DNA of 63,754 nucleotides, filler included, from Asterionella formosa (taxonomy: Eukaryota), in NCBI GenBank assembly GCA_002256025.1. It is 6 parts of 6 records of this genome, joined end to end, with 100 filler letters (N's around TTAATTAATTAA, not from the genome) between each part and the next. Parts side by side here need not be neighbours in the genome. Positions count along the whole stretch, not along the records: positions 28,249 to 56,380 come from NKIB01001297.1; 5 more parts are not named here. The stretch is one strand, 5' to 3'. Positions 1 to 63,754 of the stretch are shown one piece after another (position 1 is the stretch's first letter; each line of letters starts with the position of its first letter). The notes below the pieces were generated by a model. It was not told where the DNA came from. It saw only the letters and a list, made by a program, of their open reading frames with translations, and searched no databases. Made by a program: the position numbers and the translations under genes.

Positions 1-6
1 CACCCC

Positions 7-46
<40 letters not shown>

Positions 47-74
47 ACCCCCCCCCCCCCCCCCCCCCCCCCCC
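1..74. repeat. poly-C homopolymer tract
   Basis: About 74 nt of almost pure C at the window start; may be a sequencing artefact. Confidence 0.9.
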
Positions 75-102
75 GCTGGTGGACTCTACCTCAAAAACAG
101 TA

Positions 103-1940
103 CAGTGAAACCTCCCTATAAGATACACCCTCTATATAAGATACACTTTTCTTAATGAAGCGCCCCCAATTTGGATATTCTTGCAAAGGACCCTCTGTAT
201 AAGATACACCCTCCATTAGATTCACTTGGATACACTTTTGCTGAAAAATTGGTTATTCTGACCTCTGTGTAAGGTTAAAACAAGCACCGGACCGTCTGCA
301 CTCAGTTTGAGCCAGTACTTTTTTCCTTGTTTTGCATGTTTTGATCATCTCAAATCACAGCTGTGGACTGACAATCTTCAGTACTACTGGGAGTATCATT
401 TTACTTGTTTACACATACTTAAAAATACATGCTTACGCAAGCACAGTAATAGAAGCATTAGTAGTATACCTAGCACGCACATCAGCTTGCTTAGCGATGA
501 TCTGGTGATATCTGGTACATAGTATCACCACTCGTGACATTAGTACTTGTTCATGAACCTTTGATAATAATTTTTAGTTATAGTTTACTGAAAGGAAGCT
601 TGACAGTTTCTTGTCCATTTGCTTCAATTCTTTTACTTATTACAATCTCCAAGACTCAGACATCATCGCCATTGGGAACTGAAGGAGTTGTGAAGAGCAT
701 GTCGGAAATGAACATAAAGCGTAAAAGTGTTTCCATTGATGCAAAGTTAGCGGCAATGAAGTTTCTTGGTGAAGGGAATAGTTGCTTTTAAACTTGGCAC
801 AAGCATTGGAACTGTTCAAAAATCAAAGAAAAAGCAGGAGGACTTACTGATGGAAGGAAAATCGATGCGATCAATGAAAATGGCTCGCCTTTATAGTGGT
901 GCAGAAATCAACACAGTATTGTGGAGATGGTTTTGCACTGCTCACACAACTGGATATCCAATTAGTGGACCCATCATCCTACAAAGTAAAGATTTGTCGA
1001 TTGCCAAAGCATTTAGGGAAGATCATAATTTTAAGGCATCTAATGGCTGGCTTGAAACATGAAAGAAGAGACACAATGTCAAATGCTATGCTATTTGTGG
1101 AGGCAGAGTCTGGGAATGTAGACATTGATAAGGCAGAAGAATGGAAAGCTTTCTTGGCTAGTTTGTGTGATGGATATACTCCAGCCAACATTTTCAACAT
1201 GAATGGTACTGGATACTTTTATCATGCTCTCCCAAATTCAACTCTCAATAAAGTATCAAAATCATGCAAAGGAGGAAAATTACCAAAGGATCGAGTTACA
1301 GTTGCCTTGACATGCAGTGCAGCTGGGGAAAAGCTGCAGCCGCTCATAATTGGGAAATTCAAGAAGCCTCGTTGTTTTCGAAACATTGATTTGAGCGGCC
1401 TTGGAGCTGTGTACAAGTCAAGTAGCAAAGCTTAAATGACAAATCCTATTTTCAATGAGTATCTTTTGGATTTGAATGCATACATAGCTTCACAGAACAG
1501 GAAGATTCTTTTATTCTTGGATAACACCCCTGTCCACATTGTTGATGAGGAGAGACAAGCTCAAGGCCAATACATGTAAAGATTCAATTTTCCCTCCAAA
1601 TTTAACAAGATTGTTTTAACCTTTGGATGCTGGAATCATTAGAAGTGTGAAAGCTCTCTACTGTAAGCACCAAGTTTTGCAGTTATTACGATTTATTGAA
1701 ATGGGAGAACATGCAGCAGATCTGGCTTATAAATTGCAGGTTATTGAGGAAATGAAGTTTATAGCTACATCCTGGGGAAGTGTCACGACTGAAACAATTC
1801 AAAAATGGTTTAAAGCATGTGGGTTTAAACAAGTAGGTGATGAAGAATGTGTATCAGTATCAGAGGAAACTGAAAGTGAAGTGGAGAAGTTGATATTCAT
1901 TATGTACAAGATTGTATTTGTGAACATTTGCTTGTAGCAT
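103..1940 (+). mobile_element. pogo/Tigger DNA transposon relic (left end plus decayed transposase; right end not found)
   Basis: TA followed by CAGTGAAACCTC at 101-114, subterminal CCCTCTRTATAAGATACAC repeats at about 114-210, and a downstream CENP-B/DDE_1 pseudogene. Confidence 0.85.
699..1900 (+). pseudogene. Tigger/pogo transposase (HTH_psq, CENP-B HTH, DDE_1), frameshifted
   Basis: Motifs across frames: KRKSVSIDAKL, WF..GYPISGP, FKASNGWL, IFNMNGTG (DETG decayed), KDRVTVALTCSAAGEKL.PLIIGK..KPRCF, ILLFLDN.P.H, PLDAGII; several stops and frameshifts. Confidence 0.92.
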
Positions 1941-2415
1941 GTGCTTTTTACAAGATGGGGGGGAGGGGCTGGTGGACTCATGTCTCATAAGCAGTATGCC
2001 AGTATTTTAGGGCCGTTCTTATCATTCTGTCATTGGTCATCATTGATGCATCATCTCCACAATATTATACAAAAATGGCAGTTTGGTTTTTTGTGTATCA
2101 CCAATGGTTTTTTGGTCTGATCACCGGTGTATCATGGCTCGGTGTATCACTGATACAGCTTTTAGATCCCTGACAAATGGTGTATCAATGATACAGCTGT
2201 TGATAGCTGTGTATCACATCCATTGGCACTGATAAAATAACTGTAGATACGCAAGCAGCCACAAAACTAATAAATATTGCGCCAACTAAATGTTTTATTA
2301 TACATCTACTCTTTATACAGCACACTACCTTTCAGCTTTGTCAGTCAAACAAGAATCAGTAGTCCGCTTGTCTCTATACTTTTTTCCCATAATCGAGACT
2401 ATATCTCAGCCAAGT

Positions 2416-4093
2416 GATGGATGTAGCTGAAACTTCTGATGCTGCCGATATTCCCATTTTGGAAATGAATGGTCAGCCACCATTGATGGGGTCGAAGATT
2501 TTGTTGAGTTGTCTACTGCTGCTGGTCCAGCCAACATTGACGAGATGGGTCCATCTGAAAAGATGAAACATCCAACTGCTGTTCCAGTCAACATTGACAA
2601 GATTAGTCCACCTGAAAAGAGGAAACCTCCAACTGCTGGTACACTTGACATTGACGAGATGGGTCTTATTGAAAAGAGAAAACCCTTTCCTTGTGGTCTA
2701 GCCAATATTGATGAATTCATCAACTCACTCATAGTACCAGATGACTTTATTCTGGATGAAAGTGTGCTGGGATTGATTCATATAAAAGGAGTTGACATAA
2801 AACACATACTATCTGTCAAGGTCCTTCGAAAAATTTGGGAGAGATTTAAAGTGTCAGAAAACAGAAGTGGCAAGAAGGATTTTAGTATTTCCTTAATTAT
2901 TTGTTTACTGAAAGAGACTGGCTGGTTGGTCAACTATACCCTCCTATGATGACTTATAATGAAGTAATCGATATCCACAATAACAATAACAACAACAATT
3001 ATGATGAATCTATTACTATTGAAGATGAAGAAAAGAGTCACGGCAATGTGGATATGGACTCTGATTCACAGAAAGGGAAGACAGATGAAACAGACAAAGA
3101 CCGCCCTGGTGACTTTGTTCTTAATTCGCATACTAGCAGTGATGTTGATAAAAAATCATTGCCTATTCCTCCTCCTGTTTCAAAGATGGCAACAAAAAGA
3201 AAAAGTAAAATCAACTTCTCCAGGCAGGCAGTGCCACCAGTGCCCGCACATACTTTTGTGTCATCAATGTGTACATGTGTGAACATTACAGAAGTGATGT
3301 GTTGATGCTTGGTCAGCCTCCAACCATGGCCAAACTGGACACAAGAAAATTCAGGCACAAATAAATTTTCGATAGACTCATAACTACATTCCTTGATGAT
3401 GACAATGATGAGAGCAATGATCTTGCCTTTTCACAAGATCCTTATTGGGAACTAATGGCGGGGATAGACAGTTATTACCCAAAGACGTATGATGCTGTGT
3501 TTTCTGTCGATTTTTCTATGGCAATGGGGTACATTGACTATCTTTACCAAATTGCATACAGGAACAACAAAAAGTCAGGAAGTTATGATGAATTTGTTAA
3601 CTTTGTTGGAAGCCAACCTTATATATATTACTACCATTCATGGTTGTGCCAAGTTCCTCACCTTCTCAATTATGCTGTTTCTTTGCTTCCAACATCATCA
3701 TTCCATAAAATTACTGATAGTGCTAAATTGTCGTCCTTATCATCGAAGACCGTTGACTCAAAGAAATGAAAATGTTCATCTCCTTCATCCAATCATTCCT
3801 CTTCTATGGTACATATGGCAAATGCGTTAGAGTGTTGTGAACGAGTGAATGCAGTAAAACTTCAAGTGCTTCAGTCTTCAGCAGCACCAAGAAGAGAAAA
3901 AGAGATCCTAGATGTTCTGGATCTCTATAAAATTCGTCTCAAGAATGCTCGGAAGGATTTGGAAGAGTTGGAAAATCATGGGTATGACTCCGAAGATTCT
4001 GATAAGGTTCAAGCTCTGTTAGAAATTACGATATGCAAGAGAAAGCAGGATCACTATTTTCATCTACTTTCAGAAGGTGAAACATCATATTAA
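2416..4093 (+). pseudogene. Probable Harbinger accessory (ORF2) gene, fragmented
   Basis: Chain of ORF pieces (2509-2949, 2901-3305, 3455-3769, 3806-4093) ending just before the convergent transposase; 57-nt internal repeats near 2510-2720; a second copy of part of it at 28249-28343. Confidence 0.55.
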
Positions 4094-4189
4094 ATACACC
4101 TAATGAATAAATTATTTATTTGTCTACATTAAATTTATTTCATGTAATTCTTTCCTTCTCCTCTCTATATTGACAGGAGGTTGATGCAA

Positions 4190-4650
4190 GCAGCGCAATG
4201 TTAGAAATCTGGTAAGAATCACATCTCGCATCACAAAGCTTCCTGGCAACATACACAACGGTTCCACAGTTGGTAAAGAGCCCAACCAAGGGGTGACAAA
4301 CTTACCGGAATTGTCTTTGTAACTATTTGATGATCATCCAAAATCTCGTTTTCAATTATCCTCTCATTAATCACATGATTATGAAGTCGAGCACATGATC
4401 AAGAATATGTGCAGATGTTTCCAAGCTTGTCAATAGTTTTTTTCAGAACACACCATTTCGTCTGAAGAAGACTAAATGATATTTCTATTTTTATCATCAG
4501 CTGTGAAAGGAAAAATGAATTGTATCCTGTGTTCGATCATCACGTTTTGAGCTAACAAAGGTAACAAGCATTACATCAGACAATGTGTATGCTGCATCAC
4601 CGACCAGATGAAAACCTGTAGTGAATGCTGTCTGTGAAAAGATTTTCCAT
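4190..4650 (-). pseudogene. Harbinger (DDE_Tnp_4/HARBI1-like) transposase C-terminal part
   Basis: Manual minus-strand translation gives GFHLVGDAAYTLSDVML ... QLMIKIEISFSLLQTKWCVLKK ... TSLETSAHIL..CARLHN, with frameshifts. Confidence 0.85.
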
Positions 4651-4774
4651 TAGATCTAACGTTTTACTCAGCATAGGTTAAAAAACTGATTGATTATTCA
4701 AATATTTTGACATGTTGCTTGATGATAATTTTGATATATCAACGGCAGTGTCTGTATGATCAATCAAATTTGTA

Positions 4775-4835
4775 TGTTAGGTTAGAAGCATACACATGTT
4801 AGGTTAGTAGCATACACATGTTAGGTTATGCGTAT
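4775..4835. repeat. 22-bp tandem repeat (TGTTAGGTTAGWAGCATACACA, about 2.7 copies)
   Basis: Direct reading. Confidence 0.85.
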
Positions 4836-7800
4836 ATAAGAACTCGTATATATTAGTCACCAAATCTAATCGGTTAATCCAAATTGCTGATATATTGATC
4901 AAATGTTGTGTTATGTTGATGATAATTTTGATATATCAATGACCGTGTTGGTGTGGTCAATCAAATTTGTTTGTCAGATTATTTGCTTACAGATGTCAAG
5001 TTACGCATAGATAGAAGTCATATATATTAGTTATCAAAACTTATCTGCTAACCAAATGTTTTGATATATTGATACGTTGTTTGATTGATCAATAGCTGTT
5101 GCTCTTTGATCAATTTTTGTTTTAGCGAAGTATGACTTTATACACAGATCACCTTACCTGTATGTAAACCTTGTACCCGATGATGCTATCAGAATGAATT
5201 CTGTGCAACAACGGTGCGTTCCTTGTTGCCATTCCGATTTGAATGCTCTACCGGTACATGCTTTGATCCAATTTTTGTACCAGTAGTATTCGTCATTATC
5301 TCTCCATTCGCATATCAGTAATCGAATTTCTTACAAGCACGCCATGTATGTTTGTTGAAAAATCCCTTGCAAGCTACCTTCTTGCGGGGACGACGATGAT
5401 CTCAGTCTTACAACGAATGATGCGGTCTCGATATTGATGGGTAATTATGCTGGCGAAGTTTGATTGTTTGTTTGTTACTCGAAATCAAAAGCTTTGGTCA
5501 ATTTATATGACAGAATTGGAGAACAATGCATTGAAGGCCATACCCGATTCCAATTCCAACCGAAATCAAGAAGATAGTACCTTTTGATTATATTTTGCCC
5601 ATTGCGAACATTGATCTGTATGTCGAATCTATTCTTCAAGATGAAATGTGGATTAAAGTGAAGATGGACCAGATGGCGGTGCAGTTTGTTGCTCATGGCC
5701 TTAATCATGGGTCTTCCATTCTAATTGACTAGCTATTGGAGAGAACGTTTGTATGCTGCAGAATTAGAGCCGCAACATCACTAATCAGGAAGTAGCTTCA
5801 TTTCATTCAGGAAATAGTAGCATCACATGAACCTTGAATAGCAGGGGGTTCGAAATAACAATCATAACTTTGCTTGATAACATTGTACTATCCCATTGCT
5901 TTAAGAAATCTCTTTATCGGCAACATCAGAGGCACTACATAGGACAGCCTAATCCCATCGACTTCCTCAGAGCGTCCAATTGAGTCTATCGAATCTGATA
6001 GACTTGATATAAAATCTCCCCCCCCCCTTCCAAAGCAAAAGCAAAATGTAAATTAAAGGCAACTCCAGAAATGGTTGCTAATCCGGAAGAAGCAGTCCAT
6101 GACTTGTCACCAAAGAGTTCCGAAATTGTAGGAGTGATTGGGAAAGTAAATAAAGAGCAGGTCGAGGAGGAAAGTGATTTGTCCCATATATCGAGTAAGG
6201 AGTTGGAAATATTGAAACAGGACATGATCTCGCCAGTCTGGATGTATTTCATGGGTGCATTTGGTGGCATATTGTTGTCTTTCTGATGTAGTTTAAAATC
6301 TCGAGGAAAGTGAGTTTTCCATAAAATCATCGCTGGTCCTATATGTTTCCGAAATTTCCTTGAAGTTTCAAATGATTTTTTGTTAAACAAGTCAGACTCT
6401 AGGACCACATAGAATTTGTTGAGAACAATATCCAGGACACTGTCATCTAGTCTCTTCTCGTTGCCTTTGTCATCATGATCAAAGTATCTAACCAGTAAGA
6501 GTCGTTCCTTACTGCTCTTCTGTTGTTTCTTGAATAGACATGAAATACGCCATAGAAACACATTAATCCTGGTAGGGCAAACCTACAGTTTCACAGTACC
6601 AGCGTAGTAATAGGTACAGTTTCACAGTACCGGGTATTCGAATTCATGTTAAGTCTTGTATATTTTATCTAATCAGACATACTGGTAGGGTATTAAATGT
6701 TCCTTCGAAAACGTTACTAGACATACAGAAATGTATGTTTCACACACTTTTTGAAGAAGAGGAAATGTTGAGATATTGTTGAAAAATTCATGCCAGTAAT
6801 GCATTCTATTCCACATAACAAACTGATGAGGGAATGGTGATAGAGACCCTTTTACCGGTATCAAACCAACCGGTGAGAAGAGGTAAGTTTTATGATTGTT
6901 TTGCTTCTCAACTGTGGCTACCAAGGGGCTTATGATCGGTACCGTGTGAGACCGGAAGCAAACTATAAAATTGTATCGCTGTTTGTGTGCGCTGCTACGC
7001 CCCACTCAAAGTTTCTACACTTCCTCAGGACAAACAATAAAAATCAACCTAATTACGACGTAAGAAACTGCACTTAATATGTTGTGCACGATGCTGCAGA
7101 GGCTTTGTAGTGTCTGTGTCCATTAATTATGATTTCGACATTAATAACATCTTTCCCTTCCATATATGCAGATGTGAGGGTTAACAACGCTACCTGTCAC
7201 CCATCAATCAATAGTGAGAGCATAGGTAAGTTACTATACTCTCATTTGATGCTTGTTTATGTCGATTGGAACGTGAAGTTATATAGATTGTTTATGTCAT
7301 CAGTTCATGGCAAATGTGTGGCTGGAGATGCTTTATTCGTTGCAACACTTTTGCTTACATTGATATTATCTCCTCAAAATCATACAGGAACCTTGGAGAA
7401 TGTGGCTTGCTACCATTCTTAATGGAAGCAACAATCAACCACGAGAGCACAGGTAAGTTATATGCACATTGCCTGCTCAAACGGAAATTGGAGTGATGGA
7501 TTGTTCATGTGATCGTTTCATTGCACATATCTTTGTTTAGATGCCTTGTTGCTTACTTGCTTGATGCAGCAGTTTTGCTAACATTGTTGTTATTATCTCT
7601 TACAGGAAAGTCGTACAAGAACATTGGAGAATGTGACTTGCTGCCATTCGCAATAGTAGAGGTTCGAATAAAGCATCATCAATTTCGTTTACTCTCTCAT
7701 TTCATTTTGAAAAGGCAATGATCTAAACATGGCTACCGGAAGTGAAAATTAAGGTATTGAAGATCACTGTGTGCTCATTCTGATAGAGGATGCACAGTGG

Positions 7801-8255
7801 AAAGTATTGGTGACCAGAAGTAGAATATTTGAGTATTAAATAGCAACCCATTTAATTCGATTTGTGTTCATCATTGATCGAACATGATAATAGGTTTGAT
7901 CAATGAGAGAAATAAGTTAGATCAGTAGTAAGGAAGGTTAGATCGAAAGCTAAAAATTCTATTTGATATTATCATTCCAAAGGTTAGATCGAATCAACAA
8001 CTGATTTGATCTCATGATTACTTTTTAGATCGAACACCAAAACGTTAGTTGATAATAAGAGTGAGAGTGCTGTATTGATCATAAGCATATCGTATGATCT
8101 ATTGATTTGAAACTAATTGATATATATATTTATTTGATAAGTGTATACCAAATGTGATTTGTTATTAATTTCACAAATGCAATCGATTAGATATTACATA
8201 ATATGTATGTGATCTATGCGAAATATAGGTAAGATCAATGCAACAATATTAATCA

Positions 8256-8322
8256 ATCAATCAGTTTTTTGTATGATCAATCAGTATTTCTGTATGATCA
8301 ATCAGTATTTTTGTATGATCAA
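8256..8322. repeat. 20-bp tandem repeat (ATCAATCAGTWTTTYTGTATG-like, 3 copies)
   Basis: Direct reading. Confidence 0.85.
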
Positions 8323-9186
8323 TTAAAAAATGGTACGTCATACTGAGATTTTTTGGGGCAGTGGATCTTATAGCAAAACTGTTAGGCCCAACGGTTTTTA
8401 ATTTACAGACGAGGGCGTTGGCGTGATCCTCCTGTGGCTACAGACTTTTTATCTTTCAAGGATTCTTAGTAATAATTTATATTCAGTAATGTTCATTCCT
8501 GCTGAACAAGAAAGCTTCTTCGTTGTGGGGTCACTGTCTTGATGTGCTGTATCCAGTGTAATTTAAATGTGATAATAACAACAATGAATAACAATGAATC
8601 CGTTTGTCATATTCAAATCAGAGATTTATATATATATATTCAAAATAGATTCTACATCGCTTTACATAGGTATATACTACAATCTATACTCCGATCGACA
8701 AGTATGTGTCATACTTACGACCTGCAGCTTGGCAAATATTTGAAAGTGCATGCACTCAACGAGTGTTACGTGCAGGTCCAATGTTGATCATCTTCTGGTA
8801 CCAGTACATTGTGAATATAATACAGACTGCCAGTTCACCCAAGAAAATGTTACATGTGCATCCATTGTGGCTGGCATCGGTCTGAAAGACCTTGCAAACC
8901 AGGCCAATCAAACTGAGGAAATTAATTCACATTCATCAATCATATTTGATATGTATGTAGAAGTGGACACTGACAATGGAATTTGTTTGACAGGAGATTT
9001 TAGCACTAAAACTTATGGCATGCACACAATTACCAATCCAATGATGATGTTTCGGCTCTTAGTAATTCTGATTCCAAGGCCGATTTTGTTGAGATTTTGT
9101 CGAATTTTTGGATGATGATGGCTCAACATTGGCTGGGCGAATTAGATACATAATAGGTACATAACTTTTTAAAAAGCATCAGTATA

Positions 9187-12100
9187 CAGCCTTGTAACTT
9201 CTGGCGAGAAAGTACAGAAAGGAACTTGGGCTTTTTACTATGCCAAATAAACAGATTTCCCTGAATTTTCGAGTCTTTTTAGCCAACAGTATAGTTCATT
9301 GTCCTGGACCCCCCTATGGTTGCTGGGCCCCCCTGCACATTTTTCTTGAGGTGGAACCAAACACCCAATAATATTCTTGCCATAGACAAAGTAACGTGCT
9401 ATACCGGTAGGTAATTCTTTTGATCCTTGTACTAGGCACTAGTAGTATATAATTATTTAGCTATCATGTTGCGATTCTTTTGTACATACAAAACTCAAGA
9501 GAAGACAAGTAGTGGCTGTGAGCACCTGGAGAATGCTTCATCATGTTGTCGCAACCTTGATCATGGCGAAAATACGAATTATCTCCACGAAAATAGAGAA
9601 CAACGCTTTGCTACTTGTTACCTGTATTAAGAACGACATGGAAAATACGATCGTAAAAGAAGTAAAGAAATAACACTTATAATGACAACGAAAATTGAGA
9701 TCGCCGATATCAACATGAAGTCGCGTTTTTCTTGCGAGGTGAAGAACTCTCTCATTTTTCATATCACGGAAATAATTGTCATGTTAATTTATCTTAGGAA
9801 AATGTGCGCTATCCTGTATGGCTGGGTGCATGATCGAAGAACATATAGTAGCTCTATTGGGCCTGGTACAAAGCATTATTTCTAAAAATATAGCCAAATA
9901 TTTTGCGCGATGAATCTCTTGTTGTTACAACCATCACCATGTTGATTGCGCTTGGTTGGTTACCTTTGCTTCCCTTCAGTGCCTTGTGTTTTGCGATATA
10001 GTATTAGAACAGTGATCTAGCGCTGATCGGAAACCAAACCGCAAAACAGGTGAAATCAAACTTTCAGTTGTTTGGACGATATTTTTCTTTGGTGATGGCG
10101 GAGTCATCACTACATGGGCGCTGGATTCCGGCCGACCTCCTCATTCACTACATGAACCAAAATTACAACATTGGAAGCAACATGCTATTGACTACGCGAA
10201 CATTGATGACATACATGAACAAGTGCTACCCTTCAATGTCCTATAATCCCAATAGAATTACCAATACAAGCAGTGGCACAGTGGTGGACTTCTATAGAGC
10301 CAACTGTCAAGTCAAGAGCGTCCGCTACAACCTATTCTTCTTTTCTGACCATGGTTTTCCTGCTCCTTTGTTTCCGAAGAACAGTAATGTCGCTTCTTTC
10401 TTAATAATAGCGTCACAAAGCGACTATTAGGGGGTTCAAGGCAAATTCGAACTGGAGAGGTGATGGATAATCTTGAAGTTGGATCACTCAACAAACAAGC
10501 CAAATTGATGAACTCAAATGAAGCTGATACTCCCTCCATTGAAGCCTTAAATCAACATCAATCATCATCAACAATTTCGGATACTATAGAGCAAGAGCAG
10601 GTTTGTCTGAGCATAGATTATTGGAACAAGTCAGGTGAGGCCAGGACACTATTTGCTCCCAAAGCAAAGTATGGAAATGAAGCCAATGTCAAAGGAGTTG
10701 TGATTTCCCGAATTGAGCTGTTCTAATCAATTAATAGACATCCCAACCATTGGAAACTTTTTGTGGAAGGGGAGATGCTGATAAGCATTGCTCCAAATTC
10801 GAAATCTTCATGCTAAGACAGAGGAGTTTATATTTGGCCTGTGCTTTGAGGCAGTTTGTTCAGAAGGAAATTGAGGAAACCAGATGGACCTGGCAGCGGT
10901 GCATCCAATATTCAATTGGAGTTATGAGTTATCTTGGAATAGAAGCCTACTCCAATGTGAGGACTCTTGGAAGGTGGCATCGGCAACTGGCATACAATTT
11001 ACAAGATGCTTTCTGCAAGTCGCCAATCAAAAAGGATAAGATCCCTCCATTCTTCCAATCAAATCCTGATGCCATGAATGCATTCAAGAAATTTGGGATC
11101 GCCAATTTAAATGACTTGTCTGTGGAAAAAATGTATGAATATGTTCATGAACATCTGGTACCAACATTGGTTGCGAGTTTGGGTGTAGATGGTCCTGATG
11201 ATTGCGACGTCTATGAAGACTTACCAGCAAGACCAGGAGTTGTTGAGGACAGTGAATTAATCAACAGCAGAGAACAGTTCCTTCTGACCTATGGTTTGAC
11301 AAAGATCTCAATTTGTACAATTGCAAGGTGGATGCATACAGTTGGATTCAAGTATGAGACTCAAAGGAAACATTACTTTGTCGATGGTCATGAGAAGGCA
11401 GACACCTTAGCCTACCGTAGAATTTTCATTGCTGAATACTTCAAGCAAGAGGTTAATGCTCCAAGGTGGGTACATTTTACAGCAGAAAAATCTAAACTTC
11501 TAGAGTCACAAGGTTTAGTTGTCAAGAATACTGGATTTCATTACAGTGACCATGATGGAATCTCTATGGTAGAATATCATGCAGAAAACTTTGATACCTC
11601 ACCGGATCTTCCAATGGGAGGCAATTGTAGTGTGCGAAAGAAAAATGTCGAGCAAACTGTTATGATTGTTGGACAGGATGAAGCAATATTCAAACAATTT
11701 TTATTGAATTCCAAGATGTGGACAGGTCCGAATGGCGAGAGACCCCTACTACCAAAAGATGAGGGTTCTGGAGTAATGATCAGTTCATTTATCACTCGAG
11801 AGCATGGCTTGATAAGAGAAATCGATGACAATATTCTTACAACGGTCAATGCCAATAGACTTGGAGCAAGTTATGCAGATAAGGAAGGAAGCTGCAATTG
11901 ATGTACATGGGACCAAAAAGAAGAAGCCATTGACAAAAAAACAATTCTCCATTCTTAGTCTACTTTGATTATGAAGAAAATCGAGATGGCTACTGGAATT
12001 ACAATCACATGGTGTGTCAATTCGAAGACACAATTGATGTACTAAAAGTGATGCATCCACACTATAAGTTTGCTTATCTATTTGACCATTCAAGTAGACA

Positions 12101-13379
12101 CAGCAAACATAGACCTGATGGATTGAGTTCAATCAGGATGAAAAAACCTTTGGTGGCTACAATCATTGAACAAGAAACAGGATTCCTTGGCCCCTTTCAA
12201 AGAAAATTACAGCCTGGTCAAACACAGCACCTAACATGCATTCCAACCTGATGATGTGGGCCCATGTTGGATGACTCCTGCTGAACAAGAAGCAAGTCTA
12301 CATGATACCATCATTGGAGTACCCAAAGAAATTCAAAGAAGTCGTGCCCAATTAATATTCGATCTTGCTTCCAAGGGAGCCAATTCTAAAGGGAAGAATA
12401 AAAGCGAACTGGTGTTCCTCTGTCCACAATATCAAGTGCCAACATCGACACAAATTTCAAGGGTCAAGGAGGGTTGGGAAGGAAAATCGAAGGGATTAGT
12501 TCAAGTGCTTTGGGAAAGGGGATTAATTGATGGAACAAAGTTGAATAGCTACACACTTACTGGTCGAAAAGATTCATTTGGCCTAATAGAGTGCAACACT
12601 AGGCTTCGACATCTTATGTCCTTGTGTTCTGACTTCTTGAATGAGCAAGGCATGATGCAATATATTGGGACCAAACTTGGAGTGGAAGTAATGCTAACTC
12701 CAAAATGCCATGCTGAGATAGCTGGGGAAGGTGTGGAATACATGTGGGCGTGTGCCAAAGGCACATACCGGAACCTGGCACTGAAGGAAAAGAAGGGGAA
12801 ATCGAATTTCATGGCAAGTGTTAGAACATGTTTGTCGGCAGAAGTGATTATAGGAGCCCTAATAAGGAAATTTCTTGACGAGCTTGCCAGTACATGTTGG
12901 CTTACCATGCTCTTGATTCTGGCTTATTTGAACCAGAACTGCAACAGCAGCGCTCCAAGCATGGCCCTGTCGAAATCGACAACCTTATAAAGAAGATGAA
13001 GACACATCGATGTGCCTTGGACTTCGATTACAAGTTTGTAATGAATGTAGATGAATAAAGCGATCGCTGATGTTGTTATATGCTTGTCAACATTACGTAA
13101 AGTCATGCACGAATATATTTATCCATAAAAAATATTCGCTATGCTAATTATCTATCATACTAGGGCAACGGTGGCTACTAAATGTACTCTGAGCATGATT
13201 CCAGCCATAGAACTAATGAAATTTACTTCTTAGGTCCAGTACCGGTATTAGGGAAATCTCTTCATTGTCCTGGGCCCCCCTAAGTAAAATCAGTCAAATT
13301 CAGTCACGACAATGAAGTCTATGGTAGTTAAAAAACCGAAGTTCCTTTTTGCTGTTTCTGACCAGATCCTATAAACTTG
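9187..13379 (+). mobile_element. IS630/Tc1/mariner-superfamily element (Sagan-like), full length but decayed
   Basis: TA on both flanks (9185-86, 13380-81); about 50-bp imperfect TIRs sharing TCTGG..AGAAA..CA.AAAGGAACTT.GG.TTTT; internal direct repeat TTCATTGTCCTGGRCCCCCC at 9295 and 13261; transposase pseudogene inside. Confidence 0.8.
10095..13058 (+). pseudogene. Large DD-E transposase, frameshifted
   Basis: YFVDGHEKAD, VGQDEAIFKQ..W.GPNGERPLLPKDEGSGVMIS.F, YLFDHSS.H, LTPKCHAEIAGEGVEYMW, KTHRCALDFD, split over at least five ORFs. Confidence 0.85.
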
Positions 13380-13604
13380 TACCGGGTACTACGTAACGAT
13401 GTATTGAGCGATTGGACCTATCGGCACATCCTAAGATACTGGTACTTTGTCCGAAGACTGTATGTAAGCATACATGGCATATGGAAAGGGAGCCTATCTT
13501 AAGATATCGGTGAAAGTTCCGTTGAGCGTTCTACACATTTATTTTGTGAGGCAAAGAACGTGTTTGATTAGTCTGACTCATTGTTTTTTTAACCCTACCT
13601 TGAG

Positions 13605-13627
13605 CTAGGGGTTCAAATGCAGCAACC
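13605..13627 (-). mobile_element. Orphan terminal sequence of the Kolobok-like family
   Basis: CTAGGGGTTCAAATGCAGCAACC is the reverse complement (22/23) of GGTTCCTGCATTTGAACCCCTAG at 26973. Confidence 0.65.
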
Positions 13628-13719
13628 CTATGAGCTTTACGGGGTACCTGGTACAAAAAGAATAATGCACCCCTCAAACATTTATTTTACACATCTTCTT
13701 GACAGCCACAATCAACAAA

Positions 13720-14760
13720 ATGGCGGCACTTCGGCCTGTAGCTGTTGGCTTTCCTCCAGAACCTCTGGAGATTCCTCCTATCATCCATGAAGCGCGATAT
13801 CGCAGCAATGAAGTTCTATTTCTTATGCGTGATGGTGGGGAAGCAACCAGCGCTTATTCTCGGATTGACAAACAGTCAATTGCGTGCAGTCATGAAAGAG
13901 GGTCAGTTCTGTTCTGTCACTTGTGGAGTAGACAATCTTCGGCGGTTCCATTCGAGATGACCAAGAAAATCATGGTGGTGAAGAAACTATTGAGAACAAA
14001 GTTGGACAAGGACATTGCGGCAGGAAGGACACAAGAAAACTCCTACACTGAAATCGCCTATATGCAACAATTCGGTGACGACACTCACATTGGGACAATT
14101 CATGAAGCATTGATGGACCGAAAGTATCTGTTCATCATTATGCCATGTCTAGGAGAGGACTTGTTATCCACCCAAATTAATGATCCGAAGCGTCTTGCCA
14201 GAGCCATGATGCAAGATTTGATTCACCTGCAGAGGCACTCAATCCTTCATCGAGATGTTTCACCTGAAAATATTATTGTTTCGTCCATTAATTACACGAC
14301 TCCACTTATTGATCTTGCCATGGCACTTAAATGCTGTATCTTGGAAGGTAACTCCCAAAATATTGCGGCTGGTCAATCCTGGTGTGGGAAGAAGCCATAT
14401 ATCTCACCAGAAGTATTGGCAGAAGAAGAATTTGATTTTGCTGCAGATGTTTGGAGTATGGGTGTCACTCTCTTGACTTTAGTATTACAGGAAAGATTTT
14501 GGGAATCTCCATCGCCCACTGATCTGATGTATTCATTCTTTATTCTTAACCAAGGCTTAACCGACCACAATGTCTTGGACCGAACAATAGAGGCACTGAT
14601 CAGTCAAAATGAACCCCCGCCGTATTTGGGAAAATTGCTCAAGGTTAGGGACATGGACCCATTACTTCGGGATTTGTTAGGATTGATATTGTCTCCAGTT
14701 CCAAATGACCGACCCTGTGTCAATGAGATTTTAAATCATCCTTGGTTTCTTAACAATTGA
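13720..14760 (+). CDS. Ser/Thr protein kinase (atypical motifs)
   Basis: VVKK lysine, HRDVSPEN catalytic loop, IDLAM in place of DFG, CGKKPYISPE, ADVWSMGVTL, R...EILNHPW; first ATG at 13720. Confidence 0.9.
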   Translation: MAALRPVAVGFPPEPLEIPPIIHEARYRSNEVLFLMRDGGEATSAYSRIDKQSIACSHERGSVLFCHLWSRQSSAVPFEMTKKIMVVKKLLRTKLDKDIAAGRTQENSYTEIAYMQQFGDDTHIGTIHEALMDRKYLFIIMPCLGEDLLSTQINDPKRLARAMMQDLIHLQRHSILHRDVSPENIIVSSINYTTPLIDLAMALKCCILEGNSQNIAAGQSWCGKKPYISPEVLAEEEFDFAADVWSMGVTLLTLVLQERFWESPSPTDLMYSFFILNQGLTDHNVLDRTIEALISQNEPPPYLGKLLKVRDMDPLLRDLLGLILSPVPNDRPCVNEILNHPWFLNN

Positions 14761-16893
14761 GTGAATGACATGACCAAACACACGATGGATCCTCATTCTA
14801 CTGAGTGACGAATACTTGGCAGACTAGTCTATGTACCCATTGTGAAAGTTGGACCAATGATGAGACCTTGCTATGTAGAACCACTGTGCTTCCAATTTTA
14901 AGATATATGTTTAGCTACAAATTTTGTTACGGCAACATTGTTCCTTCAGTGCATATACCATTATTAGACTACATGCAGACCTGCATACATTGAGCTGAGG
15001 CAATTGTGGTGATATACTATTTTGTGGTACTGACACTACATTTATTCTTCATGTAAACTGTAATGTATAATACTATATATATATATTTAACACCATTTTT
15101 ATGGCATCTTAAAAACTACACTACTGGAATAGAATATTTTGTGTGGACACCCCTTGGTGGCAGGTTCAGCAAGGATCAGCCCAACATACATGGTGATGTT
15201 AATTTCTCTGCAGCATAGGAGGTGTGTGTGGATGTCCAATCTCAAATGAATGACAGGGAAAATTCTTGAGTACTAGGAAATTGTCTCTGCCAGGTGGCAC
15301 TCTTCCTTTTCTCACTTATTGCATGAAGAACGGTCTGGTCGTAGGCAATTACATGTTTGTCAATATTTAGGCGCTGAGGGCGTCTGTATTGAATAGAGTT
15401 AAAGTTGTTTGCACTTTTGGAGAAACTACCAGCCACACTTGAGCAAAGGCTGCATAGAGAAATTCCGCTTTTTCCAATATTTATTCTTTTTGTGTGGGCA
15501 TGCCTGGAGGAGTACCTCCACTGGTATTTGGTAAAGGTCTGCATCACCAGTGCAAATCAGTCCCCTGTTGGTGTAATATTCTTCGATTTTTTGGTTCAAA
15601 TCAAAGTTATCAATATTGCTATTAGATTCTTTGTGAAGAACCGCAATCCTTTCTTCCCAGGCTTTTTGCCAGTATCTAAATTTGAGTATTGGCCTCGTTG
15701 GACCAACAGATTCCTGTCTCTAGGGTCTTCCAGTTCCCTTTGTGGGTGTGGGTAACAGGGGATCTCCATGATGATGAGCTGAGATACCCATTGGCGAATA
15801 GAAAGTATATCTCCAAATAATCCAGCTGAGAATCTTGTTTGCCACTGCTCCATTGCCTCAGCTGTAGATACAATGACATGTTTGTTTCTTCCCTTGTCCC
15901 TGTTGATTGGTTGATTGTTGCCTTGCTTGAATTCTTCGCCAATCCGTCTCTTGTGTGGTTGCCAATGTCCAATGTCCGATTGTGTGACTTGAAGAAAATA
16001 ACGACTTCCATTGCGAAACTTGTTATCATTCACATCAACTCAATCCTCGCTCATATCATCGTTATCGCTACTTCCATAAGAAAGAAGAGGAATGAAAATG
16101 GACAAAAAACTGAGAGAGTTTCTGGTGGACAAAGTTGTGCAACATTATTTGGTCTGTTGCAAATGTTACTCTGTTTGATTGTCACATCATCGGCCGGGAA
16201 TACTGTGCACAGCATTTCTCTCAGCTCCAGCAGGCAACTGCCTTAGCACTGCAATCTACCTGTGAGGTGCTGCAAGACAAAAAATGAAGTATTCAAGAAA
16301 AATGGAGGACAAGGATCACGATTTCGGAGGTGTGTGACAATGTGGTGTTACTATGTTTTATTATTTTTACTACGGTATGGTGAAGTTTCATTCTTCACTG
16401 TGCTAGCTTTGCTTACCAAGAATATCCTGGTACCAGTACCACCGGTCGTAAGCTGCAAGAAACAAGGCAGGCAGCAAATAAAAAACAGCTCCTTACCAGG
16501 TACCATTGTACTGGTACCCTCCTACCTGGGAGTTGCGTGAGAGAGACAGTTTTCATAATGAGGAAAACTGAGATAAATTCTCACTACATACGGTACCTGG
16601 TAGAGTATGTGTACCTGATGGCATCTACAAAATGTTATGAGATGGATGATACCATCTGCGTCGATGCAGCACCAGTGGTTGTCATGATTTAGCGTGGCCA
16701 GCGCCAGCTGATCAAATGTTCTGTGTAAAGCACGGTTCACCTGGTACACGCCAGACGATACCATCAGGCACGGAAGAACATTTCCTCATTGTTTGCATCA
16801 AGATATCAACCTGTTGTCTCAACACTTCTCTCCCATTAAATGACATCCTCGTAGTCTACTCACAACACAACACAACATAACACCACAGGTAGT

Positions 16894-18243
16894 ATGCCAG
16901 CAACAACTCCGCCATCCACCGTGGTCACTTCCACTTCCAGTTCCAGCAAGCGCCCTTTTTGTCCTCCAAATCTTTCCTCGGAGAAATGTGCGAGTAACAA
17001 GAAACGAAGGACAGCTGCCAAACCCAAGGTGAGTTCTCACAATGCATGTCACACAAACGAAAAGGACAAGTTGTCATCATTCTATCTCATTTTATAGTTT
17101 TCATATTCCATGACTTGACATTTCTATTCAGGCCTCGAATCATGCAATTACCACCACCACCAACAACAACAACAACAACAGCAACTACTACAACGTGAGA
17201 CTCATTTCCCCATGCCTAACAGGAATCCAAGAAGGTGCTCGAGTAATGAGGCAAGGTCAAGTCCTTGCTATTCCTACTGAAACGGTATATGCGTTGTGCA
17301 CATGCGCCAATGAGGATGGAAATGGACTCGAGTGCTGTAAGTGCTTTTGATTATCACCTCCTCATATCGGAACTATTCGGTGGTTGTAGGATTTTATGTA
17401 GTATATTGCATGACATTTTACTTACACAACATGGTTGTTGTACATGTCCATGCACTTGTATTCACGCAATGCACAGTACAATCCCTTTCCACAGCACATT
17501 CAGCAGCAGTACTTGTCAAGTCTGTGTCTGGTTTGGATACCATTCTTTCACTATCACCTAAATTATATGCCATTCATCCAAATGCACCAGTTGCCTTTCA
17601 TGAAGGGTATCAAGTATTAGTACGTCTTGCTGCTAAATTTTGGCCTGGCCCCATGACAATACATGTCCGAATTCCTCCGAATACTACCACAGTCCCTACA
17701 AGTATACAAATTCAAAAAGAAGGATACCTCTATGTGAGTTTAGAATCACCCTCTCATCCACTCATGATTCGAATGTTGCAAGAATTACCCATTTCTACAA
17801 TGGTCATTTCAAAACCTGTTGTTGCAAAGGATGGAACATTTTTAACAAATGCCAATGATGTGGTTCAACATTACCAAGATGATGCCAACAATGCTATGAA
17901 GACAACAACAACTACTACTATTACTACAACAACAACAAGAAGTATGAAACCAAATAAAAGGATCCTTCATGTACTGCAAGGAGAAGAAGAACGAGAAATG
18001 TTTACTGTCCCAACATGCACATTTGGGAATAAACCATGTAGTACCATTTGGATTAATGATGACCAACGGACTGTCTTTATTGTTGGAACACGAGGTGATA
18101 ATGATGATGGTATAGATGCAACAATGTTGAGAAATTTATTATGGAAGGAGACAACGAAGTGTCGTGTTGTGGCAAGTGTTTTGAGAAAATACAAGGTGGT
18201 GGATCAAAGGACTGGAGTAGGACAAGAAAAATTCTTGGGGTGA
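16894..18243 (+). CDS. YrdC/Sua5-like (threonylcarbamoyl-AMP synthase fold) protein, spliced
   Basis: Intron 17029-17131 (GTGAGT..AG) joins in frame to GARVMRQGQVLAIPTETVYAL; second intron starts GTAAGT at 17337 (acceptor uncertain); then LAAKFWPGPMTI and SPSHPL. Confidence 0.8.
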
Positions 18244-18601
18244 GTCATTTTTTGAAAATGAAAGCAGCCACTGTTGGAATTTACAAAATTGCAATGTAGT
18301 AGGATAGTCTTTAGTAAATAGTATATTTAGAACGAAAAATTAGTATGTAGGAGTAACAGTTTTCAATTGGATAGCATACACTGTTGGTTCTGCAACTGGT
18401 CACTCAAGAGTCATTCATTGCAGCATCACATAAATGGTCAAAATTAGATATACCAGTACTACTAACAGAGTTAAAAATAAGTCAATCCAGTTTCAACCTT
18501 GATGGCCTGCCTCTGCAATGATCTTGGCGCCAGCATTTCCAATTCAATCATGTCTGTAAATCATAAATTTTCAAGAATCAGCCTCGTCACTGGCATTTCC
18601 A

Positions 18602-21049
18602 CTAGTATCGCCATTTGGATTCTTCCAGTGAAGAAGTATTGCACTTGAGGGCTTCTGCAAGGGCCTTGTTGCCCTCATCACCAATTAAGTTTCCATTGAG
18701 ATGAAGTGTTGTCAAAACAGTATTGACCTGGAGGGACTCTGCAATGGCAATGGCAATGGCCCCATCATCACCAATTGAATTCCATCGGAGATCAAGTGTT
18801 GTCAATCCAATATTGACCTTGAGGGACTTTGCAATGGCTTTGGCACCAACATCACCAATTGAATTCCATCGGAGATCAAGTGTTGTCAATCCAATATTGA
18901 CCTTGAGGGAATCTGCAATAGCATTGGCGCCAACATCACCAATTGAATTCCATCGGAGATCAAGTGTTGTCAATCCAATATTGACCTTGAGGGAATCTGC
19001 AATGGCGTTGGCGCCAATATCACCTATTGAACTACTGCTGAGATCAAGCTTAGTCAATCCAATATTGACCTTGAGGGCCTCTGCAATCGCTTTGGCCCCA
19101 ATTGCATGTAATGAATTACCTCTGAGATAAAGCCAAGTCAATGTAGTATTGACCTTGAGGGCCTCTGCAATAGCCTTGGCACCATCCTCGCAAATTGAGT
19201 TACTTCCAATGTAAAGCTTAGTCAATACAGGATTGACCTTGAGGGCCTCTGCAATAGCCTTGGCTCCATCTACACCAATTGAATTATCAATGAGGCAAAG
19301 TGTAGTCACAACAATATTGCCCATGAGGGCCATTGCAATGGCCTTGGCACCATCATCACCAATCGAAGTCAAAGTATTTACCATGATGGCTTCTGTACTG
19401 GCCTCATTGCTATAATCACCAATTGATCTATCATGGAGGTTGAGTGTAGTCAAATTTGGATCATTTGCTATCAACCGTTCAACACACTTTTCCAATTCTG
19501 GTGTCATTGTCAATGATGATATGTCAGAAGTCGAAACAGTATTGACTTCTTTGCAAGAATCTGCAATGACCTTGGCACTGCTGAGATGAACGTGAGTCAA
19601 ACTTTGATCATTCGCTTTCAACTGTTTGCCAACAGAGTTTTCCAAAAGAATGGGACCAGTGGAATTGCTACTGCTAGGCATTGGATTTGTTGTTGGCAAG
19701 GGATGCAATATAATTTTTTTTGTTGAGATTGGCTCGATTGTAGTGTGAATCAATTTGCGGTTCTTGTTTGCATCAACAAGTCTTTGAATTTCGTTTTGTA
19801 AATCATCACAAATTGAGTTTCTTCCAAGAATAAGTGTAGTCAAGATAGTATTGTCCTTGAGCAGGGCCTCTACCATTGCCTTTGCGCCAACATCGCCTAT
19901 TAGAATATTGTAGAGATGAAGCGTAGTCAATACATTATTGACCTTGAGAGCCTCTGCAATTGCTATTGCCCCAATTTCATGAATTATATTACCTCCAAGA
20001 TAAAGTGTAGTCAATGCAGTATTGACTTTGAGGGCCTCTGCAATGGCCTTGGCACCATCATTACCAATCGAATTAGCATTCAGATAAAGTGAAGACAAGA
20101 TAGTATTGACCTTGAGAGCTTCTGCAATTGTCTTGGCGCCATCATCGCCAATCGAATTACTATTGAGATAAAGTGAAACCAAGACATGATTGTCCTTTAG
20201 GGATTCTGCAATGGCATTGGCGCCATCATCACTTATTGAATTATCATAGAGATATAGTGAAGTCAAGACAGTATTGACCTTGAGAGCCTCTGCAATGGCC
20301 TTGGCGTCATCATCACCGATTGCTTCATTTCCTAGAGAAAGCGAAGTCAACCTTGGATCATTTGCTTTCAACTGTTTAATATACTTTTTCCATTTTGGTG
20401 TGAGATGTGCTGTATTTATTCTCGTTGCTGTGATTGTGCTTGACTTGTTTTCGATAGCCAATAGTTCATGGTTCTTGTTTGCATCAATTAGTCTTTTAAT
20501 TTCATCTTTTAAGTCATGACGGATTGAATTACCTCCAAGATAAAGTGTATTCAAGACAGTATTGACTTTGAGGGCCTCTGCAATCGCCTTTGCCCCGATT
20601 TCACCAATCGAATTTCCTCCGAGATAAAGCCAAGTCAAGACAGTATTGACTTTGAGGGCGTCTGCAATTGCTTTTGCTCCGATTTCACCAATTGAATTAC
20701 CTCCAAGATAAAGTGTAGTCAAGACAGCATTGACCGTGAGGGCCTCTGCAATTGCTTTTGCCCCGATTTCACCAATTAAATTTCCTCCGAGATAAAGTGT
20801 AGTCAAGACAGTGTTGACCGTGAGGGCCTCTGCAATTGCTTTTGCCCCAATTCCACCAATTGAATTACCTCCAAGATAAAGTGTAGTCAAGACAGTATTG
20901 ATCTTAAGGGCCTTTGCAATGGACTTGGCGCCAGCATAACGAATTGATCTATCGCTGAGATCTAGGTACACCAAACTTGGATCATTCGCTTTCAACCGTT
21001 TGACATGATCATCTTGCAATTTTGTTTTCCGACAAGATAGTCGAAACAT
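18602..21049 (-). CDS. Ribonuclease-inhibitor-class (NLRC3-like) leucine-rich repeat protein
   Basis: About 18-20 28-aa repeats LxxLxLxxNxIGxxGAxAIAEALKVNxx in three modules, each opened by L(K/I)ANDPxL; intronless; first ATG at 21049. Confidence 0.93.
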   Translation of the reverse strand: MFRLSCRKTKLQDDHVKRLKANDPSLVYLDLSDRSIRYAGAKSIAKALKINTVLTTLYLGGNSIGGIGAKAIAEALTVNTVLTTLYLGGNLIGEIGAKAIAEALTVNAVLTTLYLGGNSIGEIGAKAIADALKVNTVLTWLYLGGNSIGEIGAKAIAEALKVNTVLNTLYLGGNSIRHDLKDEIKRLIDANKNHELLAIENKSSTITATRINTAHLTPKWKKYIKQLKANDPRLTSLSLGNEAIGDDDAKAIAEALKVNTVLTSLYLYDNSISDDGANAIAESLKDNHVLVSLYLNSNSIGDDGAKTIAEALKVNTILSSLYLNANSIGNDGAKAIAEALKVNTALTTLYLGGNIIHEIGAIAIAEALKVNNVLTTLHLYNILIGDVGAKAMVEALLKDNTILTTLILGRNSICDDLQNEIQRLVDANKNRKLIHTTIEPISTKKIILHPLPTTNPMPSSSNSTGPILLENSVGKQLKANDQSLTHVHLSSAKVIADSCKEVNTVSTSDISSLTMTPELEKCVERLIANDPNLTTLNLHDRSIGDYSNEASTEAIMVNTLTSIGDDGAKAIAMALMGNIVVTTLCLIDNSIGVDGAKAIAEALKVNPVLTKLYIGSNSICEDGAKAIAEALKVNTTLTWLYLRGNSLHAIGAKAIAEALKVNIGLTKLDLSSSSIGDIGANAIADSLKVNIGLTTLDLRWNSIGDVGANAIADSLKVNIGLTTLDLRWNSIGDVGAKAIAKSLKVNIGLTTLDLRWNSIGDDGAIAIAIAESLQVNTVLTTLHLNGNLIGDEGNKALAEALKCNTSSLEESKWRY

Positions 21050-21747
21050 TGTCAATGGCTGCTTGAATGGAATAGAACTTGTTAATTGTGCTGACGGGCG
21101 ACTTCTTTTAACTGATTGAATATAAACTAAGTGCGAAACGAGTGATCCAAATTGACAAAGTTTTGTTGAATGATTGTCAAAGCCAGAAATTATCGTATTC
21201 CTTTCCGATGAAGAAATAATGCGAAATAATTACTTTTCCCAAATAGGAAGAGAGTTCATACATAATACTCCTAACTGTTCTTGTCGCGTGGTGAACTTCG
21301 AAAAGGTTTACAGGACAAAAATTGTAAAGGACTGTTATGTACAAGAGCAGACATGTTGGCAGCGGTATAAATAATTTACCAGCACTCTAAGTGCACACTT
21401 CGAATATTTATGATAGACGGCTATCCCCATACGCTGTGATCAGCAAGTTGAGGCATACATCGATCGACAGTCGTCGTATCTGCATATATTTAAGTCAAAG
21501 CCAATAATATGACCTCGCACTCGGAGTACAAGGTACTCAGTATCTGGGACGTAATTTTGATATGTCACGAGAGCTCAGAGCATAACTCATCGACCAAATA
21601 CCAAGCCATGACGTGAAGCTACCGGTCATTACACGTCATGATGCCTTATGTTGTTCGAAAAAGCAAAAGAATTTTAGCCACCTCATCGACCAGGACAAAA
21701 TATCCTTCGGTCTCGGTCGAAAATGACCCCCTTGTCGAACAAATTTT

Positions 21748-21841
21748 AGCAAGTTGCAGTAATTATGCAGAACAAAAGATTTAGCTATCTTTATCTTTGA
21801 TTAAAATTTTTTTTTTAAAGCAAATGACCGCAGGTTGCAGG
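21748..21841. mobile_element. About 95-bp MITE, copy 1 (degenerate)
   Basis: GCAAGTTGCAGT...GATTTAGCTATCTTTATC...ATGACCGCAGGTTGCAGG-TA, homologous to 38980-39077 and 47847-47942. Confidence 0.7.
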
Positions 21842-21940
21842 TATGCACCAACATTTGGTCGATTAAGACTTCGACCGTACCTGGTACCCCGTACCGCAAA
21901 ACCTGGTCTCTCGTTCCCCTCAATGTACATAGCAACCACT

Positions 21941-22562
21941 GATTTTACTTAGAGGGGAGTACAAGACATTGGACCTTTTCTGATTACCAACACTGCAAGC
22001 AAACCAACTTCAACGCAACGCAAATAGCAGCATAAAAAGATATGTCCTGGACCCCTCCAATGGTTGCTGGACCCCCCTGTACATTTTTCTCGAGGTGGAA
22101 CCAAACATCCAATAATTTTCTTTTCATAGACAAAGTAACGTGCTTGAATTCTTTTTGTCCTCGTAGGCACTAGTATATAATTATTTAGCTATCATGTTGC
22201 GATTCTTTTGTTCATACAAAACACAAGAGAAGACAGGTAGTGGCTGTGAGCACCTGGAGAATGCTTCATCATGTTGTCGCAACCTTGACCATGACGAAAA
22301 TACAAATCATCTCCACGAAAATAGAGAACGACGCTTTGCTACTTGCTACCTGTATTAAGAACGACATGGAAAATACAATCGTAAAAGAATTAAAGTAATA
22401 ACACTAATAATAACGACGAAAATTGAGATCGCCGATAACAACATGAAGTCGTGTTTTTCTTGCGAGGTAAATAACTCTCTTTTTTCACATCACGGAAATA
22501 ATTGTCATATTAATACATCTTAGAAAAATGTGCGCTATCCTGTAGAACTAATGAAATTTACT
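21941..22562 (+). mobile_element. Internally deleted non-autonomous derivative of the 9187-13379 element
   Basis: About 22043-22543 matches about 9300-9817, then jumps to AGAACTAATGAAATTTACT (=13209-13227); GATTTTACTTAG at 21941 is the reverse complement of 13280-13291. Confidence 0.85.
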
Positions 22563-22869
22563 GAGCTTCAGTGTTGGTATGATTGATTCTGAAGCTATCT
22601 CCCTAGGCAGCTTAAAACAAATTGGGAAAACAGAAGAGAGTTTTATCTAATTTAGAATACTAATATACAAATGCATAATCATATTAGTTTTTGATACTCT
22701 GTAGCACTAGACAGGCATTGTCCTAGCTGTGTAAGAATAAGAAAGGCAATGCTAATATTTAAAAACTACTCTATATCAGCTGGCTTTCCAAGCTTCAATG
22801 CTTCTCCACTATGTCTCAACTGATTTGCCTTCTCGTTTTCTTGTGGCATGTTAGTACCAAAGTGGTAGA

Positions 22870-23196
22870 AGGGGTTGTAATTTGATGAGTCACTATTGCT
22901 GCTCTTTTCTTATGATAATCTGTTATATAGCCCATTTGTATTCCCCTTTTTCAAGGCAAGTAGCTATTCATTGTGCTACCTGCCAACAAGACCTGTGTTT
23001 AGGGGAACTCCAACCGCCTAGAAAAGCGGCACAAGCTGCTTTTAGGGGGGCGAATCCACTATTTCTCTCACACAAGGAAAAACCAAGTGGGATGGTAAGG
23101 AGTGTGGGAGTTGAATCCGACAATTTTGGGAATTGAACCACACAACTTCAGATCAAAGGCAATGCGCTCAACCAACTATGACTGTAAGCCATTCCC
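22870..23196 (-). mobile_element. tRNA-derived SINE-like element
   Basis: Minus strand has an A-box-like TAGTTGGTTGAGCG and a B-box GGTTCAATTCC at canonical tRNA spacing, but no anticodon stem; body shared with 33222-33395 and 36100-36240. Confidence 0.55.
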
Positions 23197-24884
23197 TAGA
23201 AAATGGAAAGACAATGTATACAGAACATACAAAATTTTATACTGGACATCATTTAACGATACACATGTAACTACACTCTAGCTTCATTTCTAGCTATTTG
23301 CTAAATATTAGTATGGCGCAAGATTTGACTATTTTCGGATTTGGTTGATGCAGTGGGAAAAAATTTCGAAAAATTTCGACTACTGATAAAAAACTATTTC
23401 TTGACCATGTGATGTGTTTTGATATGAATGTCGGCTTGATCTTCCAGGAAGGCCCTGTGATGCATGTTTTATATGCACTTATTCAGTTGCAACTCACTCC
23501 CAATGACATGTCCCATGCCTACTAGACAAGACAGGCTGGTTACCAACCGCCTCTTTCTTTCTCCCCCCAATAAGGCAGGCAAGAATAAATATAATTGCCT
23601 TTTTTGTCAAAATATTTGCATGTATCATTGTATATTAAATGACAATCATGTTAACTCCAAACTTACCCCTTATCTGTGTTCTCCATGTTTTGTGGTCGAT
23701 TTGCTATTTTTGGCAATCTTTTGAGATGAACAACTGACTCCAAATCTCAAACTAAGTAGCTACACAACTGACTAGCTACTAGCCTATATGCTCCGGAAGG
23801 AGCTAGAACTTTTTTACATAAGTTTTGATAGTAAAACGTGTTATTCTGCATTCAAGGGGTCACTGCAGTTGTTTACTGGTACCTGGTACCTGGTACCCTG
23901 ATACAAAGATAGGGTGCACGGAGTCGAATATTATGGCTGGTGGACGGAAACATGCGCATCAGTTTTGAAGGTAGTACCGGGTAAGTATTCTTTCGGAATC
24001 AAATGAATATGAAAAAATTCGCACCATGTATGGTTGTTCAACCTTCTTTGTGGAACACACACAGACTGTTCTTTGCTGGGCGCATCCAGTGTGGATTCCA
24101 ATGAATTTCATTGCATCTGTTGATGCTGTCCACACCAACTCGTCATCCAATCGTTCATTCTGTCAACCATGTCTAGCTAGTATGTGTGTTCTGATTTCAC
24201 ACTTACTGTTATACAGACAACTGTTGGTCCAATAATTTTGAGCACCCTGTCATTTGTATTTTCAATCTTGCCATAAATGGGACATCATTGGAATCATCCT
24301 GCCCTTCAATGACAGAGAGAGTCTCGTTGGTAGTGTTGGAGTCGTTATCGATCTTCCTGCCCAACAATTTGGTAAATGTAAATTACAAGATGTGCTGTTC
24401 AAGCCGATTGCCCCGCCTTCCACAGAATGCGGGAATCGAGCCCGCCACCTGCCGTCTGTTTCCCAAATCACCTTGTCAAAGAAGTTCCCATTGCCAATCC
24501 TTTATCCAACGAGGCCTGGTCACTTTACCCCATCTTCTTTTGCATATCATGGGAAACCCATTGATTCATCATTCATTCCATCGATTGAGAATGCTGGCTC
24601 CCAGGTGATTGAATATTCGCCATGTTACACAGCTGCCTAACCCAAACAGACAAGAGTGGTAGAGATAATGACAAATAACATGCTGTTGCCAAAAAATTAA
24701 CGAATCTATATATTTATATACTCATCATGCATGTCCATCACTCCCTTTGGTCCTCGTATAATTGTCTTGTATCCAACTTTAACGCATGCATTATCAGTAA
24801 GGAAGCAGTGCCAGTGCCAGTGCCACTGTCAGGCCATGAAATGTTGCAACATTACTGACGTATCACTAAGCACTACTACAACTA

Positions 24885-26120
24885 CTATTTTCTGTCTGGA
24901 TTATCGTGAATCCATTGGCCACTGTGCCGAATAGTTCCATTGGCTTTTGTTTCAATCCCAAATCCATGAGCCTTCCCCGAATCCCATTCCCCCTTGTACA
25001 CACGTCCATCTTTCCATGTACATTGTCCAACTCCATGGTACCGTCCCTTTTGCCACTCGCCAGTATACATGGACGAATCCGCAAATATATATGTCCCTTC
25101 TCCATGTCGATGTCCTGATTGAAATTCTCCTCTATACAATGCCCCATCTGGCCACGTATATTCTCCACATCCATGTCGTTGATCATGATAAAATTCTCCT
25201 TCATAGACTCGTCCATCACTCCACTTGTATATCCCAAATCCATGTCGTCTGTCTAGATCATATGTCCCATCAAAGACATCTCCATTTTTAAAGGTAGCCA
25301 TTCCTTTCCCATGCCATTGTCCCTCATGCCATGATCCTGAAAATGTCCTTCCATCATTATATGTCATTGTTCCCACTCCATGAGGTTTGAGTGTGTCCTT
25401 GGTCAAGCGTCCTGTATATATTCCTTCATCTCCATACGGGTCAGTAACTTGTTGATTGGTAGTATAAAATGTCTTTTTTGTTGTTGTAATAGTATTCTTG
25501 TTGTCATTGTCCTTTTCGTGATAATAAATTGTCCCTACTGTTGTAATCGTAGGCATAGTCCCTGCAGTTACAATAGTGGTTGCATATCCTGCGGTATGTT
25601 CTGAATTCTCATCATGTCGATATTGATCATCATTGTACTCTTCTTCCTCGTCATCGTCATCGTTGTTGTTGTTGTTGTTGTTTCCTCCTTTATCTAGCAA
25701 TCGTTGAGATACCTTGGAAATAGTAGTATTAGTTCTACTTGTTGTTCTTGTTGTTGCAGTACCAGTTGTTGTTGTTGTTGTTGCTGCAATACTTGGATTC
25801 CAATGACTATCTTCTTCTTGTTGTTGTTGATATTGATTCATCTGACTAGTACTATTATTTTGCCAAGTAATATCATCTCGAGGAGTTTTCAATTGTTCCA
25901 CTTGTTTCCGTATGGTTGTAAAATCCTTATTCGTTCCGGTCAACATGGCTTGCAATTGATATTCAACTCGAGCTCTCATTTGTTCAATTTCTTGTTGACG
26001 AACAAATATAGAATCATTGTCATTTGTTGTTGTTGTTGTAGTACTGTTGTCATTGTCAGTAAGAGTAGTAGTAGCAGCAGCAGCAGAAGAAGATTGGTCT
26101 AAATGGCGAGGAAGGGACAT
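24885..26120 (-). CDS. MORN-repeat protein with low-complexity N-terminus
   Basis: DPYGDEGIYTG followed by about seven 23-aa YxGxWxxGxxHGxG repeats; T/N/Q/D homopolymer runs in the N-terminal part. Confidence 0.93.
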   Translation of the reverse strand: MSLPRHLDQSSSAAAATTTLTDNDNSTTTTTTNDNDSIFVRQQEIEQMRARVEYQLQAMLTGTNKDFTTIRKQVEQLKTPRDDITWQNNSTSQMNQYQQQQEEDSHWNPSIAATTTTTTGTATTRTTSRTNTTISKVSQRLLDKGGNNNNNNNDDDDEEEEYNDDQYRHDENSEHTAGYATTIVTAGTMPTITTVGTIYYHEKDNDNKNTITTTKKTFYTTNQQVTDPYGDEGIYTGRLTKDTLKPHGVGTMTYNDGRTFSGSWHEGQWHGKGMATFKNGDVFDGTYDLDRRHGFGIYKWSDGRVYEGEFYHDQRHGCGEYTWPDGALYRGEFQSGHRHGEGTYIFADSSMYTGEWQKGRYHGVGQCTWKDGRVYKGEWDSGKAHGFGIETKANGTIRHSGQWIHDNPDRK

Positions 26121-26719
26121 GGTGAAACACAAAAAAGACGTCGGATTGTATTTTTATATACAGTTAGACTACCGGTAGGTACTACCGTATTATATCTTAT
26201 TGTTGTTGTATCAGAATTATACCCATTTTTTCCATTGCTTGTTGGTAGTTGTGATGGTAATGGTACTGGTATGGTGTGGTGTGTAGTTCATAGCACCCGG
26301 ATTTTGGGACTGGTCAAGCAGCACGACGAATACGAAACAAAAAGCAAAAAGGGGACAAATATTGACCTTCTTGGAAGTACCGCATAGTAACGAAATACCG
26401 GTAACAATGGGCCTTTTCGGATCATGGCTGTCATTTTTATAATTTATTTATATATATATTATTGACGAAATTCTACCAAAGTAGTATTTTTCTTGATGGC
26501 TTTGGTTGTCCGACAGGTCAATATTGTCCGGTTTTTTTATCCCTTGCTTGACCGTGGTGAAAATATGGTATAGAAAAAGGCAAAAATTCCTACCAAGTAG
26601 TAGTACAGGGGGTAGAATTTTTTTCACATTTTGGTATAGAATATTCTACCAACGGGGCAATGGAACCCTGCGGTATGCGATGGTATTGTCCAAGAAATTC
26701 TACCACCACCTTGTATCTC

Positions 26720-26945
26720 GTACTGGAGTACTGTTACCAGTACTGGTACCAGGGTACCAGTAATAGGGTACCAGTAATAGGGTACCAGTAACAGGGTACC
26801 TGGTACAGTACTGGTACTGATACCTGGTACCAGGCATGTGTAGCTGGTGAGTACTTTTGGGTACGACGCGTACCTGTATCTGTGTACCTGGTGCACTGGC
26901 TGTGTTATGTTATGTTGAGGGATTACCGGTATACCGGTACTGGTA
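26720..26945. repeat. TA-delimited CCWGG/CCAG/CTGG/CAG motif cluster
   Basis: For example TA CCAG TA CTGG TA CCAGGG TA CCAG TA ... TA CCTGG TA CAG TA CTGG TA; includes GGGTACCAGTAAYA in three copies. Confidence 0.85.
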
Positions 26946-27289
26946 AAACATCATAAATTAAAATAAACTTAAGGTTCCTGCATTTGAACCCCTAGGCAAA
27001 AATTAAAATATTGCTTAGGGTTGCCGAAATTCCCTGGAACTAAGAATTTTTATGAGTTAATTTTGAATGACGTGATTCCATTTGAAATATTTGAATCACT
27101 GGAAATTTGCGCGTACATACATAGATTCCTTTTCGAATTCAATAAATATACATATAAACGTTCTCCATCGCTCAATATTTATATACCCTATCATACAATC
27201 AACATAGCTATATGTGTCAGACGAGCTGGCAGCATGGCAAATATTGTTGATGACTACCGGTAAGAAACAAAAAAAAGAAACAATCAACC

Positions 27290-27597
27290 ATGAGCGAAAT
27301 TACACATCAAAATGATGACAATGGTAATGACGAATTTAACTACAGTCATGATAGTTGTCCTACCTGCCAAGACCAGTTGATTGTAGAGTTGCGGCATCAA
27401 GAGCCCGCAATCTTCTGTACAAGTTTCTAATCAGAGTTTTCAGTGGTCCATTGGGACAAGGTGTTCGGATGCAACTTCCCGACTGTTGTTTGAAGGGGGT
27501 TTGATCTCTTTTGAAGAACAAGGACCCAAACGAAGTGTACACTGGTTTCAAACCAACTTCCAAACGTTCTAAATGTTCTAAATCTATTAGTGATTAG
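27290..27597 (+). pseudogene. P2X7 C-terminal (ballast)/KolX-like small protein, disrupted
   Basis: MSEIT...SCPTCQD, a frameshift, then RNLLYKFLIRVFSGPLGQGVRMQLPDCCLKGV*SLLKNKDPNEVYTGFK, matching the R..Y..F.....G.LG.G.R..LP.C....R.......YTGF pattern; one TGA, probably from CGA. Confidence 0.7.
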
Positions 27598-27783
27598 TGT
27601 TTTTACGATTTTCATTTATTTCATTAGTAAATCAAGAACTTCAATCCACCTACGTACGATGTTTCAAAACCTTCTAGAAATGAGGTGGCATGAATGACAA
27701 ATAAATATTTATTTTTACACAATCTAACGAATCAACCTGCCATAAAAAACAGCAACACCAGCCAACTATTATAAGACAAAATC

Positions 27784-28148
27784 ATGCCACGTTCCAGTGG
27801 TAGCCGTCTCATTTCCGAAATTGGTGTTGGTGGTCAAGGAGGACGAAATATAGCGTCCAATGAAAATCAAAATTGGTGGACCTCTAAGATGCCTTTTTGT
27901 CCCCCTACAACAACCACTTCACCAATTGAACTAGTAATCACATCGTCACCAATTAAAACAGACTGCTCTCAACTGAACACGAATCATATAATCGACTATA
28001 ATACATTGTCGAAATTTATGCAGGAAGATATGTATTGCAAAAGTTGTGTTAATAAATTTGTAAAAGAATATTGCAAACAATCACTTCGTGACTTTGTGAC
28101 TTACTTTACATCAAATAGACAACAAAAGCTGTCCATTGAACAGCAATG
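27784..28148 (+). CDS. Probable transposase N-terminus (partial, runs into gap)
   Basis: Open frame with NHIIDYNTLSKFMQEDMYCKSC, resembling the N.IID...L......CxxC start of Kolobok/Mutator-like transposases; no catalytic domain visible. Confidence 0.45.
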
Positions 28149-28248
28149 NNNNNNNNNNNNNNNNNNNNNNNNNNNNNNNNNNNNNNNNNNNNTTAATTAA
28201 TTAANNNNNNNNNNNNNNNNNNNNNNNNNNNNNNNNNNNNNNNNNNNN
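28149..28248. other. Artificial contig linker (N44-TTAATTAATTAA-N44)
   Basis: Identical 100-nt linker also at 56381-56480, 58225-58324, 60069-60168 and 61912-62011; the 12-mer has stops in all six frames. Confidence 0.97.
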
Positions 28249-28343
28249 AAGACTGTTGGCTCGAAGAAAGGAAAATGTTCATCTACCTCATCCAATTTGT
28301 CCCATCATTCCTCTTCTATGGTACAAATGGCAAATGCATTAGA
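28249..28343 (+). repeat. Second copy of a Harbinger ORF2 segment
   Basis: Matches about 3746-3830 (AAGAC.GTTG.CTC.AAGAAA.GAAAATGTTCATCT...TCATTCCTCTTCTATGGTACA.ATGGCAAATGC.TTAGA). Confidence 0.85.
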
Positions 28344-29204
28344 TAAATGCCCTCATAATTTAAATAGTAACCCTTTTGAAAATGTATATTTAAATATTAT
28401 ATGTATTGTTTCTATTAGGTTCCTTTATTTAAATTTCTTGGTAGGATAATGTACCAGCTAAAGTAATATACTTTGGCTCATCATCATCAGTCTTCACGCC
28501 GATTTTTGAAACAATGACGAAATACTGGCAAAGAGGAATGGAAAGATTGTTTGCAAAAACTTCTTGAATTGTTGTTGGTCAAGTGATCATTAAATCTTTG
28601 AGTAATCATCATGTGCAGTGAACCTATGTTCATAATCATTCAATTAAGAGTTTACAGAGAAGAAATCGTTCAAACTCGGAATGGTTCTGCATTCCGATAA
28701 ACAAATTTCTTCAGGAATATAGGAATCCTGTGGAATATATCCTGTATGGGTGCATAAGAATTCCAATTCCTTTGTGCATCCAGGGATGATGCAGTACTTG
28801 CGGGCAAGGTGAAATACTTGATCCAAATGCTCATCCAAATTTGCATCTTTTCCTGGATCACGGACATGACATACATCTAAGCCGCATATCATTACGTGAA
28901 GTGACCATCACATAAATAAGCCTAGTTGATTTTGAATGCATCACATGAATTAGATGAATACATCAAAATATGTAGTTGAATATACTATCTATATATTATC
29001 TGAATACATCACGTTAAATATTTGATCAAAGTATCATGCATGCATTCCTGATCATCACTATATTACGTGATCACCTTCACGTAATTATTTGATTTACTTC
29101 ACCTAATTCTGTAATTTAGTTCACATTGCCTTTTAATTTCGTTCACATAATTCTAGAATAAAGTTCACTTAATATGTAAAATTTGTTTACGCAATTTTCT
29201 GGAG

Positions 29205-29310
29205 TTCATTCAACTAATTATCACAAGGTTGTTCAACTAATTATCTGAAGGCCATTCCACTATTTTTCTGAAGGTTGTTTAACTATTTTACTGCAGGTTA
29301 CTCAACTAAA
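29205..29310. repeat. Degenerate 23-bp tandem repeat (TTCAACTAATTATCTGAAGGTTG-like, 4-5 copies)
   Basis: Direct reading. Confidence 0.75.
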
Positions 29311-29359
29311 CTAAAGAGTTTCATTCATGAAATAAAGCCTGCTCATTCGGAACGGCATG

Positions 29360-29680
29360 CGAATGCTCCTGCACGGAAAGGGTTTGCTGCAATGTCAATT
29401 GAATGTAGAGGAAGATCAGTGTGAGTTATCAGTAGCGTTGTTGCTCATATAGCCGTCAAAATAGCGCAGTAATCTTACCACAACAACTTTCATTCCGGAC
29501 CTCATTGTCCCTGCCTGTTATCAACAACAATGCGTGAGCTGACAAGCCATACTAGCATTTAGGTACACAACAAAAACACACTCACCATTCAACTGTATTG
29601 CAGAGTTCTTTTATTTGAGTCGAGGATTCAATTGAGATTGTAGCAACCCCTTTCAATTCAGGAGAATTCGGATGAAATCC
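29360..29680 (-). repeat. About 260-bp repeat unit (permuted, inverted copy of 63489-63754) with a terminal fold-back
   Basis: 29360-29612 is the reverse complement of the 63.5-kb unit starting at a different phase; 29626-29680 is inverted relative to 29360-29405. Confidence 0.85.
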
Positions 29681-30772
29681 AGGATTGAGTATTGTTGCTT
29701 TCTGATTCTGTGTTAATGTCATATGATAACAGGGCTCCGTAAATCATGAGTTGTTATTGTGCCTTGGCGTGCTGTTTGTCATGCTGCCAGCTGCTGCTGT
29801 ATTTCTACTGAATTATTGAACAATTATGTGCCAGTCGTTCAATAATTCATCATTAATAGCAGATTCGCCCAAAATGTTGCCCTCCTGTGTTCACATTTGC
29901 AAGGGAACAAGGAATTTTTTCTGTGATGGGTCATTGTTGTCATACAACTCTCAAATCCTTGGGCATGACAAATCAAAATGTCCTTTGCCGTTGTTCTGGT
30001 GCTGCTTTGAACTGGCAAGGCGAATTATACAAGGCTGATGAAAATGGCTGGTCTGGCATACAAGATACGCAATATTCTGATGTCAACAATGGAAGGAGGC
30101 GACCAAAGGGTCAGATAGGCGGAAATTACTAAGAGAAGTCAGCTGACAATGAATCCGATACAACTATATCAATATACACCTGCTGACTACCATTTGTCTA
30201 CCACAGTCTATATCTAGTAGTTTCGAGATGTTTTTGTAACAGGGTCGCACACAAAGTTAAATAGGGTTGGGAGCAAGTGTGGGAAAACTATAGCACAGCA
30301 TGTTATGCCTACTTCCAATCATGATGATCATCCATATGTGATCAGTGTGTGAGTAGGCATCAAGAAGCCCAGCCAGCCAGTCTGGGACAGGCAACCATAG
30401 CAGGCCTTTCCTATACTATTAGCCTGTCACTAGCTAATTTGACAACCTAGCTACAATATATTGCTCTGGTACTATACAAAGGAAAATGGTGGTGATCACC
30501 ACTTGCAAGTACTACTAACTAGACTACTGGTAGCTATTTCTCGCTCTACTCGAGCGACAATGCATGCAGCATTACGTACAAGCATCAGTCTTGCATTGCC
30601 TTTGAAGCAAAGTGACATTGAGAAGAATCTATTGATACAAACACATTGATATGTAGATGTGCCCTTGAATCTCTCACAGATTTTCCAAAAGGCATTAAGG
30701 TCCATTTCGTGGTGACTATAATGAGATTGAAGAAGTACCGATTCGAGATGCGGGCCAGAGAGAGGAGCCATG

Positions 30773-31426
30773 TTATACCCTGTCTGAACAGCATGGTCCC
30801 GAAATAGATTCTTTCCTCCAAGACTGGCGCCTCAAATATGAGATCCCTGGCAGAATATGATGCAATTTATCAGATGGATCATCGTCCAAAAACAAAAGTG
30901 GAAAATAGCCATCAACCTCGTCACCGTCACCATCACCATCATAATCATCAACTGCACTGAATGGAGCACTGGGTACAGTAGAAAGAGTGACAGCAATCTC
31001 AGTATCGTGAGCGTCGTTGTCGTACTCAAACCCGTTCCTGTTCATAAAGGCTTCCGCTTGAACAACGGTGTCGCTGGAACAAAAACTATCTCGTAGAGCA
31101 TGCCCCACCTTGTCATACATGATTCTATCGTCAACAACTTGAATCCAGTCCTTCCCTTTCTTGTGAAAGAAGCGGCTACCCAATGATCGAACATCCTTCA
31201 AGACTGCCTTAACAATATTAGACTTGATGCCGCGTTTCTTACCCGCTCGTCTGTACCTAGGGATATTTAGGGCAATGATTGCCTGGAAGCGTTTGTTGCC
31301 CATGTGCCCCAAATTGGAACGATCTTTTCCGCAACGCACGTCGAATTCCGTCACAGGAAAGGTGTTCTCAGTGCCGGCAGCTCGCTTCGGATTGACGACA
31401 TGAGACGGAGTTCTAGAAGCCATCAT
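30773..31426 (-). CDS. DUF6824-domain protein, paralogue A
   Basis: DVRCGK....H.GNKRF..II......Y....K...KS.IV..V...VR..G.RF......W..V.D.....KVGHALRD. Confidence 0.85.
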   Translation of the reverse strand: MMASRTPSHVVNPKRAAGTENTFPVTEFDVRCGKDRSNLGHMGNKRFQAIIALNIPRYRRAGKKRGIKSNIVKAVLKDVRSLGSRFFHKKGKDWIQVVDDRIMYDKVGHALRDSFCSSDTVVQAEAFMNRNGFEYDNDAHDTEIAVTLSTVPSAPFSAVDDYDGDGDGDEVDGYFPLLFLDDDPSDKLHHILPGISYLRRQSWRKESISGPCCSDRV

Positions 31427-32406
31427 AGTGAATTTGTTGCAACTAGTTCCTTACGAATCATTACGATTTGTTGGAGGCGCAAGGAAGAGTTTGACGACAA
31501 CGGAAGACAGCTATTATTTGGCCAATCATCATCCCTGATAGTACCCTTTCTGATTCATCATCATGTATGAGAACTCTATCTTGTCAGTTGAGCTGCTGTT
31601 GAGGAGAAAAGTCACATTGTCATTGCCTTGCTACCTTGTTGCTGATGAGCCCGCTTTATGCAAATGACGGATGCTGAGAAGATTTTTTGAAGCCATGCAC
31701 TACCGGTATTATTTTTAAATCTTGAAAAATTAAAGCAGTCATTTTATCTTTTTCTTCTTTTATCCTATGCAGTCACCGTGCACACCTGGCATTCTTCTGA
31801 TGTCCAACGGTGAACCTGAACATATGTGTACGCCGGGTGTATGGCTGGGTGCACCCCAAAGTACATTGCTCATTTTCAATTATATTATCATAGCCGCTCG
31901 AACGTAGCTCAAGAATACTGAGTATAGTGCTGGAAAGTTAGCTTCAAAATTGATGAATTTTGCATATAAAAGGAAAAAGTCGTCATATTCGCCGATAAAA
32001 ACATGTTATTAGTGGTAATAATTTTCCATTTCAATCACCATTGTTGATGCAAAAACACGATGAACGTGAGTATCCAGGACCATGATGAACTGCACTTTCT
32101 TTCTGTTCTTCTCTCAACAGAAATTTCCATTATTTCATTACAATTTAAGGGATCAATAGAAGCCCACCATGCCGACAAACTCCAATGGCATTCTTAAGTA
32201 AGTAACGCCTTTTGCACACAATTACTGGTGCTCGAAATCTGACAAGTGATTGCCCTGAACGATCGAACAAGCTCATCCTTCTAGCAAGGAATCAATGTTA
32301 AGCCCCCTTACCAAAGAATCTCTAATGGCATTCGGAAAAGAATTTTTGGTGCATATCAGTTAAAATGACAGGTAAACGTCTACTTCTTGGGATCAACAAC
32401 ATGTAT

Positions 32407-32496
32407 TGTTACTGGGTTGAGGAAGCAGGACTAACTATGAAAATTAATTGTTACTGGGTCGAGGAAGGACTAACTATGAAAGACTAACTATGAAAG
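32407..32496. repeat. Short tandem duplication (TTGTTACTGGGTYGAGGAAG..GACTAACTATGAAA twice, plus an extra GACTAACTATGAAA)
   Basis: Direct reading. Confidence 0.8.
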
Positions 32497-33221
32497 TTAA
32501 TCTCCCAAATCACGCAGAAGATAAAACCCATTGCATTTCTTTTCTCCATATGCTGTGATTGTGACGATGGCAAGCAAGAAGTAGAGGATCTCATGCATTC
32601 TTCAACAGAAAAGACCTTTGTCAGGTTGCAAGTATTGGATTTTTTTGTTATTCATTGAAGAACGAATTTTTTTATGATGATTCTGTTTCATTCAACTCGT
32701 CGTTTCCAGCGCGAAATTAGATTTAGCCCGCTATTGGTATCAATTGAAGGAACTAGCTAAATGTCCATTTTCGCTGGAATTCAAAACCAATCTTAAAATC
32801 CCCTTGCAAAATTCTATGATAATAGAAGGAGCCCCCTACAACGCGCACACTTGCGCCATTCAACTGAATCAAAAAGCCATGCAGAATGACAGCAGCACAC
32901 CAACATCAGTCAGGCAGCACCACAACTCAGTCATGTATTCAAAAGAAAGGTCCTGTTCTGAAAAGGCCTGCCTGCTAAAATGTCAAATAAATGTAGAGAA
33001 CAATAACAGAACAGTGTGGTGAGTTATCGCTCGCTCCCTTTGCTGAAATGATGACAAAAACTGAAAATTAAAATCAATACACAATTGGGACAGTCCTTGG
33101 TAACAAGTAAGCATGGATATGAAGGCATACATGTCCATAAAGATTGAAAAATTGAACCTCACTAATAACTCGCTTTCTACCAAGAACAGGCAGGGAGTTA
33201 CATGTTGAATGTCATAGCATG

Positions 33222-33395
33222 GCCTGCCAACAAGTCTGTGTGCTTCCCTAGTTTGCTAGCATATGTGAGTCCCCAACCATCTTTTGCGAAAGGTGATCAT
33301 CTTAGCCGCAGCATTAGGGGAAAGTCCGGCTGCCTACTAGGAAGGCGACACACTGCTGCTTGTAGGGGGGCAACCCACTTTTCCTTGCACACCAG
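33222..33395 (-). repeat. Diverged body segment of the SINE-like family
   Basis: CCTGCCAACAAG.C.TGTGT ... TAGGGGAA..TCC..C.GCCTA ... GCTGCTT.TAGGGGG..AA.CCACT shared with 22979-23077. Confidence 0.6.
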
Positions 33396-33682
33396 GCAAG
33401 ACCGCACGCATTGTCATTTCAAATGCCTATGTGTTGCATCGCAGTAGGTGGGAAAGTTGAATACCATCCCTTTTTTCTTTGTGGACATGAAGGGGAAGGG
33501 CTCAGATGGTTGGGCACATTTCCTGTGTAGTTCTACTACTGCTTTGACGCTTTCATTGACAATGCAATCACTGCAGACTTCCAATGTGATACAATCTTCG
33601 ACAATAAGATCAAACTGAAACTGCCATAGAAATGCATAACCCAATCTTGTATCAGGAACAACCTTTGTGTGTTCCAAATATT

Positions 33683-33713
<31 letters not shown>

Positions 33714-34214
33714 AAATTTGCTTTATCCAATCTTATTTATTTGTAAATACTAGGATGGCTGGCTGTTGGCAAAAACACGGTTGAGGAGCAAGAACTAAAT
33801 TTCTAATAAACAAGAAATATCATTTCCTTCTTTGAGTCAAATGACTACTACTCATATACTGGTACCACCTTGCAGTGTTGAATGGGCATTTGGCCATCGT
33901 ACTAGTTAGCAGGAGAAATTGATCAAAAATTCAGACACTCAGGCTCAGCCATGTACCTTAGCAAATAGATAATACATTCTTTGGAAGTGGGTCTAACTAC
34001 CTTCTTAGAAATCAACGAGTGAAAAGATAGTAGACTGCATGAACAGAACCATGCTTTGCCGTATCCACTCACAGCACGACCTGAAACTGAATAACCTGCC
34101 CACATACAGGCATGCATACTATATTTGAATTTTTTAATGAGACAGAACACCATTATTTGTGGTGTTAAATACTGTCACATATTGACTTGTTCTCCTCCGG
34201 TGTCCAGCAGAGCA

Positions 34215-34904
34215 TCAAGGGCCACTTGACCAGGTAGGTGACCAGCAATCAACAATATCGTACCCCGATCGTAGACGACATGGTTCCGACGAAGATCCGT
34301 CCTTCCATGATTGGCGCCTTAAAGATAATGCCTCAGGGTGTACTATAAGGTGAAACATATCGGACGGATCGTCCAAAAACAAAAGTGGAAAATAGCCATC
34401 AACCTCCTCATCACCATCATAATCGTCAACTGCACTGAATGGAGCAATGGGTACAGTAGAAAGGGTGACAGCAATCTCAGTGTCGTGAGCGTCGTTGTCG
34501 TACTCAAACCCGTTCCTGTTCATAAAGGCTTCCGCTTGAACAACGGTGTCGCTGGAACAACAACTATCTCGTAGAGCATGCCCCACCTTGTCACACATGA
34601 TTCTATCGTCAATGACCTGAATCCATTCCTTCCCTTTCTTCTGGAAGAAGCGGCTACCCAATGATCGAACATCCTTCAAGACTGCCTTGACAATATCGGA
34701 CTTGATGCCGCGTTTCTTACCCGCTCGTTTGTACCTAGGGATATTTATGGCAATGATTGCCTGGAAGCGTTTGTTGCCCATGTGCCCCAAATTGGAACGA
34801 TCTTTCCCGCAACGCACGTCGAATTCCGTCACTGGAATGGTGTTTTTAGTGCTGAAAGCTCGCTTAGGATTAACGGCATGCGATGGAGTTCTAGGAGTCT
34901 TCAT
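34215..34904 (-). CDS. DUF6824-domain protein, paralogue B
   Basis: Same domain, highly similar to 30773-31426 over nearly the whole CDS; C-termini diverge. Confidence 0.85.
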   Translation of the reverse strand: MKTPRTPSHAVNPKRAFSTKNTIPVTEFDVRCGKDRSNLGHMGNKRFQAIIAINIPRYKRAGKKRGIKSDIVKAVLKDVRSLGSRFFQKKGKEWIQVIDDRIMCDKVGHALRDSCCSSDTVVQAEAFMNRNGFEYDNDAHDTEIAVTLSTVPIAPFSAVDDYDGDEEVDGYFPLLFLDDPSDMFHLIVHPEALSLRRQSWKDGSSSEPCRLRSGYDIVDCWSPTWSSGP

Positions 34905-35906
34905 ATTACGAGTCTCCTAGTGCTGGAACACTATTTTTTGTGAGTTTCGGGGGTAAGGGAAAACCAAGCGAAAGTGAGCTTACCGGTAGGGTCGCAATGA
35001 GAACTACCGGTATGTACGTCGCAGATGCTCAGTGTCCGAAGAACATTCAGCTATACGTGCGTACCTTTCTGATTCTCCATTCCATGAGAACCACGCTGCC
35101 TCCCTGTCAGCGCTTGTTAGTTTCCATGCTGATGCGAGCGCTTGATGCTGATCCGTCCGTTTCAATGTAATTGGGAATATTGCATTGGGCATGCATCCGA
35201 CCATGCTTATTTTTTATGACACCTTCATCTTTAAATGATACCATCGGTAACACTATTGCTGATCAAAGTTTACATTTTCATGACATGTACCCCACTTACG
35301 CATATATATCGGTAGTCGTGAGTGCACTTACTAAATATGACTAATATGATACGATCCGTCAAAAATTTCGAATGAGTCATCGGAATAGAAACAATAAAAG
35401 GGACAGGGCTCAACTCCCGGCAATGAAAAACACACGGAACAATGGCCGTACTCAAAATTTTCGAAGTTTTCCGGGATACTAGCTGTTAACGCTAAAACTC
35501 GTTTTGCTAGTTTCCCCGAATTTCTTGACAAGGCCAGCCAATAAAACCCTATACAATACTCCTTAGTACTTTTTGAGACTATGATTTAGTTACTTCGATT
35601 TCTTTTTACCAGCAAAATCAATTGCCCTTATATTAGTTGCATCATCTAGTTTGATGCTCAACATGTTGCATGTGAATGATATATATTTTTGACCAATTTC
35701 AACTACCCCGTACCTGTATTATATACATAGAAGATTGATCATACCACAAAATATGAGCGATGAGAGCCATCTTCTTAGGGCTGATACAAAAAACATTTCC
35801 GATAAACACACGTTCTGATAAGCAAACCAGTTGTCATGACGTCAAAACATATCCTACTACTAGCATTAATTTTTCTGATAAACTACCCTGGAAAAGAGGC
35901 TAATTT

Positions 35907-35950
35907 TTTAACAGCAAAATCGAGATTCAAATCTCGATTTTGCAGTTAAA
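35907..35950. repeat. 20-bp-arm inverted repeat (hairpin)
   Basis: TTTAACAGCAAAATCGAGAT-TCAA-ATCTCGATTTTGCAGTTAAA, one mismatch. Confidence 0.9.
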
Positions 35951-36099
35951 CCAGAATGTGCTATTTGCGTAGCCAATCATAATTTTGGTTGAAGGTGGGC
36001 TATCATTGCTGATGCTGGTCTGGTTTGTTTGGTGATTGTCACATTTTATTTGTCAAGTAAATTTGATAAAGTACGCTATTGTTAATGAACTCGACAATT

Positions 36100-36240
36100 G
36101 TGGAGGTTGTAAAGTCGCACTGGGCCCCCCAGATGGCCTCAGACCTGCTCGTTGTATAACTCACCACCTGGAACCCAAGGGACTAGTACATAAACATCAT
36201 AATGGGTGAAGAATGCGGGAATCGAACCCGCCACCTCAGA
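36100..36240 (-). mobile_element. 5'-truncated SINE-like copy
   Basis: Minus strand TCTGAGGTGGCGGGTTCGATTCCCCGCATTC (B box) ... TTACAACCTCC, paralleling the 23-kb copy. Confidence 0.5.
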
Positions 36241-36733
36241 AGGTGTCCATCATACCTTATAGAATAGGTATATTTATAGGCTGCTCCAAATGTACTTTGT
36301 CCTGATGATGGATTGTATCCTTGTATCCACCAATATTCTTTGCGGTTAACAATCTTTCAAGTCGAGTTTGGCTGGTTCTACTCCAGAAATATCCCATTCC
36401 AGAACCAATAATTGGGATATTGGCCATGCCATCTGCATGAATCAGAAAAAAGTGAAGACGGCAAATGCAATACTACATAATAACAGGTGGTGGTATCAAG
36501 TCAAGCTTAAACATGAGAGGCCTCCACAACACTTCCCTTCTTGAATATACTATACCAAAAACCCGTTCAATAATATTTCGTTTCCCCAAATATGTATAGA
36601 TTGTACAACATATACTTAATCATTCATTAATATCTGTATAAAAAGAATTTAGCCACCGGCATATGTATACCGGTATTCCGGTATAGGTACTGGTACCAGT
36701 AGACCACATCCTGATAGTCTACGGTACCTGGTA

Positions 36734-38854
36734 CCAGTCAAAAACTGCTTAAGACCACTATGAACTGCTTAGACCACTATAACGGGGTAATCTTACTTTT
36801 TGTACTACAAACTTTTTCAATTTTAGCAATACGACAATATTTACTATGAACAAGTCATTTGTTTCACGCATCTACATTTAGGATGTCTTGACGCCTGATC
36901 GATGTTGTGTTCCAGTTGTTGAGATAAACGACCACGAAAATGTTGAGTGAGGCACATCGGAAGAAAATAAAATTACCTCGTTTAGCTGGGCCGACATTTT
37001 ATCTTCATAATCGATATTGATTAAAGTTTTATACTCCAAATTAATATAGCTTCATTTAACGCTTTTCTTCAGGTGGATAATTACTATGGCGCAATTATGT
37101 GCAACATCCCAATCTAAACATGCACGATAGTTCGCACCATAGAAATCAAGTGATTTTGTACTGTCAACATATGTACCGATATGCATCCTGAAATGCTCTG
37201 GAGACAATCAAAAAATACCACATCTATTTTCATATTTTCGGATCTTTCTACCGGTACTTACCGCTAGTACTATTACAAACCGAAGATGCACCAAACCTCG
37301 AGCAAAGTACAGAGTTATGTAAGACTCTAGATAAGGAAATAGTAAAGCTTGTTCTAAACAACATTGTTAGAGAACTAGAAGCTACAAAGGCTAACAATGT
37401 AGGAGTGTTGCCATATGGTGCTATCACTAGATTAGTAGCAAACAAAGGTGGCAAAATTACGTGGCTAACAAAAGACATGGTGATGTACCATGTGAAGAAA
37501 TACAGATCTAGTAGTAGGGGGTTTAAATTCTACAGTTCTATTGGATTACTCCCCAGCAAATCAAATTGAAACCAGCAGCATACTTACCTTTGCATCCAGA
37601 AACTCCACTACTGCATCCACTTTGACAACAGTAAAACTCAGAGGAAAAAAGCAGTGTGAGAAACAATTGTCTAACAGATAGACCTGATCAGCATGAGAAT
37701 GAACAAACACAACTTTCCGGTGAGAAGGGGGGGGGGGGGGGACAAGTAAGAAAATTGTGCTGCAATTGAGACCACGCAACTTCCTCCAGCACCAGGCGCA
37801 AATGGCTGTCCCAAACACAGCACCATGGCATTTTCAAGAGACTACCAGCAACGCATTAAATGATCAACCAACGAACTACAACACACTTCTTCATGATGAA
37901 ATACAACTGACAGCAGTTTCAGCAACCCAGACAGAATTGAATGCCGCTATCTCGACCATCACACCAGCAGGACTGAATCTAAAGGAAGGTATCACCTGCA
38001 CCCTTCTTGACAAAGTTATTGAATTCAGGCACAAAGAGGATTCAAGGAATGACATCAATCTTGATAAGATGGCTTGCCAACGGAAGGAATCGGCGCTATG
38101 GCCGATCGCGCAAAATAGAAGGTAGACAGCAGGACTTAATGTGGCGGCTGGAAGCACTTGACGATATGACTAGGATGAAAAGAAGAGCAGAGGAGAGGAG
38201 AAGGATTGTGAGAAAGCGAATAAGAAAGTTATGAACTACACAGCAACATTGAACAAGGTGCAAGCGATCAGAGCGCTCAACAAACAGGAACTCGAATGGA
38301 CGGTGGCGCAAACAAAAACAATAGTGTCTTGCTGGTACAAACAAGTTGGCGATGCGCCATTACCTGCAACAAAACATCTAATGCTTACTTACCAGATACA
38401 TTGATACATTGGGACGTGGCGATGAACCAGTCTCAGTTGCCGGAGCTATACCGCCACCAGCAGCCTCGGCTGAAGGGGACAACGAGGATGAAGTCGTGGT
38501 GAAAGAAGAGTGATTTGTGTGTTCCGCTCAAAAAATCGACGTCATTTGACACAAGAAATTGGAGAAAATATGGAAAACGAGGTAATATTTCCTAACCGTT
38601 TACCATTAAAAAATATATTTACATGATGAAAAATATATGAATGGCTTAAGACCACTAAAATGCAAAATGAACGACTTAAAAAGTTCGATATCGCAAGATA
38701 TATCCTTCCAATTGTTAAAATGATTCATTTATCTAGTACTTGCATGCATTAATTGACCTATATTCAAAGGGTTTTAAATGGGGTCGGCTGAACATTTTTC
38801 TAATTTTAGTCCAAAAACGGGGTAATATAGTGGTCTTAAGCAGTTTTTGACTGG
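36734..38854 (+). mobile_element. pogo-like non-autonomous element with perfect 28-bp TIRs and TA target duplication
   Basis: TA|CCAGTCAAAAACTGCTTAAGACCACTAT (36734-61) and its exact reverse complement (38827-54)|TA; remnants of a transposase N-terminus (LPYGAITRLV...WLTKDMVMYHV) and C-terminus (WYKQVGDAPLPATK); no DDE core seen. Confidence 0.9.
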
Positions 38855-38979
38855 TACCCTATACTACCAGGTACTCTACCTAAACTTGAACTGTGGTGAT
38901 AAATGAACATGCAGTATTTTAGTATCAGGAACTCCCTCCATGTGAAGGAAACATACCGGTATGCGATGCTTCCGTCCTT

Positions 38980-39077
38980 CACCTGCAAGTTGCAGTGATT
39001 TTGCTGAAACTAAGGATTTAGCTTTCTTTATCCCATATTGAAATGTTAGTTTCAGCAAAATGACCGCAACTTGCTGA
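38980..39077. mobile_element. About 95-bp MITE, copy 2
   Basis: About 30-bp imperfect TIRs GCAAGTTGCAGTGATTTTGCTGAAACTAA / TTAGTTTCAGCAAAATGACCGCAACTTGC. Confidence 0.85.
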
Positions 39078-39238
39078 TATTGGCAACACATGGTCCCCAT
39101 AGCTAGGACATCATCATACAGGTATAGAAGTGGGAGATCTTTATGGTTCTACCTGATATTTGTTGGCACAAGGCGAAGATGTTTGGAGCAATCACCAGGT
39201 GGAAGTGCTACTTTTGTGGTATTCTATCAAGCTACAGC

Positions 39239-40810
39239 ATGCGACCAAAGGACGTATTGATTCGTGGCTTTGTATGTTTATCAGTGATCTCGATTGTCCT
39301 CAACGCGAATTCTCCTGTCATGTTCGGTAGCTACATGCCATGCAGTACTCCAACAACTTTGTTGGAAAGTCAAGAAATCAAGGCGTCATCAAATAAGACA
39401 ATGGGTGCCTGTGTCTTTGTCATGGACGAGCGAATCAAGCTTTTGGAATTCATTGCGTATCACTGTAAGTACGTACTGTTTTCCTGACGTTTATTCTTAA
39501 GGTGAAAAAATACAATTACGCTATGTACATATGATCCATCAACAACTCGCGTGACAAATTCGCTACTCACTAATTTAGAGATGCTTTGCAATTTCTGCAT
39601 TCTCCATGTTGGCGTCGTGACTTCCGCGCCATTGACCATCGAATACGCAGACACAGTGCTGCCTTTAGGAAACCTATTGATTGGAATCAACCCTAACTCA
39701 AGGAATGTCGAGATAATTGAAGCGATTGTAGACTTATGGAAAGACCGCATGAATATCCAACTCGTCCATTCCGACCAATACATGGTATATGGTCCTACTG
39801 AAGGCTGGATTAATCCAGCTCGGATTCGACGTGGAAAGACTTTTGAGAATGACGTAATTTCTTCCTCATGGTTCCACAACAAAAGTTCCAGACAATACCT
39901 CACCATTTCTTTCTGGAGGGATCAAGCAGCCTTCAATATCTATTGCATTCAACTCATGCTCAATCGATCCGCTGGTTATACAATCGTGCTTGACAGTGAT
40001 GAATACCTTGTGAATAACTACTTTTCGACTCTAGAGAATTCGTCTTTGTATGAATACAGGCGCTTCAAAAAAGGACCTCGTAGCACCAAAGGGATAAATC
40101 GGGCTCGAGCTATTGCCAAACCGATTCGCGAAGCCCTTCCTGTCATGAGAGAACATATTACCATGGTAGAACTTCTTTCAAATTTCACAGGGCCGACTTG
40201 GGCAACTACACCTCACTGTATTCGAGTAGCATCATTACCATTCCTCAGTTTTGAAGGAGGCAGACATCAGAAACCCATTGTCACTCCCTCCTTTGTGAAT
40301 CAAGACCACTTGTCAACACTTCGCCAGACATTTCATGCACATTACGATTTCGGTACTACAAAAGCCATTCTTAACTTGGACCCCCACATGTTTCCTCCCG
40401 AAAATGCAACTGTGAAAGATTTTCCATCCATCCATAATCCATCCATATTTGCGTGCGGTCCAAATCTACCGCATCAGACTGGAACAGATTATATTTCGTC
40501 AACGTGGCGTTTACAACACTATCGCACAGGCACGATTGAAAGTGTGCTCGAGCGAGGCTCTGATTATCGAATGACAAATTTTGATTTAGTTGGCTTTTTC
40601 AAGACTCGTCAAACTGGCCCTGTAGTGGGACAAGACTTTTCCATCATCCTCTGGGTTGAGTGGTTCATTGTAAAGGTTGGCGAAATCGAGTCAAAGCGTC
40701 TCCTGTTTACACCACTTCAAGAGGCATATGAGCTTATGATGAACCATTCGTATAAGAACTTTGAGCAGCAACTCAAGATAAATCCAAGGGTGCAAGAGTG
40801 GAAAGAATGA
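39239..40810 (+). CDS. Type II membrane GT-A glycosyltransferase (GT92/GT2-like, diatom family), two exons
   Basis: N-terminal hydrophobic anchor; intron 39465-39650 (GTAAGT..CAG) restores MGACVFVMDE..KLLEFIAYHYTVLPLG; DSDEY DxD motif; C-terminal LQHY; alternative start at 39143. Confidence 0.8.
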
Positions 40811-41738
40811 TCAGTAAGCACCAGGTACTGAAATAGGGAGGAAATTGTTTTGGGTAAGTCCACAGTCACGATGAAGAGTTTATGAGTACTATTGGACATT
40901 GCATTGAACCATATGGGGTATTTAACAACCTGTCATGGTGCTGGCATATGGTTTATCTACGATTCTCTTGTCAAGTAGTGCACTGCAGGAAGCCCTGATT
41001 CATGAAAAGGAACGACTTCTGAAAAGTCATAAATAATCCGTTTCTTTCCTTTTTGGAAGTGTGGAAAGAAAAAAGGTTTTTTGTTAATGAAATACAGATG
41101 CTGCAATAGTAAAACTGCTACATCTTGTCCCGAAACAACCTGCACACACAAAATGATACTTTGAGTCTGGAGGCTGCGACTCTAGGGAAGAAACAGCAAG
41201 TATCAGTGAAGAAATCATGGCAAGCATATGTAGTGGAAAGCATAGAGAATGATAACATTTTCTTTCTCCAATGCAAACAAATTGACTGATGTATTTTTGG
41301 GCTATGAGTACAACAATTAAAGTTTTATCTTATGTACCAGGTACCACACTTGCAATAATTTTTTTTTTAAAATTTCGAAGCGCGCCCATCACTGGTGCCC
41401 TTTTTCGTTCCACGAGGAAGCATCTCCCGCCCTCGATTATCGTCCTCTTTTTGCCTCCGCCCAGCAGCCGTCGTCGTCCCCGAAACGATAAATGATGCGT
41501 ATTTATTTTATTAGCTAACTACCGTTTAAGCATGACAAGGTCAACCTGGTACCTGGTGCCTGGTACTGTAATCTAGTTGTAATCTACGTGCAGTATTTAC
41601 TATAGATGAAACTTGTAAATTTGATTCCACCTGAGGATACGGAATGAACGCAAAAAATTCTGATTATAAATTTTAGCCTATCAGCCAGATTGCTCTGCTA
41701 TACTTGATCAAAGCAAACTCAAACTTCCGTATTAGATA

Positions 41739-44700
41739 ATGCCTCCTTTTCCAAATGAAGGAGACAACGAAGAAGAAGAAGAAGAAGACGACGACGACGA
41801 CGACGAAGAAGAAGACGAAGACTACGACGAAGGAGAGGACGAAGAAGAAGACGACGAACTCGTAGGGTCGCAAGAGGAAGAAGGCGACGACAACGACGAA
41901 GCTTCCGATCTCAGTGAATTTTCTCAAGACGATGACCTCTTGTACACGCTAGATCACTACGACGAAGCAGCATTGCCAGAGTACGCATGTCGTTATTGTG
42001 GCATCCACGACCCCTCGTGCGTTGCCATGTGCGTAGAAACACAGAAATGGTTCTGCAACGCCAATTCACATTTGGTCCATCACTTGGTCCGCAGCCGCAA
42101 CTACCAAGTGCAGCTCCACCCAGAATCGCCTCTAGGAGAAACAGTCTTGGAATGTTACAACTGCGCCTCCAAAAATGCATTCGTCATGGGCTTTGTGCCT
42201 GCCAGTAGTTCGAGCGTCGTGGTGCTGCTGTGTCGGGTGTGTGTAGAAACAGTGCCTGGCCTCAAGGACATGGAGTGGGAACTGTCGCAATGGCATCCAC
42301 TCATTCAAGATAGGAAATTCCTGCCATGGCTTATTAAGGTGCCATCGGACAAGCTTTTGCTCAAAGCGAGGGAGATTACTCCCATGCAAATGAACAAATT
42401 GGAGGAAATGTGGAAGTTGGACCAGGCTGCGATTTATTCTCACCTTGACAGACCTGAATTAGCTGAAGAAGAAATGACTCCCACGCTGCTCCAGTACGAA
42501 GATGGATATCACTATCAAAATGTGCTGGCGCCGTTGGTCAAAATGGAAGCGGACTATGATAAGCAAATGAAAGAATCTCTCACGGAGGGGAGCATCCGGG
42601 TCAATTGGGACAAGTCACTGCAGGGAAAGTTCATTGCTTCATTTCATTTTGGAGGGAGATCGGCGGAACAGACACGGATTATGGTAGGCGATGAGTTGAG
42701 ATTAAAATTAGGGGATGGGGCTCAATTCTTGCACGGAAAGAACTGGGAAGGTGTGGGTTACGTCAAGGATATTATTGATGGGGAGGTGGAATTGGAGCTC
42801 AGGTCGGGAGTAAGTGTGCCATTGGACGTCACAGACGACTACGTGGTGGAATACATTTGGAAGGCTACATCCCATGATCGGATGCAGAACGCCTTGAAAA
42901 CCTTTGCGATTGATGACACAAGTGTTACGGGGTTCATTTATCATAAACTACTGGGCCACGATGTAGAAGAACAGAGAATTTTAACTGCCAAGGTGCCAAC
43001 TGATTTTACAGTACCCGGGTTGCCTCCTTTGAATGAATCGCAGAAAGCAGCGGTTGCTGCTGTTTTGCAACGTCCAATGTCCTTAATTCAAGGGCCCCCT
43101 GGTACAGGGAAAACAGTCACCTCAGCCACGTTGGTGTATTTTTTGACCAAGCAAGGTATGGGACAAGTGCTGGTAACAGCGCCATCGAACGTGGCTGTAG
43201 ACCAATTGACAGAAAAGATTGCCGCAACTGGACTTCGGGTCGTGCGTCTCGCGAGCAAAACCAGAGAAGCTACCCTCTGTTCGGTGGATCATCTATGTTT
43301 GCACGTAATGACGCCATTAGCAGCAGGAGATGAATTTAGCAAGTTGCAACGACTAAAGGACGAGATTGGCGAACTAAGTGAACGAGATCAAAAGAAGTAT
43401 AGGGGATTGAGGAATCGTACGGAACGAGAGATTTTGCAAGCTGCAGATGTCATTTGTTGCACGTGCGTGGGAGCAGGCGACCCCCGGTTGAAAAACTTTC
43501 GATTCCGTCAAGTGTTAATCGACGAAGCGACGCAAGCCATTGAGCCGGAAGCACTTATTCCTATTACCACAGGTGCTAAACAAGTGATTATGGTTGGCGA
43601 TCATTGCCAATTGGGACCAGTTGTCATGTGTAAGGGTGCAGCCAAGGCTGGATTGACGCGTTCCTTGTTTGAACGATTGGTCCTGGCTGGCGTCCGTCCT
43701 ATCCGCCTGCAAGTTCAGTATCGTATGCATCCTGCGTTGTCTGAATTTCCTTCCAATATGTTCTATGAAGGCTCTTTACAAAATGGTGTGACGGAATCAG
43801 ATCGTCAGTTGTTGACTCTTCCCTCATTTATTGGGAAGGAAGACTTTCCTTGGCCTGATCCCAGGAAGCCAATGTTCTTTTATTCCATTACCGGAATGGA
43901 GGAAATCTCTTCTTCGGGAACATCCTATCTTAATCGTACAGAAGCCTCCTATGTCGAAAAGATTGTCACCCACTTTTTACGTATGGGTGTTACACCGTCT
44001 CAAATTGGAGTCATTACACCTTACGATGGCCAAAAGAAGTATGTTCAAGAGTATATGCGTCGATCCGGTGCCCTTGCCAGTGCTTTGTATGAGGCGATTG
44101 AAGTTGCTTCCGTCGATGCGTTTCAGGGCCGTGAGAAGGACTTTATCATAGTTTCATGTGTCCGTTCCAGTGAAACACAGGGTATTGGGTTCTTGTCAGA
44201 TCCACGTCGTCTAAATGTTGCGTTGACGCGAGCTCGCCTTGGTCTCATTTTGCTGGGCAACCCCCGCGTTTTAAGCAAGAATGCCTTGTGGGCTGCCTTA
44301 TTGCTTCATTTCAAGGAAATTGACACGCTGGTCGAAGGACCTCTCAACAATTTGCAACCCACGTACATGGCTTTTGCAAGGCCTCGAAGGAATCCAGTCG
44401 GAGATTCTCGTTACGCCTTCACTGCCTTGGCTCGAGGTGCATGGGATGGACGATGGGATGATCGAGAGCGACATGGTGATCGTGAGGCCAAAGTTGCACC
44501 TGGATTCCGTTCACGTCACAAAGATGCACACTCAGATAGTCGGTTTGATCCTCGATACAGCAAAAGCTCTGGTTACGACAATAGTGAGGCTCGTGGTGGG
44601 GGCTTGCCTATCCCCAAGTTCGCTCCCTTGCCCAGCTATGGTGCTGATGACGTAAGCAGTGTTGGAGGGGACTCGCAGTATTCTCAGTCTCAATTCAGTC

Positions 44701-44828
44701 GTGCCAGTATTCACACTCAGCGAATGCAAGAACAGCTTCGTGCGGGACCTTCGCTGGGTTTCTTTGTTGGTGGACCCGCTGGGGATTATTATACTTCGCC
44801 TGATGAGCGTAATTCAGGGGGGCATTGA
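41739..44828 (+). CDS. UPF1: Regulator of nonsense transcripts 1, SF1 RNA helicase
   Basis: CH zinc domain ([23 protein letters not shown]), [56 protein letters not shown]; intronless 1029 aa. Confidence 0.98.
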
Positions 44829-46135
44829 GGAGGTGATGTTGATGAAAAGAAATGGACCATCTATGCACAAGGCCTGGTTGCTATAAACTTGAAGGATTGC
44901 AATGTAGGAGCCTGTTCCGACACAGAATTACATCATAGTGCGGTGTCATCTGCTGGCAAGCAATCAAACAATTCTTTTGAGACTACAACTTGATGAAAGT
45001 GCTGAATCTGCATGAAACATTGTTGCTATTTTCATATCAAGTTCAAACGAGGACCATTTCCCTCTCGATTCGACCAAAATAAAGTTTACAACGTCAAAAA
45101 TGAAAGAGATTTACTTCCCTATGCTCATAATTTTTATCATGAAGTTTAGTGGAATGAATGTCTGCCATTGAGTTTTTTGTGTAGCGATGATATTGTCCTC
45201 TTCCCTCTTTGAATCATGCGTGTCCTCTCGAAGCCAGTACAAGCTAATAGTAGCTAGTTTACAGTTTTGTTGGAAATAAGTTGGACGCTCCTTTCTCCCA
45301 CTCCCCTCAGTGAGTACTAGTAGTACTGGTCGTCTATTTTTTGATTTGTTTGTCATGTCAAGTGATTGGCAAATGTCGACTTTCTTGTCTGTTTTCATAA
45401 TGGCGAAACAAGAATCCAAGCTAGACTGCAAGTCTGGATGCTTGTCCCTAGATGCCATTGACTAGAATACTAACACTGAATATTCAATCTATCAAGGAGC
45501 AGTCAAGAATAAACAATCTATGCATGATCAAGTGTTGATTGAAAGGACCAAGTCTGAAATATCGACAAACCAGAACACTACTAGTACTGATATGATGTCT
45601 AGAGTGCTGTGTGATGCAAGTGTATTTAGAAAGTGGATGTAATTTGGTAGTACCCTATCAAGTTATATATACAAATGAACCTTGCCTCCCATGAAAAAGA
45701 CCACATCTACTACTATAAAACATCATGTATGAGTTTATATGTTTCAGATCGACCTACATGCATGCAAATTTACATAGCACAGCAATGACGACAAACGGAA
45801 ACTAGTACAATCACAGCAATCCTGCTTGCTCTGGTAAGCAACCTCTCTTACCATAGAGAATGATGTATATTTGCAGCTACACAATCCAATAAAGCAAGGT
45901 TGATTGAATTAAGATGCAAAGTGATTCTTTGAATTATTTAAGTAGTGAGGATTGAACTCCATGAGCTTTCGTCTGATATGATTTTTAATTGATTCCTAAA
46001 AGAAGCAAGGGGGGGGGCTTCGTGATACAAGTGCATATAATAGCTAAGCTCTCATCTTACCAGATAGTGGTAGTATAGTATGGATAAATTGAATAAATGC
46101 TAAAATGTTGAACAAGGAAAGTCTGATTTTGAAAT

Positions 46136-47060
46136 TTGATTCAAATAGAAATGAGAGAGTTTTTCCGTACTCTGGAAGCCCATTTTATTTCCAATGTCGA
46201 TGGGACTGGCGTGATGGCAAACCTTGGGTCAATAAAGGTGATTGGAGACTTTTTGAAACGAAAACAAGAAAAGAATCTAGATGATTCTTGGGACTCAATT
46301 TCAATTGTTAGAATCAGAAATGCAGCAGATTCTAGTGGTCCATGGATCTTTCTTACATCTGGGAAGAAAATGACAGTTAAACCTCCTCAAAGTAATTCTT
46401 GAGGCAAATTTTGGATCACCCAGTGGATCCAAAGTTATAGTGTCCCCATCAGCTTACATGACTGATGAGACCTGGATGACAGTTATTCCCCACCTTGCAA
46501 AAGGCATTTGGAACATGCCAATCATTTGTGAGCACCCCGACTAGTAGGTAGTTCTCACTCTTGATGGCTTTGGTAGTCATGTTAATGTCACAGAAGCACA
46601 AAAAGTCTTTCATGAACATAAAAATCTTAATCATCAAGGAGAAAGGTGACGCAAGTGCAGTCAATCAACCTTATGACCAATCTTTTATAAGGCAGACAAG
46701 GCAAACATATGTGACTTGTTTGACCAAATCCGATTAAAGCTTGGAATTATACCCCATGCCTGGATCTCTTCCTTCAAAAGGGTCGATCTTCACCCAAACT
46801 ACAGGGTAGATTTGTTGAGTGGCTTAAGGGAATTGATGGATCTCTTCAATGTGGTGAACGATTGTTCTTTGTAAAAGAACATGGATAGTGCGCAAAACAC
46901 AAGAAGGAACTTTTTTGATGCTATGCCTGTACTTTGGAAGAATCTCAGCTGTGATGATTGACATATCCTCATAAACACAATTGATCAATTTCCAGCCAAG
47001 GTTGACCCTGAATCTCTAACATGGAACAAGGCAAATGTGCATTCTCTTCTTAATTTTGGA
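46136..47060 (+). pseudogene. pogo-type DDE_1 transposase relic
   Basis: SNVDGTGVMAN, DSISIVR...A..SGPWIFL, SAYMTDETW, VLTLDGFGSH, KEKGDASAVNQPYDQ across frames with stops; element ends not defined. Confidence 0.8.
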
Positions 47061-47846
47061 TCACTGGAAAATGTGCCCAAAATGAGTGCTTCCTATATGG
47101 CATCAAAACATGATCCCAGTGTCTTTATTGCTGAGCGACCAAAAACAAACAGGCAAACCTGGAGAACCAACACCAGAAACAGAATGACAGCAAGCTGCAA
47201 CCAACCTAACCTGTTTAGATTCATTTGAATGGGCTTCTTGGAAACCCGAAAAGATGGTGAAAAAGTAGCTACATTAAAGACCAAAACTGCTATGTACTGC
47301 AGAAAGTCTGGTTCAATCACATGACAAATTGTCAGCTGACAACTCTGGAATAAACTAGATAAGATTCTGGAGCCATCAGCATTCCATGATTTATCTATAA
47401 GTAGTAAGGACCAACTTCACTGCTACAACCTACAATGATTGATGTATAACATGGTTCTGTAATTTGTGATGCAATTGGATTTCCGAAAATGGACGTTTTT
47501 GCGAAAAGACCATAACTTCTTTAAAATGGAAAAAGGTTTAGATAGTATGAAGGGCACTTTGAATTTCCGTTTTGAAGAAAAGAATGGAGGGCACACCATT
47601 TTTTGCCCAAAGTGAGTGTCGAACAGGTCAGGGCAACTCAAGTCGTAACAAAATACATACCACTGGTATCGGTACAGGTAGGTAGAAGTGTATTTACCGG
47701 TATATGTGGGTGTGGTCCGCCCGGAGAAGAGTACTAATGTTGACGTGTTGTACCACCTGGTACCTGGTACCTGCTGACCAGAATGTGTCAGTTGGACCTC
47801 AGCCTTAGAATTAAAAAGACTGGTATCCACATTCATCAAAGACCTA

Positions 47847-47942
47847 CCAGCAAGTTGCGGTCATTTTGCTCAAACTAACATTTTAATCTGGGATAAAGAT
47901 AGCTAATTCTTTAGTTTTAGAAAGTACCGCAACTTGCAGGTG
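47847..47942. mobile_element. About 95-bp MITE, copy 3 (inverted relative to copy 2)
   Basis: TA|CCAGCAAGTTGCGGTCATTTTGCT...ACCGCAACTTGCAGG|TG. Confidence 0.85.
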
Positions 47943-48545
47943 AGCAACTCCTCCGGGTACCTGGTACGATCAGCCAGAAATCGCAGATCACGACCACCAC
48001 GACCAGGAGCCGTTTGATCATAAAGCAAAGGCAGCAACCAAGCAACATCAATCGACTAGGGAGCATATCTTATGTATGAAAGGAGCACATAAATGTCAGC
48101 TGGCATAGCCACATCGTATGCCTAGCCTACCCGGTAGACTGACGACTTGGTCGTCTATGTATTTGTGTATGAATATTGTATGAGGCAGAGTACGAGTACT
48201 AGGTGTGCCAAAACATGTTTCATGTTGTACCTGGTACCAAGTACAGTACCAATCATTATATGATCCATGACATGCGGGTATGTAAAATGACATATATGAA
48301 TAGATATTTTTTGGTATTATTTAATCACTTTACTATACAAAAGAGACGTAAAATAGATCTTCCATCAGACAAGCATAAAAATAAGCTTACATCATAATAG
48401 CACTACCGGTAAGGTAACACGCACCCGTATTGCTGTTACCGGTAACCGATTACTGCACCTGGTATTACTCATTCATCCTTCTTTGGCTCGTTGTAATCCT
48501 GCGTTGTCCTCATTGTCACTATCACTACTACCTATCATCTACAGC

Positions 48546-50102
48546 ATGTCGGATAAGGATGCTAGTGCTGATATCGTTCTCCCCAATGGAGCTGGTCGAT
48601 TACCAGAATGGTGGTTGATATTGACCCCTCATGATAAGACGGTCCATGATTGGATAACTTCAACCACAACAAAGAATGTAAGAGCTGCCTCTGACATTGC
48701 CCTTGATCCTAAAGCAACGGATAATTCTAATGCTTCTAATGATGATGACGATGATAATGAGGATGAGGATGAGGATGAATTGATGACTAATAATGATAGT
48801 GATAATACTGATAATCAGAATTCAAACAATTCGGAAATTGCCATCATGGCTGGCGTTGTTGCTGCCATGGGGAAGAATATGGCGATAATGGAGGAAGAGG
48901 ATTCATTCGCAGAAGAAACATCAAAAGATTATGGAGAAATGTTGGACGGCAATAATGACATGACGGAAAATAACAAGGAATCTATCAGAACGTCAGAACC
49001 AAAAGATGCAAAGGACGATACAAAAGCAACAATGGATGATGCAGTAGTATTTGTACAAGACAACAAAGAAAGTCAAAGATTGGTAGTGGATGAAACATCG
49101 TTCGAGGAACAATTGCATGTAGTGAATGAAAAAGGCACTGGCGGAGGTGGCGATGAGAATGTGACTAACCCTGAAATTCAAGGAATAATGTTGGGAGGAC
49201 CACTAAACATTGAACCAGTCGTTCTCATGGAGGAAGAAGGACTCGCACAATTGAAGAAACAGGATTTGAAAAAAGGTGTCATGCCTGCAATGGAAGAACG
49301 ATCGACGGAACCACCATCAGCAGTTGAGGAAATGACTGGTGGAGAAATTGAAGATAACGGACGCGTTGCTATCACTGTAAATGTTACGAAGAACGATGCA
49401 TTTAAAAGCGACGACGAGGACGCAGCTGCTGCAGATTCATATGGTCAAGATAATTTACGACATGTTGATATTGGAGAGAGGCCATCACCATCGTGGGACC
49501 ATTCCGCTGTAGCTGGTCAACACTTGCTCAAAAAGTCTGGACATGATCAAGACAAAGATACAACAACACCCAATGCCGACGGAGGCACTGGACTTGAGAG
49601 TACTACTACGGATATTGGTCATGACCACATCACCACCACCAACAACAACGTGTCAAGTCCATCGTCTGGGGATGCCGGTGCAGAGGCCAGAAAGGCGGAC
49701 AGTGGCAGAGTCGTGGAAACTGCACCAGAACGTCAACCGCGAGTCTTCACGACTGCATTTACAGGTGTATCACATTTTGACTTTGCGATGCAGCAACGAG
49801 CTCAGGAAAAGGAACGGAGAGAAAGGGAGCGTTTGGACAAGGAAGGACTGGCTCGTCATCATGCTCAAGTTGTTCTTGTTGACACGGCGGCGGAACTACG
49901 AAAGAAACAACAAGAAGAATCGCGCCTAAAGAAGGAGGCAGAAGCGAATTTGAAGAAATTTAAGAATGATCATGGTCCGAGTCAGTTTGATACAGCGGGC
50001 AACTTGAAGAAGCTAGATCAAGAGCAGAAGAAGGCAAAGAAGGAGGCGGAGGAACACAATCATGGATTTACGGCGAAGAAGTCATTCGTCATTCGAAAGT
50101 AG
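48546..50102 (+). CDS. Unknown acidic, disordered protein with C-terminal coiled coil
   Basis: Open frame of about 518 aa from the first ATG; short PEWWLILTP motif; E/K/R-rich C-terminus. Confidence 0.75.
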   Translation: MSDKDASADIVLPNGAGRLPEWWLILTPHDKTVHDWITSTTTKNVRAASDIALDPKATDNSNASNDDDDDNEDEDEDELMTNNDSDNTDNQNSNNSEIAIMAGVVAAMGKNMAIMEEEDSFAEETSKDYGEMLDGNNDMTENNKESIRTSEPKDAKDDTKATMDDAVVFVQDNKESQRLVVDETSFEEQLHVVNEKGTGGGGDENVTNPEIQGIMLGGPLNIEPVVLMEEEGLAQLKKQDLKKGVMPAMEERSTEPPSAVEEMTGGEIEDNGRVAITVNVTKNDAFKSDDEDAAAADSYGQDNLRHVDIGERPSPSWDHSAVAGQHLLKKSGHDQDKDTTTPNADGGTGLESTTTDIGHDHITTTNNNVSSPSSGDAGAEARKADSGRVVETAPERQPRVFTTAFTGVSHFDFAMQQRAQEKERRERERLDKEGLARHHAQVVLVDTAAELRKKQQEESRLKKEAEANLKKFKNDHGPSQFDTAGNLKKLDQEQKKAKKEAEEHNHGFTAKKSFVIRK

Positions 50103-50232
50103 TTTTTATTTTGTGAGTGAAGAAGCTAGATCAAGAGCAGAAGAAGGCAAAGAAGGAGTCGGAGGAACACAATCATGGATTTACGGCGAAGAAGTCATTC
50201 GTCATTCGAAAGTAGTTTTTATTTTGTGAGTG
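50005..50232 (+). repeat. 113-bp tandem duplication spanning the stop codon
   Basis: 50005-50117 is repeated at 50118-50230 with one mismatch. Confidence 0.95.
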
Positions 50233-50914
50233 TCTTTGAATATCATTTATTATTATCTCGAGGTTCTTGAAAAGAGGGACGATATTGGTTCAATTATATT
50301 GGTTGAAGCGATCTCCCCTAAGGAATGCGTTTGATTTGAGCCTACAGGCAGTAATCTATTTTTCACGTTCCTTTTATGAGTAAATTCCTAACGTTAATTA
50401 AAGTCAAGGAGGAACAAATAATATGTCATCAACACGAATCTGTTTTTACTCTCCTTTCTATGAGTATATTCATTACGTTATTTTAGTGAATTGAAGTCAA
50501 AGCGGAAAACACCCTAACACAGATGTGTAATAAACACTAAGTGACATATGTTTGATTTGGTGATGAATGGGTTTTTAAATTCTATTCTGTACGGTATTTC
50601 ACGCAACATCGATATTTCCACGATTGACTCTGTCATGGGCCTTGTCCATGCCTGCAATACGGCATACTAACTCACAGAAATGGCAACCGCATTTATTTTT
50701 TATTGTTTGCCGTTTCCATCAACACATTGTCAGCTACCACTGTATTATTTGCTACATGACAAATGCAGTTATGCGTGTACCGGTATGCTAGTTAATAAGA
50801 ATAAACGAACCTAGTACATCTTTCGTTGAGGACATTCACTTGACAGCCTCGTGACTAAAGCGGACGGCAGAAAATCTCCCACTGTTTTCCTCCGCCATTT
50901 CCAATTTGCAAGTC

Positions 50915-52399
50915 CTAACGGCGAGCTGCATTCTGTACGGCATACATTTCTCGCTGATTTGACCAATCGTCATCTTCCCCTTCCGACAAAGGGAACCCCG
51001 CATCTTCGTCATTGAATGAATCCATAAAGGAGGGTAAGTTGCTTGTATCAATGACAATTTTGGTAGGTAAATCGTCGGGTCCTCTCCGCTTGAAAGAGAA
51101 CACCTCCCTTCCTCCCCACTTGGTCGATACAACTTTGGTTTCCCCCCTCTTGGTAGGTACAACGTCAACTCCTCCCCTTTTGGCAGGTACAACTTCAGGT
51201 CCTCCGCGCTCGTCCAAAGTAGATTTGGTGGGAGAGACAATACGATCAGGTGAGTTGGAAAGTGAGGATGCCACCACACTTGGGGTTCCTTCCGAACCAC
51301 AGGGACAAAGTGTTTCATTTTTAGGTGCGACACTCTTTCTTTTTGTGGTTGATGGTTTCTTGCCAGGGCTCGAAGGAATGGGAGTCACCACCTTACTATC
51401 CACAACTTCTGGATCACTGCCAATCAAAAAGAAATCTGCCAATGCTTGTTGAAGGTGTGGTGTATCTAATTCCATCAAGGAGGGAAACCAACTCGTCGTC
51501 GATGTTGGTCTTTCCTTCTGTGGCGTGTTGGGTCGTTTTGGAGAAGACTTGGTGATAACGACAGGTTCTTCCGCAAATTTGACAGATTTGGTCGATGCCG
51601 GAGAAACCGGTTCTGAAACAGGTTTGGCCAATCCAAAAAACCTTTTTCGTTTAGGTTCCGTCTTGGGTTTTTTGACTATACTGACTGGAAGGAATCCTTT
51701 TGTCTTGTGTTGCAGTCTAGTCGGTGGTTCGTCCTTCTCGTCGTTTGTGTCCATGGACAAGTCTGAGTAGCAGTGCGACGATTGGTAACTTCTTTCCAAC
51801 GAGTCGATGCTCTGTTCGTCGTATTGTCCTTCGTTTCCCTGGTTTCTAACAATCACAGTAACCTTGTCAGTAGCATGATTTGTCTTCGGTTGCAACGACA
51901 ACAAGGGCTGTTGTTGTTCAGCATCCAATTGATCCACCACAGACAGCAAGGCTCCTATAACCTTGGCTCTAGACACTTGTTTCCCCTGTCGTTGTGCTGT
52001 TCTGATTTGAGTTTCCATTAGTCGTAATTTCATAGTCACATCCACGACGGAAGTGTCAGCCAAGGAGACTTGTCGAATCACTGGCAAGTAATCAACGACA
52101 TTGCGGTTGCGCTCCAACGAAGTGTCTCTTGTTGGCACATTGGTTAACTTGTTCCGAAACCACCGTCGTGCCGCAGTTCGTCCTCGATTGCCGGTACTAC
52201 TATTCGCAGTAGCAGTTGCAGTGGTACTAGCACTAGGAATCTTGGGCTCGCCATATCTAATCAATGAAGACAACGAGGAGCTCCTGACTGCCACATTGCG
52301 CATCGAATGATTTCCTTCCTTGACTTGAATGTCATGAATGAGTTCTTGGGCATTCCGACGACGTCGAAAGGGAGATAACGAACGGCGAAGCGCCTTCAT
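50915..52399 (-). CDS. Unknown S/P/K-rich protein
   Basis: Open frame of about 494 aa from ATG 52399; 10-aa repeats (K/E)RGGxxVVPT near the C-terminus. Confidence 0.75.
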   Translation of the reverse strand: MKALRRSLSPFRRRRNAQELIHDIQVKEGNHSMRNVAVRSSSLSSLIRYGEPKIPSASTTATATANSSTGNRGRTAARRWFRNKLTNVPTRDTSLERNRNVVDYLPVIRQVSLADTSVVDVTMKLRLMETQIRTAQRQGKQVSRAKVIGALLSVVDQLDAEQQQPLLSLQPKTNHATDKVTVIVRNQGNEGQYDEQSIDSLERSYQSSHCYSDLSMDTNDEKDEPPTRLQHKTKGFLPVSIVKKPKTEPKRKRFFGLAKPVSEPVSPASTKSVKFAEEPVVITKSSPKRPNTPQKERPTSTTSWFPSLMELDTPHLQQALADFFLIGSDPEVVDSKVVTPIPSSPGKKPSTTKRKSVAPKNETLCPCGSEGTPSVVASSLSNSPDRIVSPTKSTLDERGGPEVVPAKRGGVDVVPTKRGETKVVSTKWGGREVFSFKRRGPDDLPTKIVIDTSNLPSFMDSFNDEDAGFPLSEGEDDDWSNQREMYAVQNAARR

Positions 52400-53174
52400 C
52401 TTGTTACCAGTACCGGGGTACACCAGTGTAGTTTTTGTTTCAAGAATAATACTCCATAAATATAGCTAGAAGATATTTTCTGATTTCGAGGAGTGCATTT
52501 TATTTTTTCTTCCTGAGGTACGTAGGTACCTGGTACATGGTACATGGTACCACACCGGCATGGAGACAGGAGAGAATTGGGACCAGAGGTATTGTAGTTT
52601 TACTTAAGGGCAATGGGGTACGTATTTATATACATATATGGATGAGCGTACGACCATCAATCGGATAGCTGGATTGTTGGATAATGCTCCGACATGTTGT
52701 TAGATTGTATATATATACTGGCTAAATGTTTAAAAAGGGAGCTCGCTCGGCATGAACCAAATTTTGAATTCGACAAAATTTGTATAAGGATATGTATATA
52801 TAAACATTCGATTTTTAATTTTTATCTATATCTTCAGTACTGTAGTGAAGGCTTCCCATTGTACTGTGCCAGTATTGACAATTAATTCTACCCCCAATAC
52901 TACCATTTTTTGTCGCAGTGAAAGCTAGTGCACTAGTTAACTATCATGATGCACGTACAAAGCATGCACTGTGTGTGAGTGGGCGGTGCCACCATTGCTG
53001 GTACCAGGTACCAGGTACTAGGGTTACCACTGGCGATGCTGTTACAATGCATGAAGTACCCTGGTACCTGGTACTACGGTATGTACCAGGTACCAGCACC
53101 ACTGCAACCTTTCAACATTTGGTTGACAAGAATGTGATTAACAATCTTATCCTGACCATATGTCTCATAGATTT

Positions 53175-54221
53175 GTCTGTAAATAGAAAACCGTTAGGCC
53201 TAACAGTTTTGCTGTAAGACCCACTGCCCCAAAAATTCTCAGTATGACGTACCATTTTTTGATTGATCATACAAAAAACTTTCGATCTAACGTTCATTAC
53301 TACTGATCTAACTTATTTCTCTCATTGATCAAACCTATTATCATGTTTGATCAATGATGAACACAAATCGAATTAAATGGATTGCTATTTAATGCTCAAA
53401 TATTCTACTTCTGGTCACCCATACTTTCCACTGTGCATCCTCTATCAGAATGAGCACACAGTGGTCTTCAATACCTTGATTTTCACTTCCGGTAGCTATG
53501 TCTAGATCATTCCCTTTTCAAAATGAAATGAGAGAGTAAACGAAATTGATGAAGCTTTATTCGAATCTCTACCATTGCGAATGGCAGCAAGTCACATTCT
53601 CCAATGTTCTTTTACGACTTTCCTGTAAGAGATAATAACAACAATGTAAGCAAAACTGTTGCATCAAGTAAGCAAGGCAGCCATCTAAACAAAGATATGT
53701 GCAACAAAACAATCACATGAACAATCCATCGCTCCAATTTCCGTATGAGCAGGCAATGCGCATATAACTTACCTGTGCTCTCATGGTTGATTGTTGCTTC
53801 CATTAAGAATGGTGAAAAGCCACATTCTCCAAGGTTCCTATATGATTTTGAGGAGATAATATCAATGTTAGCAAAAGTGTTGCAACGATTAAAGCGTCTC
53901 CAGTCACACATGTGCCACGAACTGACGACATATACAATCTATATAACTTCACATTCCATTCGACATTACGAGCATCAAATGAGAGTATTGTAACTTACCT
54001 ATGCTCTCACTGTTGATTGATGGGTGACAAGGTAGCCTTGCTTGTTAACCCTCACATCTGCATATATGGAATGGAAAGATGTTATTTATGTCGAAATCCT
54101 AATAAATGGACACAGACACTACAAAGCCTCTGCAGCATTGTGCACAAACATATTAAGTGCGATTTCTTACCTCGTAATTAGGTTGATTTTATCGTTCGTC
54201 CTGAGGAAGTGTAGAAACTTT
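53175..54221 (-). repeat. Inverted, internally deleted copy of 7008-8410
   Basis: Continuous reverse-complement homology; about 7945-8300 is absent in this copy. Confidence 0.92.
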
Positions 54222-54488
54222 AACTGGTACTTACATGATGGAGGAATACTAGAACTTACATGATGCTCAGTAGAGTACAGTAACAGCAGCCAGGACCTCG
54301 TTCGTCACCATTATCCAAGCGGGAACTACCCTGGTACCGTACATAGAACTGTACTAACGTTCAAGTTTGGCTATGGTATTGATCAATACTACCGGTAGGT
54401 ATTTGAACATGATTGAAAACACTTGAAGCTCATTATTATGATATAATGCCGAAGTACTCAGATTATAACATAGGTAGTGAATGATAAA

Positions 54489-55924
54489 TTAACATTTCTG
54501 TATGAGCTAAGAGACTAACTCCCTTTGTAATCTTGGCGCGCCAAAAATAATTTCAGAATGTTATCTTTTATTATTGTTTCATTCTTTGATTTTAAAGCAT
54601 CAGCGGCCCATTTACCGTACCTTGACTCCTGTACATCGTTATCGTCATGTCCGGTAAAGGAATAAAAAGAGGAGATAATTCTAAAGTTGATTACTTGTCT
54701 CAGAAGAAGTACCGCAACAGTAACCAGGATGAAAAGATTCGGAAAAAAGCCTTCCTATTCATGTCAAACATAGCAGGCATTTGGTTACTCCTGCAACGAA
54801 ATTGTCTCATGAGTACGAAGAGTTTGTAACAAATACAACTGCTTCAACAAAGCAGCGAGATAATCATCAAGATTCAGATTCTGTCAATGATGATTTTTTG
54901 TCAGAACTGTCCTCTCCCGGTAACAAGAAGGTGCCGCCTTTTTATTCACCCATTCAAGGAAGGAGTGACGACTCACCGGTGACTGATAATCCAAAGACAA
55001 ATATGATGGAGTTACATATCGATAATGGCGACGATCTCAAATATATATCACAGTTCCGCCTAAGTCTTGAGACAGTGATTGATCAGAAGCATCATTATTT
55101 GTTGTTGTTTTATGTTCAACAACTTCATAATAAGATTGCCCTAATACCAAAATACTTGCTGAAGGCAATACACTCCCGAGGTGGTCTCTTGCCTGCGAGT
55201 ATACATGTGTTCGAGGCTGGGTGGCGGGAGTAGGTTGACCGTACGTTCGTATCAGAAGCTACATGAATACTCAGCCAGAGAGAGTCAAAAAAGCTGGAGC
55301 AGCGTGGCGATCACGCTTGGTGCTCAGAATGGAATGATCAGGGTTGCCTGTTAAGTGGGCGGAGAGGAATGACTGTGTCGGAAATACTGCTACTGGTGTC
55401 AGGCTACTACAGCGATGCGCATGGTTACAGCAACCAGACCATTGACGCTTAACAACGATGCAGGTCTACATTGGGTTGAGCTTTCGGTCTTCGATTGTTG
55501 TATGGTGATGGAAAGTCAATGCTGCCTGCGTAAGTACATGATTCACAATGCATACATCTCCACTAAAACTCTTATTTTTTATATCATTTCTAATCCAAAT
55601 TTTTGTTTCTTTTTTTGTTTGATGCAAATTATTACATCGCATTTCATACTTTGGTTGCTCCAAACATCATGTTCAATTTTCATTGATGTTGCATATTACA
55701 ATCATTCTCGTGTGTTTTACGCTTGTTGTATCATCTCTAAGCGTATTACCGTTATTCTGGTTGTCATGCTAAAAACGGCAATTTTATTGCCGAAAAATTC
55801 GATGTGCCCCATACTGCCCTTCAAAAAAAATTACTAAGAGCCAAAAAAATACTTAGAAGTACCCAAATGGCATGACGATATCTGGAGCGGGAATTGCCTA
55901 CAAATAATGATACAAATGGGTTAA
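54489..55924 (+). mobile_element. Possible piggyBac-like relic
   Basis: Ends in ATGGG|TTAA at 55916-55924; Cys-rich fragments (CRKYCYWC, VELSVFDCC) near 55370-55500; left end only weakly similar. Confidence 0.3.
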
Positions 55925-56020
55925 GACTTAGTACGCCAATTGAATGGTCTGCCAGCAAAAATTAGTTCCAATGGATGTAGAAAATATTGATGCAAACAAA
56001 TTTAAAAAAACAGTACTGGT

Positions 56021-56380
56021 ACACGAAGTCGTGGAAAACGATGGACATTTGTGTTTCGAATTATCTATATGCAAATATGATCATCTCAACAATACCAGAC
56101 GTTACATATTGAGAGTGCCTTTGATTTTTATAAATGTACGACACTTGATATATTTATATATTTACAAATTTTATAACTTTATACTTGGCAAATATATTTG
56201 AAATCGTTCTGTCATGTTAACAAACAATGCCTGCTTCATGAAAAGAAATATGTATAGTAGTAAAGCACATGACAAGAAAGAAAAAGTTTACGCAATAACG
56301 AAAAACATTGTGGCTTTGACACATTGCGCCTTCGAAGGATGGAGTATGTTTAATGTAAAGAAGCCATCAATGTGGTACTT
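56021..56380 (+). repeat. Dispersed repeat, diverged direct copy at 62852-63228
   Basis: CACG.AGTCGTGGAAAAC.ATGGACAT ... AAGCCATCAATGTG..GGTACTT in both places. Confidence 0.88.
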
Positions 56381-56480
56381 NNNNNNNNNNNNNNNNNNNN
56401 NNNNNNNNNNNNNNNNNNNNNNNNTTAATTAATTAANNNNNNNNNNNNNNNNNNNNNNNNNNNNNNNNNNNNNNNNNNNN

Positions 56481-57640
56481 CAAATGCCAAGCCAATTGAT
56501 GGTATAGAAAAAATTGGATATTCGCCATGTGCAGGACCACTATTGTTGGATCAAGTCATTTCGGACATGGCGGAAGATGTATTGGAAATCACATCCGCCT
56601 CCGCCCGGCGCTTGTATAGCGCGTTCGAACTATCCAGTCGTGGTACCCCTCAGCAACTTCATACATTGCACCCACTGGCTCCGGTTCAACTATCTCTGGA
56701 TGCCGCTGGCCCGGAGGAAATCGTCGCGAGCCGAGTAACCGTAAATCAATCTACTGGACAATGCCCATGCACCAAGGCGACATTACGGCTTATCAATCTA
56801 GATTCAGAACAAAGAGCCAGGTTGCGTGAGGGGTTGATTAACATTGCAAAGGCGGAGTTCAAGTCATTCAACCAAAGCAGTGATGGCGACAAGGCTGGTT
56901 TGGCGTTGGAATCCTTTGCCGATTGGTTGGACCAACGAGAAGGGGCGCCCTTTACTGCAATTATTGATGGTCCCAATGCGGCATACTTTATGCAAAATTT
57001 TGACGAGGGGAAGTTCAACATTCATCAACTTCAATTCTTGGTGCAAGCACTGGAGGACAAGGGCGAGAATCCCTTGGTCATTTTGCCCAATAAATATTCT
57101 GGTTCGTCCTTTAACATCTTCAAGGCAGGAAGTCCTGTCAGGCAACACGTAAGCAAACAGGAAAAAGCGATCCTTCAAAATTTGATCCAAGCGGGGAAAT
57201 TGTACGTTGTCCCAGCACGTGTCTTGGATGATTACTTTTGGATGCTGGCTAGCGTTTCAGACCAAATAAATTCGAGGAAAGGAGAGTCTATCTTTGTTGA
57301 ACCGGGTAATCCGGAGGGTCGTTGGCCAGGAGCTAGACCCATGCTTGTTTCCAACGATCAAATGCGAGATCACAAGCTTGAATTGATTGAGCCTCGTTTG
57401 TTCCGAAGATGGTATGCCTGTCACATAGTGAATTACAACTTCACAGGCTTTGTGAATTCACAATGTGTGGATGGTGAAATCGGATACAGTCCTGCCGATG
57501 TCTTTAGTCGTGAAATTCAAGGCAACCCATCGCCTTTGGCTGGGGAAGAAGGTAGCGCTGGAATGGCATGGCACTTTCCGGTCGAAGATTGGCCTACATC
57601 GGATCGGTTTGTTCTTCGCTATCCAAACCGGTCAAGATAG
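56481..57640 (+). CDS. PRORP: Protein-only RNase P, C-terminal part (NYN metallonuclease); 5' part lost in gap
   Basis: AIIDGPNAAY, LDDYFWMLAS, LVSNDQMRDH, WHFP; frame open back to the gap. Confidence 0.88.
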
Positions 57641-57805
57641 TAGACTAAGGACGAGCATTTAGTTTATAGATAAATCATCAGGCTTAGTTTTGATAGTTGA
57701 TAGATAAATCCAAACGTAAAGTTTTGATGAACTGTGGATGAGGCAGTCTAGGTTTAATGGTTGTGATACCAAATTACATGGTAGAAAGCATCATATCACT
57801 TCCGA

Positions 57806-58224
57806 TCACACCGCATGTCCAGGATCTCGATCGAGTCCGGCGAATAGAGTGTCCCATGTCTTTCCTTGCCTCTCTTTTCCTGATAGAAATGGCGTCGGAT
57901 CTTTGGATTTCATAATATTGCCAAGGCCAACACTTTCGACTGGTTTTGCAGTCAACAATTCGTAGCATTCGAAAGTTGCATCAAACGTGTCACTAGAATT
58001 CAAGCACTGTACGCAAATAGCAGCCACATCGGCTCTTGAGAGCCGTCCACTCTTGTTGTCCCCTTGATTCAGTTCCAGAGCGGCTGCTCCAAGCGACGGT
58101 CCCGTGGTCAAACCTCCAGGTCGTACCACAGTATATCCCAACTTCTTCGCAATCATGTCCGGATTAGCGTACAATTCTCTCACTGCATCTTCGCCTTGAA
58201 TCTTGGCTTCCATAATCCCCCTAC
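57806..58224 (-). CDS. Atypical SDR / NAD(P)-binding (NAD_binding_10, Tic62-like) protein, C-terminal part
   Basis: K..GED.VR, YTVVRPGGLT, QGD..SGRLSRADVA, TFECY. Confidence 0.85.
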
Positions 58225-58324
58225 NNNNNNNNNNNNNNNNNNNNNNNNNNNNNNNNNNNNNNNNNNNNTTAATTAATTAANNNNNNNNNNNNNNNNNNNN
58301 NNNNNNNNNNNNNNNNNNNNNNNN

Positions 58325-59910
58325 AATTAAGTCGTACGCAACGCCGGGTGTACCAGGAAAGACATTGAACAAGAATGACGGTGAAGTCATTATGGAAGGA
58401 GAATATCGAAAAATTGTGGGCAAGTTACTATGGTCTACAAAGAAGGATTCGCCGGACTGTGCGAATGCGGTTCGGGAACTATCGGCTCATTTAAGTTGCC
58501 CAGGTGAAGAACAATGGCATGCAGTGGCAAGAGTCATTGGTTACCTATCCAATATGGAGGATAGAGTTCTCAAGTTGCGTAAGCCAAAAGAGTTAAGAGT
58601 CATTGCCTACGTGGACAGTGACTGGGCTGCTAATAAGGTTAACAGGAAGAGCACGACTGGCTATCTTGTTACTATTGGCGGGGCACTTATCAGTTGGCAG
58701 TCGAAGGGACAACAAACGGTTACGCTGTCCAGTACGGAAGCCGAGTATGTGGCGATGTCCCAGTGTGGACAAGAGATCAAGTTTATAGCAATGCTACTGA
58801 AGGAGGTTACTGGTGGTAAGGTCATGTTACCAAGTATCCTACGAGAAGACAATACAGGAGCTATTTTTATCGCGAAGAATCAGCAAATCGGAACCAGGAC
58901 AAAACATATTGATATTAAGTATCATCATGTAAAGGACATGATTGAGGATGAAGAATTGGAAGTCATTTTTATAAGGTCGGAAGATAATTTTGCGGACATT
59001 ATGACCAAGAATGTGAAGGAACAGATTCATACGAGATTGTCCGAACCAGTTCAGAGTGGAACGATGTTACAGCCTCTTGAGCGTGGCAATGGGGAGGATG
59101 TCAAGAATATTAGCCCGAGTCACAAGGATTGTGGACTCGATTGTAATCGAACGAGTCGAATATAGCATTGCCACGTCAATCAGCTGTCTAACGAGATCAG
59201 AGATTGAAGATTTCTAAGGAAATGTTAAGTGGAAACTCGAAGAGAGTCTTAGAACGACTTTGCAGGAAGCAAAGATGCATGGAAAGGAAACATTTAGTTT
59301 AGCTTATAATTTAATTTGAGATTTAGATTATCAACCAAGGAAACAGTGTGTTAATTGACAGGAAGGTCAATTAGTCTATCTAGCAGGAAGGCTAGAAGCA
59401 GAGACAAGAGAGAAAGTGAGTGGTACTAGGTAGTACTACGATCACGTAAGAGTCTACGTGAAGAGAGACCCAACCCGCGGGAAGGAGTACGGACCATTTC
59501 AACATACCAGGTACCTGGTGAAGTATCTAACTAGAAGTAGTAGTATTTGTTGAATATATGAGCTTATTTGTTAATCCTTGTGTGTAACTCGTTCTCCAAG
59601 TCGACACCAAAGTATACAATGAGGGTTAGTCGAGTTCTCTCATTATTGAGTTCTTATACATACATGATATAACACTAACCCTATATACATCTGTATTGAT
59701 GCGCAAGATCGCTCACTCTCCCACACCAAGGGAAAACCTTTTACCTTTGAAAAGGTTTGATGTAATGGATATTAATTCAGTCCGTAGTATGCATAGTTTG
59801 TTGAAAAGTAACTGGACCATTGGCATATACTTGAATAAATAGAATAAGGACCTCGTCCATGGTTATCCAAGGTAGTAGGATTATCCGATAGGATTAAAAC
59901 CTCATCAACA
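58325..59910 (+). mobile_element. Ty1/copia LTR retrotransposon 3' end (RT end, RNase H, PPT, 3' LTR)
   Basis: YRKIVGKLLW, YVDSDWA, RKSTTGY, SSTEAEY, EDNTGAI, RTKHIDIKYH, N.ADIMTK; PPT GGGGAGGA at 59091-98; putative LTR TGTCAAG...TCAACA at 59099-59910. Confidence 0.93.
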
Positions 59911-60168
59911 ACCTTGTAATCGCAAGAACGACGACGGAAAGTATCACGACGTAGTCATTTGTCAATTATCACTTATCGACATTGATATCCCAATATCAAT
60001 TACATATCTGTAATCAAATCATGTTGGAAAACCCATGTTCCTGGTGAAAATACACAATGTACTATAAANNNNNNNNNNNNNNNNNNNNNNNNNNNNNNNN
60101 NNNNNNNNNNNNTTAATTAATTAANNNNNNNNNNNNNNNNNNNNNNNNNNNNNNNNNNNNNNNNNNNN

Positions 60169-61328
60169 CAAATGCCAATCCAATTGATGGTATAGAAAAA
60201 ATTGGATATTCGCCATGTGCAGGACCACTATTGTTGGATCAAGTCATTTCGGACATGGCGGAAGATGTATTGGAAATCACATCCGCCTCCGCCCGACGCT
60301 TGTATAGCGCGTTCGAACTATCCAGTCGTGGTACCCCTCAGCAACTTCCTACATTGCACCCACTGGCTCCGGTTCAACTATCTCTGGATGCTGCTGGCCC
60401 GGAGGAAATCGTCGCGAGCCGAGTAACGGTGAATCAGTCTACTGGGCAATGCCCATGCACCAAGGCGACATTACGGCTTATCAATCTAGATTCAGAACAA
60501 AGAGCCAGGTTGCGTGAGGGGTTGATTAACATTGCAAAGGCGGAGTTCAAGTCATTTAACCAAAGCAGTGATGGCAACAAGGCTGGTTTGGCGTTGGAAT
60601 CCTTTGCCGATTGGTTGGACCAACGAGAGGGGGCGCCCTTTACTGCAATTATTGATGGTCCCAATGCGGCATACTTTATGCAAAATTTTGACGAGGGCAA
60701 GTTCAACATTTATCAACTTCAGTTCTTGGTGCAAGCACTGGAGGACAAGGGCGAGAATCCCTTGGTCATTTTGCCCAATAAATATTCTGGTTCGTCCTTT
60801 AACATCTTCAAGGCAGGAAGTCCTGTCAGGCAACACGTAAGCAAACAGGAAAAAGCGATCCTTCAAAATTTGATCCAAGCGGGGAAATTGTACGTAGTCC
60901 CAGCACGCGTCTTGGATGATTACTTTTGGATGCTGGCTAGCGTTTCAGACCAAATAAATTCGAGGAAAGGAGAGTCTATCTTTGTTGAACCGGGTAATCC
61001 GGAGGGTCGTTGGCCAGGAGCTAGACCCATGCTTGTTTCCAACGATCAAATGCGAGATCACAAGCTTGAATTGATTGAGCCTCGTTTGTTCCGAAGATGG
61101 TATGCCTGTCACATAGTGAATTACAACTTCACAGGCTTTGTGAATTCACAATGTGTGGATAGTGAGATCGGATACAGTCCTGCCGATGTCTTTAGTCGTG
61201 AAATTCAAGGCAACCCATCGCCTTTGGCTGGGGAAGAAGGTAGCGCTGGAATAGCGTGGCACTTTCCGGTCGAAGATTGGCCTACATCGGATCGGTTTGT
61301 TCTTCGCTATCCAAACCGGTCAAGATAA
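60169..61328 (+). CDS. PRORP: PRORP C-terminal part, second near-identical copy (probable allele)
   Basis: Five amino-acid differences from the first copy within the 365-aa ORF; same contig boundaries. Confidence 0.88.
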
Positions 61329-61492
61329 TAGACTAAGGAAGAGCATTTAGTCAATAGATAAATCATCAGGCTTAGTTTTGATATTTGATAGATAAATCCA
61401 GACGTAAGTTTTGATGAACTGTGGATGAGGCAGTCTAGGTTTAATGGTTGTGATACCAGATTATATGGTAGAAAGCATCATATCACTTCCGA

Positions 61493-61911
61493 TCATACCG
61501 CATGTCCAGGATCTCGATCGAGTCCGGCGAATAGAGTGTCCCATGTCTTTCCCTGCCTCTCTTTTCCTGATAGAAATGGCGTCGGATCTTTGGATTTCAT
61601 AATATTGCCAAGGCCAACACTTTCGACTGGTTTTGCAGTCAACAATTCGTAGCATTCGAAAGTTGTATCAAACGTGTCACTAGAATTCAAGCACTGTACG
61701 CAAATAGCAGCCACATCGGCTCTTGAGAGCCGTCCACTCTTGTTGTCCCCTTGATTCAGTTCCAGAGCTGCTGCTCCAAGCGATGGTCCCGTGGTCAAAC
61801 CTCCAGGTCGTACCACAGTATATCCCAACTTCTTCGCAATCATGTCCGGATTAGCGTACAATTCTCTCACTGCATCTTCGCCTTGAATCTTGGCTTCCAT
61901 AATCCCCCTAC
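61493..61911 (-). CDS. NAD(P)-binding protein C-terminal part, second copy (probable allele)
   Basis: One amino-acid difference from 57806-58213. Confidence 0.85.
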
Positions 61912-62347
61912 NNNNNNNNNNNNNNNNNNNNNNNNNNNNNNNNNNNNNNNNNNNNTTAATTAATTAANNNNNNNNNNNNNNNNNNNNNNNNNNNNNNNNN
62001 NNNNNNNNNNNTCCTTGGGACTTCGTCATGTTGTGGCGTTCTACCCCCTGCTCCATAACCACAGCCACCCTGTCGCGGGCCGTTGCAACGCACGATAATG
62101 GGTGATGTACCAAATTTTTCCGGTATAATAGAGGGGGGGCGGGGGGCAGCGCTTTGACTTTCACAGCCTCTGTACAGAGCTGCGACAGAAAATAATAGGG
62201 AAAAACATAGTACCACCATAACCGTAGGTGCTGATAAAAGATGTAGACGTACTACCTGGTACCGGTAGTAACTCGTCAGCCTGGCTAATTATCGCGCCAG
62301 TTAAATTCATAAAAGCAATATCATGATAACTACCGGGTAGGTATGCC

Positions 62348-62690
62348 AGAACATATGGTGTTCTGTTGCTAGCTTATTACTCCGACTATTGGTTTTTAGT
62401 TTTACGATCATACAATCCTAGAACTATGATGATTTATTGTCCCACGGTAGTAGCAACAGTCCTGAATATTTGGTATTCCATTGGTTTTTAGTTTTACGAT
62501 CATACGATCCTAAAATTATGATGATTTACTGTCCCGCTGCAGTAGCAACAGTCATAGACATTTCGTGTTCTATTTGTTTTTAGTTTTACGATCATATGAT
62601 CCTAAAACTATGATGATTTACTGTCCCACTGCAGTAGCAACAGTCCTGAACATATGGTGTTCTGTTGCTAGTTTACTACTCCGACTACCC
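62348..62690. repeat. About 91-bp tandem repeat in three copies with a flanking 40-bp direct repeat
   Basis: GTTTTTAGTTTTACGATCATAY.ATCCTA.AA.TATGATGATTTAYTGTCCC...GTAGCAACAGTC three times; GAACATATGGTGTTCTGTTGCTAG at about 62349 and 62648. Confidence 0.9.
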
Positions 62691-62851
62691 CCACCAGCAT
62701 ATCACTTACTACCTGCTACTGGTACTCTGTATATATATATGATATATTGTTATTGTCATATGATGTACCGGTACACATGAAGAGCTCCCGCCCAAAAAGG
62801 GGGCTTAAACAATTTGCCACCATAACCCTGGCGGTTATGACTTACACGGTT

Positions 62852-63228
62852 CACGTAGTCGTGGAAAACAATGGACATATAGTGCATTGAGTATTTTCGA
62901 ATTATGTATATGCGAGTATGATCATCTCAACCATATCAGATGTTCCATATCGAGAGCGCCTTTGAATTTTATAAAATGTATTACTATATATATATATATA
63001 TATTTACAAATTTTATTACTATATTCATGGCCAATATATTTTTCAAATCGTTCTGTCACGTTAACAATCAATGCCTGCTGCTTCATGAAAAGATACGTCG
63101 TAGTAAAGCACATGACAGCAAAGAAAGTTTACGCAATACATAACGAAAAACATTGTGACTTCGACACATTGCGCATTCGAAGGATGGAGAATGTTTAAGG
63201 TAATGAAGCCATCAATGTGCGTGGTACT
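62852..63228 (+). repeat. Dispersed repeat, copy of 56021-56380
   Basis: Direct diverged homology. Confidence 0.88.
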
Positions 63229-63488
63229 TGGATGACAATCGTTGGGAGGCAGGCAGGCAGCACAACAACAAATTGTTAACTAAACGCACATTTCCTTTTT
63301 TCTCAGTTGATTCAACAGCTCAAACAAAACCAAACCAAATTGCGTAAGTGCTCTTGTCGCTCGTTGGACCTATTCACTTCTGTTGGAACAAAGCTATCAT
63401 GACTACTAGCTAACAAATCATTCCTTCTCATTGTTTCTGTAACTGCATAGGACCATAAAACCAATCAAACAACGGAATAGTCGGCGAA

Positions 63489-63754
63489 AAATGCTAGTAT
63501 GGCTTGTCAGCTCACGCATTGTTGTTGACAACAGGCAGGGACAATGAGGTCCGGAATGGAAGTTTTTCTGGTAAGATTACTGCGCTATTTTGACGGCTAT
63601 ATGAGCAACGCTACTGATAACTCACACTGATCTTCCTCTACATTCAATTGACATTGCAGCAAACCCTTTCAATTCAGGAGCATTCGGATGAAATCCAAAA
63701 GAACTCTGCAATACAGTTGAATGGTGAGTGTGTTCTTGTTGTGTACCTAAATGC
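63489..63754 (+). repeat. About 260-bp repeat unit, apparently starting a second tandem copy at the window end
   Basis: Begins AAATGCTAGTATGG and the window ends TAAATGC; the 29.5-kb copy contains exactly this head-to-tail junction. Confidence 0.8.

Follow-up and report, generated by a model that had tools for sequence, protein, structure and literature searches.

Excision scars of cut-and-paste transposons are usually regarded as rare single lesions, and the bacterial IS630 elements target CTAG and duplicate the central TA alone. The footprint of Sleeping Beauty is given as TA-C(A/T)G-TA (PMC12255080), and the pogo-family element Passer is described as leaving footprints of 0 to 4 bp and favoring promoters for insertion (PMC9976928). 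From the pogo superfamily of IS630-Tc1-mariner, Fot-like, Mover, and Lemi elements are reported in stramenopiles, and its transposases are described as DD29-56D enzymes of 300 to 977 aa (PMC7386202).

Here, we describe tracts of short, TA-bounded words in intergenic DNA of the freshwater diatom Asterionella formosa, in a stretch of 63,754 nucleotides (filler included) made of six joined parts and hereafter called the window. Since the words are the end letters of resident elements, which also land there, the tracts are probably piled-up excision scars, a reading that is partly supported and that we hold at about even confidence. As with the footprints of Tc1/mariner and pogo elements, so far as the sources above describe them, the units consist of TA (or GTAC), two to five resident terminal letters, and a further TA; like the Sleeping Beauty footprint they carry A or T as the middle letter (PMC12255080), and like Passer insertions their sites are promoter-proximal (PMC9976928). 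Footprints described so far are individual events, observed in assays or as mutant alleles, whereas the units found here would be fixed in large numbers, stacked at hotspots, and the most over-represented intergenic words, and the scar proposed for them would differ in duplicating an extended target, G-TA-C.

Two transposon families and their target sites

A complete element had been placed within one of the tract clusters by the first-pass annotation, and we located it at 36734-38854 with perfect inverted ends and TA on both sides:

36734..38854, + strand, non-autonomous cut-and-paste element, 2121 bp (from inverted ends and tblastn)
36734..36761, + strand, left terminal inverted repeat, 28 nt, begins CCAGTC
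38827..38854, - strand, right terminal inverted repeat, 28 nt, + strand end GACTGG
36732..36733, TA left of the element: duplicated target, or middle of a duplicated GTAC
38855..38856, TA right of the element

The 28-nt terminal repeats are 100% complementary, and a palindromic flank, GGTA/TACC, lengthens the inverted repeat to 32 nt. The element holds no ORF longer than 133 aa and the transposase catalytic core is absent; tblastn of the family protein P0124 aligned two segments of it, aa 31-234 to 37315-37875 and aa 716-899 to 37868-38389, and on these matches the element is an internal-deletion derivative of an element with a transposase of ~930 aa. The family occurs as differently deleted derivatives, and the terminal repeats are also present in contigs L002 to L005. 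The element is high-copy, with summed contig depth ~100 to 400 times that of neighboring single-copy bins in four runs, depth not being copy number.

We examined eight element ends from five contigs, seven of them from the window family (two each in the window and L004, one each in L002, L003, and L005) and the eighth from a related, autonomous-like copy in L005. All eight lie at G-TA/CC, against a background of G before TA at 981 of the 4,037 TAs in the window; GG precedes the TA at seven of the eight, and five of the eight adjoin CTGG-TA (CTGGTA background, 54 of 4,037 window TAs). Both complete copies, in the window and in L004, have TA on both sides. Since all eight ends read G-TA/C and a duplication of GTAC with CAG...CTG termini would read identically, TA and GTAC are indistinguishable as the target, whereas a 6-bp target duplication is ruled out by the flanks in L004 (AGTACC versus GGTACC). 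IS630 likewise has a four-base palindromic target with a central TA, a likeness that would explain the ambiguity, but it is bacterial, uses other target letters, and is not described as accumulating scars. Among other sequence matches, L001, which matched the repeat end, carries integrase and methylase ORFs and was dropped as unrelated, and the two double-unit matches in viral contigs (L006 and L007, GC of 65% and 26%) are also unrelated; scans of viral contigs with the repeat end and with the transposase gave no match.

The ~930-residue transposase encoded by relatives of the element is predicted and probably pogo-like. In the full-length family D463 and D612 never vary and at least 90% of 48 sequences keep D650; in the conserved D...D...D so formed, 37 residues separate the second D from the third. 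The family resembles the pogo superfamily, as described in PMC7386202, in inverted ends of at most 40 nt, TA at both ends, and a size of a few kb, and both the length of ~930 aa and the 37-residue spacing fall within the published ranges of 300-977 aa and DD29-56D; in addition, the ten nearest named clusters among the Atlas feature neighbors of the catalytic part all carry DDE_1 (scores 0.91-0.95). It departs from the superfamily in that Pfam DDE_1 was detected in none of eight proteins at E<=1 (one of 48 at E 0.085), in that no N-terminal HTH family was detected, and in a G-TA-C preference without counterpart in the available part of PMC7386202. A PDB profile search returned no matches, and the matches listed from a profile search of 1.84 billion representatives are close relatives only, with no bridge to DDE_1. 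The sole relative in a prokaryote genome collection, L008, is 38% identical, short, misbinned, and without usable ends, and was set aside.

The second family consists of self-folding MITEs with 15-nt inverted ends, of which L002 holds one copy and the window three:

38979..39079, + strand, MITE copy, ~100 bp, ends CCWGCAAGTTGCRGT
47845..47943, - strand, MITE copy, + strand start TA/CCAGCAAGTTGCGGTCATTT
21749..21844, + strand, MITE copy, left end degenerate

They are like Stowaway-like MITEs in their length of ~100 bp, self-folding, inverted ends, occurrence in several copies, and TA at one end, but unlike them none of the four copies has TA at both ends: right ends carry TA in three of four, and left ends read CA, CA, and TAT with one truncated, with a clean TA/CCWG at none of these four left ends. 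The earlier statement that the MITE starts TA/CCWG applies to one end in two of the three window copies, the opposite flank being CA or degenerate. Elements of both families sit at tracts: this is the case for all eight ends of the larger family and, within ~100 bp, for all four MITE copies, the L002 copy lying inside an array, and contigs of run X1 connect MITE ends to tract sequence.

Word spectrum and anatomy of the tracts

Tracts were present at all eight places previously named for them, and the principal ones are as follows:

16429..16615, tract cluster
23876..23897, array (CTGGTAC) x3.1
26745..26940, largest tract, with a 14-bp unit x3.6 at 26751-26800 and a pair of mutually adjoining TACCGGTA at 26924 and 26932
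34981..35012, two TACCGGTA, 77 and 101 bp upstream of ORF 34215-34904
36668..36733, left tract of the element: TA CCGG TA, TTCCGG TA, TA CTGG TA CCAG TA, CCAGT+AGACCAC, TA CGG TA CCTGG TA
38855..38879, right tract of the element: TA CCC TA TA C TA CCAGG TA CTC TA CC TA
41334..41566, pair of tracts lying 190-400 bp upstream of the UPF1 ORF
47695..48443, tracts with three TACCGGTA copies, located upstream of the ORF at 48546
52410..53094, tracts on the upstream side of ORF 50915-52399 (- strand)

A first-order Markov model predicts 6.7 copies of GGTACC in the window and 0.3 of TACCGGTA, against 41 and 22 observed; apart from the C run with which the window starts, no octamer is more over-represented than TACCGGTA. 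Against 200 dinucleotide shuffles of the window, TA-CCGG-TA (22 versus 0.26), TA-CCTGG-TA (14 versus 0.18), TA-CCAGG-TA (7 versus 0.10), TA-CTGG-TA (13 versus 0.70), and TA-CCAG-TA (10 versus 0.79) stand 13 to 85 times above expectation, in agreement with the first-pass list of words; CAG and CTG, which were also on that list, are not enriched as TA-bounded words (TA-CAG-TA, 6 versus 3.4; TA-CTG-TA, 3 versus 3.4), though they do occur as spacers between GTAC cores. Only words composed of resident element termini are enriched among TA-bounded words, and the spectrum matches the termini of the two resident families, which end CCWG...CWGG. Among the 16 four-letter C/G words between TAs, CCGG alone is above 1 (22 versus 0.29), and the partial words show little enrichment (CCG, 4 versus 1.4; CGG, 5 versus 1.3; CC, 8 versus 9.7). 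CTGG and CCAG are the only strongly enriched one-mismatch neighbors of the CCGG word and could in part be its CpG decay products, the window having a CpG observed/expected ratio of 0.68.

The excess of GGTACC has a defined anatomy. A second TA completes the unit in 34 of the 41 copies, and the seven isolated copies are at chance level (6.7 expected), so the whole excess sits in two-TA units. Distances from GTAC to GTAC peak at 7 (21 versus ~1.2 per bin), with CTG (11), CAG (4), TG (5), and CA (2) as the spacers between cores. The 15 canonical GTAC-CWG-GTAC units, which form just two strictly adjacent pairs, read as target, three element-end letters, and target, and the form of an excision footprint (duplicated target, resident terminal letters, duplicated target) is thus present in window units. 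G/C stands at 36 of 42 outer flanks of TACCWGGTA, matching the G-TA-C target of the element ends, versus just 8 of 44 outer flanks of TACCGGTA, which was accordingly not made by the 2.1-kb element family and forms a separate class. The origin of TACCGGTA may lie in plain-TA elements or in a protein-binding site; most simply, it would be the CC+GG left by elements that accept any TA, the MITE family for instance. The CCAGT+AGACCAC of the left tract looks like a remnant of the element's own repeat end with its middle lost, by our own comparison with the terminal repeat, made without statistics. Neither the Rfam scan nor the tRNA scan of the window found a match.

Placement, copying, and paralogue comparisons

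None of 66 tract units lies inside an ORF of at least 200 aa, such ORFs covering 30.5% of the window. Neighboring sites 13-150 bp apart number 21 versus 8.4 under random placement in non-ORF DNA, a count reached in none of 2,000 trials. The units concentrate at the 5' side of genes, and seven TACCGGTA copies are located 50-276 bp upstream of an ATG. Absence from ORFs and promoter-proximal clustering are equally expected for binding sites, and it is conceivable, though in our judgment unlikely, that the tracts are sites for promoter proteins (a dimeric GTAC-N3-GTAC and the palindrome TACCGGTA) maintained by selection, with transposons preferring their sequence or open chromatin and the likeness to element ends being secondary. 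Such selection would account for a tract segment that, in the comparison of the window with L003, is better conserved than the DNA around it, and for the sharpness of the TACCGGTA palindrome, whose non-CpG decayed neighbors are few (15 observed versus ~7 expected); a sharp TACCGGTA with barely enriched partial words fits a selected site and a canonical scar equally. It leaves unexplained the half-motif at the ends of two unrelated element families, the chance level of isolated GGTACC, and the appearance of new TACCGGTA copies as insertions of 6 to 15 nt with extra CTA/GTA nearby, not as substitutions. Nor was such a diatom motif found in the literature searched: the listings on TACCGGTA, ACCGGT, and GGTACC as diatom motifs, on cis-regulatory motifs of diatoms, and on diatom excision footprints contain primers and unrelated papers, and the three strings are absent from the main text of a preprint on regulatory motifs in diatoms.

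The evidence for gain by insertion comes from the two of 22 TACCGGTA copies that have a comparable paralogue, both of which lie in extra blocks of TA-bounded C/G words:

9402..9409, TACCGGTA within 10 extra nt compared with the paralogous repeat 22043-22544
37171..37263, + strand, hotspot inside the element, the window copy having extra 8, 4, and 15 nt relative to L002 and L004

Extra CTA and GTA occur within 60 bp of the first block. In the second, the 15-nt block consists of CCGG-TA, CCGC-TA, and C-TA and contains TACCGGTA at 37249; the lengths compared are 58 nt for the window copy, 42 nt for L004, and 39 nt for P0124, and since P0124, as a third lineage, shares the short form, the 37249 block is an insertion. 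The polarity is fixed for this block alone.

Copying has contributed to the tracts as well. By Tandem Repeats Finder, seven places carry 7-bp units (x2.1-3.7), and the 14-bp x3.6 array at 26751-26800, with 97% matches, is a tandem duplication; part of the surrounding tract (26745..26940) is common to L003 at high identity. Positions 52862-53074 are 92% identical to L003, and a 55-nt tract stretch is nearly identical in the window and L003 within a larger repeat, which means that tracts also spread by copying. The tandem units, together with unit-sized indels between homologous tracts and identical spacers in all three pairs of adjacent CWG units (two strict and one relaxed, too few to test for random A/T), would also suit an origin as short tandem repeats that grew from chance GGTACC seeds by slippage or unequal exchange and spread in larger repeats, with transposons only preferring them. 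We consider this origin improbable: units are mostly single, with two strictly adjacent pairs among the 15 canonical ones, different TA words mix within a few tens of bases, the 22 isolated TACCGGTA copies are no repeats, and neither the 9402 nor the 37249 block duplicates adjacent sequence, save perhaps a 10-mer within the latter. Slippage of whole units had been named as a possible sole source of the variation; at least one array arose by tandem duplication, and larger repeats carried some tracts.

We also compared alleles using contigs of four runs, not reads. Among the 15 of 78 joints and 12 of 64 indels listed, there is no series of empty, scar, and full alleles, no indel falls within a tract, and no joint skips the element; a contig of run X2 over 34956-35987, a stretch that includes the two TACCGGTA at 34981-35012, shows no other letters and six gap letters relative to the window. 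The proposal of repeated excision is partly supported by words that match element termini and by elements that sit in the tracts, and is qualified by the two unit classes, the tandem array, and the lack of an allele series among the rows listed.

A putative cycle of insertion and excision

Returning to the reading of the tracts as excision scars, we propose that TA-targeting cut-and-paste transposons with CCWG...CWGG ends may use the tracts as insertion hotspots, most tract sequence probably being residue of past excisions and the ~930-residue, probably pogo-like transposase being supplied by autonomous copies elsewhere and integrating at TA, nearly always within G-TA-C. Staggered cuts at excision would leave a few end letters on either flank, and end joining would yield TA, then CCWGG, CCAG, or CTGG, then TA, i.e., GTAC-CWG-GTAC. 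Because such a scar would hold two preferred targets, later rounds of insertion and excision would accumulate there, at promoter-proximal sites already used; the earlier suggestion that each scar creates new targets agrees with this, as G-TA-C would double with each scar. Tandem duplication also lengthens the arrays, and dispersal within larger repeats spreads them further. We tentatively put forward the scar as self-amplifying, a scenario we regard as possible rather than probable: pogo-like elements target G-TA-C, the scar doubles the target, and repeated cycles, together with CC+GG scars, would have written the most over-represented promoter-proximal words, perhaps since adopted as promoter elements.

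The transposase family described here has an extended target that is easy to score (G-TA-C), and its scar can be predicted. If this reading is true, enriched promoter motifs of little-studied eukaryotes would need comparison with transposon termini before they are taken for binding sites, and if scars dominate promoter words, cut-and-paste elements would shape regulatory DNA even after leaving it.

TA-bounded units and the DNA that carries them

The first-pass annotation described intergenic clusters of short words delimited by TA, and such tracts are present at every place it named, an observation that is confirmed and sharpened here. GGTACC occurs 41 times in the window against 6.7 expected, and TACCGGTA, the octamer in which CCGG is bounded by two TAs, 22 times against 0.3. 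Judged by 200 dinucleotide-preserving shuffles, five of the listed words are enriched between TAs, whereas the proposed words CAG (6 vs 3.4) and CTG (3 vs 3.4) did not hold up.

TA-bounded words, observed in the window and expected from shuffles
CCGG: 22 observed, 0.26 in shuffles
CCTGG: 14 observed, 0.18 in shuffles
CCAGG: 7 observed, 0.10 in shuffles
CTGG: 13 observed, 0.70 in shuffles
CCAG: 10 observed, 0.79 in shuffles

Of the 16 possible four-letter C/G words, CCGG alone exceeds one copy between TAs. Because 34 of the 41 GGTACC sites lie within a unit having a second TA and the seven isolated sites are at chance level, the enriched object is the two-TA unit and not the hexamer. Of the sequences one mismatch away from TACCGGTA, only the CpG-transition forms TACTGGTA (13) and TACCAGTA (10) show strong enrichment, and the observed/expected CpG ratio of the window is 0.68; some CTGG and CCAG units may thus be decayed forms and no scar type of their own.

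The window comes from a diatom nuclear genome and has an uninterrupted UPF1 reading frame of 1030 codons (41736-44828) whose best named relatives, at ~84% identity, come from Nitzschia, Cylindrotheca and other diatoms. The stretch 34900-41700 is partly present in at least 20 runs from 16 studies among the matches listed, mostly labelled freshwater metagenome. At least six contigs are concatenated, so neighbourhood is meaningless across the linker points.

Linkers, each reading N44-TTAATTAATTAA-N44
28149-28248
56381-56480
58225-58324
60069-60168
61912-62011

A run of 72 C at 3-74, the source of the top-ranked CCCCCC words, is probably a contig-end artefact. The short contigs 56481-58224 and 60169-61911, 98% identical over 1744 bp and each with a 357-aa PRORP/NYN-like ORF, could be two haplotypes or the result of a recent duplication. 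Two further repeats were seen: an inverted duplicate of 954 bp at 92.6% identity on different contigs (7002-7949 and 53279-54227), and a region of tandem units of 22-46 bp (28400-29700), which has a 95% copy at the window end (63489-63754) and a summed contig depth ~1000x the single-copy level in sequencing run X1.

The resident element, its transposase family and landing sites

The window element and the protein related to it are as follows.

36734-38854: element with perfect inverted ends of 28 nt, without a long ORF
P0124: protein of ~930 residues, probably a pogo-like transposase, of which the element retains two parts

The element carries an N-terminal piece of P0124 (residues 31-234) and then a C-terminal one (716-899), on the same strand and in the same order, and is therefore an internal-deletion derivative. 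Its summed contig depth is ~100-400x that of neighbouring single-copy bins in four of four runs, depth not being equivalent to copy number. A run of 15 G at 37727-37741 has 7 G in the copies on metagenome loci L002, L004 and L005. A word-indexed search returned 296 relatives of P0124, the named ones being hypothetical proteins of Fragilaria crotonensis only, and a profile search returned 9374 representative clusters at E<=0.001. Neither a Pfam search of the family (DDE_1 reached E 0.085 for one of 48 members) nor a PDB sequence-profile search gave a match. In the family alignment D463 and D612 are invariant and D650 nearly so (DD37D), and the ten named Atlas clusters nearest to the catalytic part all carry DDE_1 or HTH_Tnp_Tc5 (scores 0.91-0.95), a neighbourhood that serves as a lead rather than a test. 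According to passages of PMC7386202, pogo elements duplicate TA, have short inverted ends and encode transposases of 300-977 aa with DD29-56D spacing.

L005 carries a truncated ORF of this family (641 codons, running off the end of the locus), which lies ~580 bp inward of a related inverted end, CCACCTAAAAACTG...; positions 1-2500 are an autonomous-like relative of the element, with a second, non-autonomous copy 500 bp away. L008, a 2.3-kb contig filed under a Cytophagales genome bin, carries a transposase relative at 38% identity and is probably a misbinned eukaryotic contig.

Metagenome contigs were scanned with the interior portion of the terminal repeat, to keep terminus and flank unbiased, yielding five loci, of which L001 was unrelated and dropped. 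Eight ends were available from the scan loci, the window and L005's related element.

Letters before TA at element ends
G: 8 of 8 ends; background 981 of 4037 window TAs
GG: 7 of 8 ends
CTGG: 5 of 8 ends; background 54 of 4037 window TAs

With a G-TA-C target, a TA duplication with CCAG termini reads the same as a GTAC duplication with CAG termini; a 6-bp target duplication is ruled out by L004. A MITE of ~100 bp whose ends read CCWGCAAGTTGCRGT occurs three times in the window and once in L002, each copy with a tract within ~100 bp, and the L002 copy sits inside an array that otherwise reads as four 7-bp units.

Scar-like anatomy, insertion and copying

Distances between GTAC cores peak sharply at 7 (21 vs ~1.2 per bin), with spacers CTG (11), CAG (4), TG (5) and CA (2), and this 7-nt spacing reads as target, three end letters and target, with A or T central. 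The Sleeping Beauty footprint, as given in the portion of PMC12255080 that concerns it, likewise has this form, arising from three-nucleotide staggered cuts, and the pogo element Passer, in a portion of PMC9976928, leaves 0-4 bp and favours promoters. Of the outer flanks counted, 36 of 42 are G/C for TACCWGGTA, in keeping with the target of the element family, 28 of 46 for TA(CCAG/CTGG)TA and only 8 of 44 for TACCGGTA, which is therefore a different class and, if a scar, would derive from elements using any TA; the MITE, whose TA flanks lack G/C, is consistent with such an origin, although its TA duplication is only putative.

Alignable paralogues exist for only 2 of 22 TACCGGTA copies, the three that precede the paralogous genes 30773 and 34215 being left out because alignment fails there. 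The copy at 9402 sits in a block of 10 nt that the 87%-identical repeat 22043-22544 lacks, with additional CTA and GTA after TAs within 60 bp and the other ~480 bp almost indel-free. The copy at 37249 lies inside a 15-nt extra block of the window element (CCGG-TA, CCGC-TA, C-TA), with two more extra blocks within 95 bp. Between two conserved codon pairs around it the sequence measures, by letters counted by hand, 39 nt (13 residues) in P0124, 42 nt in L004 and 58 nt in the window, and the long form is therefore derived. The extra blocks at both sites thus suggest that new units arise by short insertion at TAs, not by substitution, with polarity read from the 37249 block only.

Most units are found 5' of ORFs, and 0 of 66 fall inside ORFs of at least 200 aa, which make up 30.5% of the window. 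Neighbouring sites 13-150 bp apart form 21 pairs against 8.4, matched in 0 of 2000 random placements, and 10 of 22 TACCGGTA copies have a different word class no more than 150 bp away (3.8 expected). ORFs 30773-31426 and 34215-34904 are paralogous at 88% identity, with similarity ending at the ATG, and both have TACCGGTA upstream in otherwise unalignable DNA (at 275 bp for 30773; at 77 and 101 bp for 34215). That the tracts are candidate binding sites which elements target would fit the sharpness of TACCGGTA and its nearness to ATGs equally well, but gives no account of the match between words and element termini, the excess in two-TA units only, or the elements and insertions at units, and we consider it rather unlikely.

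Other routes of tract growth count against the scar reading. One array (14-bp unit, x3.6) is a tandem duplication, and spacers are identical in three of three adjacent-spacer cases. The window and L003 share a 55-nt tract piece almost letter for letter, within a larger repeat common to both (window pieces 26458-26831 and 52862-53074); therefore tracts also spread by copying. Slippage-grown repeats that are preferred as targets would nevertheless leave the same three features unaccounted for, and we regard this origin as improbable, less likely still than binding sites. Repeated modules at 26458-26700, 52862-52960 and L003 580-1300, 78-92% identical between window and L003, adjoin the largest of the tracts; GGTAGAAT and AATTCTACC abound in them, as does a perfect palindrome, GGTAGAATATTCTACC, with a core (GAAnnTTC) that resembles a heat-shock-factor site.

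The proposal of the first-pass annotation that tracts are stacked excision scars stands in that the words are element termini and elements sit at units, but no scar or empty-site allele was found among the joints (15 of 78) and indels (12 of 64) listed for contigs, not reads, of four runs; in that set no joint crossed the element and no indel fell at a tract. A contig of run X2 over 34956-35987, which holds two TACCGGTA, had 0 substitutions and 6 letters missing somewhere in the stretch. Excision scars alone explain the match of words to element termini, the hexamer excess confined to two-TA units, and elements sitting at units together with new units appearing as insertions. They are thus the best single account, not a proven one, to which we give an even chance. 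Excision scars as an idea are already known; what would be new, if true, is that they build up near promoters into a dominant class of sequence that duplicates itself.
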